A DNA stretch of 64,000 bases from an uncultured virus (IMG/VR IMGVR_UViG_3300044977_000112) (Duplodnaviria; Heunggongvirae; Uroviricota; Caudoviricetes). Positions 1 through 64,000 of the stretch are shown here, one piece after another. Made by a program: the position numbers and the translations under genes. Location: the IMG/VR virus record IMGVR_UViG_3300044977_000112; one strand, given 5' to 3'. The first letter of the stretch is position 1, and every line of letters begins with the position of its first letter. The notes under the pieces are model-generated. The model was not told the DNA's origin. It ran no database searches and saw nothing but the letters and a program-made list of their open reading frames with translations.

Positions 1-62
1 CCGGCCCGACAAAGCGAAGCGGTGTATAATATAAAGCCGTCAGTCTTACTCACACGAAACGT

Positions 63-416
63 GTGAGTACGACTGACGGGGATAAGATGGTGGAGCAAGT
101 CTACACCGTGCCCAAAATCAGCAATGCGGGCAATGTGATCCGCCACCCTGTGGGCGGCGGCAAGCAAGGGCACAAAGCCGCGCACGATTCTGAGGCTCCG
201 ATGGCAATGAGCGTGGCAGAGAGGTTCGTGTGCTGGTACGTGGAGCCAGACGGAATCATATGTGACCCGATGTGCGGCAGCGGCACAACGATTCATGCCG
301 CCATCGAACACGGTCGGCGCGGCATCGGAGTGGATATTCGGCAAAGCCAAATAGACTTAACCATTCGGCGAATGCGAACGGTAACGATGCCGATTCCAGG
401 GATGCATACGCAGTAA
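63..416 (+). CDS. N4C/N6A DNA methyltransferase, C-terminal fragment
   Basis: Motif I region ICDPMCGSGTT..AA...GRRGIGVD. Catalytic motif IV is absent and an in-frame TAA lies at 27-29, so the gene is partial or broken. Confidence 0.75.
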   Translation: MSTTDGDKMVEQVYTVPKISNAGNVIRHPVGGGKQGHKAAHDSEAPMAMSVAERFVCWYVEPDGIICDPMCGSGTTIHAAIEHGRRGIGVDIRQSQIDLTIRRMRTVTMPIPGMHTQ

Positions 417-475
417 ATGTACCAAACGAACAAAGCCCGGAGGTCCGGGCTTCTTGCATTGATCAGGATTTCAGA

Positions 476-669
476 TCACTCCTCGACGAACACATGCCAT
501 ACCAAGTTTCTGCCGCTTTCCTGCACCGTGACCACATACCGAAGTGACAACGCATCGTCAATGTTATCTCCAGTTCCAATGATGCGGATTGTGACTGGGA
601 AGTTCGGCTTGTTTGGATTAACCTTGGCCCACAGATACAGGCTTTCGTCCTGGAATTGCACGTCCAGGA
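476..669 (-). pseudogene. Small conserved phage protein (DUF7352-like), 5' end interrupted by IS
   Basis: LDVQFQ..LYLWAKVNP...IRIIGTG...VWHVF pattern. Similarity stops at the left TIR (670). Confidence 0.6.
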
Positions 670-736
670 GGCTTTGGCAGTATATTCCCGTTTGGCAGTT
701 TTTGCCAACACTTGGCAGGAATTAGAATGTTCTGCT

Positions 737-1396
737 CTATTTTTTCTTAATTGGTTCGTCCGAGATGAATACACCATCTTCGAACTCAACTCCCTCGTAA
801 GTGTTAGGCTCGAATCTGCTCACAGATGCTTCAATAATCGTTGGATTTCCCGCAGTGAGTTTCATTATCTCTTCTCTTGACCGCATTCTGATGGAAGCAT
901 ATCCGCCGTTCTGGACGGGTCCGATAGCATATCTCTCTAATGCAATTCTGTGGACGTTTAAACGCAATGTCCAACGGACGTAATAATAATCGTTCTGTGC
1001 CCTAGTTGGATTATCCCTGAACGCATCGGCCATTTCTCGCGCAGCTTCTGGGGTGAGTTCTTTTCTGATGTATTTTGCAGCTTCTTCAGATTTTACTGAA
1101 GCGTTTTTTTTCGCTACTTGTTCAACTTGGTCGGCCGCTTTCTTGAACGCCCGGTTGAAAAGAAAAGTCGGGACGCCGCAGCAGGTAAAAAATAACACGA
1201 CTGTTGCGCCAACTCCCAATCCGATTCGGAGTGGTAATTTGTTTTTCCTGCTCAGTTTTTTCGGCCGTTCTACGCCAAACGGTTCTGGCCAACTCTCCAC
1301 TTCCCTTTTGCATTTTGGGCAGTCGGCACATTCGCCAACCAGTGAGTCGGGACCGGAAACGATTTTGCGGCAAAATGGGCATTCGTATTTCGCCAT
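737..1396 (-). CDS. Zn-ribbon / single-TM protein with possible OB-like C-terminus (IS cargo)
   Basis: CPFC..CPKC, hydrophobic span IGLGVGATVVLFFTCCG, soluble C-terminal domain. Confidence 0.65.
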   Translation of the reverse strand: MAKYECPFCRKIVSGPDSLVGECADCPKCKREVESWPEPFGVERPKKLSRKNKLPLRIGLGVGATVVLFFTCCGVPTFLFNRAFKKAADQVEQVAKKNASVKSEEAAKYIRKELTPEAAREMADAFRDNPTRAQNDYYYVRWTLRLNVHRIALERYAIGPVQNGGYASIRMRSREEIMKLTAGNPTIIEASVSRFEPNTYEGVEFEDGVFISDEPIKKK

Positions 1397-1726
1397 TGGT
1401 CGGCCATTTCAAAACAAACGGGGCGGCAGAAGCAATGCCGCTCACCTCTGGCCCGACCAAGAGCCTCAACGAACGGACACTGATCCACCGCCCCTTGCGG
1501 GGCGTGGTTCTGGTCCGCTTCGTCGAAACACCGCACAGAGTTATCCGTGCGTTTGGTCGGTTTGAGGTGAAGCGAATCGATACTCACGCATCGATCAAAA
1601 TGTTCTCAGGATTACGCAATCCTGGGCATTGAGTTCTTTGGCCTCCGCGTGGAGTTCCGTTGGTCAAAATGACACGGCATGTCAACGAGTCTATCCGCAT
1701 GAAATATAAAAGCTATAATAAATCGC

Positions 1727-1963
1727 ATGACACGCGGCAGACCACCCAAGGCGGCAGGAGAACGGAAAACGAAAGACATTCGCATTCCCGTCACTCAGGA
1801 ACAGAAAGACATGGTTCTGGAAGCCATGCGGATTGCCGGTATGGATGTGGCAGCATGGGCAAGACCGATCATCTTGGAAGCGGCTCAAGCGATCATCTCA
1901 GAGGCCAGCAAGCGGACGCGCAAGAAGAACACTTCTGCTCAAAGCCAATCATCTGTAAATTGA
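1727..1963 (+). CDS. Small ribbon-helix-helix-like DNA-binding protein (IS cargo)
   Basis: RGRPPK...RKTKDIRIPVT.EQK..AMRIAG..VAAWAR. Similar to 40076-40279. Confidence 0.65.
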   Translation: MTRGRPPKAAGERKTKDIRIPVTQEQKDMVLEAMRIAGMDVAAWARPIILEAAQAIISEASKRTRKKNTSAQSQSSVN

Positions 1964-2068
1964 CCTCATCGGGAAGGCCGGAGTAATTAACCGGCTGAAG
2001 CCCGATCAGTTCTCGCGGTAGCTCCATTCCGCTGGGCTGATCGGGCTGGCCCGTTTAATGGAGCGGGC

Positions 2069-2458
2069 ATGTCGAAAGCACTTCCCGAAACTGCGGAAGA
2101 ACTCTGCACGTATTTGAACTATTTGGTCGCTAGATTGCCGGAAGAAGAACAACAGAAATTTTGGTTTGAAGTGAACGAAGTCACTAGGCAATTGTGCAAT
2201 CTCTTTCTGGAAGAAATAACCAAATCGCATGGCAGAACGAAAATCTTTTGGAAGAAACTGAAAAAGCGAAACAGACGATCAAGCCCCAAAACCATCCTCC
2301 GCAATGTGGAACTGTGCGATCTGAGAAAGCAGGATCGCAAGAAGTGGACACTTGGCCAATTAGCCAAGCGGTACAAGGTAAACACTCGCGCAGTGACGAT
2401 GGTTATTTCTGAAGAACCAAAGTGGAGGAGACTGGAAGCGGAGCTACGGAGGAACTAA
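2069..2458 (+). CDS. Hypothetical protein with C-terminal HTH-like segment (IS cargo)
   Basis: RNVELCDLR...WTLGQLAKRYKVNTRAV. Confidence 0.55.
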   Translation: MSKALPETAEELCTYLNYLVARLPEEEQQKFWFEVNEVTRQLCNLFLEEITKSHGRTKIFWKKLKKRNRRSSPKTILRNVELCDLRKQDRKKWTLGQLAKRYKVNTRAVTMVISEEPKWRRLEAELRRN

Positions 2459-2467
2459 TCGCTTCGT

Positions 2468-2517
2468 AGGAAGCAACTACTTCCTCCCTACCAAAACAGG
2501 AAGCAACTACTTCCTCC
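2468..2517. repeat. Two 20-bp direct repeats, each self-complementary
   Basis: AGGAAGCAACTACTTCCTCC at 2468-2487 and 2498-2517. Confidence 0.9.
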
Positions 2518-2543
2518 GAATTGGCGCGCTAATCATCGTTTGA

Positions 2544-2588
2544 AACACTGAAGGCCAGCAAGCTGCGAACTTGCTGGCCTTCAGTGTT
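2544..2588. terminator. Perfect 19-bp hairpin (terminator-like)
   Basis: AACACTGAAGGCCAGCAAG-7nt-CTTGCTGGCCTTCAGTGTT followed by GTTTG. Confidence 0.6.
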
Positions 2589-2603
2589 GTTTGCTCGTGT
2601 TGT

Positions 2604-2676
2604 GGTCCGGTAGCTCAATTGGATGGAGCAAGGCTTTCGCACGCCGAGGTTGCGGGTTCGAGTCCCGCCCGGACTA
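2604..2676 (+). tRNA. tRNA-like gene with aberrant anticodon arm (possibly Arg-TCG derived)
   Basis: Acceptor GGTCCGG/CCGGACT, D-arm GCTC..GAGC, T-arm GCGGG-TTCGAGT-CCCGC. The anticodon arm is 16 nt with an 8-nt loop TTTCGCAC. Confidence 0.7.
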
Positions 2677-2810
2677 CTTCACTTGCGAACCCATTTTACC
2701 ACTAGATTTTTTCTGATGGAAGTGTGTTTACGTACATCGTTGTTCACATTTATTTTGGCTATATTAAAGGAGTAATAAATCTGCTACCGATAGAGAAGAT
2801 TACTGTGGAT

Positions 2811-4055
2811 ATGCGAGAACTCAAGGCCCTGGAAATCGCGGCGCGATCCAAGATCGTTTGCAAGGGCGCGACCTGGTTCGTTCCATCGCAATCGAGCGGC
2901 AACAAGTACCGCGTCGTCATCGAAGGCGATGTATCATGCGAGTGCGATGATTTCCAACTTCGCAAGCTGTCGTGCAAACACATCATGGCTTGCCGGTTGG
3001 TTCTCGAAAGAGATGGAGGCGAAACGGCTCAGGTTGTGGTTAGCGATGAAGTGCCAAAGAAGCCAACGTACAAACAGAACTGGCCCCTTTACGATCTGGC
3101 CCAAGAAACGGAGAAGAATCGATTTCAGGAACTGCTCTTCGACCTCTGTTCCGGCATCGAAGAACCGGAAAGGCCGACCAATCTACGCGGACGAAAACCC
3201 GTTCCGCTTGCCGATCAGATTTTTGCATGTGCGTTCAAAGTGTTCTCGACTTTCTCTTCACGGCGATTCGCTTGCGATCTGGCGGAAACCCACAAGAAAG
3301 GCTTCATGTCTGTCCCCATTGCCGCGCGTTGTATTAACGGATTCATGGAAGAAGAGAAGCTCACGCCGATCCTGGAGAATCTCATCGTCCAAAGTAGTCT
3401 CCCGTTGCGAACGATTGAAACCACATTCGCCCCGGACAGCACCGGGTTTAGCGTGAGTCGTTTCGTTCGTTGGTTCGATGAAAAATATGGCGAGACCAAG
3501 TCCGGTCGCGACTGGGTGAAGGCTCACGCAATGTGCGGCGTGAAAACTAACATCGTCACGGCGGTTCAAATTGAGGATCGGCACACGGCGGACATTACCC
3601 AACTCCCCGGATTGGTGAAGACGACTGCCGAGAACTTTACGATCAAGGACGTTCCGGCCGACAAGGCCTATTTGAGCCACGAGAACTTGGAACTGGTTCA
3701 CAAAAACGGCGGCACAGCCTTCATTCCGTTCAAGTGCAACAGCAAGGAAAATGAGCCTGATTCACTTTGGGGCAAGATGTACCACTTTTACAACTTCAAG
3801 CGGGACGAGTTCCTGAAGAGATACCACCAGCGAAGCAATATCGAGACGACGTTTTCAATGGTGAAAGCAAAGTTCCGCGATAACGTGAGAAGCCGAACAG
3901 ATGTATCGATGAAGAACGAAGTGCTGTGCAAGTTCCTTTGCCACAATGTCTGCGTAATCCATCAATCGATTATCGAGTTGGGAATTGAGGGGCCTTTCTG
4001 GGAGAACAAACCCCGAAAGAAATCGGCGGTATTAAAGTATCCGGGAGTGGGCTGA
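2811..4055 (+). CDS. DDE transposase (IS5/IS903-like) with N-terminal SWIM zinc finger
   Basis: CECDDF..CKH (SWIM); DSTG, ADKAY, YHQRSNIETTFSMVK (DDE motifs). Confidence 0.9.
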   Translation: MRELKALEIAARSKIVCKGATWFVPSQSSGNKYRVVIEGDVSCECDDFQLRKLSCKHIMACRLVLERDGGETAQVVVSDEVPKKPTYKQNWPLYDLAQETEKNRFQELLFDLCSGIEEPERPTNLRGRKPVPLADQIFACAFKVFSTFSSRRFACDLAETHKKGFMSVPIAARCINGFMEEEKLTPILENLIVQSSLPLRTIETTFAPDSTGFSVSRFVRWFDEKYGETKSGRDWVKAHAMCGVKTNIVTAVQIEDRHTADITQLPGLVKTTAENFTIKDVPADKAYLSHENLELVHKNGGTAFIPFKCNSKENEPDSLWGKMYHFYNFKRDEFLKRYHQRSNIETTFSMVKAKFRDNVRSRTDVSMKNEVLCKFLCHNVCVIHQSIIELGIEGPFWENKPRKKSAVLKYPGVG

Positions 4056-4169
4056 CCCTGATACAATTCGACTGGCGGAACAGCGGGGTAGCTCCCCCTT
4101 GGTCTGCCCGATGCGTGGTGTCTACTCCTCGCGCATCGGGCAGACGCTGAGCCGTCTAGGAGTAGAGAA

Positions 4170-4466
4170 ATGAAAGGCAATCTAAAGATTGATGGTCGGC
4201 TTGGCAAAGACGACGTGTATCCAGAATATACTGTAGAAGTTTCAGAACTGGTGCCAATTGAATCACTAGATGGTGCCGAATCTCTGCGGGGTACTTTTAC
4301 CGTTCCTCCATCCGTTTACACGAAAACGGTGGTTTCAAGCATCCGTGTTGATTCGGAGCATGTGCTTACGTTGCAAGACCGACGAGCGGCACAGATTTTG
4401 ATCCTTGAGAGAACGGATGAGGCGTTTACTTTTTCGGGAACATTTTTATGTCCAGAAACGAAATAG
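4170..4466 (+). CDS. Hypothetical protein (IS cargo)
   Basis: ORF with RBS-like AGGAG/GAGA upstream; no recognised motif. Confidence 0.5.
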   Translation: MKGNLKIDGRLGKDDVYPEYTVEVSELVPIESLDGAESLRGTFTVPPSVYTKTVVSSIRVDSEHVLTLQDRRAAQILILERTDEAFTFSGTFLCPETK

Positions 4467-4785
4467 CCGTACATTCATTCTCTCTGCTTACAGAGATTTC
4501 AAATATTCTTTACGAATGTCACAAGAGCGGTTCCGAACTGAAGTACAAAATCAGCAAGAAATCCGGTTACGAAATTCACATCACTGTCGAGCCGCCCGCA
4601 GCCAATTCAAATAATCCCGATACTGCCCAAATAGCCGCCGAATCCGCCAACTAGCTTGGCAGTTTTTAGATCGGTTTGACAGTTTATTATGGCTTTTGGA
4701 AGAATAAAATGCCAAAGCCCAATAGCCTCGCGGTTGATGCGATCGGTTTCAGATGGGAGCATTTGGAATCCTTTCCAGAGGTGAG

Positions 4786-5418
4786 TTATTCCGGCAGCTC
4801 GCCTTTCCACAGGATCGACGAACAACCCAGCGGCACACGATAGCCACCTTCGATCAGTGGGCCGTATGAGCACGCCGTTCGCAACGATTTTTTCTTTCCC
4901 GCAGCCAGCTCCACCCAACAATCTCCATTCCGTGTATCCAAAACCTCCCTTGCTGGATCAACAATCCAACCGTGTGGATATTCTTCAACCACGTCTCCAA
5001 TGATCACGGAGAAGCCGTAGCCGTTAGGAATAAAGACCATTACACGCTCGCCTTTGATTAACACGATTGGATTCTCCGGGTTTAGTATTTGACCGCCGAG
5101 ACCGCCGAGACCGACGAGACCGACGAGACCGCCGCGACCGACGAGACCGCCGAGACCGACGAGACCGCCGAGACCGCCGAGACCGACGAGACCGCCGCGA
5201 CCGACGAGACCGCCGAGACCGACGAGACCGCCGAGACCGACGAGACCGCCGAGACCGCCGCGACCGCCGCGACCGACGAAAGAAGAATTATTACCGCGAA
5301 AGTAAGCTGCCTTATCGCATTCGCCGTTCTCGTCCAGCCAGTCGGCGAATACCAACTGGGGCAACTTTTCGCGCGGATTGGCGTTGATAGCTCGCTGAAG
5401 AGCTTCGCGGTCAGTCAT
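4786..5418 (-). CDS. TIGR02996-domain protein with Gly-Leu low-complexity tract
   Basis: REALQRAINANPREKLPQLVFADWLDENG; GGL/VGL/GGR repeats. Confidence 0.85.
   Translation of the reverse strand: MTDREALQRAINANPREKLPQLVFADWLDENGECDKAAYFRGNNSSFVGRGGRGGLGGLVGLGGLVGLGGLVGRGGLVGLGGLGGLVGLGGLVGRGGLVGLVGLGGLGGQILNPENPIVLIKGERVMVFIPNGYGFSVIIGDVVEEYPHGWIVDPAREVLDTRNGDCWVELAAGKKKSLRTACSYGPLIEGGYRVPLGCSSILWKGELPE
5091..5279. repeat. 9-bp tandem repeat, about 21 units
   Basis: GACCGCCGA/GACCGACGA/GACCGCCGC units. Confidence 0.95.
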
Positions 5419-5768
5419 GCTTCACCTCGTTTTCCTTCTCGAATTACAATCACGCCGCACATGAGACAGTACCGTTCGCCCTTGTATGCGGATTCGTGCC
5501 GGCAACGTTCGCATACCTTGCCGACCTGTGGCCCGGACCGCGCGATGCCGCACCACCAGTTAACACCAAGCTGATCGTATTTCTTGTTCGAGTCGTACAT
5601 CTCTTGAGTAAGTGGACGCCATACTCGTTCGCATCGATGAAACCACAGATCGCCCATCTGGACACGACCCGTATAAACCATGCTGAATCCTTCCGGCAAA
5701 TCGATCTCGATTATCGTCGATTTAGCCGGGTCGATAATGTCGGTGTTGACGGAGATAAGAGCGGTCAT
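5415..5768 (-). CDS. Hypothetical phage protein, C-terminal Zn ribbon
   Basis: CERC..CLMC; ATGA overlaps with neighbours. Confidence 0.6.
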   Translation of the reverse strand: MTALISVNTDIIDPAKSTIIEIDLPEGFSMVYTGRVQMGDLWFHRCERVWRPLTQEMYDSNKKYDQLGVNWWCGIARSGPQVGKVCERCRHESAYKGERYCLMCGVIVIREGKRGEA

Positions 5769-6007
5769 GACCTACCCTCAGGATTGCCGATGGCTTCGTA
5801 AATACCAAGTTTTTGAAGTTCTATTCTGATAGTAACATCCGAATTCACCACAAGTCCTGACACATACCGACGGCACCGCTCAATGAGCCGCGGAGCAGTT
5901 GTTTCCCCATCGTCGTAAATCGATCCGCGGCGATGGCACCAGAACGCGGCCCCTGGCACATTGCCGACAAGTTCCATCTGATTCCCGCAGGTTGCACAGG
6001 GCATCAC
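5765..6007 (-). CDS. Hypothetical Zn-ribbon protein
   Basis: CATCG..WCHR; coupled start/stop. Confidence 0.55.
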   Translation of the reverse strand: MMPCATCGNQMELVGNVPGAAFWCHRRGSIYDDGETTAPRLIERCRRYVSGLVVNSDVTIRIELQKLGIYEAIGNPEGRS

Positions 6008-6176
6008 ATCACCTCGATGAATTTATAGAACCACTTCTTCGCCCCGATCGGAACGAACCTGGTCGCGATTCCGCATCGCATCCGCAGATTCCAGCGCGCA
6101 TAAACGGAGTCGGGTACGTCCGAGGGAGCCACCCCTTCCCACGAGGAAGAGGGCGTAAGGCGCGAGCGGAACCACA

Positions 6177-6413
6177 TTACGTAACCTCGTGAAACATTGT
6201 GCATTGCTTGTTCACGATGCCCTCTCGCGGGATGAGCATCTGAAGGGCGACCTTTCCAGGGTTGCTCATGGGTTCATTACAAAGTTCATAACTGTACAGA
6301 AAATGCAGATTGAACACGGGGCATCCCGTGTCGTGATCCTGGCCGTGAACGCATCGGCGGCAATACATCTCTTCATAAATTTCGGCCTCAGCTCCGTTGG
6401 AAAAGTATCCCAT
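6177..6413 (-). CDS. Conserved Cys-rich phage protein
   Basis: MGYFSNGAEAEIYEEMYCRRCVH..CPV; GGAG RBS. Confidence 0.7.
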   Translation of the reverse strand: MGYFSNGAEAEIYEEMYCRRCVHGQDHDTGCPVFNLHFLYSYELCNEPMSNPGKVALQMLIPREGIVNKQCTMFHEVT

Positions 6414-6425
6414 TGCTTTTCTCCT

Positions 6426-6659
6426 TCAAATGTTTTGCGGCTCTTTGATCGCCGCGAGGATGGACACGATGTCTGAATTCTGGCTCAGGTACAGTTGCTC
6501 TCGGTCGTTGATGTGCCACCAGACCTCGTCGTATGGCCAGCCGCTTGGCCGCAGGGTACGCCCCTCCAGCCACAAGATACCGTCGCCGCGGAACACACGG
6601 CGATATTCCACAAGTACGTTATCGTTTCGCTCGTGGAGGTAGGTTTCAGAGACGCACAT
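6426..6659 (-). CDS. Hypothetical protein
   Basis: GGAGG RBS, operon orientation. Confidence 0.5.
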   Translation of the reverse strand: MCVSETYLHERNDNVLVEYRRVFRGDGILWLEGRTLRPSGWPYDEVWWHINDREQLYLSQNSDIVSILAAIKEPQNI

Positions 6660-6809
6660 GGGTTAGTCCCTCCAAATGAGTTTTCCGGCGTAAACAAGAC
6701 GCATGGGAAGCTCCTAATAGCTGCACAGATACAGCAGAATCGAGGTACGGGTTTCGTCTGCGGACAGCAGGCACAGGGTAAGGCGAGCAAGGAGAAGCAT
6801 TGGAGATCC

Positions 6810-7019
6810 TTATTTGCGAATTGCGGGCACCAGAGTATGATCGGTTTCGCATCGGCAGCATTGCGTGTCCATTCTGACTTCTCTTTCCGTGGTAATCACA
6901 TCCGGGTCTTGCCAGCTCTCTGGATCCACTACTGTGACTTTCGGTATCACCACGTTCATGTGGTGACATTTTGTACATTCCCAGACAAAAGCTTCATGGA
7001 TTTCCGCTTTGGGTTTCAT
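6810..7019 (-). CDS. Hypothetical Zn-ribbon protein
   Basis: WECTKC..CCRC; start MKPKAE. Confidence 0.55.
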   Translation of the reverse strand: MKPKAEIHEAFVWECTKCHHMNVVIPKVTVVDPESWQDPDVITTEREVRMDTQCCRCETDHTLVPAIRK

Positions 7020-7615
7020 CGTCCACCTATTCGGCCACGGCCGCCAGTCAGGCAGTCTCAGGCCAAGAAAAAGACTGATCGTGCCGGTATCGATAGCCAC
7101 CTTCGCCGTAATAAAATCTGGTGCCGCTGTGCTCGCATGGGGTGATGCAAGCGGTCAGGCCATTCTGTCTGAGCCACTCCCCGAGCTCGTCGAGGGATCC
7201 CCATGTTTTGTCGGCACCTTCCAGTACCGGCAGGCCCAATTTTTCAGGGTCTCCGGATTTCGAATATCCGGGAGCGGATATGTTCCAGGTCACAGTAATC
7301 ATAATTATCTCCAATCGGTTTCTCACGGGCCGCCGTGGTCACTCTCCATCCTCGATCTGGCCTCCGAAATACTGTCCGCCCACTGCCAGAGGCAGCCCGG
7401 TATTGGTCGGATAGATCACCGTCCCGCCAATTTGAAGAGCATACCGTCGGCATTCCTCGCGATTGCCAAACAGCATATCCTGAGTACCAATCCCGGGCAA
7501 AATGGTGCCATCTGCTTGGCGAATTCGATAAGCCCATACGCCAGTTACGGCTACAGTTTCCATTGCTCTTCTCCAAGGTTTCATTCGGTTTGGGTTCCTT
7601 GTCTCCACACTATCA

Positions 7616-7643
7616 ATCTTATCATAGCGGTACACCGCGTCAA
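7616..7643 (-). promoter_or_regulatory. Sigma70-like leftward promoter
   Basis: TTGACG-16-TAAGAT with extended -10 TG. Confidence 0.55.
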
Positions 7644-7671
7644 GACTTGCTGGACAGATTTTGCAAAATAG

Positions 7672-7700
7672 TTGACAGGTACACTTAATACCGTAATAAT
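7672..7700 (+). promoter_or_regulatory. Sigma70-like rightward promoter (leaderless transcript likely)
   Basis: TTGACA-17-AATAAT, ATG 6 nt downstream. Confidence 0.6.
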
Positions 7701-7706
7701 ACCCGC

Positions 7707-7919
7707 ATGGCAACCAAAACACCCAAAAAACGTGGCGAACATAAATTCAAGCGAAGAACCGTTCAGTTTCCGCCAGACTGGTTCGCGCTGGCTCAGGAAA
7801 TGGCTTCCGAGAGCAAAACTCCAGTGATGTGGCTTTTCATCGAGTTGATTCGGGAACGGGCCTTGAATCTGGGTAAAATCGACCTCCCGATTGCGCCGTG
7901 GGAAGGCAAAACCAAGTGA
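7707..7919 (+). CDS. Small RHH/Arc-like regulator
   Basis: RRTVQFPPDWFALAQEMA...LFIELIRE; located in the divergent control region. Confidence 0.55.
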   Translation: MATKTPKKRGEHKFKRRTVQFPPDWFALAQEMASESKTPVMWLFIELIRERALNLGKIDLPIAPWEGKTK

Positions 7920-8391
7920 TCCTCCCTCGCCCGGGAGTAGGCCAGTCTGGGCGACCTGGCTGCACGTAGGACCATGCGGCTCCCGGGCGAGGGGTTTTTG
8001 AAACGGAACAAAGACTATTGGACCTTGTCTATAGCCTCAATTATGGAGATGACATGGTAGTAGTTGAATCGGAATGTCCGTCCTGTTTAGGGCACGGCTT
8101 CTTTAACGAGGAAGGCAACCCATCAACAGACCGCCGCATGAGAAAATGCACGGACTGCACCGGTACTGGGGTAGTATCAGAAACTAAAGAAGACTTCATG
8201 GAAGCAGTCATGAACTCCGCTCTCGCGCCAGAGAAGAAACGGGAGTGGTTTCAGATTTGCATCTGGGAGGCAATCAACGAATACACTCAGGCTTGCGGAG
8301 GGGACACTTCTGAGAACAGCATCAGCGATAAAAGAATGAATGCAGTCGCCAAGGTGGAAAAGATCATCGGCAACGTGTTGGGAGGATTATA

Positions 8392-8649
8392 ATGACCGAT
8401 AAGGAATACGAGCGTATCGAATCCAGTGATGTGAGTCACGAATCGATGTACGATGAAATGCCGTATAACTTCGGTGCGTTGCCACCACTTCCAGAAGGAT
8501 ATCGGGTAGTCTTTTGCGAAAGCCACGAGCATTACGAAGCATTTGGCCCAAACGATTAGGAGTCGGGAATTACCTGCGATCCTTATCAGGCCCGACGATG
8601 GGCTTTTGCTCATGCGAAGAAAAATTCGTCTGTGGCCAAAGCAACATAA
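8392..8649 (+). pseudogene. Hypothetical protein with internal TAG (8557-8559)
   Basis: GGAGG RBS; frame continues GPND*ESGITCDPYQARRWAF to TAA. Confidence 0.55.
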
Positions 8650-9088
8650 GCAATTTTCAAGGACTCCACGATGCCCAAGATCAACCAGCATAAAGCCGCC
8701 GTGCAACTCCGCACTATTCAGCAGCAGCACGCGATTGCGCTGCCCCAGGTAGATCGTGCGATTGCGGCCCTGCATGCCGCGCTGTCGGTGATAGGCGAAC
8801 TCGAATGCGGCCATAAACTGCGGGTCACGCTCGATGGCCTGGTGGAGACGCGGCGGTGTGTTGAAAGAAACTCGAAGGGGTAATCATGCCCGATTTTGCC
8901 CTCGAAATGCTGATCAAACTCTACCTGGCGCAAGACCTGCCGTTGATGAAACTGGCGTACACCCGTTCGCTCTCCCAGCTCAACTTCGAGTTCAGGAACG
9001 CGACAGGGATCGAGCGCAGAGATTCGGAAATCTGGCTGCAACTATGGGACATGGTCGAGACGGGAAGCATACCGGGGAGGGAAGCGGA

Positions 9089-9322
9089 ATGAACGAACTA
9101 GACCCTGATCCAAGAAAAGATATTCAATGGACTGAGCAGTTGCCGACCAAGAAGGGGTTTTATTGGTGGCGATTAGATATTTCTCGACATGCTACTATTT
9201 GCAAGGTGTCTTCAGAGGGTTATGTTTGGTGGTTTTCCGGAGGCCCAACCTTTGTGAGCAACGAAGCTGGCCAATGGTTCGGGCCATTGACTGAACCTGG
9301 TGGTGATGCAATCGCAAACTAA
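9089..9322 (+). CDS. Hypothetical phage protein
   Basis: WTEQLPTKKGFYWWR...QWFGPL pattern. Confidence 0.6.
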   Translation: MNELDPDPRKDIQWTEQLPTKKGFYWWRLDISRHATICKVSSEGYVWWFSGGPTFVSNEAGQWFGPLTEPGGDAIAN

Positions 9323-9647
9323 AAATAACAACCTTTTGAAACCGCAAACGGTGACAGCATGAAAATCTATCCTCCCCGTCCGACTCCAAATCGACCGGAA
9401 GGCGGATTTACCGCTGAAGAAGTCAATCGTGGAGAAATCTGGCTTCACGCCGATTTGAAATGTGAGGACTGCGGTTGGATTTCTTCGCTTGCCAACTGTG
9501 GCTCTCTCGACAATCCACGACCGTGCCGTCGATGTGGAGGGAAGATGGCATGAATGAGGCAAGAAAAGCAAACCTGTCCACACGCGCAAAAGAGCGCTGG
9601 AAGAACTGCGAGATCAGGGAAGCGGAATTAAATTCCAGCGACCGGCC

Positions 9648-9676
9648 TTGACAGGTGTGTATAAAGAGCGTACCAT
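9648..9676 (+). promoter_or_regulatory. Sigma70-like promoter
   Basis: TTGACA-17-TACCAT upstream of ATG 9684. Confidence 0.6.
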
Positions 9677-9683
9677 TTCTTCC

Positions 9684-9821
9684 ATGCAACGAGTCAACTA
9701 CCATTTGCCTGAACCAGTTCACGCCAAACTCAAAGCATTGGCCGAAAAACTCGATATGTCCGTGGCTGAACTGATTCGTCGGGCCGTGGAAAAGTATCTC
9801 AAAGAGCAGGCCAAGAAATGA
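9684..9821 (+). CDS. CopG/RHH transcriptional regulator (45 aa, not in ORF track)
   Basis: MQRVNYHLPEPVHAKLKALAEKLDMSVAELIRRAVEKYL. Confidence 0.85.
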   Translation: MQRVNYHLPEPVHAKLKALAEKLDMSVAELIRRAVEKYLKEQAKK

Positions 9822-11425
9822 CTACTGCCATGCTTGAACCTCCTGTAATCGTCTTGGAAGGAGTTTACTGCACGCTCACCGATCAGCACGGCAAGAAGCC
9901 AGCGCGGTATCGAGTTCGGCACTTGAAAGATCGGCAATACTCTTTCTGGAAGATTGAACGAGAAGGTGATCAGGCCGGCAAGACAATGCACATTGCCGAC
10001 CTTGCGACAATGAGGTGCATGTGTCGATACAAGCAATTTCGGAAGTCTGACGGGAAATACTGCCGACATTTACTATTCGCCCAGGAACTGGAGACTGAAA
10101 TGAAGACTGACGTACCAGACGCTTACCCATACCCCGAACAGGAGACTGCTGAAATGAACGACGCGACACCCGAACCAGCCACGATGGTCGTCTCGAAACC
10201 ACAGGAAGCGGCGATCGCCGCGCCAGAAAAGCCGCCGACTCATCTGATCGAACTGGCTATTAGCAAAGGGCTCACGTCGCCGGAGTATCTTGACAAAATC
10301 ATGGCGTATTTGCGGGAGGAGCAACAGAGAATATCCGAAAGTCAATTCACGCTGGCGCTGGCCACGGCTCAGGGCGAGCTTTCTCCAATAGTTAAAAGAG
10401 GCAGCAACCAGGGCAAAGCGTACCCAAAACTGGAAGACGTGCAAGAAGAAGTCACGCCCGTTTTCTCCAAAAACGGTTTGGCTTTCTCCTTCTATGAAGG
10501 AGAGGCGAAAAAAGAATCGGATATGCGTGTCTGTTGCCTGATCAGGCACATCGGCGGCTACAAGCATGAATATTTTTTGGACTTGCCGATGGACGGAGTG
10601 GGAGCGAAAGGGAATGCGAACAAGACCCCAATTCACGCCAAAGTAAGTGCGGCCTCTTATGGTCAACGCAAGTTACTCCTGATGATCAGCAATCTCCAAG
10701 CTGTTAACGAGGATAAGGATGGAGGGCCGATCCAGGAAGAGCAGACAAAGGCCCCGGCCATGAGCGCGGAAGAGAAACAGGAGCAGACGGACGAAGTTAA
10801 TGCGATCCACGAACTAGTTCACGAGCTGCGATTCGTGGATCGGTTATTCGAGGATGGCTTGAAACAGAATTACGGCGTCAAGTCCGTGTGGGATCTGACG
10901 CGCGACCAGCGTAAGGAATGTTGGGACCGGTTGCAAACCTACAAAGCGAAGAGTCCTCCGAAGAAGGAGGGTGAGAATGGCTCAAAAAAGTCGTCTACGC
11001 CTGTGAACGCGACGGATGCAAAAGCAACGCCATCTGGGGTGAGCGCTGGTGCCGAAGGTGCCTCAACGAAGATACCAGCGTCATCGGAGGGTGAGCAACG
11101 CGTCCCAAAGTCCACTACGCCTGTTGGCTCTTCTGCGATGTCGAACGGAACGGGTACTGCGACTCCTGCGGGCCAGTCTGAACTCGACAAGCAGGCGTGG
11201 GCAATCGCCGTGAACGACTTGTACAAGGAACTCGATGCCAAGGGAGCGACTTACAACGGGCAGATGATGCGGCACGGCTGGCAGGTGTGCGGATTCGACA
11301 AGGATAAAGACCCAGTCACACCGACGGTCAACCAAATGACGGTCGATCAGATCAAGCATCTTACTCGGCTGGTCAAACAGGGTGGAATGAAACCGCAAAC
11401 GGAGGTGGCCGCGCATGGCTCATAA
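9818..11425 (+). CDS. ERF-family single-strand annealing protein with N-terminal SWIM-like finger
   Basis: ALATAQGELSPIVK..YPKLEDV..KNGL..LIRHIGG..SAASYGQR..DKDG; CMC..CRH at the N-terminus. Confidence 0.8.
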   Translation: MTTAMLEPPVIVLEGVYCTLTDQHGKKPARYRVRHLKDRQYSFWKIEREGDQAGKTMHIADLATMRCMCRYKQFRKSDGKYCRHLLFAQELETEMKTDVPDAYPYPEQETAEMNDATPEPATMVVSKPQEAAIAAPEKPPTHLIELAISKGLTSPEYLDKIMAYLREEQQRISESQFTLALATAQGELSPIVKRGSNQGKAYPKLEDVQEEVTPVFSKNGLAFSFYEGEAKKESDMRVCCLIRHIGGYKHEYFLDLPMDGVGAKGNANKTPIHAKVSAASYGQRKLLLMISNLQAVNEDKDGGPIQEEQTKAPAMSAEEKQEQTDEVNAIHELVHELRFVDRLFEDGLKQNYGVKSVWDLTRDQRKECWDRLQTYKAKSPPKKEGENGSKKSSTPVNATDAKATPSGVSAGAEGASTKIPASSEGEQRVPKSTTPVGSSAMSNGTGTATPAGQSELDKQAWAIAVNDLYKELDAKGATYNGQMMRHGWQVCGFDKDKDPVTPTVNQMTVDQIKHLTRLVKQGGMKPQTEVAAHGS

Positions 11426-11810
11426 CACCGCCCGCACGCAAAAAACCATGCGGGAATTGGCTGATCCCAACGTGGAAAAGACCAATGATAAAATCAATGC
11501 CAACTGGCGATTCCCCAAGAAGACTTTTACCTTCGAGATCACGTATTACGATGAAAAGGGTAAATTTTATCGTTTGGTTCAGTACGACTACAAGGCTAAT
11601 ACGGATCGAGAAGGTTGCCCGAACATGAACGACGTGGCCGCGCATATTCGTGGCCTTCGTGATAACGCTGGTCAAGCCGCTTTGCCCGGGATGGATAGTG
11701 GCGACGATTTGTATAAAGAAGGTTGGCGCGGATTTATCCACATCCGCTGGCGGGGATTGTCGATCCTGGTTCTTCCTGTCGATGGATACCAATATCAAGG
11801 ACGTAACTAA
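11415..11810 (+). CDS. Hypothetical protein
   Basis: ITYYDEKGKFY pattern; GGAGG RBS. Confidence 0.55.
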   Translation: MAHNTARTQKTMRELADPNVEKTNDKINANWRFPKKTFTFEITYYDEKGKFYRLVQYDYKANTDREGCPNMNDVAAHIRGLRDNAGQAALPGMDSGDDLYKEGWRGFIHIRWRGLSILVLPVDGYQYQGRN

Positions 11811-12119
11811 TACACGCCAGGAGCGGGTAAGCCTGACTCGTGGTTGGGCGGGAATCGCGACGTGATCGTAAAAGTGGTTCCGCCCGCTCCTGGTGTTTTT
11901 GAAACGGAACGGGGAACTCATCTCCGCATCCGCATTTGAACCACACCGCCGAGCGGATCGGTGGTTTGAAATTTCCGAGAGCAATTGCTCTGCCTCAATC
12001 GCTTTCGGGATTGTCGGGTTCTGGTTGGTCCGACTAAAACATGGCAACCAGCAGCGTGTCTCCCGTGCTGTCCCAACGGGGGAGTTTTACTACCTATTTT
12101 TTGACAGGAGACTACTGAA

Positions 12120-12632
12120 ATGGGACGCTTTAGCCACCGACTCAAGGAATTCGATCGAGGATTCAAGCCCGCGGAAGGAGGGGCGAACCGGCCGGGGCTC
12201 GATGGACTGGAAGATGGGAGCTATGAATGCGAGATTCTTGGAGCGGAACTCATCGAAACGCCGAACACGGGTCAGTTGATCCTCAAATGGGACATCCGAG
12301 TCCTTTCCGGCAAGCATGCGGGATACAGGTGCGAACGGCCGACGTTCCTGGAATCTCAAATGAACATCGACTACTGCGGGGCCGATTTCAGGACCCTGGG
12401 TTTCGACGTGGACAACTGGGGCACTTTTTCCGACGAGATCGAGGAAGCCATACCGCGACTGGCCGGCTTGAAATTCCGGGGGAAAAAGGTCACCAAAGGC
12501 CAGTACCACAACCTGTACATCAACGAACTGATCTCCGGGACCGGCTCGAGCCGCCCGAAAGCGACTGCTCAACAATCCGGTGGCGTGGCGGATTACCAGG
12601 AACCGGCGGCCGGCGAAAAGCCGATGTGGTGA
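12120..12632 (+). CDS. DUF669-like ssDNA-binding protein
   Basis: LEDGSYECEI..AEL..LKWDIRVLSGKHAG; tail ending KPMW. Confidence 0.7.
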   Translation: MGRFSHRLKEFDRGFKPAEGGANRPGLDGLEDGSYECEILGAELIETPNTGQLILKWDIRVLSGKHAGYRCERPTFLESQMNIDYCGADFRTLGFDVDNWGTFSDEIEEAIPRLAGLKFRGKKVTKGQYHNLYINELISGTGSSRPKATAQQSGGVADYQEPAAGEKPMW

Positions 12633-12705
12633 TCTGAAGACTTGTCGGCACCATCCATCACGGATGGTGCCCTTTTTATAAACGGAACGAAGACTATCGG
12701 ACCTT

Positions 12706-13563
12706 ATGCCAAACCTCAAACACGTAGTTGGTTTTTCGGGCGGGATCGACTCTCAGGCTTGCGCTGGGTGGGTTCTCAATCGTTTCCCGAAAGAGGATGT
12801 GATTCTGATGAATTCGGACGCTGGCGGAAATGAGCATCCGTTGACGAGCGACCACATCCACTGATACTCAGAAAACGTTCACCCTGTTGTGATGATATCC
12901 CCAATTGTGGCAGACATGGACGGTCGGAAATCCGCTGAGATTGCCCGGCGGGGTTTGAAGCCAACCGACCCGCTTCAATTCGACCTCTTGGCATCGCTTA
13001 AGAAGTGCTGGCCCACTGGCACGCAGCAATTCTGCACGACGCACTTGAAGCTCGAACCGCAACGACGTTGGATACGCGAAAACTTGGCAGACGTTGCAAT
13101 CACTCGATATTCCGGGGTTCGTCGGGACGAAAGCCAGCGCCGTAAAGACACACCAGAACGAGCATGGGACGAGTATTTTGACTGCGAGTTGGTTTGCCCT
13201 CTTGTGGAGTGGACCAAGGATCAATGCTTTCGGTTTGTAAAGGATCGAGGTGAGAAAATCAATCCGCTCTACACAATGGGATTCTCGCGGGTTGGATGCG
13301 CTCCATGCGTAAACAGCAACAAAGCAGAAATACGTGAATGGGCGGCACGATTCCCCGAGATGATAGACAAGGTTCGAGAGTGGGAGAAAAGAGTCAACAG
13401 ACCGTTCTTCCGCAAGGACAAGACCACCGATCCTGATATGTGGATCGACGATCAGGTGAAGTGGTCGCAAACCGAGCGGGGCGGAAAGGTTTTCGGACTG
13501 CCTTTTGTTGAGATTGAGGCTCAGAGTAAAACTTGCGTCAGCGTTTACGGACTGTGCGAATAG
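12706..13563 (+). pseudogene. PAPS-reductase-family protein with internal TGA (12862-12864)
   Basis: HVVGFSGGIDSQA PP-loop is in frame with CTTHLK, GVRRDES..R and NPLY..GFSRVGCAPC. Confidence 0.85.
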
Positions 13564-13648
13564 TCAAACCGAACCCCATCGTCGAACGGAATTTGCTAGA
13601 ATGCCCCAAGTCCGAATCGCTTGGGGCACTTTCCAGGAACTCACGCCA

Positions 13649-13873
13649 ATGCCAGCGACCGCAACCGAGAATCCGTGGCGAGAAGCGTTGCAGTCATTGC
13701 GACGACGAAAAGGCTGGACGCAAGTCGAAGCTGCCGCCGCCTTCGGAGTAGCTGCCATCGTTTGGATTTCGTGGGAAAACGGTCTCAGAAAGCCTGGAAA
13801 AAACAATCGGAAAAGACTCAAGGAAAATTACGGAATTTGTGTTGAAAAGTATAAGACAAAGTATAAGGTGTGA
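13649..13873 (+). CDS. XRE-family HTH protein
   Basis: LRRRKGWTQVEAAAAFGV....WISWENGLRKP. Confidence 0.85.
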   Translation: MPATATENPWREALQSLRRRKGWTQVEAAAAFGVAAIVWISWENGLRKPGKNNRKRLKENYGICVEKYKTKYKV

Positions 13874-13911
13874 GGCACCGAACGATTTTTTTGTCGCGCT
13901 GGGATGCCTCA

Positions 13912-14391
13912 ATGTCCGATCAATTTGAACCGCCGAAATGTTTGCACCCGCGATTCCACCTTTGTAAATTCACGCAAGTCAATGGGATAGTTCTGTATCG
14001 CGATCAGTGCTTGACCTGCGGAGCGGTCTTGAAAACTCATCCCAAGGCAAAAATTGTCACTTCGATCAATACTGCCAAATTGCCGCTGTGGGACGATGGA
14101 ATCGGCAAAAGATGGTGGCAGGAGCGAGCCAAATTATTCGAGGACCATCGTCAGGAAGAAAGCGACGAATGGTGGCGGAGATATGAAGAGTATCTCGAAA
14201 CACCAGCCTGGCAACAGATCCGGGAACGCGTGCTGGAACGCGACAACTGGGTATGTCAAGGCTGCGCCGTACGACCAGCTACGGAGGTTCATCACCTCAC
14301 TTACCAGCGACTTTTCCGGGAAATGCTTTTCGACCTGATCGCAGTCTGTAAACGATGCCACAATAGTATTCATTCGGCCGGGGGAAAATAA
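13912..14391 (+). CDS. HNH endonuclease
   Basis: VLERDNWVCQGC...EVHHLTY..LIAVCKRCHNSIH. Confidence 0.9.
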   Translation: MSDQFEPPKCLHPRFHLCKFTQVNGIVLYRDQCLTCGAVLKTHPKAKIVTSINTAKLPLWDDGIGKRWWQERAKLFEDHRQEESDEWWRRYEEYLETPAWQQIRERVLERDNWVCQGCAVRPATEVHHLTYQRLFREMLFDLIAVCKRCHNSIHSAGGK

Positions 14392-14392
14392 C

Positions 14393-16294
14393 GTGTCGAA
14401 CCCCTGGCACGATAAAGCTCCAGAATTGGCGAAATGGGCATTGGCTCGCTACTTCGTCCGTTTCGATCGATATGGGGGCTACTACTACTACGATGGCGGC
14501 ACAAAGCCGCGGAACAAGCCGCCGAAAAGCACCGAACCCAATTGCGTCAATCTCAGACTCCTCGAGCGTCATTTCCGCGCCCATCGAACCGAAGATGTGA
14601 TCGGGGCTCATACTCTCAATCTGGATGACGTGGGACTGTATTGCGCCGCCGACATCGACGCTCATCCAGGCGTTAAAGTCGATCCCGTTGCCAACGAGAA
14701 ATTCGCGCTGTCGATCGACGCTGATCTACGCCGTTTCGGATTTCGACCATTGACCTACGAATCGAACGGCAAAGGCGGCTTCCATGTCGTTGTTTTCTTC
14801 TCGGAACGGGTGAAAGGGATCGCCCTCTTTCGTTTCGGCAAATGGATCGCTCGGAATTTTTCGGTTTATGGGTTTGAGAAAGTTCCCGAGACCTTCCCAA
14901 AACAAGCCAAAGTTTCATCCAGCGGCAAGGGGTTCGGCGGATGGCTGCGTGTCATTGGACGGCATCACAGTTACGATCGTGATTTTTGGCCGCGGGTATG
15001 GGATGGGACTGCATGGCTTGAAGGAGAATTGGCCCTCAGTCATGTTCTTTCTTTCGGCGGCGACAGTCCGGAATTAATCGACCCGTTTTCCAGATTCAAT
15101 CGCGCCAGCACCATGCAAAGCATCGGCGATCTACTTGTACGACACGGCTGGGAATTTCACGGCGAAAGAGACGATCGGCACGATTACCGCCGGCCGGGGA
15201 AAAAAGAAGGAGAAGGGCAAAGCGGCAACATCAAGATTTTTGAAGGCGTACCGCTCTTTTATCCATTCACGAATGCCACCGAACTTACCCCAGACAAGGC
15301 CTTAAACCCTTCTCAACTCCGCGGCAAGCTGGAATTCAAAGGCAACCATGCGGCTCTTGCGGAAGTTCTTTGGGAAGAAATCTTCGGCAGTCCGCTTTCG
15401 CCGAAAAAGAAAATGGCACATGAACCGATTGTCATTGATGACGCGCCCTCGGCGAATGGCTCTATCCCTCCCTCGGCGGCATTGCCGATACCACCAATTC
15501 GACCGGCGTCTCCTCCCCAAACGAACTCGGCAATCCACATCATCCTTGCCCAGATCTACCGGAAGTATCGGCCCGATTTCCGCCGGGATGAACTCGTTCA
15601 CGCCAAAGATGGCCGGATGTTGACTGCCGCGGCAATGGGCCGCGAGCTCCTCGATATTGAACTCGTGGAATGGCTTAAACAGGCCGATGATGCGCCAATT
15701 GATAAGAACAACAAATTAAAAGAATCGGCAATCCCGGGTCTGTTTAAGACGTGGTTTCCGGTCGCCTTTGGTGAGATGTTCAGCAAATTGCCGCTCGAAA
15801 TAGATGCGAAACTAGAGCCGGATTCAGTATTCGATGAAGAATTCCGGGATCTCGTTCGTAAAGCGATGTTCATTGAGGTAGCCTTTGTCGTTGAATCAAA
15901 AGAAAAAAGAGAAGCCTCCCAGCAGCGGGAAAGTATGATCACCTGGTGCGTCATGGAAAGAGAAAAAGGCCATGACTGGTATCAAATCAGGTCAAAGCTC
16001 TGTTGGGTTAAGAAATGTCGTAACGACGAAAAACCAGTCATTATCGAGCATTCCGGGGAGTGTATTCCGATCAAGGTGGCAATTCGTCATGAACTGTTCT
16101 CCCAGCTTGGCGCGAATCGTCATCTGGTTTCTTTACCGTTCCGTACTTTCTCGGCACTGGCCGAGAAATACAATGTCGGAACCTCATCAAGGTCCGACCG
16201 TCCGAAAGGGCTTCAAGCCGTGGTTTTTAACCAAGAATTCCTGACTACCATTATCTCTCAAAACAGCCTAATAAAAAAATCAAAGGATTATTAA
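14393..16294 (+). CDS. AEP primase-polymerase (TOTE-like) replication protein
   Basis: ADIDAH, ESNGKGGFHVVVFF, ETFPKQ, GFGGWLR; RRPGK zinc-binding-like domain. Confidence 0.8.
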   Translation: MSNPWHDKAPELAKWALARYFVRFDRYGGYYYYDGGTKPRNKPPKSTEPNCVNLRLLERHFRAHRTEDVIGAHTLNLDDVGLYCAADIDAHPGVKVDPVANEKFALSIDADLRRFGFRPLTYESNGKGGFHVVVFFSERVKGIALFRFGKWIARNFSVYGFEKVPETFPKQAKVSSSGKGFGGWLRVIGRHHSYDRDFWPRVWDGTAWLEGELALSHVLSFGGDSPELIDPFSRFNRASTMQSIGDLLVRHGWEFHGERDDRHDYRRPGKKEGEGQSGNIKIFEGVPLFYPFTNATELTPDKALNPSQLRGKLEFKGNHAALAEVLWEEIFGSPLSPKKKMAHEPIVIDDAPSANGSIPPSAALPIPPIRPASPPQTNSAIHIILAQIYRKYRPDFRRDELVHAKDGRMLTAAAMGRELLDIELVEWLKQADDAPIDKNNKLKESAIPGLFKTWFPVAFGEMFSKLPLEIDAKLEPDSVFDEEFRDLVRKAMFIEVAFVVESKEKREASQQRESMITWCVMEREKGHDWYQIRSKLCWVKKCRNDEKPVIIEHSGECIPIKVAIRHELFSQLGANRHLVSLPFRTFSALAEKYNVGTSSRSDRPKGLQAVVFNQEFLTTIISQNSLIKKSKDY

Positions 16295-16608
16295 TATGAT
16301 TTGGTCGAGAATTTGAAAACCAAAGTAATTATGAGAAGATTCCCTAGCTCCTGCTTGAATGTTTTGGTTTTCAGTTATTAGACCAAGATAATAATGTCAT
16401 AAGTATTGATTCAGTAAAGAATTGTGTTTGGCTTTCACCGCGTACGCACGCGTGAGAATATCACACACACACACATAGTCAGATCAGAAGGGATTTCTCA
16501 CGTACGCGTGCGTGACGGGAATAAATACAAGAGGCGATGAATTATTAGTCGAGGCTAAACCCCCGAACGAGTCTGATTCCTTTTCCTTAACCCTTGGAGC
16601 TTGATTCC

Positions 16609-17169
16609 ATGCCTACCACGTTCACATTCGCCGACAAGCAGATCAAAAGTCTCGTGACCGAAGCTATGGACGCCTGGCACCCGTTCCTGGTCGAGGCCGA
16701 TGTACAAGTCGGTATCTTGATGGCCAACAATTCCGACGGTCCGGCTATCAAGCACGGCGGCTATCCCGCGATGGCGACGATGAAAGTTGTCGGCCCCAGG
16801 GATCGGCTGGCCAAGCGCTACGAAGCCGAACTGTGCATCGACGCCCTGGACTGGACCGATCTGCCCGAAGAATGTCGAATGGCTCTCCTGGATCATGAAT
16901 TGAGCCATATTTCCATCATCCCGCTGTCTCCCGAACGAGTTCTTGACGCGAAGAGAAAAGGCAATCCTTGGTGGAAAGTCGATGCTCAGGAAAGACCAAA
17001 ATTGAAATCAGCAAAAGGCTCATGGAACGTTGGGGACGGTTTTGTGAATGTGGTCGCTCGTCACGGCAAGAACGCGGTGGAGTTCCGAAGCCTTAATGAG
17101 ATAATGGCGGTTGCCAAAGCGGCTTTGGAAAAGGGTTGGCATCCGGAAGAAGTGGGGGTCGAAAAATGA
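16609..17169 (+). CDS. Putative phage metallopeptidase
   Basis: W..L.E..RMALLDHELSHI (HExxH). Confidence 0.75.
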   Translation: MPTTFTFADKQIKSLVTEAMDAWHPFLVEADVQVGILMANNSDGPAIKHGGYPAMATMKVVGPRDRLAKRYEAELCIDALDWTDLPEECRMALLDHELSHISIIPLSPERVLDAKRKGNPWWKVDAQERPKLKSAKGSWNVGDGFVNVVARHGKNAVEFRSLNEIMAVAKAALEKGWHPEEVGVEK

Positions 17170-17828
17170 TCACGCCTCTCTGCGAAATTCCACCGGAGCC
17201 ACGCCCGCCCGCGGGCGAGTTCACCCCGGTCAAACGCCGGGGCGGCAAGCCGCCGAAAGCGCCCGGCACCTGTCGTTCGTGTTCCTCGAGAATCGAGCCG
17301 GGATCGGGTAGATACTGCCTGGTCCACTGGAACCGGCACAAAGACAGGTGCAAGCGGGCGAATGCCAAACACAGGCCCAGGCAGCTCGAGCCTGTGGTGA
17401 TGGCAGTAACACCGGCCCGCGAAGAGGCAGAGCCATTTTCGCCCCTCTGCCGGCATCCAGGCTGCACAAACATTCGCACACAGGCTCGGGGCCTCTGCGC
17501 CCGGCACTATTACGACCTCGCGGTACGAGCTCTCTATCCAGCCAAGCAGCGTGGCCCAATGGCCAAACGCGCCAAAGAAGGCGCCTTATGCGCGCACTGT
17601 GGCCAACGACCCGCCACACGCCCCCGCATGCTCTGCAATCTCCATTACACTGATAAGTTAATCAGAGAGTTGTATCCTATCTGCCCCGGAGCCGAGAGGT
17701 CGGGGAGCAATTACCGGGAAGAGACAATGGCCGACCTCGACGCATTGGTGGCCGCGAATTATCCAACGATGCCTTCAGCCATCGCTGAACGCGGGGATGA
17801 CAGTCCAAGAATTCGGAGAATGCGATGA
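17166..17828 (+). CDS. Multi-Zn-finger protein
   Basis: Repeated CxxC...RGLCxxHY units. Confidence 0.65.
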   Translation: MITPLCEIPPEPRPPAGEFTPVKRRGGKPPKAPGTCRSCSSRIEPGSGRYCLVHWNRHKDRCKRANAKHRPRQLEPVVMAVTPAREEAEPFSPLCRHPGCTNIRTQARGLCARHYYDLAVRALYPAKQRGPMAKRAKEGALCAHCGQRPATRPRMLCNLHYTDKLIRELYPICPGAERSGSNYREETMADLDALVAANYPTMPSAIAERGDDSPRIRRMR

Positions 17829-18007
17829 CGGGGCCAGGGATGGTTAATGAGGATTAAAAGCGCACCGTAAGCGATAGGTTCGCGAATAGAGGACTAAAGT
17901 ATCTTTCCTGTGGGATAGGATGGTTTTTGGATTTCGACGCAAGGAAGGGCGGTTTTTGAGCGATTGATGGGGTTTTAGAAGTGACAATTCTCGTACCAAG
18001 GTTCACA

Positions 18008-18748
18008 ATGACCTGTTTAACCACCCGGTATATATTGTTCCAATCTATATTGGAAAATCCAGCTGACGATACGTTACGGTTGATTTATGCCGACTGCTTG
18101 GATGAGTTGGTAGACAGCGAATCGGAGTGCGCGATGTGCAAGGGTACGGGTAAATTGCCTATTTATCCGCACTTTTGGACTGCCCCAAAAAAGAACAAGG
18201 ACCTCACCTGTGGCACCTGTGCTGGTTCGGGCCGCGTCATCTACTGCACGAATACCGCCCATGCAGCGATGATACGCGATGGAGTGGAGAACGGCGGCTA
18301 TGCGCAATCGGTTGGACGAGTCGGCGAAGCGGCAACTGCGAGAGATGGTAGCGTCTTTCTCGCCTCTGCTATTCCCGGCGTTGCGTTCACCGTGAGACGC
18401 GGGTTTGTGGATGAGATAAGTTTGAGCTTGGGGCGATTCACCGAATTGTTTAATACTTGCGATGGGACGCCGCCTACACGGCAGGAATTCAAGGCAGAGA
18501 TGCGGTACCGCTATCCGTGGCCGTTGACGCGCGTTCGCTTGACGGATCGGATTCCCGAGGCGTGGCCAAACTTTTTCCTATGGCATCAGGTCCCCGAAGC
18601 CCAGAATAGAGCAGGTTTGCCTTTGTGGTTATGGCAACGATTGCCAGCATCGACATTCCATACCTCACAGCTTGCCTTAAATGCTCTTTCCCGAGCCGCT
18701 GTCTCGTGGTTCCGTGAGGTGTGCGGTTTGTCGGAGATCAAATCGTGA
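18008..18748 (+). CDS. TIGR02996-domain protein with DnaJ-type Zn finger
   Basis: ILENPADDTLRLIYADCLDE; CAMCKGTG..CGTCAGSG; RRGFVDEI. Confidence 0.85.
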   Translation: MTCLTTRYILFQSILENPADDTLRLIYADCLDELVDSESECAMCKGTGKLPIYPHFWTAPKKNKDLTCGTCAGSGRVIYCTNTAHAAMIRDGVENGGYAQSVGRVGEAATARDGSVFLASAIPGVAFTVRRGFVDEISLSLGRFTELFNTCDGTPPTRQEFKAEMRYRYPWPLTRVRLTDRIPEAWPNFFLWHQVPEAQNRAGLPLWLWQRLPASTFHTSQLALNALSRAAVSWFREVCGLSEIKS

Positions 18749-18979
18749 ACTGTTGTCACCCCGAATGTCAGGCCTTTTCCTTGATCCGGTTCGAATCATG
18801 GGGACCAGCTACTCGACGTATTCTCGACGTTGGCTGGCTCTGGCGCGGTAGCCGGGCCAGCTGTCCGCTGCATTGGACACCTCAACCATCAGAAGAAGAT
18901 GTTCCGATCATCGTGGAGAATATTGTGGAAATGCCGATGGGTTTGTAGGATGATGGGCTGGTGGCCCAGAGGCACAATC

Positions 18980-19411
18980 ATGGATTTTGAAGGTGATATA
19001 CCGTTTGCCGAATCAGTCGAAGGGGGAGACTACAGCGTTCCTCAAGCCTTCCCCGTTGATGATTCCGGACACCCCAGTATCCCCGAACTTCACGGCCGCA
19101 CACCTACCCACAACGAAGCATTCCTCATTGGCGGCGGAGTAGTCACCGCGGCCTCGTCCAACGTCAAAGAATTCTGGTGGAACTGGCAGAATCATAGATT
19201 GTTCGTTGAATTCTTGAACGGGACTCTAGGATATTACAGTGGAGTATCCTTACCCACAGCAGTGAAGTTCATTGAGACAGATAGCCCAGGCCGTTTCGTC
19301 CACAACTACCTCAAGGACAATCCGGCCTACCCCTGGACACGAATCGTTCGCGGCACGAAAAAGAATCCGGCACGACAGATCGTCAGACTGAAGAGCGGTA
19401 GGATACCATAA
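18980..19411 (+). CDS. KTSC-domain protein
   Basis: SSNV...LFVEFLNG..YYSGV...DSPGRFVH..LK. Confidence 0.8.
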   Translation: MDFEGDIPFAESVEGGDYSVPQAFPVDDSGHPSIPELHGRTPTHNEAFLIGGGVVTAASSNVKEFWWNWQNHRLFVEFLNGTLGYYSGVSLPTAVKFIETDSPGRFVHNYLKDNPAYPWTRIVRGTKKNPARQIVRLKSGRIP

Positions 19412-19432
19412 TTGTGATGGAATTAGTGAACA

Positions 19433-20122
19433 TTGAAAAAAAACGAGTCCAAAAGAGGTGCGGTGGTGGCGACGGAAGACACGAAAACGAAGCTTCAACC
19501 GAAGCAAATGCGGTTCGTGCAGGAATATCTCATCGATCTGAATGCAAGTGCTGCTTACAAAAGAGCTTATCCGAAAGCAAAACCCGAATCGGCATTATCC
19601 AATTCCACTCGCTTGATGCGAAAAGATAGTATTTGCATGGCTATAAAAGAGGCTCAAGACGAAAGATCAAAACGAGTCGAAGTCACTGCCGACGATGTCC
19701 TGCGCGAACTGATGCGTTTGGCCTTCGTCGATCCCAGAGCAATCATGAAATGGGGACCGGACGGTGTGATCTTGAAAGACTCCGATACACTTCCCGAAGA
19801 CGTTGCACGTTGTGTTTCAGAAGCGTCTCAGACCACCAGTTTGACGGGCGGTACGATTCGGATCAAGATGGCCAGTAAACTCGACGCTCTGGAAAAAATC
19901 GGGCGGCATCTGGGTATGTTCAAAGATAAGATAGAGATTGAAGGCAAAGTGCATCATACCACTTTGGATTTGACAAAACTCAGCGATGACACGATCAGAA
20001 CTCTTGAACAAGCTCTCGAAAAATCGGCTCCCAACCCGGCAGGAACTCAATCGGGAGAAGGCCCGGAGACTATCACATTTGCGCTGGAATCAGATATTCC
20101 TTCCGACCCACACGCCGCTTGA
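19433..20122 (+). CDS. terS: Terminase small subunit
   Basis: LQPKQMRFVQEYLIDLNASAAYKRAY..SKLDALEKIGRHLGMF. Confidence 0.9.
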   Translation: MKKNESKRGAVVATEDTKTKLQPKQMRFVQEYLIDLNASAAYKRAYPKAKPESALSNSTRLMRKDSICMAIKEAQDERSKRVEVTADDVLRELMRLAFVDPRAIMKWGPDGVILKDSDTLPEDVARCVSEASQTTSLTGGTIRIKMASKLDALEKIGRHLGMFKDKIEIEGKVHHTTLDLTKLSDDTIRTLEQALEKSAPNPAGTQSGEGPETITFALESDIPSDPHAA

Positions 20123-21551
20123 ATCCGCCCCCCTTCATTCGTGGATTTCCGCCAAGCTCGGTGAATTTTCACCAGTCAATGAACCATCTCGCCAACATGG
20201 TCGCAAACTGGCCCTGATCGCGCCGCGGGAGTCGGCCAAGACAACCTCGATAACTTTGGGTTATGCTCTGCGCTGTGCCCTTCAGGGCACCGAGCGTTAT
20301 ACAGTCATCATCTCCGATGAAGAAAAGAATGGTGCCAAGTTCCTTGCCGCGATCAAGAAGGAGATTCAGACCACACCCCGGATTCTAGCGGTGTACGGCG
20401 ATCAATCGACCCGCGAATGGCGTGAGGACCACATACGGCTCAAGAATGGATGCCTGATCGAATCGGCGGGAAGAGGATCGAAAATTCGCGGTCGCAAAGA
20501 TAGTCAAAACCGTCCCACGTTGGTGATCGTGGACGACTGCCAGAGCAACAAGGATGCGCGATCGCCCACGGAGCGGACGGTGGCTCTGGATTGGTTCTTG
20601 AAAGAAGTGATACCGGCAGGCAGCGAGAAAACCAACTTCATCTCCGTGGGGTCGGCTCTCCATCGTGAAGCCGTCTCTGTCCATGCCCAATCGCTCATCG
20701 GCTGGCAAGGTCATACGTTCCCCGCAATTATCTCTTATCCCGATGATCTAAGTCTGTGGAGTGAATGGGAACGGTTGGCGACCAACCTTGCTGACGATAA
20801 ACGCGAAGAGACAGCGCGAGCGTACTTTCATGCGAATTACGAAGCGATGTCCAAAGGCAGCAAGACCTACTGGCCATCCAAATGGCCCATCGACAAACTC
20901 ATGGCTCGACGTGCCGAGATCGGTGATGCCGCTTTCGAGACGGAATACCAAGGCGTTCCTACCACGCCCCAAGGAGCACGCTGGCCAGCCCACTATTTTG
21001 AGAACCTATATTTCGATCACTGGCCAGCGGATCTGGTATGCAAGGTCACGGCCCTCGATCCCAGCGAAGGGGCAACCGAAGATGCGGATTATCAAGCTCA
21101 TGCAATGGTCGGTATTGATGCGCAGGGCGTTTTTTGGATTGATGCTGTCGCGGTAAGGGAGCCGCCGCATTTGATGATTGTTCGACATCTGCGACTGGCC
21201 CAAGAGTTCTCGAAAATTAAGGGCTTGGGTAATATGCCGCTGCCGGTAAGTGCCGTGACGATGGAGGATAATGCGACGATGGGGCTGTTGCAGGCGGAGA
21301 TCGAACGTATTACCGAAGAAGAAGGAATTGTTTTGCCGTGGGATTGTTTGACGCAAACTATTCCTAAGCACTTGCGTGTAATCAGGGCTGATCCCTATTT
21401 GGCTCGGCGGCAAATTAGAGTGAGAAATACTAAAGGCGGCCGCGAATTGATTCAGGAATGGCGTGAATATCCTGTGGGGGAAAAAAAAGACGTGGCCGAC
21501 GCAGTATCTACCGCAATTGCAAGTATTCAATACTTGGCTATGGGGAAATAA
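19986..21551 (+). CDS. terL: Terminase large subunit
   Basis: APRESAKTT (Walker A), IRG..RPTLVIVDD (Walker B), FETEYQG, ALDPS nuclease motif. Confidence 0.92.
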   Translation: MTRSELLNKLSKNRLPTRQELNREKARRLSHLRWNQIFLPTHTPLESAPLHSWISAKLGEFSPVNEPSRQHGRKLALIAPRESAKTTSITLGYALRCALQGTERYTVIISDEEKNGAKFLAAIKKEIQTTPRILAVYGDQSTREWREDHIRLKNGCLIESAGRGSKIRGRKDSQNRPTLVIVDDCQSNKDARSPTERTVALDWFLKEVIPAGSEKTNFISVGSALHREAVSVHAQSLIGWQGHTFPAIISYPDDLSLWSEWERLATNLADDKREETARAYFHANYEAMSKGSKTYWPSKWPIDKLMARRAEIGDAAFETEYQGVPTTPQGARWPAHYFENLYFDHWPADLVCKVTALDPSEGATEDADYQAHAMVGIDAQGVFWIDAVAVREPPHLMIVRHLRLAQEFSKIKGLGNMPLPVSAVTMEDNATMGLLQAEIERITEEEGIVLPWDCLTQTIPKHLRVIRADPYLARRQIRVRNTKGGRELIQEWREYPVGEKKDVADAVSTAIASIQYLAMGK

Positions 21552-21555
21552 TCTA

Positions 21556-21624
21556 TCCGACGACTTGGCTGATAGCGTGTCCACCGCTATCACCTCCTTA
21601 CAATATCTTGCAATGGGTAAGTGA
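21556..21624 (+). repeat. Synonymously diverged duplicate of the terL 3' end
   Basis: Encodes SDDLADSVSTAITSLQYLAMGK*; TerL ends KKDVADAVSTAIASIQYLAMGK*. Confidence 0.9.
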
Positions 21625-22017
21625 ACAAATGACAGGACAGCACGCCATCCTCACCATCAACGGCAAGCAAATTCTAATCAAGGAATGGCTAGCCGATCCG
21701 CAGGTGGATAGCTTTAATCCATCAAGTCATGGAGAATGGCTGTATCCGCCGGCGCTAATGCAGCGAGAGCAATGGTTCAATCTCGGCATCACATGCCGAG
21801 ATTGGCGCGGAGAGATTCCGGAAACAGGAACCTTGTTCGGACCGCTATCGGCTCGACTCAGAAGGCGACCGGGTATCGTGCGGATTCAGCAGGCTCAACT
21901 AACGGATTTTATGGCTCGCGAATCGCGAGCGATTCGCGATTCGCGAGCCGACTCTATTTGGGAAAGCGAATTCACCGCCCAGAGCGTCGGCCTATTCACA
22001 ATCGAGGAGGAATAGCG

Positions 22018-22611
22018 ATGAATCATGCGCATCGTGTCCGCGGTGTCATCCTGCGCCATCTCGCGGCTTTGGCCGAAGACTTGGGTCAGTTTGATCAGAC
22101 TTGCCACGGCGTATTGAGCCTTGGAGAGAAGCCGTGGGAGCAATTAGGCAAGCAGATCGGTTTGGTCGGCGAGCAGCCGACCGCGTTCAATATCTCAACG
22201 TTGGTGCAAGATATTGTTTTGATTTTGAAGAGATGCGGGTGGGATAAGCGGCCGGAGATCGAGCCGCGGATTTTGAAGGTTCATGAGATTCTTGCGGAGC
22301 CACAGACGATTCATGAAGCCGTGCACATGTGTGAGGACATGTGTCGCCGAGCCATCAATCGCATCGAGCACGAGAACATTCACCGCACGGGCTTTCATCT
22401 GTGCAGTTTTTTGTTGGGAAGAAACCGCGACGGGAATATCGAATTGCGGATGGAAATGACGAACGCTCCTCGTGAAGCTTATGCCCAGCTTCCCGACGGA
22501 ACAACTGTCAAGATTAATACGAACCATCTGGAAGCCACAGGAGATCCTATCTTGCGACATCCCGAAACAGGCGATATGATTCCTTGCTTGGAAGAACAGA
22601 AGCCTGTATAA
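22018..22611 (+). CDS. Hypothetical protein
   Basis: GAGGAGG RBS. Confidence 0.55.
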   Translation: MNHAHRVRGVILRHLAALAEDLGQFDQTCHGVLSLGEKPWEQLGKQIGLVGEQPTAFNISTLVQDIVLILKRCGWDKRPEIEPRILKVHEILAEPQTIHEAVHMCEDMCRRAINRIEHENIHRTGFHLCSFLLGRNRDGNIELRMEMTNAPREAYAQLPDGTTVKINTNHLEATGDPILRHPETGDMIPCLEEQKPV

Positions 22612-22681
22612 AAGACGAACGGGCGGCGTCTCCCAACGCCACCCGTTCCGAACAATAACCATGCTAAAAAGGAGCACGGCC

Positions 22682-23071
22682 ATGTCCGAAGTTAACGATA
22701 CCAATTCCACATATCAGCAACCACCCCTGACCAACGAGCAATACGTTCGTTTGGAGTTGACGAAGACCATTTGGCCCAATCTGTCGAACACACAAGCCAG
22801 AGCGGAATGGGCCGAAAATCTGGAGATGCTCACGAGGCAGATTCTGGGAGCCAATCTTCACCAGAGGCGAGAGACCCCCTTTGCCATTCTCAAGGATGGC
22901 ACCGTGGTTACCAGTGCGGAGGAGATGATCGGTAAGGTAGTGCGTCATGGTGGGGAGAGTTTTGTAATTTACAGAGCATATCCCAGACCCATAGGAGCGT
23001 GGCTTGAGGGCTACCGCGATGATGGCGCTGGTTGCGCCCGAAGAGCCGATGAATGCGAACTCGTTAAATAG
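22682..23071 (+). CDS. Hypothetical protein
   Basis: AGGAG RBS. Confidence 0.5.
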   Translation: MSEVNDTNSTYQQPPLTNEQYVRLELTKTIWPNLSNTQARAEWAENLEMLTRQILGANLHQRRETPFAILKDGTVVTSAEEMIGKVVRHGGESFVIYRAYPRPIGAWLEGYRDDGAGCARRADECELVK

Positions 23072-23109
23072 ATTTTGGCTTGTCAAGCGGATTCTGATAA
23101 AATCGCCGC

Positions 23110-26100
23110 ATGTCCGCGAATTCCATCACCTCCGAAGAAGCCATCGCCCTCATTTCGTCTGAAGTGGTGCGCATCAACGAAGACGCACCACTTCCGAGTG
23201 CGAGATTCGTTCATCCTCATCGGCAGGCCAGGGTCAAGGTCCAGGAAAGCGGCTGGGGAACCGGGGACGGTAACCCTCTAACGGCTTTTATAGGCTGGAA
23301 TACTTCATACGCTCCATATGCTGGATTCTCTCCGGCCCAGTCCGGCCAACTCCCAAGCGGTTCCGGAGCGTATGGCGGCATCTACGGCGGCTACGGCGAT
23401 TCCAACGGACTGCTCGGCGATCGCACGGTATTCAATTCCAATCTCCCTCCCGGTATCTTCACCGAGATCCAGTGGCGGCTGATTCTCAGTGCTAATCGCT
23501 TCCTGCTCCAAGATAATCCCATAGCCGAGTCACTGTGTAACCGTGTCGCGGCTTACATTGGTCCGTGTCAGGTGCAATTTGTTCCCGAAGAAGTGGCTTT
23601 GTCTGGTGTCATGAGTGACGATGCCAGCGAAGACCCGGACGCCAAGGCGACTCATCTCCTGTGGAATCGCTTCCGGCAAAAGAATGCTTGGGGGCCGGCT
23701 CTGGGGACTGAAGATCGCGAGAAAGAGTTTCGCATCCGTCTGAGCCGAGATGGTGAAGCCATCATCCGTGTGGGGGCTGGGGATGAGGAAGCGGATCATA
23801 TTCCCTGGTGCCGGTTCGTGAATCCGGAACAATTGCGTTATCCGGCCGATGAAGCGGAACTGAGTTTCTACGGTCCGGATTACGATTGGCGGGAGGGCAT
23901 TTGCCGGCACAAGGACGACCCGGAAACACCGTTGGCGTACTGGATCTGTTATCCCGATTCTGGTGGCGGCAAGGGCGAAGAGGTGCCCGCGAAAAATATC
24001 ATCCGTGTGAAACTCGGCGTGGATGCGTGCATTGTTCGCGGCAATTCGGATTTCTTCAATGTCTCCAAACACCTCCGCGAGGCCATCACGATCCTGACGA
24101 ACATGGAAGGATCGACCCGCAAGCAAACGCAAGTCGATTGGATTCAGAAATATTCCAATGCCGTCGAGAACCAGGTCCGGCAAGCATTGCTCAAGCAAGG
24201 GTTCAACAAGGTCGATAACCAGGGCATGCCGATCGGGAGTGGTCAAGGCGGATTCGGGGGGCAAGGCGGGTGGGGCTTTCCGATGTACTCGATCGATGGG
24301 AGCTACATTCTGCACGTCAAGGATAATGTGGAATTCGAGGCTGGGCCAACGTCCACGGGCACATCGGGCTACCTTCAGGTTTACGACACGATTATCAAGA
24401 CCGTGCGGGATAAGTTTGGGCTGCCCGACGATGATGACTCAAGTTTCGCGGCCGCACTGGTAGATGGCTCACGCTTCGTCATCATCATCATCGAGCGTCA
24501 AGACCAGATCCGCGGAGCAGTCTACAAGTTGGCGAAAAGAGTAAGCGAACTGGGCGAAGAGAGCGGCAAGTTGGCGGCGGGTGTGGCGAAGCGGATCGAG
24601 CCCCTGGTCACGGCCAAGCCGCCTGTGAATGCGGACGAGGAAAAGAAGTCGCGCATGGGGCTGTCCGAGATCGATAAAGGTGTGAAGTCGCCGCAAGAAT
24701 TCATTCGTGAGCGCAACCGTAACCCGAAGCACGTGATAGCCGAAAACAAGGCATGGAAGGAGCAAGCCGGCCCACCGCCTGGAGAGAATCCGTTGGGCGG
24801 AGACAACCCGCCAGGAGGCGGCGGTTCGCCTGTGCCAAACCCAGGCCCGAATCCAACTCCACCGGGCAGCGCGGGCGGAGATGGGAGCTCGCCGAACTTT
24901 GAGGAATCGAAAGAAGTACGTGAGGAGTGGATTGAGGAACAGGCTGGACCGCACAAGTTCAGCAGCACGCAAATAAATCTTGTGGGAGAAGCCGCATATG
25001 CGATTCTGAATCTCGGCAAGCAGATCAAGTCGGAAGACTTGTGCGTGGAAGAGGGCGGCTGTGAGGAGGAACCACACGTAACTGTTCGCTATGGATTGCA
25101 TGAGGATGCGACTCAAGAGCAAGTCGCGGACATTGTTCACGCTCACGGACCAATCAAATTCTGGCTCGGAAAAATATCAACCTTCACGCGGCGTGATCCC
25201 GGCAAAGAGTACGACGTGGTGAAGGTCGATGTGGCTGGCGAAGACTTGGTGAAACTCAATAAGGCATTGGCTGTGCTGCCACACACCGACACCTTCAAAA
25301 CCTATAAGCCCCACGCCACAATTGCCCACGTCACGGCCGGGAAAGGCGACTCCTACGCCAAGAAATTTGGCTCGCTGGATATGGAGGTGATTGCGAATCG
25401 GGTAGTGTTTTCGCCAGCGGCACATAGCGGTCAAGCAGTGTTGATGCTGAACGAGAGCAACGCAATCACCGAGCACGCTCCTTCGCCTCCTTTCCCGGGC
25501 GGTGTCTTCAATGAGACATCCCACCACTGGGAGAAGCCGGCCGAGATTGCGAAGGCGGCAAAGCCATCCGCTCCTTCATTCGATGGCAAGATGCAGCAAT
25601 TGCTGAGTCATGCGAAGGGGCTGCCAAAAGCTCTCGCGGCGAAGGCATCTTCCTGGATTCAAGGGAAGTACACAAAACTGGCGGAGAGGTACGGTTCGAC
25701 TGGTGCCAAGGCGATTCTTGCGTCGGCTATTTTGCTAACGCCCGTTCCGTTGCCGGGCACGACGCTCATCCCAATTGCCTTGGCAGAAGGCGTGCGGAGA
25801 CTGTACGACGCGTTGAAATCCAAGAGGGTGACAGAGGAAGCACCCCTAACCCAAGAGCAGATTGAGGAAGAAGCCCGTAACTTGATTGAGGAGTTCAATG
25901 CGGCTTTTGAGGTCGTTCAAGAAGAGTCGCCTGTTGATGTGAACATCGCCGATCTCCTAGAGATCAACAGCCAGTTGAGCGAACAAGTTCGCGTGCAGGA
26001 AGAGCATCTTGCGAACCCTCCGTTTCCGGGCGGAGTTTTCAACGAAAACACGCATCGATGGGAGAAGCCAAACGCACAACCGACCTCGAAAAAAGCCTCT

Positions 26101-26589
26101 CAATCTGCTAAAATAGAGACAGAGAAGAAACCCGGTTTTGTGCATCAAACCAAGGGGGAAATCCCCAAAGAAGCGGGCCAGCAGTCCACCCCAGAGGAAT
26201 ATACGCACGCGGTCAAAATGGCCATCGAAAAGTTCAAGGTCGTTCCGAAACCGACTCGGGATGAATTGAAGCAAGCAAAGGCCGGTCTTGCCAAGCATGG
26301 AGCAAACAAGTATCGGCGGAATCTGGTTGGAAATACTGGCGACCGCCGCAAGAGACGGGAATCGTTGCTCAAAGAATTCGGCAACGGAAAGACTTGTCCT
26401 TGCATTTATTGCGGAGTGAAGATTGGTGAAGGAAGTCTAGAACAAGACAAGATTATTACCACGGCACAAGGCGGTAGATATAGGACTCCGAACCTCGTGC
26501 CATCGTGTTCGGGCTGCAATAAACAACGCGGCGATAAGCCGTTCGCGGAAATCGTCAAGAGGTTGATTCCACATGTCGAGACTACCTGA
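23110..26589 (+). CDS. Portal protein fused to 2H phosphoesterase (Acb1-like), hydrophobic hairpin and HNH-like domain
   Basis: Follows terL. Lambda-type portal motifs (RDGEAIIR, RFVNPEQL, PLAYWI, EEVPAKNIIRVK, RGNSDF); HVT/HAT pair; CIYCG..GG..NLVPSCSGCN. Confidence 0.85.
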   Translation: MSANSITSEEAIALISSEVVRINEDAPLPSARFVHPHRQARVKVQESGWGTGDGNPLTAFIGWNTSYAPYAGFSPAQSGQLPSGSGAYGGIYGGYGDSNGLLGDRTVFNSNLPPGIFTEIQWRLILSANRFLLQDNPIAESLCNRVAAYIGPCQVQFVPEEVALSGVMSDDASEDPDAKATHLLWNRFRQKNAWGPALGTEDREKEFRIRLSRDGEAIIRVGAGDEEADHIPWCRFVNPEQLRYPADEAELSFYGPDYDWREGICRHKDDPETPLAYWICYPDSGGGKGEEVPAKNIIRVKLGVDACIVRGNSDFFNVSKHLREAITILTNMEGSTRKQTQVDWIQKYSNAVENQVRQALLKQGFNKVDNQGMPIGSGQGGFGGQGGWGFPMYSIDGSYILHVKDNVEFEAGPTSTGTSGYLQVYDTIIKTVRDKFGLPDDDDSSFAAALVDGSRFVIIIIERQDQIRGAVYKLAKRVSELGEESGKLAAGVAKRIEPLVTAKPPVNADEEKKSRMGLSEIDKGVKSPQEFIRERNRNPKHVIAENKAWKEQAGPPPGENPLGGDNPPGGGGSPVPNPGPNPTPPGSAGGDGSSPNFEESKEVREEWIEEQAGPHKFSSTQINLVGEAAYAILNLGKQIKSEDLCVEEGGCEEEPHVTVRYGLHEDATQEQVADIVHAHGPIKFWLGKISTFTRRDPGKEYDVVKVDVAGEDLVKLNKALAVLPHTDTFKTYKPHATIAHVTAGKGDSYAKKFGSLDMEVIANRVVFSPAAHSGQAVLMLNESNAITEHAPSPPFPGGVFNETSHHWEKPAEIAKAAKPSAPSFDGKMQQLLSHAKGLPKALAAKASSWIQGKYTKLAERYGSTGAKAILASAILLTPVPLPGTTLIPIALAEGVRRLYDALKSKRVTEEAPLTQEQIEEEARNLIEEFNAAFEVVQEESPVDVNIADLLEINSQLSEQVRVQEEHLANPPFPGGVFNENTHRWEKPNAQPTSKKASQSAKIETEKKPGFVHQTKGEIPKEAGQQSTPEEYTHAVKMAIEKFKVVPKPTRDELKQAKAGLAKHGANKYRRNLVGNTGDRRKRRESLLKEFGNGKTCPCIYCGVKIGEGSLEQDKIITTAQGGRYRTPNLVPSCSGCNKQRGDKPFAEIVKRLIPHVETT

Positions 26590-29152
26590 AAACGGTTCGA
26601 GAGTATCGGCTCTGACTTATCAAAGCGACGAGTATGATCGCGCAGCGCAAAGAATCGAAGGCGTCTTGGCAACGCGATTCGTTCCGTCCTTGGACTACAT
26701 GCAATGCTGGGTCGATGGTGTACAAGTGAATCCAGACAGTGTGCATGAGTTGGGCGACGACGAAACCATTCTCGAAGAATCACCTGAAGAGGATCCTGCA
26801 AATGGCGATGTTCTCGCTCTGGCCATCGCCACGGCTGCAGAGCAAGGAGATCATGATTCCATCAATGCGCTCTTGAGACTGAGCAAGGATCAGGAAGGCT
26901 TGCATGGCCTGCTTGACGATCTCGGCGGTAGTGCCCACGAAAAGATAACTGAAGAGTACGTCGAAGAGGGTTGGTCTGCCGCCCAAACGAAGACGGGTAA
27001 ACTCAAAGCCGTCGGCAATGGGGAGCATGGTGGCAAGACTCTGTACGGCAAAGCGGCGGAACGGGCGTTGGGAATAAAGCGAAAGGAAAGTGAAGAGGAA
27101 GTCGCACAGAAGAAAGCGGCCCACGAGAAAACGGTTGCTGGCCTACGCAAGAAGATCGAAGCCCGCTCCGCGATCGATACGGCTTTAACTGATCCAGCCA
27201 AGCTCACTCACGAGCAATTACACGAACTGGCTGACCATCTGACGACCGTGAAGCGGGACGAACTGCGTGAGATCACTCGAGCCATTCGTGAGAAAGTGGG
27301 TGGCCTGAAAGCGGAATTGGCCGATCGATTGCTGGTTCATGTCAAGCAGCAACGAGAAATTCACGCTAGCCTCGACATGTCCAAGCTCGACGAAGAGACG
27401 CCAAAGGGACCGAGCAAACGCGGCCGCGATCCCGATAAGGAAAAGGATCGTGATGGTATGACGGGAGCGGAGCGGAAGGAGGCGGTGAGAGGTAAATCAG
27501 TTGGCCATCCAGCCATCGATTCATTACTCAATGCACGGCAATCCGCTTCGCCAAAGGTCAAGGATGCGATTGATGCCGCCCTTCACAATGTCGGCATTGA
27601 AGACCCCGAAAAGCCGCCGAAGAAGATTGACGCCGATCCCGAGAAGATTTCGCGGCGCCTGGTGAGTGTGCTGAATGACCTGGACACCAAGCCTGAGATC
27701 AGCGACCAGGACAAAGCCCCGATCATTGAGGCCCTGAAGCTCAATGGAGCGGAGCCGATTGGGACGAAAGGCGAAGTGGTGGATTTCGCGGGAAGTCATC
27801 ACGAGGGGCCGGCGGGAAGCTTCACGGGACATCGGCACGAGATCGTGAAGCCTGGATGGGTAATGAAACAGCCGGATGGGACGGAGCGAATTATTCAGAA
27901 AGCGGAAACAAAACCCACTGAAAAACCACAATCTGAGAAAACAACTGTTGACAAGTCTGGATCAGACAGTAATAGTACCCCTGTCGCTCCAAGTCCCACT
28001 TTGGGAGGAGCAAAACAGGGGGATGGGAAAATGGAAAAGCCCAGCAATACGCCAGATACGCGAACAGCGAACAAGCCAACGAAAAAGGATCAATTTGGCG
28101 AAGCGGGCAAAGATCATCCTGTTCAGGGCGTAGACAGAAAGCAGAGACTCGACGCATTGGCGAAGGCCGTACATAAAGGCTTCGGTGGCGACAGCGATCC
28201 GATGGGACTCCAGAAAGCGGGAGCCCCGAATGGCATTGACGTATCAAGCTTTGCCAATGATGTATCCGAAAGAATTGAGGAACGCGCAGTGGCCGGCACC
28301 GGAGTTGGGATGCGCGATCTCTATGATTCAGTCGGCGAAAAGTACGGCCTATCAAAATGGGACTTCCTGCGGGCCATGACAGCCGCGAATGATTTGGGAC
28401 GACTTCAGATGTCCAATTGGCACCAGACTCCGTTTGAGATTCCCGATCCAGAATTGGCCCCGGTCTTTGGGACGCGGATGCTATGGTGGGTCAAATCATC
28501 CCAGAAATCACCGTCGCCGGCCACTACCGCCGCCCCTGTCGCTCCAGAAAAGCCTTCTGGAGACAAAACAGGGGAGAAGAAGGTGGACGCAGTTCAAGAA
28601 CACCCATCCGTTGAGATCGCAAAAACCTGTCTCAATTCACGCGGAGGCAGTGGAGAATCTGTAGGACAAGCCAACCCCAAAATTCCGGACGCCGGGCGTC
28701 CGCACCTCAAGAAAGATGAGATTGCAGAGGTTCAGGATTATTTGGAAGAAGGAACTGCATACCACGAAATTAACGAAGAACTTAGACAGGGCGGGCGATT
28801 GCAGTATGGCGCGAAGACGCTTCAAGCCGCTATCGCCAAAGTTCCCAAGTTTTCTTCTCCAGTTAAAGCATCTCGCGGCATTGAAGTTCCAAAAGCCGAT
28901 CTGCCTGCGCTGCTCGAACAACTCAGGAGCGGTGAGTTCACTCATGCCGGTTTTGTCAGCGCTTCAACTCAAAGTCCGTTTCCGGGGAATGTCCAATTCG
29001 ACATAATCGCCCACCAAGGGCTTGATGCCAGTTTCTATGGAGCGAATGCTGGAGAGATTCTGCTTCCAGCAGGAACGCGGTTCAAGGTCAAGAGCGTGGA
29101 GCAAAAGGGCAACAGCGTGAAAGCCATCCTCGAACAAGTCGTGGAGGGCTAA
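26573..29152 (+). CDS. Mosaic protein: SAP/HeH-like, GrpE-head-like and C-terminal ADP-ribosyltransferase
   Basis: YHEINEELR..SRG..GFVSAST..GEILLPAGTRFKV (R-S-E ART); GEVVDF..HHE..IVKPGW..RIIQKA. Confidence 0.8.
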   Translation: MSRLPENGSRVSALTYQSDEYDRAAQRIEGVLATRFVPSLDYMQCWVDGVQVNPDSVHELGDDETILEESPEEDPANGDVLALAIATAAEQGDHDSINALLRLSKDQEGLHGLLDDLGGSAHEKITEEYVEEGWSAAQTKTGKLKAVGNGEHGGKTLYGKAAERALGIKRKESEEEVAQKKAAHEKTVAGLRKKIEARSAIDTALTDPAKLTHEQLHELADHLTTVKRDELREITRAIREKVGGLKAELADRLLVHVKQQREIHASLDMSKLDEETPKGPSKRGRDPDKEKDRDGMTGAERKEAVRGKSVGHPAIDSLLNARQSASPKVKDAIDAALHNVGIEDPEKPPKKIDADPEKISRRLVSVLNDLDTKPEISDQDKAPIIEALKLNGAEPIGTKGEVVDFAGSHHEGPAGSFTGHRHEIVKPGWVMKQPDGTERIIQKAETKPTEKPQSEKTTVDKSGSDSNSTPVAPSPTLGGAKQGDGKMEKPSNTPDTRTANKPTKKDQFGEAGKDHPVQGVDRKQRLDALAKAVHKGFGGDSDPMGLQKAGAPNGIDVSSFANDVSERIEERAVAGTGVGMRDLYDSVGEKYGLSKWDFLRAMTAANDLGRLQMSNWHQTPFEIPDPELAPVFGTRMLWWVKSSQKSPSPATTAAPVAPEKPSGDKTGEKKVDAVQEHPSVEIAKTCLNSRGGSGESVGQANPKIPDAGRPHLKKDEIAEVQDYLEEGTAYHEINEELRQGGRLQYGAKTLQAAIAKVPKFSSPVKASRGIEVPKADLPALLEQLRSGEFTHAGFVSASTQSPFPGNVQFDIIAHQGLDASFYGANAGEILLPAGTRFKVKSVEQKGNSVKAILEQVVEG

Positions 29153-29156
29153 TCCA

Positions 29157-29723
29157 ATGGGCTTACCGACACGAAATTGGGTCCGGTCCGGGATTGAGCG
29201 TTTGGATGGCCTGAAAAACCATTACGCCATTCTTTCGGAGAGGCAAATCAGATCGTGGTCCGAAAGAATGCCTCGCCTGGCAGTGTGGATTATGGAGTAC
29301 AGGACTACAGATGGAGTGATTCGATCGCGGCACTTGGCAAGGATCACTGATGATGTTTTCGGTGCCATTGCGTTCGCACGGCGCTGGGCCGGTGATGTCC
29401 GCAAGCTCGCCTCCAACACAGGTCTAAATGAATCGAGATATTGGGATACACGGACGAATCGCTATTGCCACGACTGGTTCGGGCGAATTCGGTTTGAACC
29501 GTTCAGCGATTTCGGTCCAGAAAACGAAAAGCACTATGGTATGACATGGGCGGACGAGGATCAGGAAGGCGTTCTGGAGGCGGTTGGCTTTGCTGAATTG
29601 GTGGTTCTTTCACCAGGAGAGGCACGGATTTTCTTTCGCAGGGTCTGCGAAGAATTCAAGGCGAATTGCAAAGGAAGAGATGGCGCGAGGTGGGCCGATT
29701 ATGCTCTTGAGAGGCTGCAATGA
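29157..29723 (+). CDS. Hypothetical protein coupled to the ART gene (candidate partner/immunity)
   Basis: Starts 4 nt after the ART stop; GGAGG RBS. Confidence 0.5.
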   Translation: MGLPTRNWVRSGIERLDGLKNHYAILSERQIRSWSERMPRLAVWIMEYRTTDGVIRSRHLARITDDVFGAIAFARRWAGDVRKLASNTGLNESRYWDTRTNRYCHDWFGRIRFEPFSDFGPENEKHYGMTWADEDQEGVLEAVGFAELVVLSPGEARIFFRRVCEEFKANCKGRDGARWADYALERLQ

Positions 29724-29935
29724 CCCCCCATACCCTCACCCAACTCCGCACCGCCCGCAAGCTCTCGGTCGCGGAATTGGCCAAGCTCACTGGCCTCTCC
29801 CGGGCCGCGATCTACAACTACGAGTCCGGGAAACGCAAGCCGACCTTCGAGGCTCTGTGCAAGCTGGCCACGGCTCTCAAGGTGAGCGTGGAGAAGTTTC
29901 GAGAAGTAATCGCCATTGCTCCGTCGTTCGGATAA
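29720..29935 (+). CDS. XRE-family HTH protein
   Basis: LRTARKLSVAELAKLTGLSRAAIYNYESGKRKP. Confidence 0.9.
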   Translation: MTPHTLTQLRTARKLSVAELAKLTGLSRAAIYNYESGKRKPTFEALCKLATALKVSVEKFREVIAIAPSFG

Positions 29936-29946
29936 GATAGCTCTTA

Positions 29947-32900
29947 ATGAGCCTCTTGCTTCTGGGAGCTGGGCCAACAACACCGTCGGTGTCTCCGCCA
30001 CCGCCCCCAAGCGGTGGAACGTACTGGGCTCCGGGCTACTTCGCTCCCAGATACTTCAGTCGCGGTTATTACGCGAAAGAAGTGGCAGCGGCAACGTTCA
30101 GGCTTTCCCCTAATTCCGGTCTCGTTTCGGCAAATACAAACACCATAGCAACGGGAACCAATACCGCCTGGACCAGCGGGACTATATTTTCGGCCAGTGG
30201 TGTGGCAGGTACGTCAGTAGTCACCAATTCAATCAACGTCGGCGCTCAAACCGCCAGCCTTACCATTAACGCCGGTTCAACACCTGGCCTGGCCACGATC
30301 GGCGATTCGACCGATACGGCCACTGCTCTTTTTTCGGTGTCGCCTCCACCTCCTCCCGCATCATTTTCTCTGTCGCCGTCTGGTGGCCCAAGTTCGACGA
30401 GTACGCCTGCCACGGCGACAGGGACGAGTACAAGTTGGACGAGCGGGACCACCTTTTCTTCGGGGGGGCTGGCAGGAACGACGGTAACAACCAATTCGAT
30501 CAATGCGGGGGCGCAGACGGCCAGTTTAACTGTGGTTGCTGGCGCGACTACAGGCGCGGCAACTATCAGTGATTCCACTGACTCAGCAACGGCGTCTTTC
30601 ACGGTATCGCCTTTATCTCCACCACCTCCACTTGTCCTCGACCTCGCTCCGTCTCCCGAGGCCGCTTACGTTGTCCCGGGCAATGCCGTCAACGACGTGT
30701 TTTGGCACAGCTCTCCATACGGAAGCATCACGTCGTACAAGGTCTATCGCAATACTGTAAACACGTTTGGCACAGCATCTATCATCCACACCGAGACGGG
30801 ATCGGCTCGCCAGTACACTGATACATCAGTGAGCAATGGCACGACATATTACTACTGGGTTACGGCGGTTAATTCTGTTGGTGAGGGCGTTGCTACTCCA
30901 GCCGTGACCTATCCCGCGAATGTGGCCTATCCAGCTGTCACAGCGGTAGTGCCAAGTTCGGTTTATCCCGCGACGATGCTCCCTGGATTTGTCGAATGGT
31001 GGCCACTCACAGAGACGAGTAACGGCACAACCACAGTTAATCGCAGTGGCACCAGTCCAGCCTACTGGACGAATCAGATGATCGATTACCCGCGAACGGG
31101 TAGTGGGTATGTCTCGTCAGTAACAGGCATCAACGGCAATCAAGCATGTCTCTTCGCCAGCGGGAACGCCCTCAATACGAACTGGATAGACCGTTTTTCG
31201 CCGGGTATTGGCAATCTGGGATACACGGCATTCATTCGCATCAACAAGACTGGCGGCAATCTCGGCAACATTTACTATGTTAGTTCCCAGGATGGTACTT
31301 ATCCAAACATCTCTGGCACAGTCGGCTATTTTGTAGTGTCATTCACGGCTCTTGGAGTTCTTACAGTATCGTCTATGGGTTATCGCGGCGGGGCAGTCAC
31401 CACAGTTACGTCATCGGTGACAATATCTTCAGGGCAGATCTATTCTGTCGCGGCCGGTTACGATCCAGTGAATAACTGGATATTCCTGATTGTGGTGGAC
31501 AATGCAACGAACACTTATCACATCAACATGTCCAGTCCATGCGGTCCGCAAGGTGTCTCTCGTTACGTTAACACGGCCTCACTCAGTGGCAACAACACGA
31601 CCTACGAGTGTTCGGTGTTTCGAGCTGCATTGACGCAGGCCCAGGTGATGTTCCTGCACAATTCGGGTGTCCCTTTAACCCCAACTCAGGTTCGCTTCGC
31701 CCCTCCTCTCGATCCAGGAACAGCGCCCTGGACTTGTTATCGTCAGTACAGCACGACCACTTTTGATAGCACGGAGCTTCGGCAGGGAGCCTATCCGGTT
31801 CCGGGGATGGCTTTTTACTGTGTTTATCCACTCTATCTTTGGAATCCCACATTAGCGGCATCGAAAGGAAGATATGTTTGGACGTATAGCGGCGACCACG
31901 TCAGCGGCACGACGAACGGGATCTGGATTGGGTTCAGTAATGATCGCGGCATACCACCTACTAGTTTCGTCAAGATTACCGGGGACGGTGGACCGAACGA
32001 CGGTTACACGTATGCGCTGCTGATCGGGCCATCGATCTTCAATGTTCCTACCGATCCCAGTTCTTTGCCTTTCTACGTCGTCTATCACGCATACGGCGGT
32101 GCTGGTTCTGGCGGCACACCTCAGCCGATGTACTTGTTCAATTCGGCGGACTTTGTTTCGTACACCGGTCAAGGTCCGATCATAATCCCTATCAACACGC
32201 CGATAATTAGGGACTTCGGCGGCTATCAGGTTGTGATTACTCCCAGTGGATTGCCGGGTGTTACTCAGTTCCATTTTTACGTTCTCGGTCAGGATTCCAG
32301 CGGTTCGTATTATTGCCTTCCGACTACCAATCCAAAAAATGTACTTCTGACGGCGGATACTCAACCGCTCGATTTCAATACGGCAATCGGTACGGCTCTA
32401 AGCAACGAGAACTGGAGTCAGGGCACTATCTTTTCGGTTACTTCCGGTGTGTATGCGAACGGTACTTCCAGCCTCGACTACAGCCGTGGTGAAAGCATCG
32501 TTCAGTTGCTTCAGGACGGCGCGACAACGCAGTGGAGAATCCCGAACGGAAAGTGTTGGCGGTTCGGTCCAATCGACACAGCCGCTTACCCCGCGATAGG
32601 GTATACGCAGTATGTGAAAGGCCTGACCGAGAGCGGCATCTTCGGCAACTATCGTCTGACGGGATATAGCGGCACATCGGACGGTACGTCAAATCTGATT
32701 GGTGAGTTTGTCGGTTTTGAAAGTGCGGTATTCGACGTGACAGCTGCGATGAGCGCGGTTCCTTTCGGATGTTATGCGACCGTGGCATCGGGCGTGCCGT
32801 CGATAGTGATGTGCGATGCTTTACCTCATCGCAGTTTCAATCTGTACCGTACGCTTTATGGCGGCAGTCCGTCTTTGATCGGCACGTTCCCCACGACGCC

Positions 32901-34260
32901 AAGCAATAATCTGCTCACGTATGCGGACAATGCGGCGTCTCTTAATCAGAGATATAGTTACCAAGTCGCGACGAATAACGCGGGTACGTTGACTTATGGA
33001 GCTGTGATCTGGTGTACGCCATGCACCGTGACGGCCACGCCCGCCCCGAATACCGTGACGATTGCTTTCACTGCGAATACCGCGGGGGCAACTTACAACC
33101 TGTATAAGTTCCCGGTTTCTCTGTTCACATGGTATTTGACCACCGCGTACCAAGTGGCAACGGGGCAGGCGGCAGGCAGTATCTTGTGGACCGCGGGCGG
33201 TGACACAACAACGTATGCTTTCATGGTGACGGAAGTGATCGGTGGCGTGGAGTCGGTCTGCTGCATGATCCAGTCAGCGGCCCAAGCTCCGACGGCTTTG
33301 TTGAACTACACGCCAGCGACATCGGGAGGCACACTCACACGATCCAGCGTTGCCAGCTACTTGAATGGCTCTCAAGTGTGGACATCAGTCAGTTCCAACG
33401 TATTGCGTAACAGCCATCAGGTTTTGAATCCCAACACGAGCTTATATGAAACCACGACGTTGCTGGAAGTCAGTCGGGTAAACCCATTTCTTAATTCAGC
33501 CGCACCGGCAACCCAGAGTATCAGTCTCGCGACGAATAGTTACATCCTGTCGGTCTACGGTACAGGATCTATCGCCGTCACCGGGGCAACCACGGGGAAT
33601 GGTACGGCCTCCGCAGGATCGCCGTTATTGTTCACGGTGGCCAGCGGCCCTATCAGCGTAACTTTCACAGTCACCGGAACTCTTACCAACGCCCAGGTCG
33701 AGGCCGTTACTTCCAGTGTCACAGTCAATGGATATTCATCACCGATCCTCACCACAAGTTCATCGGTTACCCGCCAAACAGAGACATACAGTCTGCCCTA
33801 TTCCGCGGCCCCTCAATCGATGACGGTCTACGTTCGGATGTTCGATGCCGGAATCGCCGGACTGGCATCTAACGCCTACGTATTCACCATTGGCGGCTCA
33901 TCGGGTTCGGCTCTACGTATTGAGCGAACCAGTACGGCATGGGCTGTTACATATGACAATGCTTCGACGAGTACATTAACTGAGAATTTGACCAAGACCA
34001 ATAACCGTGGCGACCTGATCGAATTGCGGGCGGTCATCACGGCCACGGGGCAAATTTATATCGGCTGCTCTGTCAATGGTGCGGCGGAGACAGTTTCTTC
34101 GACATCCGCCGCCAACGGGATCGCCCCGAGTTGGAACGCGGCGACGTGTTGGTTGAACTCAAATGCGACCTTCACGTATGGTCTGTGCGCTTTCACGAAC
34201 GTCTACGTGGCGGCTGGTGTTTATACGCTGGCTCAAATGCAAGCACTAGCGGGGACATAA
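29947..34260 (+). CDS. Large fibre/adhesin protein (tandem Ig-like repeats, FN3, LamG-like domains)
   Basis: Two ~85-aa repeats (FxLSP..TGT.T.WTSGT.FS); YKVYR..YTDTSV.NGTTYYYWVTAVNSVGEG; Ser/Thr/Gly rich. Confidence 0.8.
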   Translation: MSLLLLGAGPTTPSVSPPPPPSGGTYWAPGYFAPRYFSRGYYAKEVAAATFRLSPNSGLVSANTNTIATGTNTAWTSGTIFSASGVAGTSVVTNSINVGAQTASLTINAGSTPGLATIGDSTDTATALFSVSPPPPPASFSLSPSGGPSSTSTPATATGTSTSWTSGTTFSSGGLAGTTVTTNSINAGAQTASLTVVAGATTGAATISDSTDSATASFTVSPLSPPPPLVLDLAPSPEAAYVVPGNAVNDVFWHSSPYGSITSYKVYRNTVNTFGTASIIHTETGSARQYTDTSVSNGTTYYYWVTAVNSVGEGVATPAVTYPANVAYPAVTAVVPSSVYPATMLPGFVEWWPLTETSNGTTTVNRSGTSPAYWTNQMIDYPRTGSGYVSSVTGINGNQACLFASGNALNTNWIDRFSPGIGNLGYTAFIRINKTGGNLGNIYYVSSQDGTYPNISGTVGYFVVSFTALGVLTVSSMGYRGGAVTTVTSSVTISSGQIYSVAAGYDPVNNWIFLIVVDNATNTYHINMSSPCGPQGVSRYVNTASLSGNNTTYECSVFRAALTQAQVMFLHNSGVPLTPTQVRFAPPLDPGTAPWTCYRQYSTTTFDSTELRQGAYPVPGMAFYCVYPLYLWNPTLAASKGRYVWTYSGDHVSGTTNGIWIGFSNDRGIPPTSFVKITGDGGPNDGYTYALLIGPSIFNVPTDPSSLPFYVVYHAYGGAGSGGTPQPMYLFNSADFVSYTGQGPIIIPINTPIIRDFGGYQVVITPSGLPGVTQFHFYVLGQDSSGSYYCLPTTNPKNVLLTADTQPLDFNTAIGTALSNENWSQGTIFSVTSGVYANGTSSLDYSRGESIVQLLQDGATTQWRIPNGKCWRFGPIDTAAYPAIGYTQYVKGLTESGIFGNYRLTGYSGTSDGTSNLIGEFVGFESAVFDVTAAMSAVPFGCYATVASGVPSIVMCDALPHRSFNLYRTLYGGSPSLIGTFPTTPSNNLLTYADNAASLNQRYSYQVATNNAGTLTYGAVIWCTPCTVTATPAPNTVTIAFTANTAGATYNLYKFPVSLFTWYLTTAYQVATGQAAGSILWTAGGDTTTYAFMVTEVIGGVESVCCMIQSAAQAPTALLNYTPATSGGTLTRSSVASYLNGSQVWTSVSSNVLRNSHQVLNPNTSLYETTTLLEVSRVNPFLNSAAPATQSISLATNSYILSVYGTGSIAVTGATTGNGTASAGSPLLFTVASGPISVTFTVTGTLTNAQVEAVTSSVTVNGYSSPILTTSSSVTRQTETYSLPYSAAPQSMTVYVRMFDAGIAGLASNAYVFTIGGSSGSALRIERTSTAWAVTYDNASTSTLTENLTKTNNRGDLIELRAVITATGQIYIGCSVNGAAETVSSTSAANGIAPSWNAATCWLNSNATFTYGLCAFTNVYVAAGVYTLAQMQALAGT

Positions 34261-34263
34261 TAA

Positions 34264-35940
34264 ATGGCACTCGGGGCTAACTCAATCATTGATGTAAGGT
34301 CTGGCGGCTCAGACACTGCCAATGGCGGTTCATTCAACACTGGATACAGTGGCTCGTTGACATTCCCATCCGACGGAGCGGCAACTGTCGCCAACACGAG
34401 CAGTCCAGTATTCTCGTCGGCCAGTTATAATTTTGTTTCCGGCGATGTGGGCGCATGGCTTTACATCAAGTCCGGTAGCGGATGGATTCCTGGCTGGTAT
34501 CAGATTGCTTCAGTATCTTCCAATAAAGCCACTCTGACGGCCGGAGTTGGTACAGCAGTGTTGTTTTTTGAAGGCGCCCCGACCGGCTGGAACACGGTTG
34601 CCGGTTGCGCCACTACCGCTAGCCCCACTACCGCGACGTGGTCAATTGACTACAGTCAACAGCAGGCCGCCCAGTTTGCTCCGACTACTTACAGTAGCCC
34701 AAGTTCTTCAGCGTCAGCTATTATGAACTGGTCTGGTGCGACCAAGGCGATGGTCGGCAACGGGGTAGTCATTCCGACGGGCGTAACCGGGGCCACCGCT
34801 GGCTACTACCAGATTATTTCCGCCGTGGCCGGGACCAGCATTTCTTTTGATCGAAACTGGAACACGACCACAGTGACAACTGGTGGAGCGGCAATTGGCA
34901 TCGGTGGGGCATTGGCAAGTTACGGCATGGCGGCATCGATTGCCACGGTCGGCGGGATGTTGGTAGCGGTTAAGTACAACGCTTCTGTTTATCAAGCCAC
35001 CACGGCATCGACCAATGTCAGTGGCGGGTGTGTTTCCGGTGTGGCGGGCGTCATCTATTTTGGGTGGAATACACAGCGCTGGGTTGGCAATAATGATACG
35101 AGCTTGCCGACTTTTCAAATTGGGTCGGGAGTCGCGACGGCCACGCTGTTTGGTAATGCCTCGATTTATGCCGTTTGGAATATGATTTTGGATGGCAATT
35201 CGCAGACAACTTCAATCGGAGTGCGTACCAAAGGTATCGCCAATAATGTTCTGTTCAAGAATTTCACCGCTGGCGGTTTTCTGGACAATGGTTCTTCAAT
35301 CACTATTCCGAGCCTCTGTCAATTTTGCCAGTTCACGGGCTGTTCGCTGGTTGTCCCGTGCCAGGCGGCTATCGCTGATACGTGTGAAGGATATTCCAAC
35401 ACAATCACCCCTTTTACTGTCGGGTTCGCCAAGGACTGTCTGGCTTACGGCAACACTGGATCTACAGTGGACGGATTCTTGAACTGCACTCATATGGCAA
35501 ATTGCGACGGGTGGGACAATGGCCGAGACGGATCGCATTACACCACAAATTCAATTTTGTATACTGCCAATAACTGTATCATGGAAGATAATGTCGGCAA
35601 CGGCTTTAATGTGACGATCACCGCATCTACACTATTTTTACAGACATGCGCCACCTATGCGGGTGCAAATAGTCAAGTACGCAGTGCGACATCAGGATTT
35701 TATATCCAAGATGTGAATCCCCAGTCCCAGACATCGGGAAGTTATTTCACGAATGCCGCAGGCGGCGTGTTCCAGTTGAATGCTACTGGCGGCCAAGGTG
35801 CTACACTGAAGGCGATTGGTTACCCGGCAACGTTCCCGGCGGGATTGACCAACAACTACGCTGATGTGGGAGCCGCGCAGAGCCAAAATACGGGCGGAAC
35901 GTCGAGTATACTAGTTCCAATCCAGATGGATGCTCCATAA
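34264..35940 (+). CDS. Virion protein with beta-helix (pectin-lyase-like) region
   Basis: VRSGGSDTANGG N-terminus; NC..xxN..xG repeats; DVGAAQ C-terminus. Confidence 0.7.
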   Translation: MALGANSIIDVRSGGSDTANGGSFNTGYSGSLTFPSDGAATVANTSSPVFSSASYNFVSGDVGAWLYIKSGSGWIPGWYQIASVSSNKATLTAGVGTAVLFFEGAPTGWNTVAGCATTASPTTATWSIDYSQQQAAQFAPTTYSSPSSSASAIMNWSGATKAMVGNGVVIPTGVTGATAGYYQIISAVAGTSISFDRNWNTTTVTTGGAAIGIGGALASYGMAASIATVGGMLVAVKYNASVYQATTASTNVSGGCVSGVAGVIYFGWNTQRWVGNNDTSLPTFQIGSGVATATLFGNASIYAVWNMILDGNSQTTSIGVRTKGIANNVLFKNFTAGGFLDNGSSITIPSLCQFCQFTGCSLVVPCQAAIADTCEGYSNTITPFTVGFAKDCLAYGNTGSTVDGFLNCTHMANCDGWDNGRDGSHYTTNSILYTANNCIMEDNVGNGFNVTITASTLFLQTCATYAGANSQVRSATSGFYIQDVNPQSQTSGSYFTNAAGGVFQLNATGGQGATLKAIGYPATFPAGLTNNYADVGAAQSQNTGGTSSILVPIQMDAP

Positions 35941-35956
35941 CGAGAGGTGGTTTCTA

Positions 35957-36475
35957 ATGCCAACGCAAGAAGAATACGACAAGCTCAAAGGCGACCGCGA
36001 TGGGATCAATGCTTCGCTTTTGAAGGTACAAACGGCGTGCGACCAGAAGATTCAGGAGTTGCAGGATACAAAATCCGCCCACGTGGGCGAACTCGCTGCC
36101 CTGAAGGATCAAGTCGTAACGGCACGCGCTGATGCAAAGAAGCAACTGATCGACATGGCGGATCGGCACAATGCGGCCTTGGCTGCCGCCCTCAAGGATC
36201 AGAAAGATAGCAAAGAAGCGGCGGATGCGGCATCTTCTCTGCAAGCTCAATACATCCAGAAGGTGGACGCGATGCAAAAAAAGATTGAGGACTTGTTGAA
36301 GAGGGCTGCAGTCGATGCGGCGCGAATAGACAATCTGTGCAAGTCACATGCAAAAGAGATCAAAGATCTGAACAGCGCACACGCAAAAGAAATAGCCGAC
36401 TTGAAGGCTCAGCAGCAAAAGGACTTCATTCATTACGGGATCAAGGCAGCGATAACGGAAGCACTTGCCAAATAA
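35957..36475 (+). CDS. Coiled-coil protein
   Basis: Heptad, Ala/Lys/Gln-rich; HAKEI repeated. Confidence 0.6.
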   Translation: MPTQEEYDKLKGDRDGINASLLKVQTACDQKIQELQDTKSAHVGELAALKDQVVTARADAKKQLIDMADRHNAALAAALKDQKDSKEAADAASSLQAQYIQKVDAMQKKIEDLLKRAAVDAARIDNLCKSHAKEIKDLNSAHAKEIADLKAQQQKDFIHYGIKAAITEALAK

Positions 36476-36485
36476 GGGGTAGGCT

Positions 36486-37388
36486 GTGGCCAAGCAAGAA
36501 TTTCAGCAGAACTCGACCTCCAACAAGATCCGGGTCAACCTCCAGTCGTCGGCCTCGACGACTGGCCAAGGATTGACCGGGCTTACGTCGGCGTCGAGCG
36601 GCTTGACCGCGTACTACTATCGCGAGGGCGATACTTCCGATACCGCGATCTCACTTATCACGGCTACTCTCGGCACCTGGACAAGTGGGGGCTTTATTGT
36701 CGTAGATGGCACGAACATGCCAGGAGAGTACGAGCTTGGCATCCCCAATCTTGCCTTCGCCAACCTTGGCATGCTCCAGATCTTTATCCAGGGGGCGGCC
36801 AACCTTGTCGAAAAGCCGATAGAAATCGCGGTTGTGGCCTTTAACCCATACGACCAGATCCGTCTGGGTCTGACGGCTTTGCCTTCTGCCGCAGTGGGGA
36901 GTGGTGCGAACTCGTTCAACTTCGATGGTAGTGGTAATATCAAGAGCAACACGGAAGCGATCAACGGTATCGCCTGCTCGTCAGTGACCACGGTTAATGC
37001 GATTCAGGGCACTACGATCAACCCGACGTTCGACGCCAATAACGCGATGAAGGTGGATGTGGTCGATTTCGGAGGCACGGCGGGAACGTTCAGTGCCGGC
37101 ACCCCCTCTGTGGCTTTGACTGCTTCGGGGATGGACGCGGTCCTTATCGAGTCGAGTATTGTCGCTTCAACCAACCTGATTAACGACGCATCATCAGAAC
37201 TGACCTCGATCAACGCCCGGCAGGGCCTGTCGATTATGTCGGCAGCTCTCTGCGGGGCTTTATCCGGGGCGGGCGGAACTTCGATTACCATACCTCAGAC
37301 GGCTGTCCCGGCTGGTCATACGCGGCTTGCATTTACGGTAGACAGCAACGGCAACCGTTCACTGGGTACAATCCAGGCGCCGACTTGA
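36486..37388 (+). CDS. Virion structural protein
   Basis: TGQGLTGLT..GLTAYYYREG..GGF..VD.TNMPGEYEL; TVDSNGNRS C-terminus. Confidence 0.7.
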   Translation: MAKQEFQQNSTSNKIRVNLQSSASTTGQGLTGLTSASSGLTAYYYREGDTSDTAISLITATLGTWTSGGFIVVDGTNMPGEYELGIPNLAFANLGMLQIFIQGAANLVEKPIEIAVVAFNPYDQIRLGLTALPSAAVGSGANSFNFDGSGNIKSNTEAINGIACSSVTTVNAIQGTTINPTFDANNAMKVDVVDFGGTAGTFSAGTPSVALTASGMDAVLIESSIVASTNLINDASSELTSINARQGLSIMSAALCGALSGAGGTSITIPQTAVPAGHTRLAFTVDSNGNRSLGTIQAPT

Positions 37389-37666
37389 TAGGATAAAGAA
37401 GTGGATTGTTGAAGGTAATCTGAAGCTAAGAGGCAAGCCATGAACCCAAACGAACTCTACGATTTCAAGCCTGAAGACATTAGCTCGATGGTCAACCCGC
37501 TGGATCTGCCGCCAGAACAAGTCGATGCGATTCTGGGAAGCGAATTTATGGGGCAGTTGCGGGTTGCGCAGAACGAGCCGCTGATTGCTAATCATTACAC
37601 GATAGTCAGTATCGGCAAACCAAAGTACACTCTTAATCGAGGTTGCGGTCTCGGAAGCAGTTTTGA

Positions 37667-39268
37667 ATGATCAACGTCGCTGATTACGGCGCTGTCGGCA
37701 CGAGCAATCCCGGCAGCCCCGTGGACGACACCGTTGCCATCCGTGTCGCAATCGCGGCGGCAATGGCGGCGTCGAGTCCTACGAGCGGCTTTATCGACAT
37801 CTGGTTCCCCGAATCGCTCTATTGCCTCCAGCCACAACCATCCGACCCTATCAGCGGGCCACTTCTCAATCTCGTGCGGCCCAATGCCCTCACGCAGAAC
37901 ATTCGGTTCATTGGCTCGACAGGCTACACCGAGCTTCGCGGCTTCATGCCAGGGTTCAAGCTGCCGGCCGCGGCTTGGTACACGAAGACTCCGACGGCAG
38001 GCACAGGCGGCATTCCTGTTCCCCCGGGCCAAGTAATTTCCAACGGCAGCAACATTGGCCGCTTTCAGATGTTTGGTCTGACGGCCGCGAAGTATCCCAT
38101 CGCGAACATCGAGTTTATCAATCTCTACCTCAACGGCCAAGTTCCCTACTCCGGAAATGCCCCAGTTTACGGCGATCCCGCGACGGGTCTTGGTTGGGAT
38201 ACCAGCCACAAGGCCATCCTGATTTCCGGGAATGTCGATGGCATCAAGGTGATCAATTGCAAGGTGGCGAACTGGGCTGGCGAGGAGTTGTTTTCTGGAG
38301 GATCGCTTCCCGGCGCTATCACGAGCATCGGCACGGATTACTCCCAGTGCAACGCCTCAGCCATCTCCTGTTCCGCCGGCCTCTCAGTAATGGGCGGCAG
38401 CGTGGGAGCAGGCTCGAGCCTCAACGTCTACAACGGTTTCGAGTGCTATGCCACAACCCCAGAACAGTTCGTGGATATTGACAGCGTTTCCATCGGCAAC
38501 GCGGGGAACGGCGTCGTTGTGAGCGGTAATGCGGGGAGTTCAATCTCGATCACCAATTGCTCGATTGGCGGCAACGTTCGCGGTATCTTGCTTTCCAACG
38601 GAATGGACGACTGTTTCATTGCAGGCAACACTTTTTCGGGTAACACGGCCCAGGACATCATCAACACGGAAACGGGGGCGGGAATAGGCTTCTCGAATAT
38701 CACGATCGAAGGCAATTCTTCGACTTCTCCAAGTGGATTGTTGGTTCTGCAAAAACCAATTGCGAATCTTACCGTCTCGGGAAACAAGCTCACTGGAATA
38801 GGCACGGCTTACCCTGCTCTGGTCAGTGGAGTGGTCAACGTTCAGGCCAATAACGTTTTCAGTGACAATGCCTTGACACATGCCAAGGATGTGAGCGGGC
38901 CATCTCTATCAACGACAGGCGGCATCGGCCTGTGGAGCGGCACGACGCGCGACAATGCTGCTCCAGGATTCGAGTACGGAGCAGTCTACAATGACTTTGT
39001 GGCGGGAAGCACATCGGGGAGTTTCGTGCCCTACACCGATTTCCTCGAACTGAACGCCTGCCCCGCTCCGAAGGGCGTTCCTTACATTTTGGGAATGACG
39101 CCGGAAGTCTTGGCTCTTTGTCTAGAGGGAATGGCCGTAACCTTCGTAACGACGGGCAAGCAATGGGTTCTTGGCGCAGGCTCGTGGAATAACTTCACGG
39201 TAAATGTGCCGGTGACAAATGGCCTAAAGATTCAACTGGTGGATGGCGTTTTTGAAGTAGTCGGTTAA
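37667..39268 (+). CDS. Tailspike-like beta-helix (pectate-lyase-3-like N-terminus)
   Basis: INVADYGAVG...DDTVAIRVAI..IWFP; NITIEGN repeats. Confidence 0.8.
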   Translation: MINVADYGAVGTSNPGSPVDDTVAIRVAIAAAMAASSPTSGFIDIWFPESLYCLQPQPSDPISGPLLNLVRPNALTQNIRFIGSTGYTELRGFMPGFKLPAAAWYTKTPTAGTGGIPVPPGQVISNGSNIGRFQMFGLTAAKYPIANIEFINLYLNGQVPYSGNAPVYGDPATGLGWDTSHKAILISGNVDGIKVINCKVANWAGEELFSGGSLPGAITSIGTDYSQCNASAISCSAGLSVMGGSVGAGSSLNVYNGFECYATTPEQFVDIDSVSIGNAGNGVVVSGNAGSSISITNCSIGGNVRGILLSNGMDDCFIAGNTFSGNTAQDIINTETGAGIGFSNITIEGNSSTSPSGLLVLQKPIANLTVSGNKLTGIGTAYPALVSGVVNVQANNVFSDNALTHAKDVSGPSLSTTGGIGLWSGTTRDNAAPGFEYGAVYNDFVAGSTSGSFVPYTDFLELNACPAPKGVPYILGMTPEVLALCLEGMAVTFVTTGKQWVLGAGSWNNFTVNVPVTNGLKIQLVDGVFEVVG

Positions 39269-39269
39269 G

Positions 39270-39656
39270 ATGCAAACAATGGAGACGCAAACAATGCCCA
39301 CTTTATCCGGTACGATTACCGCCGACACAATTATTCAGGCCGCGCCCACGGCCGGCAGTTATCCCACTGGTGCGACCGTCACCACCCATTGGCGACTAGT
39401 GGGTATCAAGCTCGACTCCGATGCCAGCGGGCCGGTCGAGGAAGTGGATATTCAAAGTTGGAACGTGGGTACAAGCACGGCCACGACGATTTACCCTACG
39501 GGTGCGTGCGGTGTTGGCGGGGGCGGTGTGGCGGAACCAAATGTCAACGGGGCCAATTACGGCGACTGCCTTCCTTTGGAAACGGTACGAATTCATTCGC
39601 CAAACTGGAACAGTGGCACCATCCGTTATTCAATTCAGTTGTCTATGATTGGGTGA
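39270..39656 (+). CDS. Hypothetical virion protein
   Basis: Late-operon context, beta-rich. Confidence 0.55.
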   Translation: MQTMETQTMPTLSGTITADTIIQAAPTAGSYPTGATVTTHWRLVGIKLDSDASGPVEEVDIQSWNVGTSTATTIYPTGACGVGGGGVAEPNVNGANYGDCLPLETVRIHSPNWNSGTIRYSIQLSMIG

Positions 39657-39659
39657 GAT

Positions 39660-40064
39660 GTGTCTTATTCCAACATCCAGACGCCCAGCCCTCCCTTAAC
39701 TCTCACTGCCGGGAGCCAGGGGCCATTTGTCTTGGCGCCTGTATTTCCCGGCTCCCTGGGCTTCAGCGACTTTACTTCATTTATTCTCTACGTGAGGCAA
39801 GATCCAAACTTTCCGCGACAGACGACAGCGGCTCTGCAAAACGCTCAGCTTGAAGCCGATCCTGTGAATGAGGGTTGGTCATTGGTACTGACGCTGAGCG
39901 GCACGCCGAATTCAGGAGCGGGGACAGTGAGTTTCACCATCGCGAGTAATGCGGGCCTGCTCAGCGGGTCCCAGCGCTACGTTCTGGAGATGGTCGGCTC
40001 GGGCGGTGATGCGGGAATCGTGCAACTCTATCCGCAGTCGTGGTGCAGCGTCTACCCGCAGTAA
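39660..40064 (+). CDS. Hypothetical virion protein
   Basis: Late-operon context. Confidence 0.55.
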   Translation: MSYSNIQTPSPPLTLTAGSQGPFVLAPVFPGSLGFSDFTSFILYVRQDPNFPRQTTAALQNAQLEADPVNEGWSLVLTLSGTPNSGAGTVSFTIASNAGLLSGSQRYVLEMVGSGGDAGIVQLYPQSWCSVYPQ

Positions 40065-40075
40065 CCGAAGTGATC

Positions 40076-40279
40076 TCACGTCTTTCCTTTCTGGTCAAAA
40101 GGCACATCACGACCAGCTTCTTCAAGCTCGCGTTTGGCCGCGACTCGCAATCGAGTACGCATCCATGCCGCCATCGTTAGGCCAGCTATTCGCGCGGCCA
40201 AAGTGAATGCGGCTTCTTCGGCCAAGTCGTATCGGAGCGATGGACGACGCTGCTTGAGTTCGTTCTTGGATTTCGCCAT
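40076..40279 (-). CDS. RHH-like DNA-binding protein
   Basis: LRYDLAEEAAFTLAARIAGLTMAAWMRTRLRVAAKREL. Confidence 0.7.
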   Translation of the reverse strand: MAKSKNELKQRRPSLRYDLAEEAAFTLAARIAGLTMAAWMRTRLRVAAKRELEEAGRDVPFDQKGKT

Positions 40280-40400
40280 GTCCTAAAGCATACCTAGTTA
40301 ACGACAAGATGGCAACTATGTGTCTACAACTAGGACACACTCTTCAGAATATCAGCCACTTCTTGCTTGTTATCTTCTCATCTTACCTTACGCTGAATCC

Positions 40401-41624
40401 ATGCTCGTTCGCGAAGAGGCGCCTTTTAACCCCGTTGGCGTAACGATTGATCGCTCGGGAAAGTATCCGGTAGCGAGAGGGGTTCTGCTGTGCGGTCGGA
40501 CAAGTGAGCGAGGTTGGGACTATGATGATGAAGCTTTTAGCGATCTGAATGTTTACGAGGGACAACCCGGTTATCTCGATCATCATAAGGGTGAAGGCAA
40601 TCGCAGTTACGCCAACCGGATTTGCTGGTACGAGAAGCCGCGAAGGAACTCTCAGGGATTACCAATTGCAGACCAGGGGTTCAATCCCAAGCATCCCATG
40701 ACGGAAGCGGTGTTGTGGGAGATTGAGAACAAGCCGGAAAATGTCCGGCTGTCACATGTGGCCGACGTGGACAAAGTTTCCGGGGCCGATGGGCGGCAAA
40801 AGATTGTCAAGATCAACAAAGTTCACAGCGTTGACATTGTGACCCGAGGCGCAACCACCAAGTCTATTTGTGAGGACGCTCCAGTGCCACTGACTATCAA
40901 GCAGTATGCCAAAAAGATCGGGCAATTCCTGGAACTTCCGCAGCAGATCAAGCTCAGCGTACTTGTGAAAGAAGAGGGCATGGCTGAAGCCCCGATGATG
41001 GGCGACGCGCCCGGCATGGAAGGCGAAATGAAGGAAGAAGACGCCGGGGACGGTTTGGACTCCGCGTTCAAGTCGGCTTGCCTCAATGAGATTGAGGAAT
41101 GCATTGCGGGTGCCAGCGAAAAGGCCAAGGTCATCAAGTGCATGAAGCGGTTGAAGAAAATTCTCATGGCCCACGGCGAACTATCTTCGGACGAGATGGA
41201 AGCTGAAGAGGATCCAGAGGAAGAAACGGAAACGACCACGGAAACCAAGACTGAAGAGAGTGCTCCCGTCAAGAAGAAAAAGAAAACCACGATCACTGAA
41301 GAGGCCCCTGAAATCAAAAAGGGCCGCTGCATGCAGGAGTGTGTGGAAGAAGGCTTCTCGTTCACGGCCGCGGACATGCCGGTCCTGGGCGGCATCGCCA
41401 TGATCGACAGCAAGGAAGATCGTCTCAAAGCCATTCGCAAAATGAAAGGCGATCGCGCCGCGGAGAAGCCCAAGGGCGGCGGTCGCATCACGGAAAAGGT
41501 CGAGGAAGAGGCTCCAGTAACTGTCGGGCCGACCACGCTGACCACGGCCGGTGCGGCTTACCTCGAACAAGTGAAGAAGTGGAACCAAGAATTCTGGGGC
41601 AGTGGCCAAGGGGCCAGGAAGTAG
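40401..41624 (+). CDS. Prohead protease-scaffold fusion
   Basis: GVLLCGRTSERGWDY, YLDH, LSH, HSVDIVTRGAT (HK97/T4 gp21-like); acidic scaffold tail. Confidence 0.85.
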   Translation: MLVREEAPFNPVGVTIDRSGKYPVARGVLLCGRTSERGWDYDDEAFSDLNVYEGQPGYLDHHKGEGNRSYANRICWYEKPRRNSQGLPIADQGFNPKHPMTEAVLWEIENKPENVRLSHVADVDKVSGADGRQKIVKINKVHSVDIVTRGATTKSICEDAPVPLTIKQYAKKIGQFLELPQQIKLSVLVKEEGMAEAPMMGDAPGMEGEMKEEDAGDGLDSAFKSACLNEIEECIAGASEKAKVIKCMKRLKKILMAHGELSSDEMEAEEDPEEETETTTETKTEESAPVKKKKKTTITEEAPEIKKGRCMQECVEEGFSFTAADMPVLGGIAMIDSKEDRLKAIRKMKGDRAAEKPKGGGRITEKVEEEAPVTVGPTTLTTAGAAYLEQVKKWNQEFWGSGQGARK

Positions 41625-41665
41625 AACCGGAAGCAAGACCGAACATTCAGTAAGAGGTCATTCAA

Positions 41666-42733
41666 ATGGGCGCTGGTAGCATTTCACCGGTAGTCGGACG
41701 GCCCAGCATCGTCTCGGGTCCGTCGGTCATTTACAATACGATCTTCGGCCAGCCGGAGATGGTCAAGTATCTGCCCGGCGGCGGCGCGATTGCCGCCATT
41801 TCGCAGGATTATCTGAATACCAGCAGCCAGAATACGCTGCGTGCCGGCCTCATGATGGGAATCATCTCTGGCGGCACCTACAACGGCATGTATGCTCCGA
41901 GCGTCATTGACGTGACTCAAGGCGCACTGGCGAATGGCGGGACCACAATTACGCTTACCGTGGCCGGAGCCACAGGTTTGGCGGCACGGGTCGGAACTAC
42001 GGGGAATCTGAGTCTGACGGGCGGTACAACTGCTGGTGGCGTGGCCCGAACAGTAACCGTGGCCTACTCCAGTATTGTCACTTCAACGGGCGTGGTGACC
42101 ATTACTTCTCCCACGGTCAACGCTGTCCAGACTCTATCATTCACGAATTCGCCATCTGGCACATTTGAATTATCCATCGTTGATTACAATGGCGTGAAAC
42201 AGGTCACGGCCCCGATCACATATTCCGCCACGGCCGCGACGTTGGTTTCCAACATCCAGACGGCCATCAATGCCGTCATTCCGCAAGTTTCTTCGGTGAA
42301 TCAGATCGTGGTGTCGGGAACAGCGGTCACGGCGATAGCTCTGACTTGGAGCGGCGTCAATTACACGGGTACGCAACCCATGCTGATTGGCGTTACTGAT
42401 GACAGTCTATCGGCCGGTAATGTGTCGGTGACTTACACGACCCAGGGCGTGAGCGGAGCTTTCATTGCCGGGAGCCTGGTCGGTGCAGCGGACGGATCGC
42501 AGGTGCCGAGCACTTTCATCCCGGACGGTTCGGGGGTGTTGATGGGTGGGACGACGAGTCCCATATCGGTTGACTTCCCGTGGATCGCTTATGCGGCTTA
42601 TATTCTCACGCCAGCCATCCTGCCGTACTACCCGATCGATGCGGGCTTGCAAAGCTTCATCAAGAGCAGCTTGAACGGCGGTCCGAACAATTACGGATGG
42701 ACGTTCTCTGACGGATTCAAAAACATCACTTGA
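41666..42733 (+). CDS. Head decoration protein with inserted domains
   Basis: TLRAGLMMGII..YAP and ADGSQVP motifs; lies between protease and MCP. Confidence 0.75.
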   Translation: MGAGSISPVVGRPSIVSGPSVIYNTIFGQPEMVKYLPGGGAIAAISQDYLNTSSQNTLRAGLMMGIISGGTYNGMYAPSVIDVTQGALANGGTTITLTVAGATGLAARVGTTGNLSLTGGTTAGGVARTVTVAYSSIVTSTGVVTITSPTVNAVQTLSFTNSPSGTFELSIVDYNGVKQVTAPITYSATAATLVSNIQTAINAVIPQVSSVNQIVVSGTAVTAIALTWSGVNYTGTQPMLIGVTDDSLSAGNVSVTYTTQGVSGAFIAGSLVGAADGSQVPSTFIPDGSGVLMGGTTSPISVDFPWIAYAAYILTPAILPYYPIDAGLQSFIKSSLNGGPNNYGWTFSDGFKNIT

Positions 42734-42742
42734 GGGCGCGTC

Positions 42743-42895
42743 ATGGCGGAATGCGGCAAGGGCGGCAGCAAGAAAGCCATCGCCCAGAACGTGAAGGCGG
42801 GGAAAGAGGAAGGGCTCACGAAAGCTCAAGCGGTTGGTAAAGCGCTGGGCATTGCGGACGAGGCGACCGGGAAAAAACACCCGCCGAAGAAGTGA
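42743..42895 (+). CDS. Small basic phage protein (50 aa, not in ORF track)
   Basis: KGGSKKAIAQNVKA..EEG..KAQAVGKAL. Confidence 0.6.
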   Translation: MAECGKGGSKKAIAQNVKAGKEEGLTKAQAVGKALGIADEATGKKHPPKK

Positions 42896-42959
42896 GCCTT
42901 TTTGTTTTAGCGATATTGTCTAATAAAGAAAAGTCGAACCGAGATATTCTGAGGTTCAA

Positions 42960-44048
42960 ATGAGTGCTGTGAACGACGTTCTTGGATGGGTTCCATTATG
43001 CGAAAGTGTCCAGGTCATTAAGGGTGGAATTCCTCGCCCGTTGCCCGATGTCTTCTACGACACCACGGAAGAAATCCAGGGCAACCTTGGTTCGTACATC
43101 GACTACACCGGTACGCGGATGGTTGCTCGCGTTCAGCCCGCATACGCTCCGCCACAACCCACGAACAAGCTCACGCTGACCAGTACGAATCTGAAATTGC
43201 TCTCGGCTCAGGAGTCGATGCCGTTCAATGAAGAGCTTCGCAATCTCTTTCGCCAGTGGGAACAGTATCGGCCGCAGGATCAGTGGTCGCTTCGCAACGT
43301 GACCTGGCAGGGCGGCGAGTTCGCGAGGCGGTTTGAGAATCTTCGCATCGCGGCCGTGAATATGACCACGGCACAGGGTACGCTGTGGTTCGACACGAAC
43401 GGCAATCTGTTGCCGAGCTCTAGCGGGGCAACTCTGACCGTTTCTCAGGGCGTGCAGTCTACCAACTTCGGTACGTTGAATGGGTTGCTCACGGGTAGTT
43501 ACGCCGACCCCAATTTCGACATCGTGACTTTTCAAACTCAGAAGCTCAAGCCGCGAGCGTTGGAAGATACGAATTACCCCACCCGCACGGCGATCTATGG
43601 AGCCAATATCCCGGGCTACTTCGCCAACAATACCTATGTGAAACTGGCCTGGGGCTATCAGGCCGAATACGCGAAGCCGTATCTCGCCGGCGGCGTAGTT
43701 CCGCCCGGGTTCAATGGCTTCGAGTGGATCGCGGCGGCGGAGGAATACTGGCAGGACCAGAACGGCAACAATCAACTTATCTTCCCGCCCGATCAGATCA
43801 CGTTTATGCCTACAGTGGACAAAGGAACATGGACAATGTTCGTGGGAAGCGAACTGATCCCCACTCAGTTCGGACCGTTGCCGACCGGCGAAGCGGCGTT
43901 GAAGAGTTTCGCGGAGAAGTTTGGTCGCTGGAGGTATGCATACATTCCCCAGGGTACGACGTTCCAGATCATGGACGTGGCGGGCGATACGTTTTTGCCA
44001 CGCTTAAAGGTGCCGAACAGTACATATTTCCTGGACACGACCGCCTAG
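42960..44048 (+). CDS. Major capsid protein (lambda gpE-like)
   Basis: Position and size (362 aa); GTRMVARVQPAYAPP; GDTFLPRLKVP C-terminus. Confidence 0.8.
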   Translation: MSAVNDVLGWVPLCESVQVIKGGIPRPLPDVFYDTTEEIQGNLGSYIDYTGTRMVARVQPAYAPPQPTNKLTLTSTNLKLLSAQESMPFNEELRNLFRQWEQYRPQDQWSLRNVTWQGGEFARRFENLRIAAVNMTTAQGTLWFDTNGNLLPSSSGATLTVSQGVQSTNFGTLNGLLTGSYADPNFDIVTFQTQKLKPRALEDTNYPTRTAIYGANIPGYFANNTYVKLAWGYQAEYAKPYLAGGVVPPGFNGFEWIAAAEEYWQDQNGNNQLIFPPDQITFMPTVDKGTWTMFVGSELIPTQFGPLPTGEAALKSFAEKFGRWRYAYIPQGTTFQIMDVAGDTFLPRLKVPNSTYFLDTTA

Positions 44049-44082
44049 TAGTTAGAATGTGAGATAATTCAGGCAGGTAAAC

Positions 44083-44403
44083 ATGAGCCAGTTGAAGCCC
44101 ATTGACGACCGAGTCTTTGTCGAAGTGGTCGAAGAAATCGGAAGCCGTGGGGGAGTCTTTGTCGCCCGGATCGACAAGGGGCCGAAGAAGCCCGACTTCA
44201 ACCGCCAGTTCAGGGGCAAAGTAATCGCGGTTGGGCCGGGCCTGCCGCACAAGAATGGCCGATATGAGCCCCTTCTGGAAGTCGGCGACGAAGTAATCTT
44301 CAAGGGCTGGCATTGGCTCGACGTGGAAGTTGACGGCAAAAAACTCAAGCAGATGCGTGAGCGGGACATCGATTTGAAGCTGATAAAGGACGACGCCAAA
44401 TGA
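44083..44403 (+). CDS. groES: GroES-like co-chaperonin
   Basis: LKPIDDRVFVE..GG..RGKVIAVGPG..EVGDEVIF..VEVDGKK..MRERDI. Confidence 0.9.
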   Translation: MSQLKPIDDRVFVEVVEEIGSRGGVFVARIDKGPKKPDFNRQFRGKVIAVGPGLPHKNGRYEPLLEVGDEVIFKGWHWLDVEVDGKKLKQMRERDIDLKLIKDDAK

Positions 44404-45353
44404 GCATTCAGGTACTCGATCAAACGATTGGCAACGGCTCGAGCCTCGCTGTCATTTTGGGCGGAGGCGGATCGCCTTATACAACCGCTGGGGCTGCTGT
44501 CCCGCCAACTGATGTTGGCTTCACGTTCACGACCAACTTTACGACCAACACCGGGTTCTCGCTGAATGTGTATGTGTCTCAGGATTATCAACTCTATCTT
44601 GCCGGTCAGATCGCCGCCCCGAACTGGGCTCCCGTCGGCGTCTACAACAACACTGCGTTAACCAACATTGCGGCGGGAACCGCGATCACGGGCATCGACA
44701 GTGCCATCACCGCTTTCACGGTGCCGTACAGCGGGGCGTCGGCGATCAAGATTCAGCAGACGGGAGCCATCGGTGGAGCGGGTACGCCGACGATCAATTT
44801 GAAGAGCGTGTCTTCTTTGCCCATTACCCAAGTTCTGCCGCCAGTATCGATCTCGGTCGCCGCAGTCACGGACAACTCGGGCGGCACGGCATCTTCAACC
44901 GCTGGCGTGGTCGCCACGGCTTATGAGGATGTAAAGATCATCCCGGCTCAGTTGGCGGATTTCGTCAACGCGGGGACATGGACGTTGGCATTGCCTTTTA
45001 ACTTCACGGTTCTCTCGGCACTGTGGCGAACGGGCAAGCCCGCTTCGACGGCATCCAAGCTCACGACGTTGACGCTCAGCACCTCGACGGGAGCTGTGAC
45101 CGGCGGCGTAATGGCCTTGACCACGGCGAATCAAAACGCCACGGGGGGGACGGTGGCAGCTACCGCGATCTCGGGGGCGAATGCGACTGTGGTCGCGGGT
45201 GGCACAATCATTCTCACACCAAGTTCCACCACGGCTTTCGTCGAAGGTGATGGCTGGTGTGAAATCACGATCAAGAACAATGATTCGGCCAATGCAGCGG
45301 CCACCATTATCGCCCTGGCAAACTCGATGCGGGCCGCTTTGATTGCGGCGTGA
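44400..45353 (+). CDS. Virion structural protein
   Basis: Thr/Ala/Gly rich, beta-sandwich-like; follows MCP. Confidence 0.65.
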   Translation: MSIQVLDQTIGNGSSLAVILGGGGSPYTTAGAAVPPTDVGFTFTTNFTTNTGFSLNVYVSQDYQLYLAGQIAAPNWAPVGVYNNTALTNIAAGTAITGIDSAITAFTVPYSGASAIKIQQTGAIGGAGTPTINLKSVSSLPITQVLPPVSISVAAVTDNSGGTASSTAGVVATAYEDVKIIPAQLADFVNAGTWTLALPFNFTVLSALWRTGKPASTASKLTTLTLSTSTGAVTGGVMALTTANQNATGGTVAATAISGANATVVAGGTIILTPSSTTAFVEGDGWCEITIKNNDSANAAATIIALANSMRAALIAA

Positions 45354-45387
45354 TTATCGGATTCTGGGTCAACGAGGATTTTTTCCA

Positions 45388-46068
45388 ATGCCTGAAGCAG
45401 CGACTCTCACCGCCGCGCCGTTCTCCGCATCGGCCCCGGCGTTTTTCGATCCGAAAAAAGCTCCGCCGCCGGAACCCGGCACGACCATTGATGAGCGGCT
45501 GAAGTTGATTGCTTGCGAGAAGGGACGGCCCATCGAATGGGCGTACTGGTTGGAGAAGGCCTTGGAAGCCACCTACACCGGCTTGCCAAAAGTCTCCTTG
45601 ATCAAGGATGCGCGAGTGGCCCGCTATTACCATCCCGATCATGATGACAAATCGGAGAATCATCCCGATCGCCAATTGACTTCCAAGGAAGCCATTCGAG
45701 TCCTGGAGCAGGGCGTTCTGGATGGACGCTGTTCACAAACCACTGTGGACAAGGCCAAGACGCTCATGCGGGAAGGCTGGTTCACGCCACCGCCCCAGAC
45801 CGCGCCGCACAAGGCCGATTCGCTGCCGCCGCCGCCTGAAGTCAAGGCTCCTGACAGACGGGTGCCGGCATTGATCGAGACCGCGGCGAAGGAGCTTGCG
45901 GGCACTCCAACCAAGACCGTTGGGCCAGTTCCAGTGGCCAACCGTGAGGCTCCCGCGCCACAACCGCACCACGGCAAGACTGAAAACCTGCCCGTCCCCC
46001 CGCACATGCTGGCCCGCGAAGCACTGGCAAAAGCGGCCGCAAAAGGGACGCCTGCTCCAGCGGGGTGA
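45388..46068 (+). CDS. Pro/Ala-rich hypothetical protein
   Basis: ORF in late operon. Confidence 0.5.
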   Translation: MPEAATLTAAPFSASAPAFFDPKKAPPPEPGTTIDERLKLIACEKGRPIEWAYWLEKALEATYTGLPKVSLIKDARVARYYHPDHDDKSENHPDRQLTSKEAIRVLEQGVLDGRCSQTTVDKAKTLMREGWFTPPPQTAPHKADSLPPPPEVKAPDRRVPALIETAAKELAGTPTKTVGPVPVANREAPAPQPHHGKTENLPVPPHMLAREALAKAAAKGTPAPAG

Positions 46069-46075
46069 ATGAGCC

Positions 46076-46408
46076 ATGAATCCTGAAGTATGTCCGATCG
46101 CTGTTCAGCCCGTGAACGGCCAGCCGCCGTTCCAAACTCAGCCCGGAGGCGTGAATCCCGATCCGTTGGCATTACTTCAGATGACGTTCCAAAACATCTG
46201 TGCTCAACTGGCATGGCTCACCGTGCGGCCGAAGTTGGATTATTCGATCGATGGAATTACAGCCTCATGGGATGCCCACTTCGATCGGCTGAATAGTGCT
46301 GTTGAAAAGATGTTGAAGATTCCCGGCGTGGCCCCGACCATTGAGAATCCGTTTATGATTCAGCAGCAGACCGGGGCAAGCCGGGGTTATGGTCGCGGGG
46401 GCTGGTGA
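46076..46408 (+). CDS. Head-tail adaptor (gpW-like)
   Basis: PKLDYSIDGITASW motif; synteny. Confidence 0.7.
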   Translation: MNPEVCPIAVQPVNGQPPFQTQPGGVNPDPLALLQMTFQNICAQLAWLTVRPKLDYSIDGITASWDAHFDRLNSAVEKMLKIPGVAPTIENPFMIQQQTGASRGYGRGGW

Positions 46409-46803
46409 TGTGGGACTTGTTTTACGGAGGAGGTTCGCCGCCACCGAATACGACCTTTCCCTGGTCGATTGCCGACGACATGCTCAATATTGTGGACGGA
46501 CTCACCACGGCGACAGTAAAGCAGACCAACCCCGACACGGGAGCAGTGGTCGAGACAGCAACGGGCGTGACGATCCTGAAGCGGAATACGGGAGTCGTGA
46601 CGGTTGCGGTTGGGGATGGCGAGCTTGGAACGGTGAACTGTTCGCATATTCGGATTTGGGCAAGTACATGCCCGTTTGTGCCGAAGTATCGCGACTTGAT
46701 CACGGACCAGGAAGGGATTACCTGGATGATCCCGGAGCAAGTGCAGATGGAGAGCTTCAACGGGTTTTATACGTTCGCCCAATGCCAGCAAGTGAAGACA
46801 TGA
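46405..46803 (+). CDS. Head closure / head-tail joining protein
   Basis: PKYRDLITDQEGITWMI; synteny. Confidence 0.6.
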   Translation: MMWDLFYGGGSPPPNTTFPWSIADDMLNIVDGLTTATVKQTNPDTGAVVETATGVTILKRNTGVVTVAVGDGELGTVNCSHIRIWASTCPFVPKYRDLITDQEGITWMIPEQVQMESFNGFYTFAQCQQVKT

Positions 46804-46975
46804 GCAACGTCGAGCTTCAGGAGTTAGCAGAGTCGCAAAAGCAAGAAATCGGGCGGCTTCTTATGGATCTGCGGCTTGCGGATTCTCCGCTTCGCCTTGA
46901 GTGGGCAAATGTTTTCTGGGCCTCGGACGTTGAAAGAAAGTCATTCCGTGCCCTCGTTAAAGTAGAGAGGGGAAT

Positions 46976-47569
46976 GTGACCGTTGCAACCAAACCCAAGA
47001 AGGAACAGAAACGATACATCCTTCCCGTTGTCGAGCCGCGAATCAGGGGAGTGAGGTTCAGGCCCAAGCCACGGGCGACGATGGCGATAGTTACCGATGT
47101 GGTCAATATCATCGGCAACACGCTTCAAACGATGGCTCTGACCTATAATGGTGATGCGTTCAGTATCGATGACCGGAAGACGCCAGCGGTGCCACAGGAG
47201 CCTAAACCGTTGAGCCCCACGAGCCTGAATCTGCCGGAGTTTGTGATCAGTGTCGGCGAGCAGGGATTGTGGAAGGACATTACCGGAGGCAATCCGGCAA
47301 GTCCAGGATTGAGGCTGATTGATTACCCTTGTGCGGTGACGATTGCGACTCCCACGGGGAATCTGCTGGCCTTCGATAATGCCCTCGAGGACATCGTGCA
47401 GCAGGTTCGGTTCACGATGACAGCGCAGGCAACGTGGGTTCCGGCTCTGGCCGAGTTTAATGAGGTAAATGGCTATGGCCGGGTGCCGTTCGACCGAAGA
47501 GCACTCTCGGCGACAGTCAATTACAAGATCATAACGTTCACGGTGCAGACGCTGGAACCAAGAGTATAA
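46976..47569 (+). CDS. Tail terminator-like protein
   Basis: Synteny, immediately before the tail tube. Confidence 0.5.
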   Translation: MTVATKPKKEQKRYILPVVEPRIRGVRFRPKPRATMAIVTDVVNIIGNTLQTMALTYNGDAFSIDDRKTPAVPQEPKPLSPTSLNLPEFVISVGEQGLWKDITGGNPASPGLRLIDYPCAVTIATPTGNLLAFDNALEDIVQQVRFTMTAQATWVPALAEFNEVNGYGRVPFDRRALSATVNYKIITFTVQTLEPRV

Positions 47570-47579
47570 GGATGTTGAT

Positions 47580-47972
47580 ATGTCGATTAGCGGCAAGTTC
47601 ATGACGGTGAAGATTGGGGCGGTCGTGGTTCCCCTCAACTCCGAGTGGTCGGTTGACGAGGATGTCAAGGAACTCGACCGTACAACGGGCGCTGACCTTG
47701 GTTTCAGGAACCGGGATGGCGGCATACAGGATCTCCATGCCAATCTCAAAGCATATATGGATATTTCCACGGGCCAATATGCCGAAGTTCAGGCCGGAAC
47801 AGTGATCAGCAACTTAAATCTCTACCGCGACATCAATGACGCTTCGCCGGCATTCGTAATACCTTCATGCCTTTCCTTGAAGTCCAATCAGTCCGTGATC
47901 GTTGATGACAAATGCACTTGGACGGCAAATGTCGCTACGAAGGGCTCATACACCTACAACGATCCGACTTAA
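47580..47972 (+). CDS. Tail tube protein
   Basis: SGK..VKIG..EWSVD..ELDRTT..GFR..GGI. Confidence 0.7.
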   Translation: MSISGKFMTVKIGAVVVPLNSEWSVDEDVKELDRTTGADLGFRNRDGGIQDLHANLKAYMDISTGQYAEVQAGTVISNLNLYRDINDASPAFVIPSCLSLKSNQSVIVDDKCTWTANVATKGSYTYNDPT

Positions 47973-47981
47973 TGGTAATCC

Positions 47982-48557
47982 ATGTCCACATTAGCTGATT
48001 TCGTCAACGCCCCTACCGAAATCGAATTCAATGGGACCACTTATCGTTTGAGACAACCAGATCTCAACGAGGAGGGCGAATTTCAGCGCTGGCTGGAAAA
48101 CCAAGCTCTTCACAAGATCGAAATGGCCGACAAGGAGATCCTGGATGACGCCAAGCGGGACAGAGCCCGTCAATCTCACTTTCAGGACTGCGCGGCGGGT
48201 GTGTATGAATCGGGCGGCGAGATTTACGGCAAAGCATTGATCTCGCAAACCGGAATGGCGAAGATGCTCTCTATTATCTTGCGAGATGAGGGAGTTACGC
48301 CCGGAATTGCGAAAGCGATGGTGAAGGTCAAGATTCGCGAAGTTTTGGCTGTCCTCATATCCAAGGTGACCTCCGACCCAAAAGTCCGAGAGGCAGTCCT
48401 GGCCAAGCTAGGATTGCCAAACGATTTCTTTTCACGCAACTCTGCAACCCCCCATTCGGAGACGCCCGCTGCATCGAAGCCATCGGAAGACTCAGCACCG
48501 ACCAACTCATGCTCTGCTTCAACGTCGATCGATACGAAGACGGCACCCCCCGGCTGA
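47982..48557 (+). CDS. Tail assembly chaperone; -1 frameshift extension to 48748
   Basis: Between tube and TMP; slippery C CCA AAA at 48377-48383 with an open -1 frame. Confidence 0.75.
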   Translation: MSTLADFVNAPTEIEFNGTTYRLRQPDLNEEGEFQRWLENQALHKIEMADKEILDDAKRDRARQSHFQDCAAGVYESGGEIYGKALISQTGMAKMLSIILRDEGVTPGIAKAMVKVKIREVLAVLISKVTSDPKVREAVLAKLGLPNDFFSRNSATPHSETPAASKPSEDSAPTNSCSASTSIDTKTAPPG

Positions 48558-48687
48558 CATTGCCGAGCGAGGGAGGCAAGCGACCGGATCGCGAACAGAT
48601 GTTTCGGCGGCAGTGTTTCATTAACGGCGTGATGGATCAGAACGAAGTAAATAAACTCTGGGCCAAACGCAAAGCAAAGCTTGATCA

Positions 48688-50358
48688 ATGCCAACCAGCG
48701 TCGAAACACCGGAGAATAACGTCGAGGCAGACAAGGCCCTCCTCGTAGCGGAATTGCTGTTGGCTGAAGAGATGGGCGATCTCACTTCGGTGATCATCCA
48801 GAACGCCGCGGCAAGTATCGATCTGGCGAAAAAGACGGCGGATCTCATCGCGGCGAACAAGGCGGCGAAAGACGCTCCTGTTGCAAGCCCTGTCAGGACG
48901 GCAGATCCCACCGGAATCAAGCCTGTTCCTGTCGAGGTCAAGAAAGAAGAACCCAAGCCGGTCGATCTTGGGATCTTCGATTCTCCAGGCCATGAGGTCG
49001 ATAAAACCCCATATGTCCCCACGCCGTTGCCGCCCGGAGCCCCTGGAGCGGGCACAGCGGGCAATCCGTTTCCTTTGCCGTCACCACCAAATCCCGGCAC
49101 AGCGGGCAATCCGTTTCCGCTACCGGGCTTTGAGGCCAAGTCGCCAACCCCGCCATTACCGCCTCCACCAGGATCGCCAGCGACTTCGTTCCCCGCGCTC
49201 AACTCTTCCACGCCGGCACTCGGCAAACCGCAGCCCGTAATCGTGGTAGGCCCGAAGCCTCTGCCCGTGAGCGTGATTGGACCGATTGAATCCACTCCAA
49301 AAAAGGAACCGCCTGAAGAGAAAGAAAAGAAGGGACCGGATTTTGGGCAAATCATTGCCGATTCACTTGTCGGTGTCCTTCGCGGCGTGCTGTCCGGCAA
49401 CTTCGGACAGGTGGGGTCGAGCTTGGCCCAGGGAACCGGAAAGGCTGTAACTGCGGCAGCGGTTGAAGGAGGAGCCGAAGCAGGACCAGCGGGCGCGGCA
49501 GGGGCCGCGGTTGCGGCCGTGGCCGAAAAGCTTGTGGGAGTAATCACGGGACCGGCCGATGCGATTCGAGCCAAGTTTGAGTCAGTGATAGGACCAGCGG
49601 CGGTACTGGCGGCAACGCTGAATTCCACCACGGCGGGGTTTCAGGTTGTGGCGAAGGTGACAACGCTGCTGGGAACGGTACTCGGAGCTGTATTCTTGCC
49701 ATTCACCTTTGCTCTTGCTGTGGCCGTTTTCGAAGTGGCCGAAATCTTGAAAACCGCACTCAAACCAGCATTCGGAGAATTGTTTAAGTCAACCCAAGAC
49801 CTGATAGCATTCTTTTTAACCGTCGCCACCGCTCTCGGCTTGTTCGCAACCGCCGTCATCAGGACGGCGAGCGCGATGGTCGATGTGGCAAAATTCCTTA
49901 ATCATCTCAACCCGCTCGGCGGGGACGAGACGCTCGACGAAGTCAAAAAGAAATTAGATGCGTTTGGGGCTGGAGTCGAAGTTGGTACGGCGGACATAGC
50001 CAAGGCCGCTGCAAGGGCGGCGGCTATTGCAAGAGGAGATCCTTTACCTGGAGGGGGCGGGGCGGGGGGCGGGGCTATTGGTAAAATCCTTGAAGAATTC
50101 AGGAGGTCGTTCGGCCCTCAGGCATCTTTCAGCGGCATCGCCGATGTTGGCAAGCAGATTCAGTTGGCCGCGCTGAACAAGTCGCCCATCGATGCCGAAA
50201 TCTTGAAAACTCTCACGGAATTTCATCGTGATTTCGTGGGTGCGGCTCGCGGAGGAGCCGCGCCGCCCGTTGCCCCTATAGGCGGTAGAGGTGCGGTGCG
50301 AGGGCCACATTTTGAAGAAAGAGAAGACGGGACTGGCGGGGGTGGAGGAGATTTCTAA
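48688..50358 (+). CDS. Tape-measure-like protein (short, Pro-rich N-terminus)
   Basis: Ala/Gly-rich helical region with hydrophobic spans; synteny. Confidence 0.65.
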   Translation: MPTSVETPENNVEADKALLVAELLLAEEMGDLTSVIIQNAAASIDLAKKTADLIAANKAAKDAPVASPVRTADPTGIKPVPVEVKKEEPKPVDLGIFDSPGHEVDKTPYVPTPLPPGAPGAGTAGNPFPLPSPPNPGTAGNPFPLPGFEAKSPTPPLPPPPGSPATSFPALNSSTPALGKPQPVIVVGPKPLPVSVIGPIESTPKKEPPEEKEKKGPDFGQIIADSLVGVLRGVLSGNFGQVGSSLAQGTGKAVTAAAVEGGAEAGPAGAAGAAVAAVAEKLVGVITGPADAIRAKFESVIGPAAVLAATLNSTTAGFQVVAKVTTLLGTVLGAVFLPFTFALAVAVFEVAEILKTALKPAFGELFKSTQDLIAFFLTVATALGLFATAVIRTASAMVDVAKFLNHLNPLGGDETLDEVKKKLDAFGAGVEVGTADIAKAAARAAAIARGDPLPGGGGAGGGAIGKILEEFRRSFGPQASFSGIADVGKQIQLAALNKSPIDAEILKTLTEFHRDFVGAARGGAAPPVAPIGGRGAVRGPHFEEREDGTGGGGGDF

Positions 50359-50360
50359 CT

Positions 50361-51401
50361 ATGCCTTTCAACTTCAATTCAGATGGATCTCTGGCACCCT
50401 TCAACATTTTTCAGATCGAGGCAATGGGCATCGGCTCTCTCGGCGTAGATGACGGTACGTATCCACAGTTCACCCGAGAAGTGAATCAGAACACTGCCCG
50501 CGCTGAATACCTGGTGAATTCGGACCAACTCGACAACTTTTTTTGCTTTATGTTAGGGGGCGGGGCACGTTACTATACGGGCTCGGAATATGCTCTGAGT
50601 CGCCTCTTGCCGCAGGACATGACTTATCAAGGAGTGACATATCCCAATTTTTCGGCAATAAAAATCGAAGGCACTACCGGCCATAAATTCACAGAAGACG
50701 ATAACGACAGTAACTCATATCCAATTCCCAATTATCAGCAGCATCGAGTACGAGTCCTTTTTCAGCAAGTACCTTACAACTTGCTCGATGACGACGACAC
50801 GGCACAAAACGAAACGCAGCGATACGTCCAGCAATTGCCAACTCAATCGCAGGTGGAGTATTTGAGCCTTCCTGGAGCCGTGGCAAATTACGTAGGGTAT
50901 CCGGGCTCCGTAGCCGACACGAATCCCGACGGCCTTCCCGTTCCATATGGCGCTGGCTTTCCCACCTCGTCTTCGATCATCTCAAAAAAATGGTGGCGGC
51001 TCCCGTACAACTGTTGGGGTCAAGGGACTGATCTCTACGCGACGATTTACGGTGACATCCCTTCCCAAATAGAAGGGCTCGTCGGCACGGTCAATCAGAA
51101 TGATTTTTTGGGATACCCTTCCGGAACGTTATTGTGGCTGGCACCTGAAGAAGAGTTGGTTATGGATCAAACGCAAGGACTGGCGTGGAACTTGACGTAC
51201 AAGTGGTTATACAAAGTTCAAGGGCACAATTTTTTCTATTACTTTCCTTCGGGCGGGATCGCGGGGAATGGTGCGGGCTGGTACTTTGTTCGGGTGGATG
51301 GGGAGAGCGGGCCGAGTGCATTTATTCAGCCCGGCAACCCGATTTCAAAAGGCCAATGTTTCTTTGCCACTGGTTTGTTCAGCACTGGCTTTCTGGTTTA
51401 A
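50361..51401 (+). CDS. Tail protein (distal/hub-like)
   Basis: GTVNQNDFLGYPSGTLLW motif; follows TMP. Confidence 0.65.
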   Translation: MPFNFNSDGSLAPFNIFQIEAMGIGSLGVDDGTYPQFTREVNQNTARAEYLVNSDQLDNFFCFMLGGGARYYTGSEYALSRLLPQDMTYQGVTYPNFSAIKIEGTTGHKFTEDDNDSNSYPIPNYQQHRVRVLFQQVPYNLLDDDDTAQNETQRYVQQLPTQSQVEYLSLPGAVANYVGYPGSVADTNPDGLPVPYGAGFPTSSSIISKKWWRLPYNCWGQGTDLYATIYGDIPSQIEGLVGTVNQNDFLGYPSGTLLWLAPEEELVMDQTQGLAWNLTYKWLYKVQGHNFFYYFPSGGIAGNGAGWYFVRVDGESGPSAFIQPGNPISKGQCFFATGLFSTGFLV

Positions 51402-51796
51402 GGCTTGGGTTTTTGTTCGACGGCGTGAGCGATCATATAGCCGGGTGTCGTTCCCGTGATTTTCGAGATGATGTATACTTTGCCGTCGCTGTCGGTGATT
51501 TCGGACTTTGCTCCCAGGTGCGCCAAGAGCCTGCTGTGCAAACGGAACCGCACTTCGCCTTCCACCGGATTCTTCAGGGTGACGCGGTTGGCGTCAACGT
51601 CTTTGATGGCGTCGAGGAATTGCGGCTTGCCGTCTTTGCCATTCGCCCATACTCGCACCGTTACTTTCTCCGTCCATTTTTGCGTGGTGGGATCTTGTTT
51701 CGCGGCCTTGATCTGGGCCAGCGTTTCGGGAGTGTACTTGGTTTGCGGCATTGCAAGGACTCCCAGGACAAGAACGGTGAAAACGAGCTGCTTCAT
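51398..51796 (-). CDS. Secreted hypothetical protein (moron-like)
   Basis: Signal peptide MKQLVFTVLVLGVLA; GGGAGG RBS; antisense to the late operon. Confidence 0.6.
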   Translation of the reverse strand: MKQLVFTVLVLGVLAMPQTKYTPETLAQIKAAKQDPTTQKWTEKVTVRVWANGKDGKPQFLDAIKDVDANRVTLKNPVEGEVRFRLHSRLLAHLGAKSEITDSDGKVYIISKITGTTPGYMIAHAVEQKPKP

Positions 51797-52130
51797 AGAA
51801 TAGCCTCCCTTTTGGCATGGCAGTTCATTATACTATCCGTAATTCTTGTAAGGTGCAACCAATGGCTGATACGCTCGTCATCCCCGACCAAGTTACTTTC
51901 TTCTTCCCCACCGGACGCGGCAAGCAGGCTGGCGTGCCCGCCAAGTGCGCTCCCGGCGAACCCGAGATGTGGGCCTTCCCGCCCGGGTCGCTGATCAGCA
52001 AGCCGACGGTGGGCTGCACCTTTCGACCCCACGGCGACATCGGCACCGATCAGCGAACGCGCCATGTGGACAAGATTGAGGCCGATGAAAAGGGCTGGAA
52101 GCTGACGTGTACGGTGCAGCAGTAAAATCA

Positions 52131-52246
52131 CGGCGGTTGAGGTGTTATGGTAGCACGCCGAGCGCAACGAGATGGTTGAAGACTGCTTGAACCAGCTTTT
52201 GCCATTGACGCGGCTCAGAGGATTGGTTCGATTCCAACGCTGCCCC
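52131..52246 (+). ncRNA. tRNA-like structure with ~50-nt insert in the anticodon loop
   Basis: D-arm GTGT-TATGGTA-GCAC, T-arm TTGG-TTCGATT-CCAA, acceptor GGCGGT/GCTGCC. Confidence 0.5.
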
Positions 52247-52656
52247 TTATGAAACAAGGAGATTCGCGAATGTCAAATCCCGCTCCTAAGCCCGTCGTGA
52301 TGAAGACGTTTTGGAAGTGCCCCTCGTGCGGCGTGGATAACTTCGCCGATACCGACGAGGTGGACAAAAACGGTATCGAGCACCCAGAACATCCCGGCCA
52401 CACGCTGGCGGCTTCGATGGTCTGTTCTAAATGCGGTGGTCGGTTCAGTGTGAGCGACATCAAGGTTTGCGGCAAGACTCCGGGGCACGCGGCATGAGCC
52501 AACCTCTTCCGCTCCCCTGGACTCGTTGGCATCTGATCGGTCTGCGGGCGATGAGTTTCACGATCCGCGAAGTGGAAGTCGAGAGATTCTCAAGGCTGAC
52601 CAGAGCAATCGTTTATTTACATCGAAGGAACGCGAGAAACTTCAAGGAAAACGCTC

Positions 52657-53199
52657 ATGGCCGTCAACGCTCTGAACCTTCGTGAAACCGTCTCTGTTAG
52701 CGGCTCGATTGCCGATACAGTTACTGGTGCAAACCAACCTGCGGCATCTGGCTCCGGACCGCTGCCTCAAGTATCAACCGTGTGGGTATTCGGCACGGGT
52801 GCAAACACCCAGGCCCCAGCCCAGATTTACAGCGATCAATGGTATATGGCCGCGCGGAGTGTGGCGGCAACCACGGCTGATAACCTGACCTTCAACAATT
52901 CAGTCTTGAACTTTGAAGGCGGCTACGTCAACTTTGCGAATATCAAACGGCTGGACATTATCCTCAACACACCGGCCGCGACGAACGTTTCTTTCTTCGT
53001 GGGCCCGCAGGGAGTGAGTAACGCCGTCCAGCTCTGGTTCCAAGCCAAGACCACGAATTTCTACGACACCGTTATCTGGTGGCTGCGCCAAGTCAACCCG
53101 TGGGGCTGGACAGTCACCACGAGTACGGCTGATGTATTGGGCATCACGAATGAAAGCACGACGACACAGGTTTATACCGTCTGGGCACTGGGAGATTAA
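52657..53199 (+). CDS. Virion protein
   Basis: FGTGAN..RSVAA....NL..VNFANIK..VTTSTADVLGITN. Confidence 0.65.
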   Translation: MAVNALNLRETVSVSGSIADTVTGANQPAASGSGPLPQVSTVWVFGTGANTQAPAQIYSDQWYMAARSVAATTADNLTFNNSVLNFEGGYVNFANIKRLDIILNTPAATNVSFFVGPQGVSNAVQLWFQAKTTNFYDTVIWWLRQVNPWGWTVTTSTADVLGITNESTTTQVYTVWALGD

Positions 53200-53475
53200 A
53201 TGATTAGTCCGACAGTTGGAAGAGTTGTTCACTATTTCCATAGCGGATGCGGGCCATTCGCCGCTCATATTTGCTGGGTCCACTCCGATACCTGCGTCAA
53301 CCTGATGTGGATCAGTGACCAGGGAATACCGCACGGGGCGACGAGCGTCCAGCTTTTGCAGGATGCTGACAAGCCGCCAGAACACGGCACGTATTGCAAG
53401 TGGATGGAGTATCAGGTGACGAAAGCAAAGGACGGCGATAACAATTCGGAGAGTGCCGAACCGAGGCCAAGATAA
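53200..53475 (+). CDS. Conserved small phage protein
   Basis: PTVGRVVHYF..PFAAHICWVHSDTCVNL. Confidence 0.7.
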   Translation: MISPTVGRVVHYFHSGCGPFAAHICWVHSDTCVNLMWISDQGIPHGATSVQLLQDADKPPEHGTYCKWMEYQVTKAKDGDNNSESAEPRPR

Positions 53476-54244
53476 TCATGGTATGTGGCATCAAGCATGG
53501 CTTCGGCGATCAGACTTGCATCCGCGAGAAGGGTCATGCTGGCCTGTGTCGATGCCGAGCCGTGCGAAGCGAATTCGGCACCATCACATTTTCGGAGTGG
53601 ATTTCCAAGGGCGGCAAGTTTTATTCGCACGTCGCGTATCGGACTATCTACGCGAAGAATGCTGTGAGAACGCGATGACGGTTCGTGAACTTATCGACTC
53701 CCTTCGCTCCATGCCGCAAGACATGGATGTAGTTGTTTTGGACGGCACAGATACTTTGTGCGTAGTGGATGACGTGGTGGAGATTGATGGCTTTGATCCG
53801 TGTGGCGGCGGATATGACACACGCCCCGGAATGACAGACAAGCAAAAGAAATCGCACAAGATTGTGAGGCTGACGACCAAATGAACCGAGTAGCCATCAC
53901 TATCACCGCCGACCTCGACCTCATGCAGCTCGTGGGCATGGAAGGGCCGATGTCCAGCAACCCCAAACTCACGGCCAATATCCTCCGCGCTGCGTTGCGG
54001 TCCACTCTCCGCGGAGTCAAGGAATCTGGAGTTATCGCCATCCTGCCTGAAGGGACGCCGATTCCCACGCATCAACTCATGATCGAGGGATTCACGCCGC
54101 CGGAAGTGGGCGGCATCATCGACGCATGGGGAGCCAAGGAAGGTGTCCGCATGATGGAAGAAGTCATGCAAAGCAATCGCTCGATCTGCTCGCACGAAGT
54201 TACTTCGACTCAACTTGAGGCACCTCTGGGTTGAGGTGTCGCCT

Positions 54245-56059
54245 GTGGCCAAGTTCCAGATACCACGTCTTCAGCAGCACACACAGCCGCTTTCAGATTG
54301 GTTCCTCGTTGTAATCCAAAATAGCTTGACGGTCACCACTCCGGATGGCGATGTCACAGGCTACACATTTCAGGAATACTGGCTCGAGGCGGACGATGGC
54401 AGCTATGACGTGAAAGGGGCGGGCAGGCTTGGAACGGCCCAGAATCCAGGAATTCCGATCACGGGCCAGACACTGGAGGAAGGTGATTTTGCTTTAGCAA
54501 AAGCGGCGGAAGGGGCCGGCAATCTCTACTGGCAACTCGTGGGAATAAGTGCGAGTCTGTCTGGGGCTTATTTCCCGGCACAACTTACTACCCCATACTC
54601 CGCTTCGACGGGCTATGACTGGCAACTCCTTGTTCGCGAAACCTCTCCTCAGTCTTACATCCTTTCCTATCCGGCCGTGACAGGCAACAACGCCGTCGAG
54701 GTGGGCAATAACGTCACCCTTCAGCCGGGCCGCAACGCGATCTTCTTTCCCGATCCCACGACTCCCGGGGCATGGATGTTTGAGCTGTGGCCGTTACCGC
54801 TTGTCGCTGAGGTCTGCCCGATAGTGACCAGTGGGGTGTTCACTGGGTTTGATGTGGAAACATGGAAACAGGATGGTAGTACAGAATGCGAAGTTAATCC
54901 TGATGATTGCTGCGTAACACCCGCTCCAAGCTGCAGTATTTGTCCAGGCAGCGTATTGCCTTCACCAATGTACGTGACGTTTATTAGTGGTTGCTCTGGT
55001 CTAGATGGACAAACATTTGAAATTGGTGAATTGACCCCCATTCCCGGTACAGGTGGAGCGGCACAATTTGATTTTAGTTTTGAGTGTGTGGATGGTTTAA
55101 TTAATTTTGGAGGAGAAATTGCTTTTGAAGGAGGATCGGTACCATGTTCCGCTGGTACGGTATCATGGCTTGATACGAGTTGTTTATATGGTGTGTTTTG
55201 TGGAATTGTGTCACTGAGTAATTGGTCCGAGGAAGGTATTGACTGCAATGGTTCGTTTGAGGGGTGCGCCGCCAATCCTTTGGTACTGATGATAAGTTCT
55301 GACCCTGATGGAGACTGTTCACAAGGATTCACTTGGAACTGTATATCAAATCAGTGTATTCCAATTTCGGGTTCCGATGGACAATATGCAACATATTCCG
55401 AATGCTTGGATGGATGTGGTGCCGGCAATCCAACCTTTACTCCTCTCGGCAAGGCGCAAGTAGTCGGTAATACATTGTCGATTCCAGCTGGTACAATACC
55501 GGCTGGATCGGTTCTGGTATTATCGATTCTTGCACTGAGCAGTAGTGCGCCAGTACCGTCAGCTACTTTCGGAGGCAATTCATTCCTTGGTTTCGGCGGG
55601 GTAGTTGTTCCAGGTGCGATTACTGGAGGAATCACTTACCAAGCATGGCTTCAAGTGCCGACAACTACAACTGGAACCGTAGTTATCAATATAACTAATG
55701 CTATAGTAATTTTGGCAAGTATGTTAGAGATTAAAGACCTTCCAAACAATGGTACTGAAGATATAAATAATGGAGCAAACGGCACTGCCTCCGCCCCCTC
55801 AATACCACCCTTTGGGCCAACTTCTAAACCTGTTGAATTTTGGGTTGCAACGACAGGATCTATATCAGCCAGTACGATCACTCCAAGTACGTGGAACAGC
55901 CCATTCAGCGATGATGGCCAAGATCAGACTTTAACTAATGCGGGCATCGTTTACGAATTACAGACGGGGTACGACATTGTCACATCGATTGGTTCACCGA
56001 ATCCTACTATGTCTGGTACTCAGGCAGCGTGGTCTAGCTTAGCGAGGACATATTCATGA
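54245..56059 (+). CDS. Cys-rich tail-associated protein
   Basis: CCVTPAPSCSICP; WNC..NQC..GQYATYSECLDGC; AT-rich 3' part. Confidence 0.65.
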   Translation: MAKFQIPRLQQHTQPLSDWFLVVIQNSLTVTTPDGDVTGYTFQEYWLEADDGSYDVKGAGRLGTAQNPGIPITGQTLEEGDFALAKAAEGAGNLYWQLVGISASLSGAYFPAQLTTPYSASTGYDWQLLVRETSPQSYILSYPAVTGNNAVEVGNNVTLQPGRNAIFFPDPTTPGAWMFELWPLPLVAEVCPIVTSGVFTGFDVETWKQDGSTECEVNPDDCCVTPAPSCSICPGSVLPSPMYVTFISGCSGLDGQTFEIGELTPIPGTGGAAQFDFSFECVDGLINFGGEIAFEGGSVPCSAGTVSWLDTSCLYGVFCGIVSLSNWSEEGIDCNGSFEGCAANPLVLMISSDPDGDCSQGFTWNCISNQCIPISGSDGQYATYSECLDGCGAGNPTFTPLGKAQVVGNTLSIPAGTIPAGSVLVLSILALSSSAPVPSATFGGNSFLGFGGVVVPGAITGGITYQAWLQVPTTTTGTVVINITNAIVILASMLEIKDLPNNGTEDINNGANGTASAPSIPPFGPTSKPVEFWVATTGSISASTITPSTWNSPFSDDGQDQTLTNAGIVYELQTGYDIVTSIGSPNPTMSGTQAAWSSLARTYS

Positions 56060-57396
56060 CAAGTCCTTGTCTCAAAACTGATGGCACTTGGCGGAAAGGA
56101 TGCGTTGACCCCAATGGAGCAATACCACCAATTCCGGGGAAATCCAGACCGGCTTGTAAAAAGTTTGGCAAGCCGACGGGTAAGACAGAAACGTGCCAGA
56201 CATGTCGGGGTAAAGTGAACTTGAAAATTTTCGAGTGTTCGGAGTTTGAATCGTGTACTCCGGAAACAAAGCTTCCTGGTCATGCGTGCTGCAAAGGCTG
56301 CACGAAATATGAGCCTGTGGAGAAGCCATTTCGCGGCATGAAGTCACCGCGAGACAAGCGCAGTACCTATCATGGTGGCATTCTGCAGGTCCACCTTACA
56401 AGAGCGTGCGACCGCTCTTGTTTCGCGTGCACACAGGGTAGCAACTTCGCTGGCAAACCCGAGTTCATGACTCCCGACCAGGCCCGAGTAGCTTTCGATT
56501 CTCTCCAAGGCTACTTCGGAGTCATCGCCCTGTTCGGCGGCAATCCCTGCATTTCCCCGCACTTTGAGGAAATCTGCAAAATCATGCGCGGTGCTGTGCC
56601 GTGGAACCGCCGAGGCCTGTGGAGTAATCATCCGTTGGGGAAAGGGAAGATATGCCGGCAGACGTTCAATCCCGCCGTCTCGAACCTCAACGTACACGAG
56701 AGCCAAGAGGCATACAACGAATTTGCGGGGGACTGGCCAGAGAGCAAGCCCTACTTGAAAGGCCTGGATTGCGATTCCGCGCACCGGCCTCCGTTCGTTG
56801 AACTGAATCAAATGATCCCCGATGAAGCTGAACGCTGGCGACTTATTCGCGATTGCAAGATTAACGCAGAATGGTCGGCGATGATCGGCATCTTCCGCGG
56901 ACAACTTCGCGGCTGGTTCTGCGAGATCGCTGGTGCGCAGTCGATGCTCCACCAGTATGATTCAGAGATTTGTGAAAAGTGTGGAGGCAAGGGAACAACG
57001 ACCGCCCAATATCACCCTGAGGGAGTAGAACCCGTTGAATATCCTTGTTGGGACTGTGCTCCAACAGGAGGATTTTATGGAAAACACGGGCCATCTGAAG
57101 GTAGAGTTTGGGGCTACCCCGACACGGGTCATCGGATCGTCTCGGGCTGGTGGAACAAACCCATCGACGCTTTCGAGGAACAAGTGACATATCACTGTCA
57201 CCGCTGCGGCATTCCACTTCCTTCGGAGAGTATACTTGCCAACGGTGGCGAGGTCGAAGTAGTTACCCTGGGCTATGAGCGTATCGCCAAACCAAAGCGA
57301 CTAGGGCGGCAGGTGTTGACGCTTCTGGAACCAGCGCCTCGGCTCGGTAATCCAAATCGAGAAGTAATTCGCTATCTCGAATCGGGCAAGCCATGA
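56056..57396 (+). CDS. Radical SAM protein with SPASM-like and extra Cys-rich segments
   Basis: HLTRACDRSCFACTQ (CxxxCxxC), FGGNP..SPHF, WFCEIAG. Confidence 0.88.
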   Translation: MTSPCLKTDGTWRKGCVDPNGAIPPIPGKSRPACKKFGKPTGKTETCQTCRGKVNLKIFECSEFESCTPETKLPGHACCKGCTKYEPVEKPFRGMKSPRDKRSTYHGGILQVHLTRACDRSCFACTQGSNFAGKPEFMTPDQARVAFDSLQGYFGVIALFGGNPCISPHFEEICKIMRGAVPWNRRGLWSNHPLGKGKICRQTFNPAVSNLNVHESQEAYNEFAGDWPESKPYLKGLDCDSAHRPPFVELNQMIPDEAERWRLIRDCKINAEWSAMIGIFRGQLRGWFCEIAGAQSMLHQYDSEICEKCGGKGTTTAQYHPEGVEPVEYPCWDCAPTGGFYGKHGPSEGRVWGYPDTGHRIVSGWWNKPIDAFEEQVTYHCHRCGIPLPSESILANGGEVEVVTLGYERIAKPKRLGRQVLTLLEPAPRLGNPNREVIRYLESGKP

Positions 57397-57905
57397 CCGA
57401 AGATATCTTTGCCGGCCAATCCTACGCCAAACCGGACGAGCTGGCAAAGCTCATCGAGCTACTTCCGGCGAGCGGCTGGTTCCTGGAAATCGGCTCGGCC
57501 CACGGCGTCACTGCTTCAATGATCGCTCGAGCCCATCCAGGCTCGCGGATCGTGTCAATCGATCCCTATATCGATCCCCATCCCGAAAGGTTGGCGAACT
57601 GGAAAGCCAACCAGGTCGCGAATCAGCATCTCTGGGTTGGAGAAATCGATACATTCCACTTATTTTGTGGCCAAAAATTCGATGTGGTTTTTGTAGATGG
57701 CGATCATCGGTACGCAGGCGTAATGCGCGATCTACTTTATGCGACGATGCTGGTCAAAGAAGACGGAACGATTGCGGTCCATGATTGCGGCGATCCAGAA
57801 TGGTATCAAGTTCAACAGGCATTCGACAGATTTATATCTGCTCAGCATAAATGGAAAATTGACGCAGTAGTAGGATCGTTGGCAATTTTGAGGATGGGGA
57901 AATGA
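57393..57905 (+). CDS. Class I SAM methyltransferase (Methyltransf_24-like)
   Basis: LEIGSAHGVT, FDVVFVDGDHRY, G.IAVHD. Confidence 0.88.
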   Translation: MTEDIFAGQSYAKPDELAKLIELLPASGWFLEIGSAHGVTASMIARAHPGSRIVSIDPYIDPHPERLANWKANQVANQHLWVGEIDTFHLFCGQKFDVVFVDGDHRYAGVMRDLLYATMLVKEDGTIAVHDCGDPEWYQVQQAFDRFISAQHKWKIDAVVGSLAILRMGK

Positions 57906-58642
57906 TTCCAATTCGCGGTATAGTCGTTTGTGTGGATTATGATTGCGAACTTGAAATCACGCTGCCTCGCAATATGCGTCATTTCACCGAATGCCTGGTG
58001 ATCACTTCACCTGCTGACAAAAAAACTTCCAGGGTCGTGGCCGAAGTTCCTGATGCTCGCTGCTATGTCACGGACGCCTTTTACCGGAGCGGCGCGAAGT
58101 TAAACAAAGGCTTGGCACTGGAAGAGGGATTCACGGCGCTGGGCCGTTGGGGGACCATTCTTGTCTGGGATGCCGATATTGTTCTGCCCGACGCGATCCC
58201 CCTTCCCAAGCTTGATCGCGATACCCTCTACGGCGCTCCGCGGCGGATTCTACACGACCCCAAACGCTGGTCGTCTTCACTCGACTGGCGGCAGATACCC
58301 GTGGACAAAGACCCAACAGTCCCGGGTTATTTCCAGCTCTTCAACGCCGAAGCCAAATGCCTCCAGAGTCGCCCTTGGTATGGCATAGATTTTACCCATG
58401 CGGGAGGTGGAGACGCTGTCTTCATGATGAAATTCAAACAGAGGGCGAAACTTCCTTTCGAGGTCCTGCACCTCGGCCCGAACAACAAGAATTGGTTCGG
58501 GCGCGTGAGCGATAGACTCGATGGCGAACCAGTATCGGAATCGGCGGTCCGGGATAGAAATGCCGCAATGAAGAGACTGGAACGCTCTCGCGGGGCAACT
58601 GGCCGTTTGCCGTGGGAGCAGACGAAAGATTTCCCAACATAA
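57902..58642 (+). CDS. GT-A fold glycosyltransferase
   Basis: VVCVDY, NKGLAL..G, WDADIVLP (DxD), GYFQLF. Confidence 0.8.
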   Translation: MIPIRGIVVCVDYDCELEITLPRNMRHFTECLVITSPADKKTSRVVAEVPDARCYVTDAFYRSGAKLNKGLALEEGFTALGRWGTILVWDADIVLPDAIPLPKLDRDTLYGAPRRILHDPKRWSSSLDWRQIPVDKDPTVPGYFQLFNAEAKCLQSRPWYGIDFTHAGGGDAVFMMKFKQRAKLPFEVLHLGPNNKNWFGRVSDRLDGEPVSESAVRDRNAAMKRLERSRGATGRLPWEQTKDFPT

Positions 58643-58727
58643 ACGGGTCCACTCATTCGCTTAAACCGCAATTCTTATTCTGCGCCGCATTCCGCATTCC
58701 CTACAATTCGTCCAAGGAGGCTATGCG

Positions 58728-59120
58728 ATGGCAGAGGAACATGAAGCCGAGCCCCGGGGTAAATTCGCATCAGGCGTCCACGAGACCAGAAAGGCTGTTT
58801 TAACGCTCATCAATCTGACCGATACCCAGCGGGCGTGGCTGGCCATTTCGACGATCCTGGCCTGCTGTATCGGCGGTCTGGCCTGGATGATGAGTGCCTG
58901 GCGATCCGATGTCCACGACGAAAGAGCGTTGACGACGCGGGCTTATGAAGCGGAATCGGAACGCGGGCGGATGTGGTATTCACAGGAACGGGATAAGGAT
59001 CGACTCTGGCAGGCCGAGCAGAACGAAAAGAACCGCTCAGCTACAATGGCACTGGTGGTGAAGATGGATCAGGTTTTGGCGGCAATTCGGGCGAAGAAGA
59101 ATGGGATAGAAGATGATTAG
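58728..59120 (+). CDS. Single-TM coiled-coil protein (holin-like)
   Basis: WLAISTILACCIGGLAWMM; AGGAGG RBS. Confidence 0.5.
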   Translation: MAEEHEAEPRGKFASGVHETRKAVLTLINLTDTQRAWLAISTILACCIGGLAWMMSAWRSDVHDERALTTRAYEAESERGRMWYSQERDKDRLWQAEQNEKNRSATMALVVKMDQVLAAIRAKKNGIEDD

Positions 59121-59355
59121 ACCCCGCAATTCCCGCCGTCTTCCTGCCCACCAGTTCATCGAGGCTGATCTGAAATCCATCAGCCATCATGATAAGATTC
59201 GCCAACCCTGGAACTCGCCCTGCATTCTCGAACTGGGCAATCTGGTTGCTCCCAAAGCCGCATGCTTCTGCAAGTTCGTCCTGAGTCCAAGAACGGTTTT
59301 CGCGGAGTTTCTTGAGATGGGATCCAAAAGAGCGAATGAGGGTGGAAGTAGTCAT
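59041..59355 (-). CDS. XRE-family HTH protein
   Basis: FGSHLKKLRENRSWTQDELAEACG....IAQFENAGRVP. Confidence 0.88.
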   Translation of the reverse strand: MTTSTLIRSFGSHLKKLRENRSWTQDELAEACGFGSNQIAQFENAGRVPGLANLIMMADGFQISLDELVGRKTAGIAGSNHLLSHSSSPELPPKPDPSSPPVPL

Positions 59356-59912
59356 AAGTTGCCACCTCCGCGTCGTCCGGTACATTCACACGCTTCGCAG
59401 TTTACTTCCTTGGGATCAAGTCCTATCCCAATGCAGGAAGGACAAGGTTCCCACTTGGCGGCAAGATTAACGCACTTTTCGACACAGCTACCGACAACCA
59501 CTTCAATTTGTGCTGTCATGTAACGAAACCATGACTCCTGATTCTGATCGCGCTGGGCCTCTTGGCTTGCCTCCGCGTCGTTCTCTTCCCATCCGGTGAT
59601 AAGTGTTTGTACAGCTTGGTTGATTTCTGATGCAATCGCCGCTGTGAGGTATTTGTCATCCGAAACGGGTTTTTTATAAGTTTCAGACAACGCCTTTCCG
59701 ATGGGGGTTTGATAACCCCAATCGCCCGGAGCGCCAAACGCTTTATGCCATGCTCTCCCCTCGACCAGTCGGGCCAGAACATTAAACAATTCGGCGTTGT
59801 CCCGATCTTCTCGGCTTGTCTCTTCATCAGCATCGTCCTGATCCAGAATGGCTTTCGCACGCTGGCGAAGAGCGAGAGTAACGGGCTTCCAATTCGTGAT
59901 AGCATCTTTCAT
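59352..59912 (-). CDS. Hypothetical protein with C-terminal Zn finger
   Basis: AFGAPGDWGY; CPSC.G..CEAC..TG. Confidence 0.6.
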   Translation of the reverse strand: MKDAITNWKPVTLALRQRAKAILDQDDADEETSREDRDNAELFNVLARLVEGRAWHKAFGAPGDWGYQTPIGKALSETYKKPVSDDKYLTAAIASEINQAVQTLITGWEENDAEASQEAQRDQNQESWFRYMTAQIEVVVGSCVEKCVNLAAKWEPCPSCIGIGLDPKEVNCEACECTGRRGGGNL

Positions 59913-60559
59913 GATACAACCTCTCTTTCTGCAAGCTTCTTCATGTCAGCCAAAGCATCTTCATTCGAGTCGAAGAATCGCACTGGCGAAATCAGATAGC
60001 CACTTGCCTTGTAAATCTGCATTGCGGCAAATTCAGGCGATGTTTGTTGTTCCAATTCGCGACCCTCTTTTCCAGCTAATGCTACGACCCATCCGGCACG
60101 GCAATGCGTTGTTCCACAATATCCACCTTCAGGAGAAACCTCTTCATCGGTGTGCCAAGTGGACATATTGAGGCAATTTGGTCTTGATGCAGCTTCATAA
60201 ACCTTCTTGTGAATTTCCGTAATGACTGGGATTTTCCTGGCACCGACTTCGATTTTTGATGGTGCCATGCCGGAGCAGTCGGAGCAGCGGGAGCAGCGGG
60301 AGCAGTCGGAGCAGTCGGAGCAGCCGGAGCAGCGGGAGCAGCCGGAGCAGTCGGAGCAGCGGGAGCAGTCGGAGCAGTCGGAGCAGTCGGAGCAGTCGGA
60401 GCAGCCGGAGCAGCCGGAGCAGCGGGAGCAGTTTGTCGTTTTCTTGCAATCGATTAGGCTATCTAAAGCCTTTTGCGCTTTTTCTTGCGTACCGAACCAT
60501 TCGACATAGCAACGGTTACCTTTGGTGTCCTCAACGAATTCAACGGTCGTAGCAGTCAT
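59909..60559 (-). CDS. Cys-Ser-X repeat protein with conserved CGTTHCRAGW domain
   Basis: 18 CSx repeats; LNMSTWH..CGTTHCRAGWVVALAG. Confidence 0.8.
   Translation of the reverse strand: MTATTVEFVEDTKGNRCYVEWFGTQEKAQKALDSLIDCKKTTNCSRCSGCSGCSDCSDCSDCSDCSRCSDCSGCSRCSGCSDCSDCSRCSRCSDCSGMAPSKIEVGARKIPVITEIHKKVYEAASRPNCLNMSTWHTDEEVSPEGGYCGTTHCRAGWVVALAGKEGRELEQQTSPEFAAMQIYKASGYLISPVRFFDSNEDALADMKKLAEREVVS
60269..60430. repeat. 9-bp tandem repeat, 18 units
   Basis: GTCGGAGCA/GCCGGAGCA/GCGGGAGCA. Confidence 0.95.
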
Positions 60560-60605
60560 GGTATTCCTTGGTTTGAGCAATGAGTAATTGGTAAACAGCA
60601 TAAAA

Positions 60606-60959
60606 TCAAACGCTTCCACCTCGTAAGTCAGCGACGAATTCGCCCCACTGGAAGCAATCGCGCCACTGAGTTTCGCGGACGCCGGGAACCGAAACGGCAA
60701 GAGCCTCATCTTCATTGGCCGGATCGTAATCCCAGTTGACGTGGTTCGCCCACACTTCGACGATTTCCCATGATGCTGCGGATGGATTCCATTCTTCGCC
60801 CTCGTGGGTTCCCTCAGTGGGGGCAGTCAAGCGTGCCCAGTAGTATCCGGGCTTCAGAGGCAGGTTATTTTGCATTATCTCCCATCTCCTATCTTCGGGT
60901 GACCAGAAGGAACAATCTGGGGGATCAATGCCCCGGAGAGTGTTGCGAGGATCATTCAT
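60606..60959 (-). CDS. Hypothetical phage protein
   Basis: LPLKPGYYWARL..WEIVEV. Confidence 0.6.
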   Translation of the reverse strand: MNDPRNTLRGIDPPDCSFWSPEDRRWEIMQNNLPLKPGYYWARLTAPTEGTHEGEEWNPSAASWEIVEVWANHVNWDYDPANEDEALAVSVPGVRETQWRDCFQWGEFVADLRGGSV

Positions 60960-61194
60960 GATTAAGCTCCCCAGTTATCTGGAATTGATGTTACGATTTC
61001 CTCGATCCAGGCATTCCAAACTCGCTTGGCCATTTCGTCGGTTTCGCAGTTGTGAAGGATCACATATCGACCAATAATTTCTCCTGGATTCAACCGTCGC
61101 ACAATATACTGGTTGTCCACGCTGCAATTGCGAGCGTCATTTCCCAAAAGGTCAATCCACGTCTTCTGAGCGATCATTTTAGCCCTTTATGTTT

Positions 61195-61246
61195 GGCCTC
61201 ATCGGCTGCCGCATGACGGCAAGACCGGCTTTCGCCGGTTTCGGCC
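61195..61246 (-). ncRNA. Type II hammerhead ribozyme (U4C core variant)
   Basis: GGCC GAAA CCGGC-GAAA-GCCGG UC UUGCCG-UCAUG-CGGCAG CCGAUGA GGCC; all three stems pair. Confidence 0.82.
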
Positions 61247-61467
61247 TTAGATTCGGACCAGTGATAGGACTTTGTAAGGACTGCCGCCACCGCAGGGTTT
61301 CATGACCTTTTGGCCAACTTTGAACGGCGTGCTTGAGCACCGGGGAAGGATCATGGTATAGGTCATTCCTTCAAGTGTTCCACCGATGAACAGGATTTCG
61401 ATTTCGTAGGTTGCGAGCATGTTCAGGACTCCGAAGGGGTTTGGGTTTCCGTCTCTCATCTACCAAT

Positions 61468-61496
61468 ACTATACGCTATCGTCATGAGAAGTGCAA
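61468..61496 (-). promoter_or_regulatory. Sigma70-like leftward promoter
   Basis: TTGCAC-17-TATAGT. Confidence 0.6.
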
Positions 61497-61544
61497 TACG
61501 ATTTCGTAAAGATTTTCTGAAAATGTTTTGCTGCCAGAAATGAC

Positions 61545-61973
61545 CTACTTCGCCCACACGCTACACTCGCCCACTCTCACCCACCACGTCACTCCCGCTC
61601 CCCGGTTCTTCCCGTCTTCCACTCGCCCCACGCACCGCCCCACCACGTCAATCGGCCGGCAGTTATCGGCTAATCCGCCTCCATACTCGCACACCAGGAC
61701 CGGCTCACTTCCCGGCATTCCAGAGAAAAAGCAGATCTGCCCTTCTCGTACTTCGTACTCCTTCGCCCCGAAGCTCAGCCGCACTTTCCGACCCGTGTAA
61801 TTTGCATCGGCTTGCTGAATGCTCAAGTCTCGATATGATTTAATCAGAGCTTTTGGCGATACCTGCTCGGCGGGTTCCGTGGTAGGATTGGTGCGGCACG
61901 AAACGATCATCGTCGCAATCCCAGTCATCAAAACCAACGATCCGCAAAGAGCAACAAGAGGGCGAACAGTCAT
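61545..61973 (-). CDS. Putative membrane-anchored OB-fold protein
   Basis: N-terminal hydrophobic span + SC; LIKSY....ADANYTGRKV. Confidence 0.6.
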   Translation of the reverse strand: MTVRPLVALCGSLVLMTGIATMIVSCRTNPTTEPAEQVSPKALIKSYRDLSIQQADANYTGRKVRLSFGAKEYEVREGQICFFSGMPGSEPVLVCEYGGGLADNCRPIDVVGRCVGRVEDGKNRGAGVTWWVRVGECSVWAK

Positions 61974-62268
61974 GGCAAAAACACCTCATCAGGTTAATCC
62001 ACCGATACCGCCAGTTCCACCAAGTCCACCGCCCCCACCGTTGCCTTGCTCGGATTCGCCTTGTTGTGACGATGTTCTGGGGCCGTCGATCGTTGTCTGC
62101 TGGAACAGCAAGACTTACATGATCGATCCACCTTCCGCGGCGGGGACACTGGTCTTTGATCCCACTGTACCACCTGGCACTTGCCCAATCTATTGGAGTA
62201 CGTTAGTGGGATTGCCGAAAAAACCGTAGTTTTGGCGGTGGGTGAAAATTCGGGGCGGGGGTGGAAAC

Positions 62269-62931
62269 ATGAGGCTGTTGGATTTGTATTGCCGAGCCGG
62301 GGGTGCAGCCGTTGGATACAACCAAGCGGGGTTCGATGAAATTGTGGGCATCGATATTGAGTCACAAAAAAGATATCCATTCACTTTTGTTCAGTGTGAT
62401 GCTCTGGAATACGTCCGAGATCATTGGCGGGAATTTGACGCCATCCATGCCTCTCCACCGTGTCAGGCTTATTGCGCGATGAAGGGACTCGGTAAAGGGG
62501 CCGGTAAAAATGCCCCTGATTTGGTCGGGCCAACCCGGATGCTTCTGCAAAGGACATGCGTGCCGTGGGTAATCGAGAATGTTCCGGGGGCTCCTTTGAT
62601 CAATCCAGTGATGCTATGCGGCTCAATGTTCCGCCTCGGGGTTCGCCGCCATCGGCTGTTTGAAACATCGTTTTTTATGTTGGGAATTTCGACGTGCGAA
62701 CACAGACCTGGGGCTTTGGCTGTGTATGGGGATCATCCGGAAGATGCCTACATTCATTCCAAGACAATGAAGCCGGATTCGACGAAACGGGCTCCGAATA
62801 TCCAGGCTGCAAGGAAGGCGATGGGGATTGATTGGATGGACTGGAAGGATATCACTCAAGCCGTCCCGCCCGCTTTCACAAAATTCATAGGAACCCAGAT
62901 GATCGATCACATACGCTTCAAGGCCGCATGA
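62269..62931 (+). CDS. C5 cytosine DNA methyltransferase (short phage type)
   Basis: LLDLYC.AGG, IHASPPCQ, VIENV, LCGSMF..RRHRLFE. Confidence 0.9.
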   Translation: MRLLDLYCRAGGAAVGYNQAGFDEIVGIDIESQKRYPFTFVQCDALEYVRDHWREFDAIHASPPCQAYCAMKGLGKGAGKNAPDLVGPTRMLLQRTCVPWVIENVPGAPLINPVMLCGSMFRLGVRRHRLFETSFFMLGISTCEHRPGALAVYGDHPEDAYIHSKTMKPDSTKRAPNIQAARKAMGIDWMDWKDITQAVPPAFTKFIGTQMIDHIRFKAA

Positions 62932-62941
62932 GGAACCGCCC

Positions 62942-63403
62942 ATGCTTTTTGCCGATAGTACATCCGGGACTGACGGCTTGATCATTACCGTGGTCAATAT
63001 CATTGTCGGGGCGATCCTGGCCGGCTTTCTGGCCTGGATCAAACGCGGCCAGACTGACGCCAGCAAAGACGCCACGGACGCCATCAAGGAAGCCAAAGCC
63101 GACCGGGTTCAGGTCAAGCAGGCCCTTGAAGTTCACACCACGGCCCAGAACGAAAAGCTTGATACGATTCACACACTCGTCAATTCTGCTCTGGGAGTGA
63201 GAATGAATGCGGAGGCCACGGCAAAAGAGGCCTTGGCGCAGGTGGTCCCAACTCCGGAAAACATTCTGGCCGCGGAAGCGGCGCGGGACGAATACCACGC
63301 ACACATGGCCAAGCAAGCGACTGTCGATGCGGTCACCGCAACGGGCCGCGCAACCGTGGCTGACGCAAAAAAGGCGAACGATTCCAATACAATGGGATCA
63401 TAG
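62942..63403 (+). CDS. Single-TM protein (holin-like)
   Basis: LIITVVNIIVGAILAGFLAWI; IHTLVNS motif. Confidence 0.55.
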   Translation: MLFADSTSGTDGLIITVVNIIVGAILAGFLAWIKRGQTDASKDATDAIKEAKADRVQVKQALEVHTTAQNEKLDTIHTLVNSALGVRMNAEATAKEALAQVVPTPENILAAEAARDEYHAHMAKQATVDAVTATGRATVADAKKANDSNTMGS

Positions 63404-63437
63404 TCGCCCGCACTGTCGCCCCGAAAGCCGTGCAATC

Positions 63438-63647
63438 GTGATCTCCATTCAGGGCGCTGTCAGCATCGTAATTACCCTGGTCGTTGCTGGCCTGATATTC
63501 TGGCTTCTGTTTTGGCTTGTAGGGTATTGTGGCATTCCCGAGCCGTTCAATAAGGTCGCTCGCGTTATTCTCGCTGTGCTGGCTGTGTGCGTGTGCATTG
63601 GGATTCTCCTGTCTCTGAGTAGCGGTCAACCGATTTTCAGGCCGTGA
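63438..63647 (+). CDS. Two-TM small membrane protein
   Basis: IVITLVVAGLIFWLLFWLV..IPEPFNKVARVIL. Confidence 0.7.
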   Translation: MISIQGAVSIVITLVVAGLIFWLLFWLVGYCGIPEPFNKVARVILAVLAVCVCIGILLSLSSGQPIFRP

Positions 63648-63750
63648 AACCATGACTCCCGACCATCCACCGCCGAAGCCTCACCATCCGCCCAAAGAAG
63701 CCCGGCATTTTCGTTTGAAACTGATCCATTACCACAAAGGAAGAAAGCGT

Positions 63751-64000
63751 ATGAACGATGTAATCGCCAACTGGCTGGCCAGCCCATCCAACAATGTGAC
63801 TGGATACCTGATCACTTGGCAACAGAATGGCACACCGGCCGGACCGACTTCCCCAATTGTCATTCCCCGCTCTTCGGCCTCTGATGCTTCGGGCTACTCA
63901 TCAGACTTCAGCCTAGCCACAGGTGTCACACCGAGCCCCGGCGATGTGATCACGGCTACGCTGGTGGTTCAGGACGCCACAGACAATCTCAACGGCCCGG
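63751..64000 (+). CDS. FN3-like protein, truncated by window end
   Basis: W.ASPSNNVTGYLITW. Confidence 0.5.
   Translation, partial: MNDVIANWLASPSNNVTGYLITWQQNGTPAGPTSPIVIPRSSASDASGYSSDFSLATGVTPSPGDVITATLVVQDATDNLNGP

Follow-up and report, generated by a model that had tools for sequence, protein, structure and literature searches.

A candidate portal polyprotein with protease-type Glu motifs at its module borders in an uncultured tailed phage

An uncultured tailed phage (Caudoviricetes; IMG/VR record IMGVR_UViG_3300044977_000112) encodes a lambda-type portal fused in one ORF to a 2H phosphoesterase, a hydrophobic helical hairpin and an HNH variant, and a Glu-centred motif present at the borders of these modules recurs in the phage's gp21-fold prohead protease-scaffold protein. 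With a probability of roughly 0.55, we interpret this head module as one in which the portal is a polyvalent precursor whose cargo would be freed at the Glu motifs by the prohead protease and ejected with the DNA. Phage proteins that enter with the DNA act before transcription and are thus a first line against bacterial immunity; beyond the model phages, to our knowledge, very few have been identified. Should the motif indeed mark prohead protease cuts, it would provide a sequence-only rule for recognizing capsid-delivered effectors in metagenomes, would account for the way in which working enzymes arise from polyvalent portal fusions, and would suggest a natural design for loading defined protein copy numbers into a capsid.

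Results

Architecture of the portal polyprotein

Features identified in the window, the whole 64 kb stretch of DNA analysed, are listed in Table 1. The portal ORF contains, in order, a portal core, a Pro/Gly linker, a 2H domain, a hydrophobic helical hairpin and an HNH variant, all of which had been recognized in a sequence-only reading of this DNA. That reading had also proposed that enzymes are tethered to the portal; the connection is covalent and the protein is a true portal, with a phrog_21 portal match at residues 120–556 in a PHROGs profile search (E 5e-26) and best Foldseek matches to the lambda portal structures 8xow_B (E 1.2e-11) and 8xot_B (E 3.0e-11; prob 1.0). PF05136 gave no match to the window portal at E <= 0.01; many relatives match this family, several above the cutoff.

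The record is a metagenome-type contig, which might suggest that so long an ORF is an artefact of assembly or gene calling, but this is hardly credible: the frame runs for 3.5 kb with no stop or frame break, a collinear relative (P0004, 44% identical in the portal) lies on an independent contig, adjacency of portal and 2H recurs in P0006, P0009 and P0044, and, among the 150 portal homologs listed, 53 have a length of 900 aa or more (109 reach at least 700 aa). The portal gene lies near the terminase genes (TerS 19433–20122, TerL 19986–21551), from which it is separated by two small ORFs, and a second HNH is encoded upstream of these at 13870–14391. The protease-scaffold gene lies some 11 kb from the portal gene, with other genes between them, and is followed by a 355-aa ORF and a weak capsid-E-like ORF.

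Table 1. Positions of the portal polyprotein, ART ORF and protease-scaffold features in the window
Feature	Position (nt)	Strand	Basis or remark
Portal polyprotein precursor, 1159 aa	23110..26589	+	translation; phrog_21, 2H and HNH matches; AF2; lambda portal fold match
N-terminal putative propeptide, two sites	23110..23259	+	motif positions, E46 conservation, low pLDDT
Strict motif, propeptide residues 22-27	23173-23190	+	motif search
V-Q-E-S, propeptide residues 44-47	from 23239	+	motif search
Portal core, lambda type, ~residues 105-556	23422..24777	+	confident AF2 region; Foldseek; relatives match PF05136
Pro/Gly linker	24778..24915	+	ends in conserved block P-P-G-S-A-G-G-D-G-S-S-P-N, residues 584-596
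Junction motif V-R-E-E-W-I-E-E-Q, residues 603-611, portal/2H border	24916..24942	+	AF2: coil, pLDDT 34
2H phosphoesterase module, ~residues 612-779	24943..25446	+	PF13563; both H-x-T motifs intact
Junction sites L-N-E-S and I-T-E-H, residues 780-789	25447..25476	+	motif positions; AF2: coil
First Pro-rich beta-hairpin element, ~20 aa (P-P-F-P-G-G-V-F ... H-x-W)	25477..25539	+	conserved; AF2 hairpin at residues 799-808
Helical hairpin module, hydrophobic tip, residues 824-907	25579..25830	+	hydropathy; AF2 helices 840-875, 887-907
Strict motif V-T-E-E-A-P, residues 907-912	25828..25845	+	helix end in AF2 model
Strict motif V-Q-E-E-S-P, residues 936-941	25915..25932	+	helix end and loop in AF2 model
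V-Q-E-E-H site, residues 962-966, then second hairpin element (from ~967)	25993..26070	+	motif positions
C-terminal HNH-variant module, ~residues 1029-1159	26194..26586	+	PF14279, phrog_960
Second multi-module ORF, 859 aa, ART at C-terminus	26573..29152	+	translation
Strict motif I-L-E-E-S-P, residues 66-71, N-terminal region of ART ORF	26768..26785	+	motif search
I-T-E-E-Y-V-E-E-G, residues 125-133 of ART ORF	26945..26971	+	motif search
SAP-like module, residues 198-261	27164..27355	+	match to phrog_21 profile positions 937-1000; weak SAP match
V-Q-E-H-P site, residues 674-678, immediately before ART domain	28592..28606	+	motif search
ADP-ribosyltransferase (ART) domain	28607..29149	+	PF03496; PDB 6dre_B, 6drh_B
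Prohead protease-scaffold protein, 407 aa	40401..41624	+	from M28 of longer GTG ORF starting 40320
Protease domain, residues 1-149, T4 gp21 / herpesvirus-protease fold	40401..40847	+	AF2, Foldseek, VIA
Strict motif V-R-E-E-A-P, protease N-terminus	40407..40424	+	AF2: strand of protease fold
Strict motif I-C-E-D-A-P, end of protease domain	40866..40883	+	residues 150-162 pLDDT < 50
Strict motif I-T-E-E-A-P, scaffold part	41292..41309	+	overlaps end of low-confidence segment 264-299
Strict motif V-E-E-E-A-P, near C-terminus	41499..41516	+	within low-confidence segment 357-388

Residues 1–101 of the portal model have pLDDT < 50, and at least 90% of 33 aligned homologs keep E46, which lies within the second putative propeptide site. 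Downstream of the core, the conserved block that ends the linker is present in 30 of 151 proteins (the window portal P0001 and 150 homologs), and five portals terminate 5–39 aa past it. The 2H module matches PF13563 at residues 654–743 (28.2 bits against a cutoff of 27), with its H-x-T motifs at residues 656 and 735. The highest hydropathy peak of the ORF spans residues 869–887 and the helical hairpin has hydrophobic arms at 869–879 and 885–895, two short arms flanking a Pro-rich turn; this module is kept in P0004 and in P0005, a MuF protein that also has the same HNH tail (65% identity to the window module). The HNH module matches HNH_5 (PF14279) at residues 1098–1150 with 33.5 bits (cutoff 27.5), and its CxxC pairs are kept, four Cys being invariant in the alignment. 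The catalytic His of the HNH D-H dyad is missing, the corresponding residues being D-K in the window phage and P0005 and H-D-K in a Gordonia homolog. The Pro-rich hairpin element, present twice in the window portal, was also found in 17 of 150 portal homologs, and in all 19 copies, from 18 proteins, it directly follows an x-x-E-small site (judged by eye).

The ART ORF starts 17 nt before the end of the portal ORF, with a Shine-Dalgarno-like AAGAGG 10 nt upstream of its ATG at 26573; the database version of the protein begins at M43. Its C-terminal domain matches PF03496 (E 3.9e-5, 23.5 bits against a cutoff of 23.4) and the PDB entries 6dre_B (E 1.2e-6) and 6drh_B (E ~1e-6), in alignments that cover the S-x-S and catalytic Glu regions; it is of the R-S-E type, the first Glu/Gln of the E-x-E pair being Ala in the window protein. 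In P0166 and P0167, whose ART domains are 84–85% identical to that of the window, T-Q-E-H-P occupies the equivalent place before the domain. The SAP-like module is also present inside the portal polyprotein of some relatives, and a similar segment was seen by eye in P0006. The MuF family PF04233 had no match in the ART ORF, also when parts of the ORF were searched at E <= 5.

A putative gp21-fold protease fused to a scaffold

T4 gp21 cuts after Glu in (L/I)-x-E and matures internal head proteins such as Alt, which are packaged, and the ejected internal proteins of T4 that are processed by its prohead protease include an ART. Searches of Pfam, PHROGs, NCBIfam and PDB profiles matched no protease family in the window protease-scaffold protein at the sequence level, and the protease domain was identified from its predicted structure. 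Foldseek aligned it with 5jbl (prob 1.0, E 2e-5, target-normalised TM 0.65), and comparison with T4 gp21 (5jbl) using VIA gave Z 13.2 and rmsd 3.0 for 142 of 165 residues; gp21 was the sole chain with Z of at least 8 among 48,161, the VZV protease scoring Z 5.5. His61 and Ser118 are invariant across 10 homologs of the protease-scaffold protein and, on this conservation, are the putative catalytic residues.

The same 10 homologs were used to follow the motif within this protein. A hydrophobic-x-E is present at the V-R-E-E-A-P position in eight of the 10 aligned sequences, in one of them shifted by a residue, and [IL]-x-E at the I-C-E-D-A-P position also in eight (both judged by eye), whilst I-T-E-E-A-P is conserved in five. 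In the AF2 model three of the four strict copies fall within, or border on, segments with pLDDT < 50.

Processing of the window ORFs by a zincin-like metallopeptidase or a host protease, in place of the prohead protease, would be a very improbable alternative. A C-terminal HExxH region was seen by eye in several relatives (P0004, P0006, P0011, P0012 and P0014), and metallopeptidase-mediated processing is proposed in the available text of Iyer 2017 (PMC5512222), but domain profile searches detected no metallopeptidase domain in the portal or ART ORFs of the window, and the motif is common to the gp21-fold protease-scaffold protein itself.

Enrichment and placement of the motif

The consensus between modules is an aliphatic residue, any residue, Glu, Glu/Asp and then Ala/Ser/Trp/His, often with Pro next. 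The motifs listed in the earlier reading are all present, at residues 22, 44, 603, 780, 786, 907, 936 and 962 of the portal ORF, at residues 66 and 125–132 of the next ORF, and at five places in the protease-scaffold ORF. A strict form, [VILM]-x-E-[ED]-[AS]-P, was defined post hoc from these same proteins, and chance expectation was taken from 5000 composition-preserving shuffles per protein. Six-frame translation of the window yielded eight matches to the strict motif, all within three ORFs. The portal ORF contains three (0.03 expected; as many in one of 5000 shuffles), the protease-scaffold four (0.01 expected; 0/5000 shuffles) and the ART ORF one (0.02 expected; 118/5000 shuffles). A set of 44 other plus-strand ORFs, chosen from the ORF list as likely genes and totalling 13,077 aa, contains none (0.10 expected). 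The strict form is thus commoner in the portal and protease-scaffold ORFs than chance predicts; the plain [VIL]xE[ED] was not significant in the ART ORF (4 observed against 2.19 expected, 867/5000 shuffles). Codons vary among the eight strict sites, indicating that the motif is conserved at the amino-acid level.

The suggestion that the motifs fall in linkers between folded domains held in part. Some copies lie in coil or low-pLDDT segments, whereas extended-motif copies at portal residue 481 (inside a portal helix, pLDDT ~95) and residue 663 (inside the 2H domain) are within folded parts, copies at residues 918 and 925 are inside a helix of the AF2 model, and the copy at the protease N-terminus is modelled as a strand. 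Most of the cargo half of the portal is modelled at pLDDT < 50, so that linker placement is weakly supported there.

The copies in predicted helices or strands would suit motifs that are not cut and instead serve as acidic linkers, or as docking peptides that bind, for instance, the scaffold or the shell, leaving the polyprotein intact on the portal. The E-E-W-I-E-E variant does resemble an acidic-aromatic interaction motif, and in relatives the motif is always coupled to the conserved hairpin element, with which it could form one binding unit. We nevertheless consider such a role quite unlikely, as the motif is also found where the protease domain ends and within disordered scaffold linkers, places at which autoprocessing would be expected, as its third-position Glu is invariant whilst the flanks drift between lineages, a pattern typical of a P1 residue, and as sites coincide exactly with the borders of module indels between relatives. 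Glu-specific proteases of the gp21 fold are, moreover, documented in the available text of PMC10052503.

Relatives with other cargo

Comparison with relatives supports reading the motif as a probable cleavage site. In P0004 the 2H module is missing as a clean indel between two motif sites, and the cargo consists of an HExxH region and a topoisomerase IB, bordered by E-E-W-I-[ED]-E motifs. These occur four times at P0004 module borders, at positions that match the E-E-A-P sites of the window phage; the V-T-E-E-A-P position, for instance, is V-Q-E-E-W-I-E-E. Cargo identified among 46 scanned homologs comprised 2H, topoisomerase IB, ATLF-like, TGL, LAGLIDADG and SAP modules. The expectation that cargo varies whilst the motif persists was borne out at the junction, where 23 of 25 extended relatives have a hydrophobic-x-E-small site no more than 35 aa past the conserved linker; the control means were 7.2/22 in the portal core and 5.2/24 elsewhere in the extension.

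The strict form has a narrower distribution. The protease-scaffold homologs P0156, P0158 and P0159 contain three copies each (0.01–0.02 expected, 0/5000 shuffles) and P0157 contains one; in the protease homologs P0160 and P0161, the distant portal relatives P0006, P0007 and P0009 and the ART relatives P0166 and P0167 the strict motif is missing and only the looser x-x-E-small is seen.

The five clade portals that end right past the conserved linker indicate that the extension is dispensable for portal function. The motifs might thus be prohead protease sites at which the extension is cut off and discarded, as scaffold and delta domains normally are cut and lost, or the enzymes might do their work in the cell that makes the phage, with the HNH assisting packaging as a cofactor and the 2H repairing RNA, and nothing functional would be delivered. 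The lack of the canonical His in the HNH fits such a view, and HNH proteins adjoining terminase and portal genes are known packaging factors. The phage, however, has its second HNH upstream of the terminase genes, and portals have their C-terminal side pointing into the capsid, remote from the terminase. The catalytic motifs of the cargo are intact (the two H-x-T of the 2H, and the S-x-S and Glu regions of the ART), and the modules are folded domains of 15–25 kDa, for which escape from a closed shell is unlikely. A cultured Gordonia phage also retains the same cargo set next to its portal: the gene for a portal-MuF fusion stands in a row of consecutive genes with those for an Acb2/Tad1-hairpin protein, a 2H, an ART and a homolog of the HNH tail. 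On this evidence we regard discard or action in the producing cell as unlikely.

Discussion

From these observations we infer the following route for the preferred reading, release of cargo by the prohead protease. Twelve precursors would assemble as the portal with their C-terminal cargo toward the capsid interior, and the protease would become active inside the assembled prohead. It would then cut after Glu at the motif sites, trimming the portal N-terminus, digesting the scaffold and freeing 12 copies of each cargo protein. Freed proteins, presumably too large to exit the shell, would pass out together with the DNA when a cell is infected and would be active before phage gene expression. 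Likely functions of the cargo would be breakdown of nucleotide immune signals or repair of RNA ends for the 2H, modification of a host protein for the ART, and interaction with the membrane for the hydrophobic hairpin.

Portal- or MuF-fused "polyvalent" injected proteins have already been published. The available text of Iyer, Burroughs, Anand, de Souza and Aravind (2017, PMC5512222) explicitly describes 2H fusions to portal or MuF domains, predicts that polyvalent proteins are packaged in the head and injected with the DNA, and suggests that 2H domains degrade nucleotide immune signals. As in those proteins, unrelated enzymatic domains are combined in one polypeptide among virion genes, here portal, 2H and HNH in one ORF and several modules with the ART in the next. 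Where that text attributes the processing of polyvalent proteins to zincin-like metallopeptidase domains, the portal and ART ORFs of the window carry the putative site motif of a gp21-fold protease at their module borders and no such domain was detected in them. The word 'prohead' occurs once in the available text of that paper, in its reference list, and the link between polyvalent portal cargo and a gp21-type protease site grammar appears to be new.

The window protease shares its fold with T4 gp21, phiKZ gp175 and SPN3US gp245. According to the available text of PMC10052503, proteases of this group cleave at Glu within a three-residue motif, process themselves and process the portal, traits that may extend to the window phage. 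SPN3US gp245, as described there, recognizes A-x-E, with its cut following the Glu, and takes a propeptide off the portal, and all cuts identified except protease self-cleavage release N-terminal propeptides; in the window phage, by contrast, the sites lie mostly C-terminal of the portal core, between cargo modules. The window motif also differs from those of the three proteases in extending to P1'–P3' ([ED]-[AS]-P), and the window protease differs in being fused to a scaffold and in lacking sequence-level similarity to them.

With lambda head assembly (portal B, protease C, scaffold Nu3, decoration D, capsid E) the window phage shares a portal fold closest to that of B and a similar order of the genes from the protease-scaffold to the capsid-E-like ORF. 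Unlike the window portal, lambda B has no C-terminal cargo, the distance between portal and protease genes is a further difference, and the lambda protease belongs to a different fold class. The lambda portal loses 21–22 N-terminal residues (PMC3224144, available text), to which the putative propeptide of the window portal may correspond.

MuF polymorphic toxins resemble the ART ORF in their position directly downstream of the portal gene and in their C-terminal toxin-like domain; in the available text of Jamet et al. (2017, PMC5576092) 14% of the MuF toxins are ARTs, delivery with phage DNA is proposed, and the string 'cleav' has no occurrence, proteolytic release not being discussed there. 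The window system differs in that no MuF domain (PF04233) was detected in the ART ORF and cargo is tethered to the portal itself.

More tentatively, and on balance doubtfully, the conserved linker, Glu site and ~20-aa hairpin 'handle' could constitute a portable loading grammar for any enzyme, giving exactly 12 copies delivered at time zero. In the window phage, one cargo enzyme might be an Acb1-like 2H that is packaged in advance and eliminates cyclic-nucleotide immune signals before phage gene expression, and the internal capsid proteome of uncultured phages might then be readable from sequence alone. Acb1, the anti-CBASS 2H phosphodiesterase, is a free protein expressed after infection and is not known to be virion cargo. 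The window 2H has in common with it the fold family and the two H-x-T motifs, at a similarity that is weak and below family cutoffs: PF23474 (Acb1) gave no match to the window portal, and Acb1 9q2g_A, the best PDB match of the 2H profile, was weak (E 0.0071, 19.3 bits). Among the relatives with an adjacent portal and 2H, P0009 has a sub-threshold Acb1 Pfam match.

Enzyme modules joined to the portal

The product of the portal ORF carries enzyme modules (cargo) covalently tethered to the portal, C-terminal of its core. The phrog_21 portal profile matched residues 120-556 (E 5e-26), and an AlphaFold model built from 33 sequences was confident at residues 105-556 only, with low confidence at residues 1-101 and 557-625 and in the cargo half. 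The best fold match of the core was the lambda portal 8xow_B (E 1.2e-11, prob 1.0, target-normalised TM 0.53). Past a Pro/Gly linker the modules follow in the order 2H, short beta-hairpin, helical hairpin, two helices, second beta-hairpin and HNH_5. The 2H phosphoesterase module was assigned by PF13563 (28.2 bits, cutoff 27) and contains two H-x-T motifs; searched alone against PDB sequences it gave no match, and the best solved-structure match of the portal-fused 2H profile was a weak one to Acb1 (E 0.0071). No stretch of the protein is more hydrophobic than the tip of the helical hairpin (residues 869-887), and this hydrophobic module had no usable match in the ESM Atlas. The HNH_5 domain (33.5 bits, cutoff 27.5) keeps four Cys residues and has D-K in place of the D-H of HNH enzymes, and may be inactive. 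The PADLOC and NCBIfam libraries yielded no additional match.

The start of the ADP-ribosyltransferase (ART) ORF and the end of the portal ORF share 17 nt, and an AAGAGG resembling a Shine-Dalgarno sequence precedes the ATG of the ART ORF by 10 nt. A portal-ART fusion made by frameshifting is unlikely, as the ART frame closes 9 nt before the ATG, and no slippery sequence was seen by eye in the 17-nt overlap. The C-terminus of the ART ORF was identified as an ADP-ribosyltransferase by PF03496 (E 3.9e-5, barely over cutoff) and by PDB 6dre_B (E 1.2e-6), to which the S-x-S and catalytic Glu regions align. A SAP-like module in the same ORF matched positions 937-1000 of the portal-family profile phrog_21, and in some phages it therefore belongs to the portal protein. 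The 188-aa ORF adjoining the 3' end of the ART ORF had no known-family match in Pfam, PHROGs or NCBIfam and is a candidate for an immunity or antidote function against the ART in the producing cell.

Table. Features of the window and their coordinates
Feature	Coordinates	Strand	Remarks
Transposase-like ORF	2724-4055
Erf-like annealing protein	9818-11425
PAPS-reductase-like ORF	12889-13563
Free-standing HNH endonuclease	13870-14391
Terminase small subunit	19433-20122
Terminase large subunit	19986-21551		phrog_38, E 6e-64
Two small ORFs without assigned product	21736-23071
Portal ORF	23110-26589	+	1159 aa
Portal residues 481-484	24550-24561
Linker block closing the portal core	24859-24897
Hairpin element, first copy	25477-25539
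Hairpin element, second copy	26008-26070
ART ORF	26573-29152	+	859 aa
188-aa ORF	29157-29723
Glu-poor, tail-like ORFs (fn3, beta-helix)	29157-40064		~11 kb
Structural ORF	29947-34260		Glu 1.6%
Structural ORF	34264-35940		Glu 0.5%
Protease-scaffold ORF	40401-41624	+
355-aa structural ORF without assigned product	41666-42733		Glu 0.6%
Capsid-E-like ORF	42960-44048		weak match, E 0.021
Structural ORF	44400-45353		Glu 0.9%

A gp21-fold protease and a motif common to three ORFs

The protease-scaffold ORF had no match in Pfam, PHROGs or NCBIfam, and its profile gave chance-level matches only against PDB and Pfam. Foldseek of the protease domain, modelled by AlphaFold from 10 homologs with residues 1-149 confident, returned T4 gp21 (5jbl) as the sole match with E <= 0.001 (prob 1.0, TM 0.65 over the whole target). 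An independent all-against-representatives structure alignment gave 5jbl_A at Z 13.2 (rmsd 3.0, 142 residues), the only chain with Z >= 8 among 48,161, followed by the Varicella-zoster protease at Z 5.5. Residues His61 and Ser118 are unchanged across the 10 homologs. The remainder of the protein is modelled as helical with disordered acidic linkers, matching the expectation for a scaffold, and in the model a protease of the gp21 fold is joined to a scaffold.

Every motif listed in the sequence-only reading was present in the sequence. Translation of the entire 64 kb in six frames gave eight copies of the strict form, [VILM]-x-E-[ED]-[AS]-P, all of them in three ORFs. When each protein was compared with 5000 composition-preserving shuffles, the three copies of the portal (0.03 expected) were reached by 1/5000, the four of the protease-scaffold (0.01 expected) by 0/5000 and the single copy of the ART ORF (0.02 expected) by 118/5000. 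In the 44 other + strand ORFs picked as likely genes (13,077 aa) the strict motif was absent (0.10 expected). A broader form, [VIL]xE[ED][ASGHW], was found eight times in the portal (0.66 expected) and five times in the protease-scaffold (0.36 expected; 0/5000 shuffles each), and was not enriched in the ART ORF (1 versus 0.64 expected) or in the other ORFs (4 versus 3.87). Since the codons vary across the eight strict sites, an origin of the motif from a repeat or recombination site in the DNA was rejected, and it is therefore the peptide that is under selection. As judged from sequence, a motif common to the portal, ART ORF and protease-scaffold is enriched and kept at the peptide level.

Because the motif had been defined on the same window proteins that were later scored, relatives were examined for independent data, using the motif as defined on the window. 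Three protease-scaffold homologs (P0156, P0158 and P0159) contained three strict copies each against 0.01-0.02 expected (0/5000 shuffles), a fourth (P0157) contained one copy, and the motif was absent from the more distant homologs P0160 and P0161.

The motifs had also been predicted to fall in linkers, and the models agree with this for part of them. Of the four strict copies in the protease-scaffold, three fall within or border on segments with pLDDT <50 (150-162, 264-299 and 357-388). However, the model places the remaining, N-terminal copy in a strand of the protease fold, and extended-motif copies are found in folded parts of the portal ORF product at residue 481 (portal helix, pLDDT ~95) and residue 663 (2H domain), and within a modelled helix at residues 918 and 925. 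The portal site at residues 481-484 reads L-G-E-E-S-G, fits the extended motif and lies in a confident helix; E483 and G486 are kept in 90% or more of the 33 homologs, the site being conserved as a portal feature.

Cargo and putative cleavage sites among relatives

Searched exhaustively with HMMER, the portal part returned 644 homologs at E <= 0.001; among the 150 listed of these, 109 had a length of 700 aa or more and 53 one of 900 aa or more, with the non-portal MuF protein P0005 left out of the count. A Pfam scan of 46 long portal homologs gave lambda-type portal matches and varied cargo, comprising 2H (P0006, P0009, P0044), topoisomerase IB (P0004), an ATLF-like domain (P0019), TGL (P0055), LAGLIDADG (P0051) and SAP (P0029). 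The LAGLIDADG_3 domain of P0051 (1442 aa) is located at residues 612-675, right after the portal core, and may be an intein or homing-endonuclease insertion. A C-terminal H-E-x-x-H region without Pfam match recurs in P0004, P0006, P0011, P0012 and P0014 and looks like a zincin-type peptidase; P0019 has its ATLF-domain match in place of this region.

In P0004, the closest relative among the homologs listed (44% portal identity), the 2H is missing, the indel falling cleanly between two motif sites, and E-E-W-I-[ED]-E motifs take the positions of E-E-A-P or E-E-H in the window. T-Q-E-H-P immediately precedes an 84-85% identical ART in the relatives P0166 and P0167, the window equivalent being V-Q-E-H-P, and E46 of the portal N-terminal site is kept in 90% or more of the 33 homologs aligned. 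In these alignments the sites coincide with module borders and with indels between relatives.

The block P-P-G-S-A-G-G-D-G-S-S-P-N, a strictly conserved piece of Gly/Pro linker, closes the portal core, nearly identically, in 30 of 151 proteins, five of which are portals that terminate 5-39 aa past it. A hydrophobic-x-E-[EDSAGH] site is found within 35 aa past the block in 23 of the 25 portals with 60 aa or more after it, compared with means of 7.2/22 and 5.2/24 for random windows in the portal core and elsewhere in the extension, respectively. The proposal that cargo varies whilst motifs persist held for the varied cargo and for this hydrophobic-x-E site, but the strict form is missing from the portal relatives P0006, P0007 and P0009, and also from P0166 and P0167. 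The pattern shared generally is the looser x-x-E-small alone, the strict motif not being universal.

A Pro-rich element of ~20 aa (G-x-V-[WF], four to five residues, H-x-W) forming a beta-hairpin is present in two copies in the window portal and in one copy each in 17 of 150 homologs (P0022, P0023, P0030, P0041, P0048, P0052, P0068, P0077, P0094, P0098, P0099, P0103, P0125, P0131, P0139, P0141 and P0004). By eye, an x-x-E-small site lies 3-8 residues upstream in 19/19 copies. The element, which had no family assignment, could be a protease docking site or a handle on the released fragment.

Searches with the portal, singly and as an alignment, in viral, metagenome and genome contigs gave no confirmed related locus, and tblastn against cultured phages gave domain-level matches to the 2H and HNH only, with none to the protease. 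Among the relatives, the one candidate pair of a portal with its own protease is P0004 and P0156, encoded on contigs of equal length (66,058). In the cultured Gordonia phage ChisanaKitsune (MZ820089.1), positions 1729-9556 encode consecutively a portal-MuF fusion, an Acb2/Tad1-hairpin protein (71 aa, E 2e-20), a 2H enzyme, a VIP2-like ART and a 969-aa protein with homology to the HNH tail of the window portal. One cargo set thus accompanies portals of different families, fused or neighbouring. By gene content this region looks like an anti-defence island joined to a portal gene, and the cyclic-nucleotide sponge domain adjoining the 2H gene fits an anti-signalling role of the 2H, in line with Acb1 as its weak best structure match.

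Proposed mechanism and precedents

The sequence-only reading proposed that portal-tethered enzymes are freed inside the prohead and co-ejected with the DNA. Tethering, the gp21-fold protease and the shared, enriched motif agree with this proposal, but cleavage and ejection, like the cargo targets, we infer: the protease would cut after Glu inside the prohead, and the freed modules would be kept inside the capsid and exit together with the DNA. Precedents include the specificity of T4 gp21 and the packaging of Alt. In SPN3US, the gp21-like protease recognises A-x-E, cuts behind its Glu and takes a long propeptide off the portal (PMC10052503); in lambda, 21-22 residues are lost from the N-terminus of the portal (PMC3224144). 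Iyer et al. 2017 (PMC5512222) described 'polyvalent' proteins in which several enzymes are fused to a portal or MuF domain, 2H-portal fusions among them, together with the idea of injection, so that the fusion and injection concept is already known; for processing they suggest zincin metallopeptidases. MuF toxins were described by Jamet et al. 2017 without discussion of proteolysis (PMC5576092). Among titles and abstract openings outside subscription journals, no paper was found to link portal-fused cargo to prohead-protease site motifs.

Surrounding genome

By content the window appears to be the genome of a tailed phage, its long ORFs lying almost all on the + strand. Glu content is 7-12% in the motif-carrying head-module ORFs versus 0.5-1.6% in four structural ORFs, which may reflect plain Ser/Thr/Gly-rich composition and not avoidance of a Glu-specific protease. 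Glu avoidance by capsid proteins was dropped as an argument, since the tail-like proteins are just as Glu-poor. The two terminase ORFs (19433-21551) overlap by 137 nt as listed, and the large subunit may in fact begin further downstream. The free-standing second HNH endonuclease is encoded upstream of the terminase genes and is more likely than the portal-fused domain to be the packaging-type HNH.
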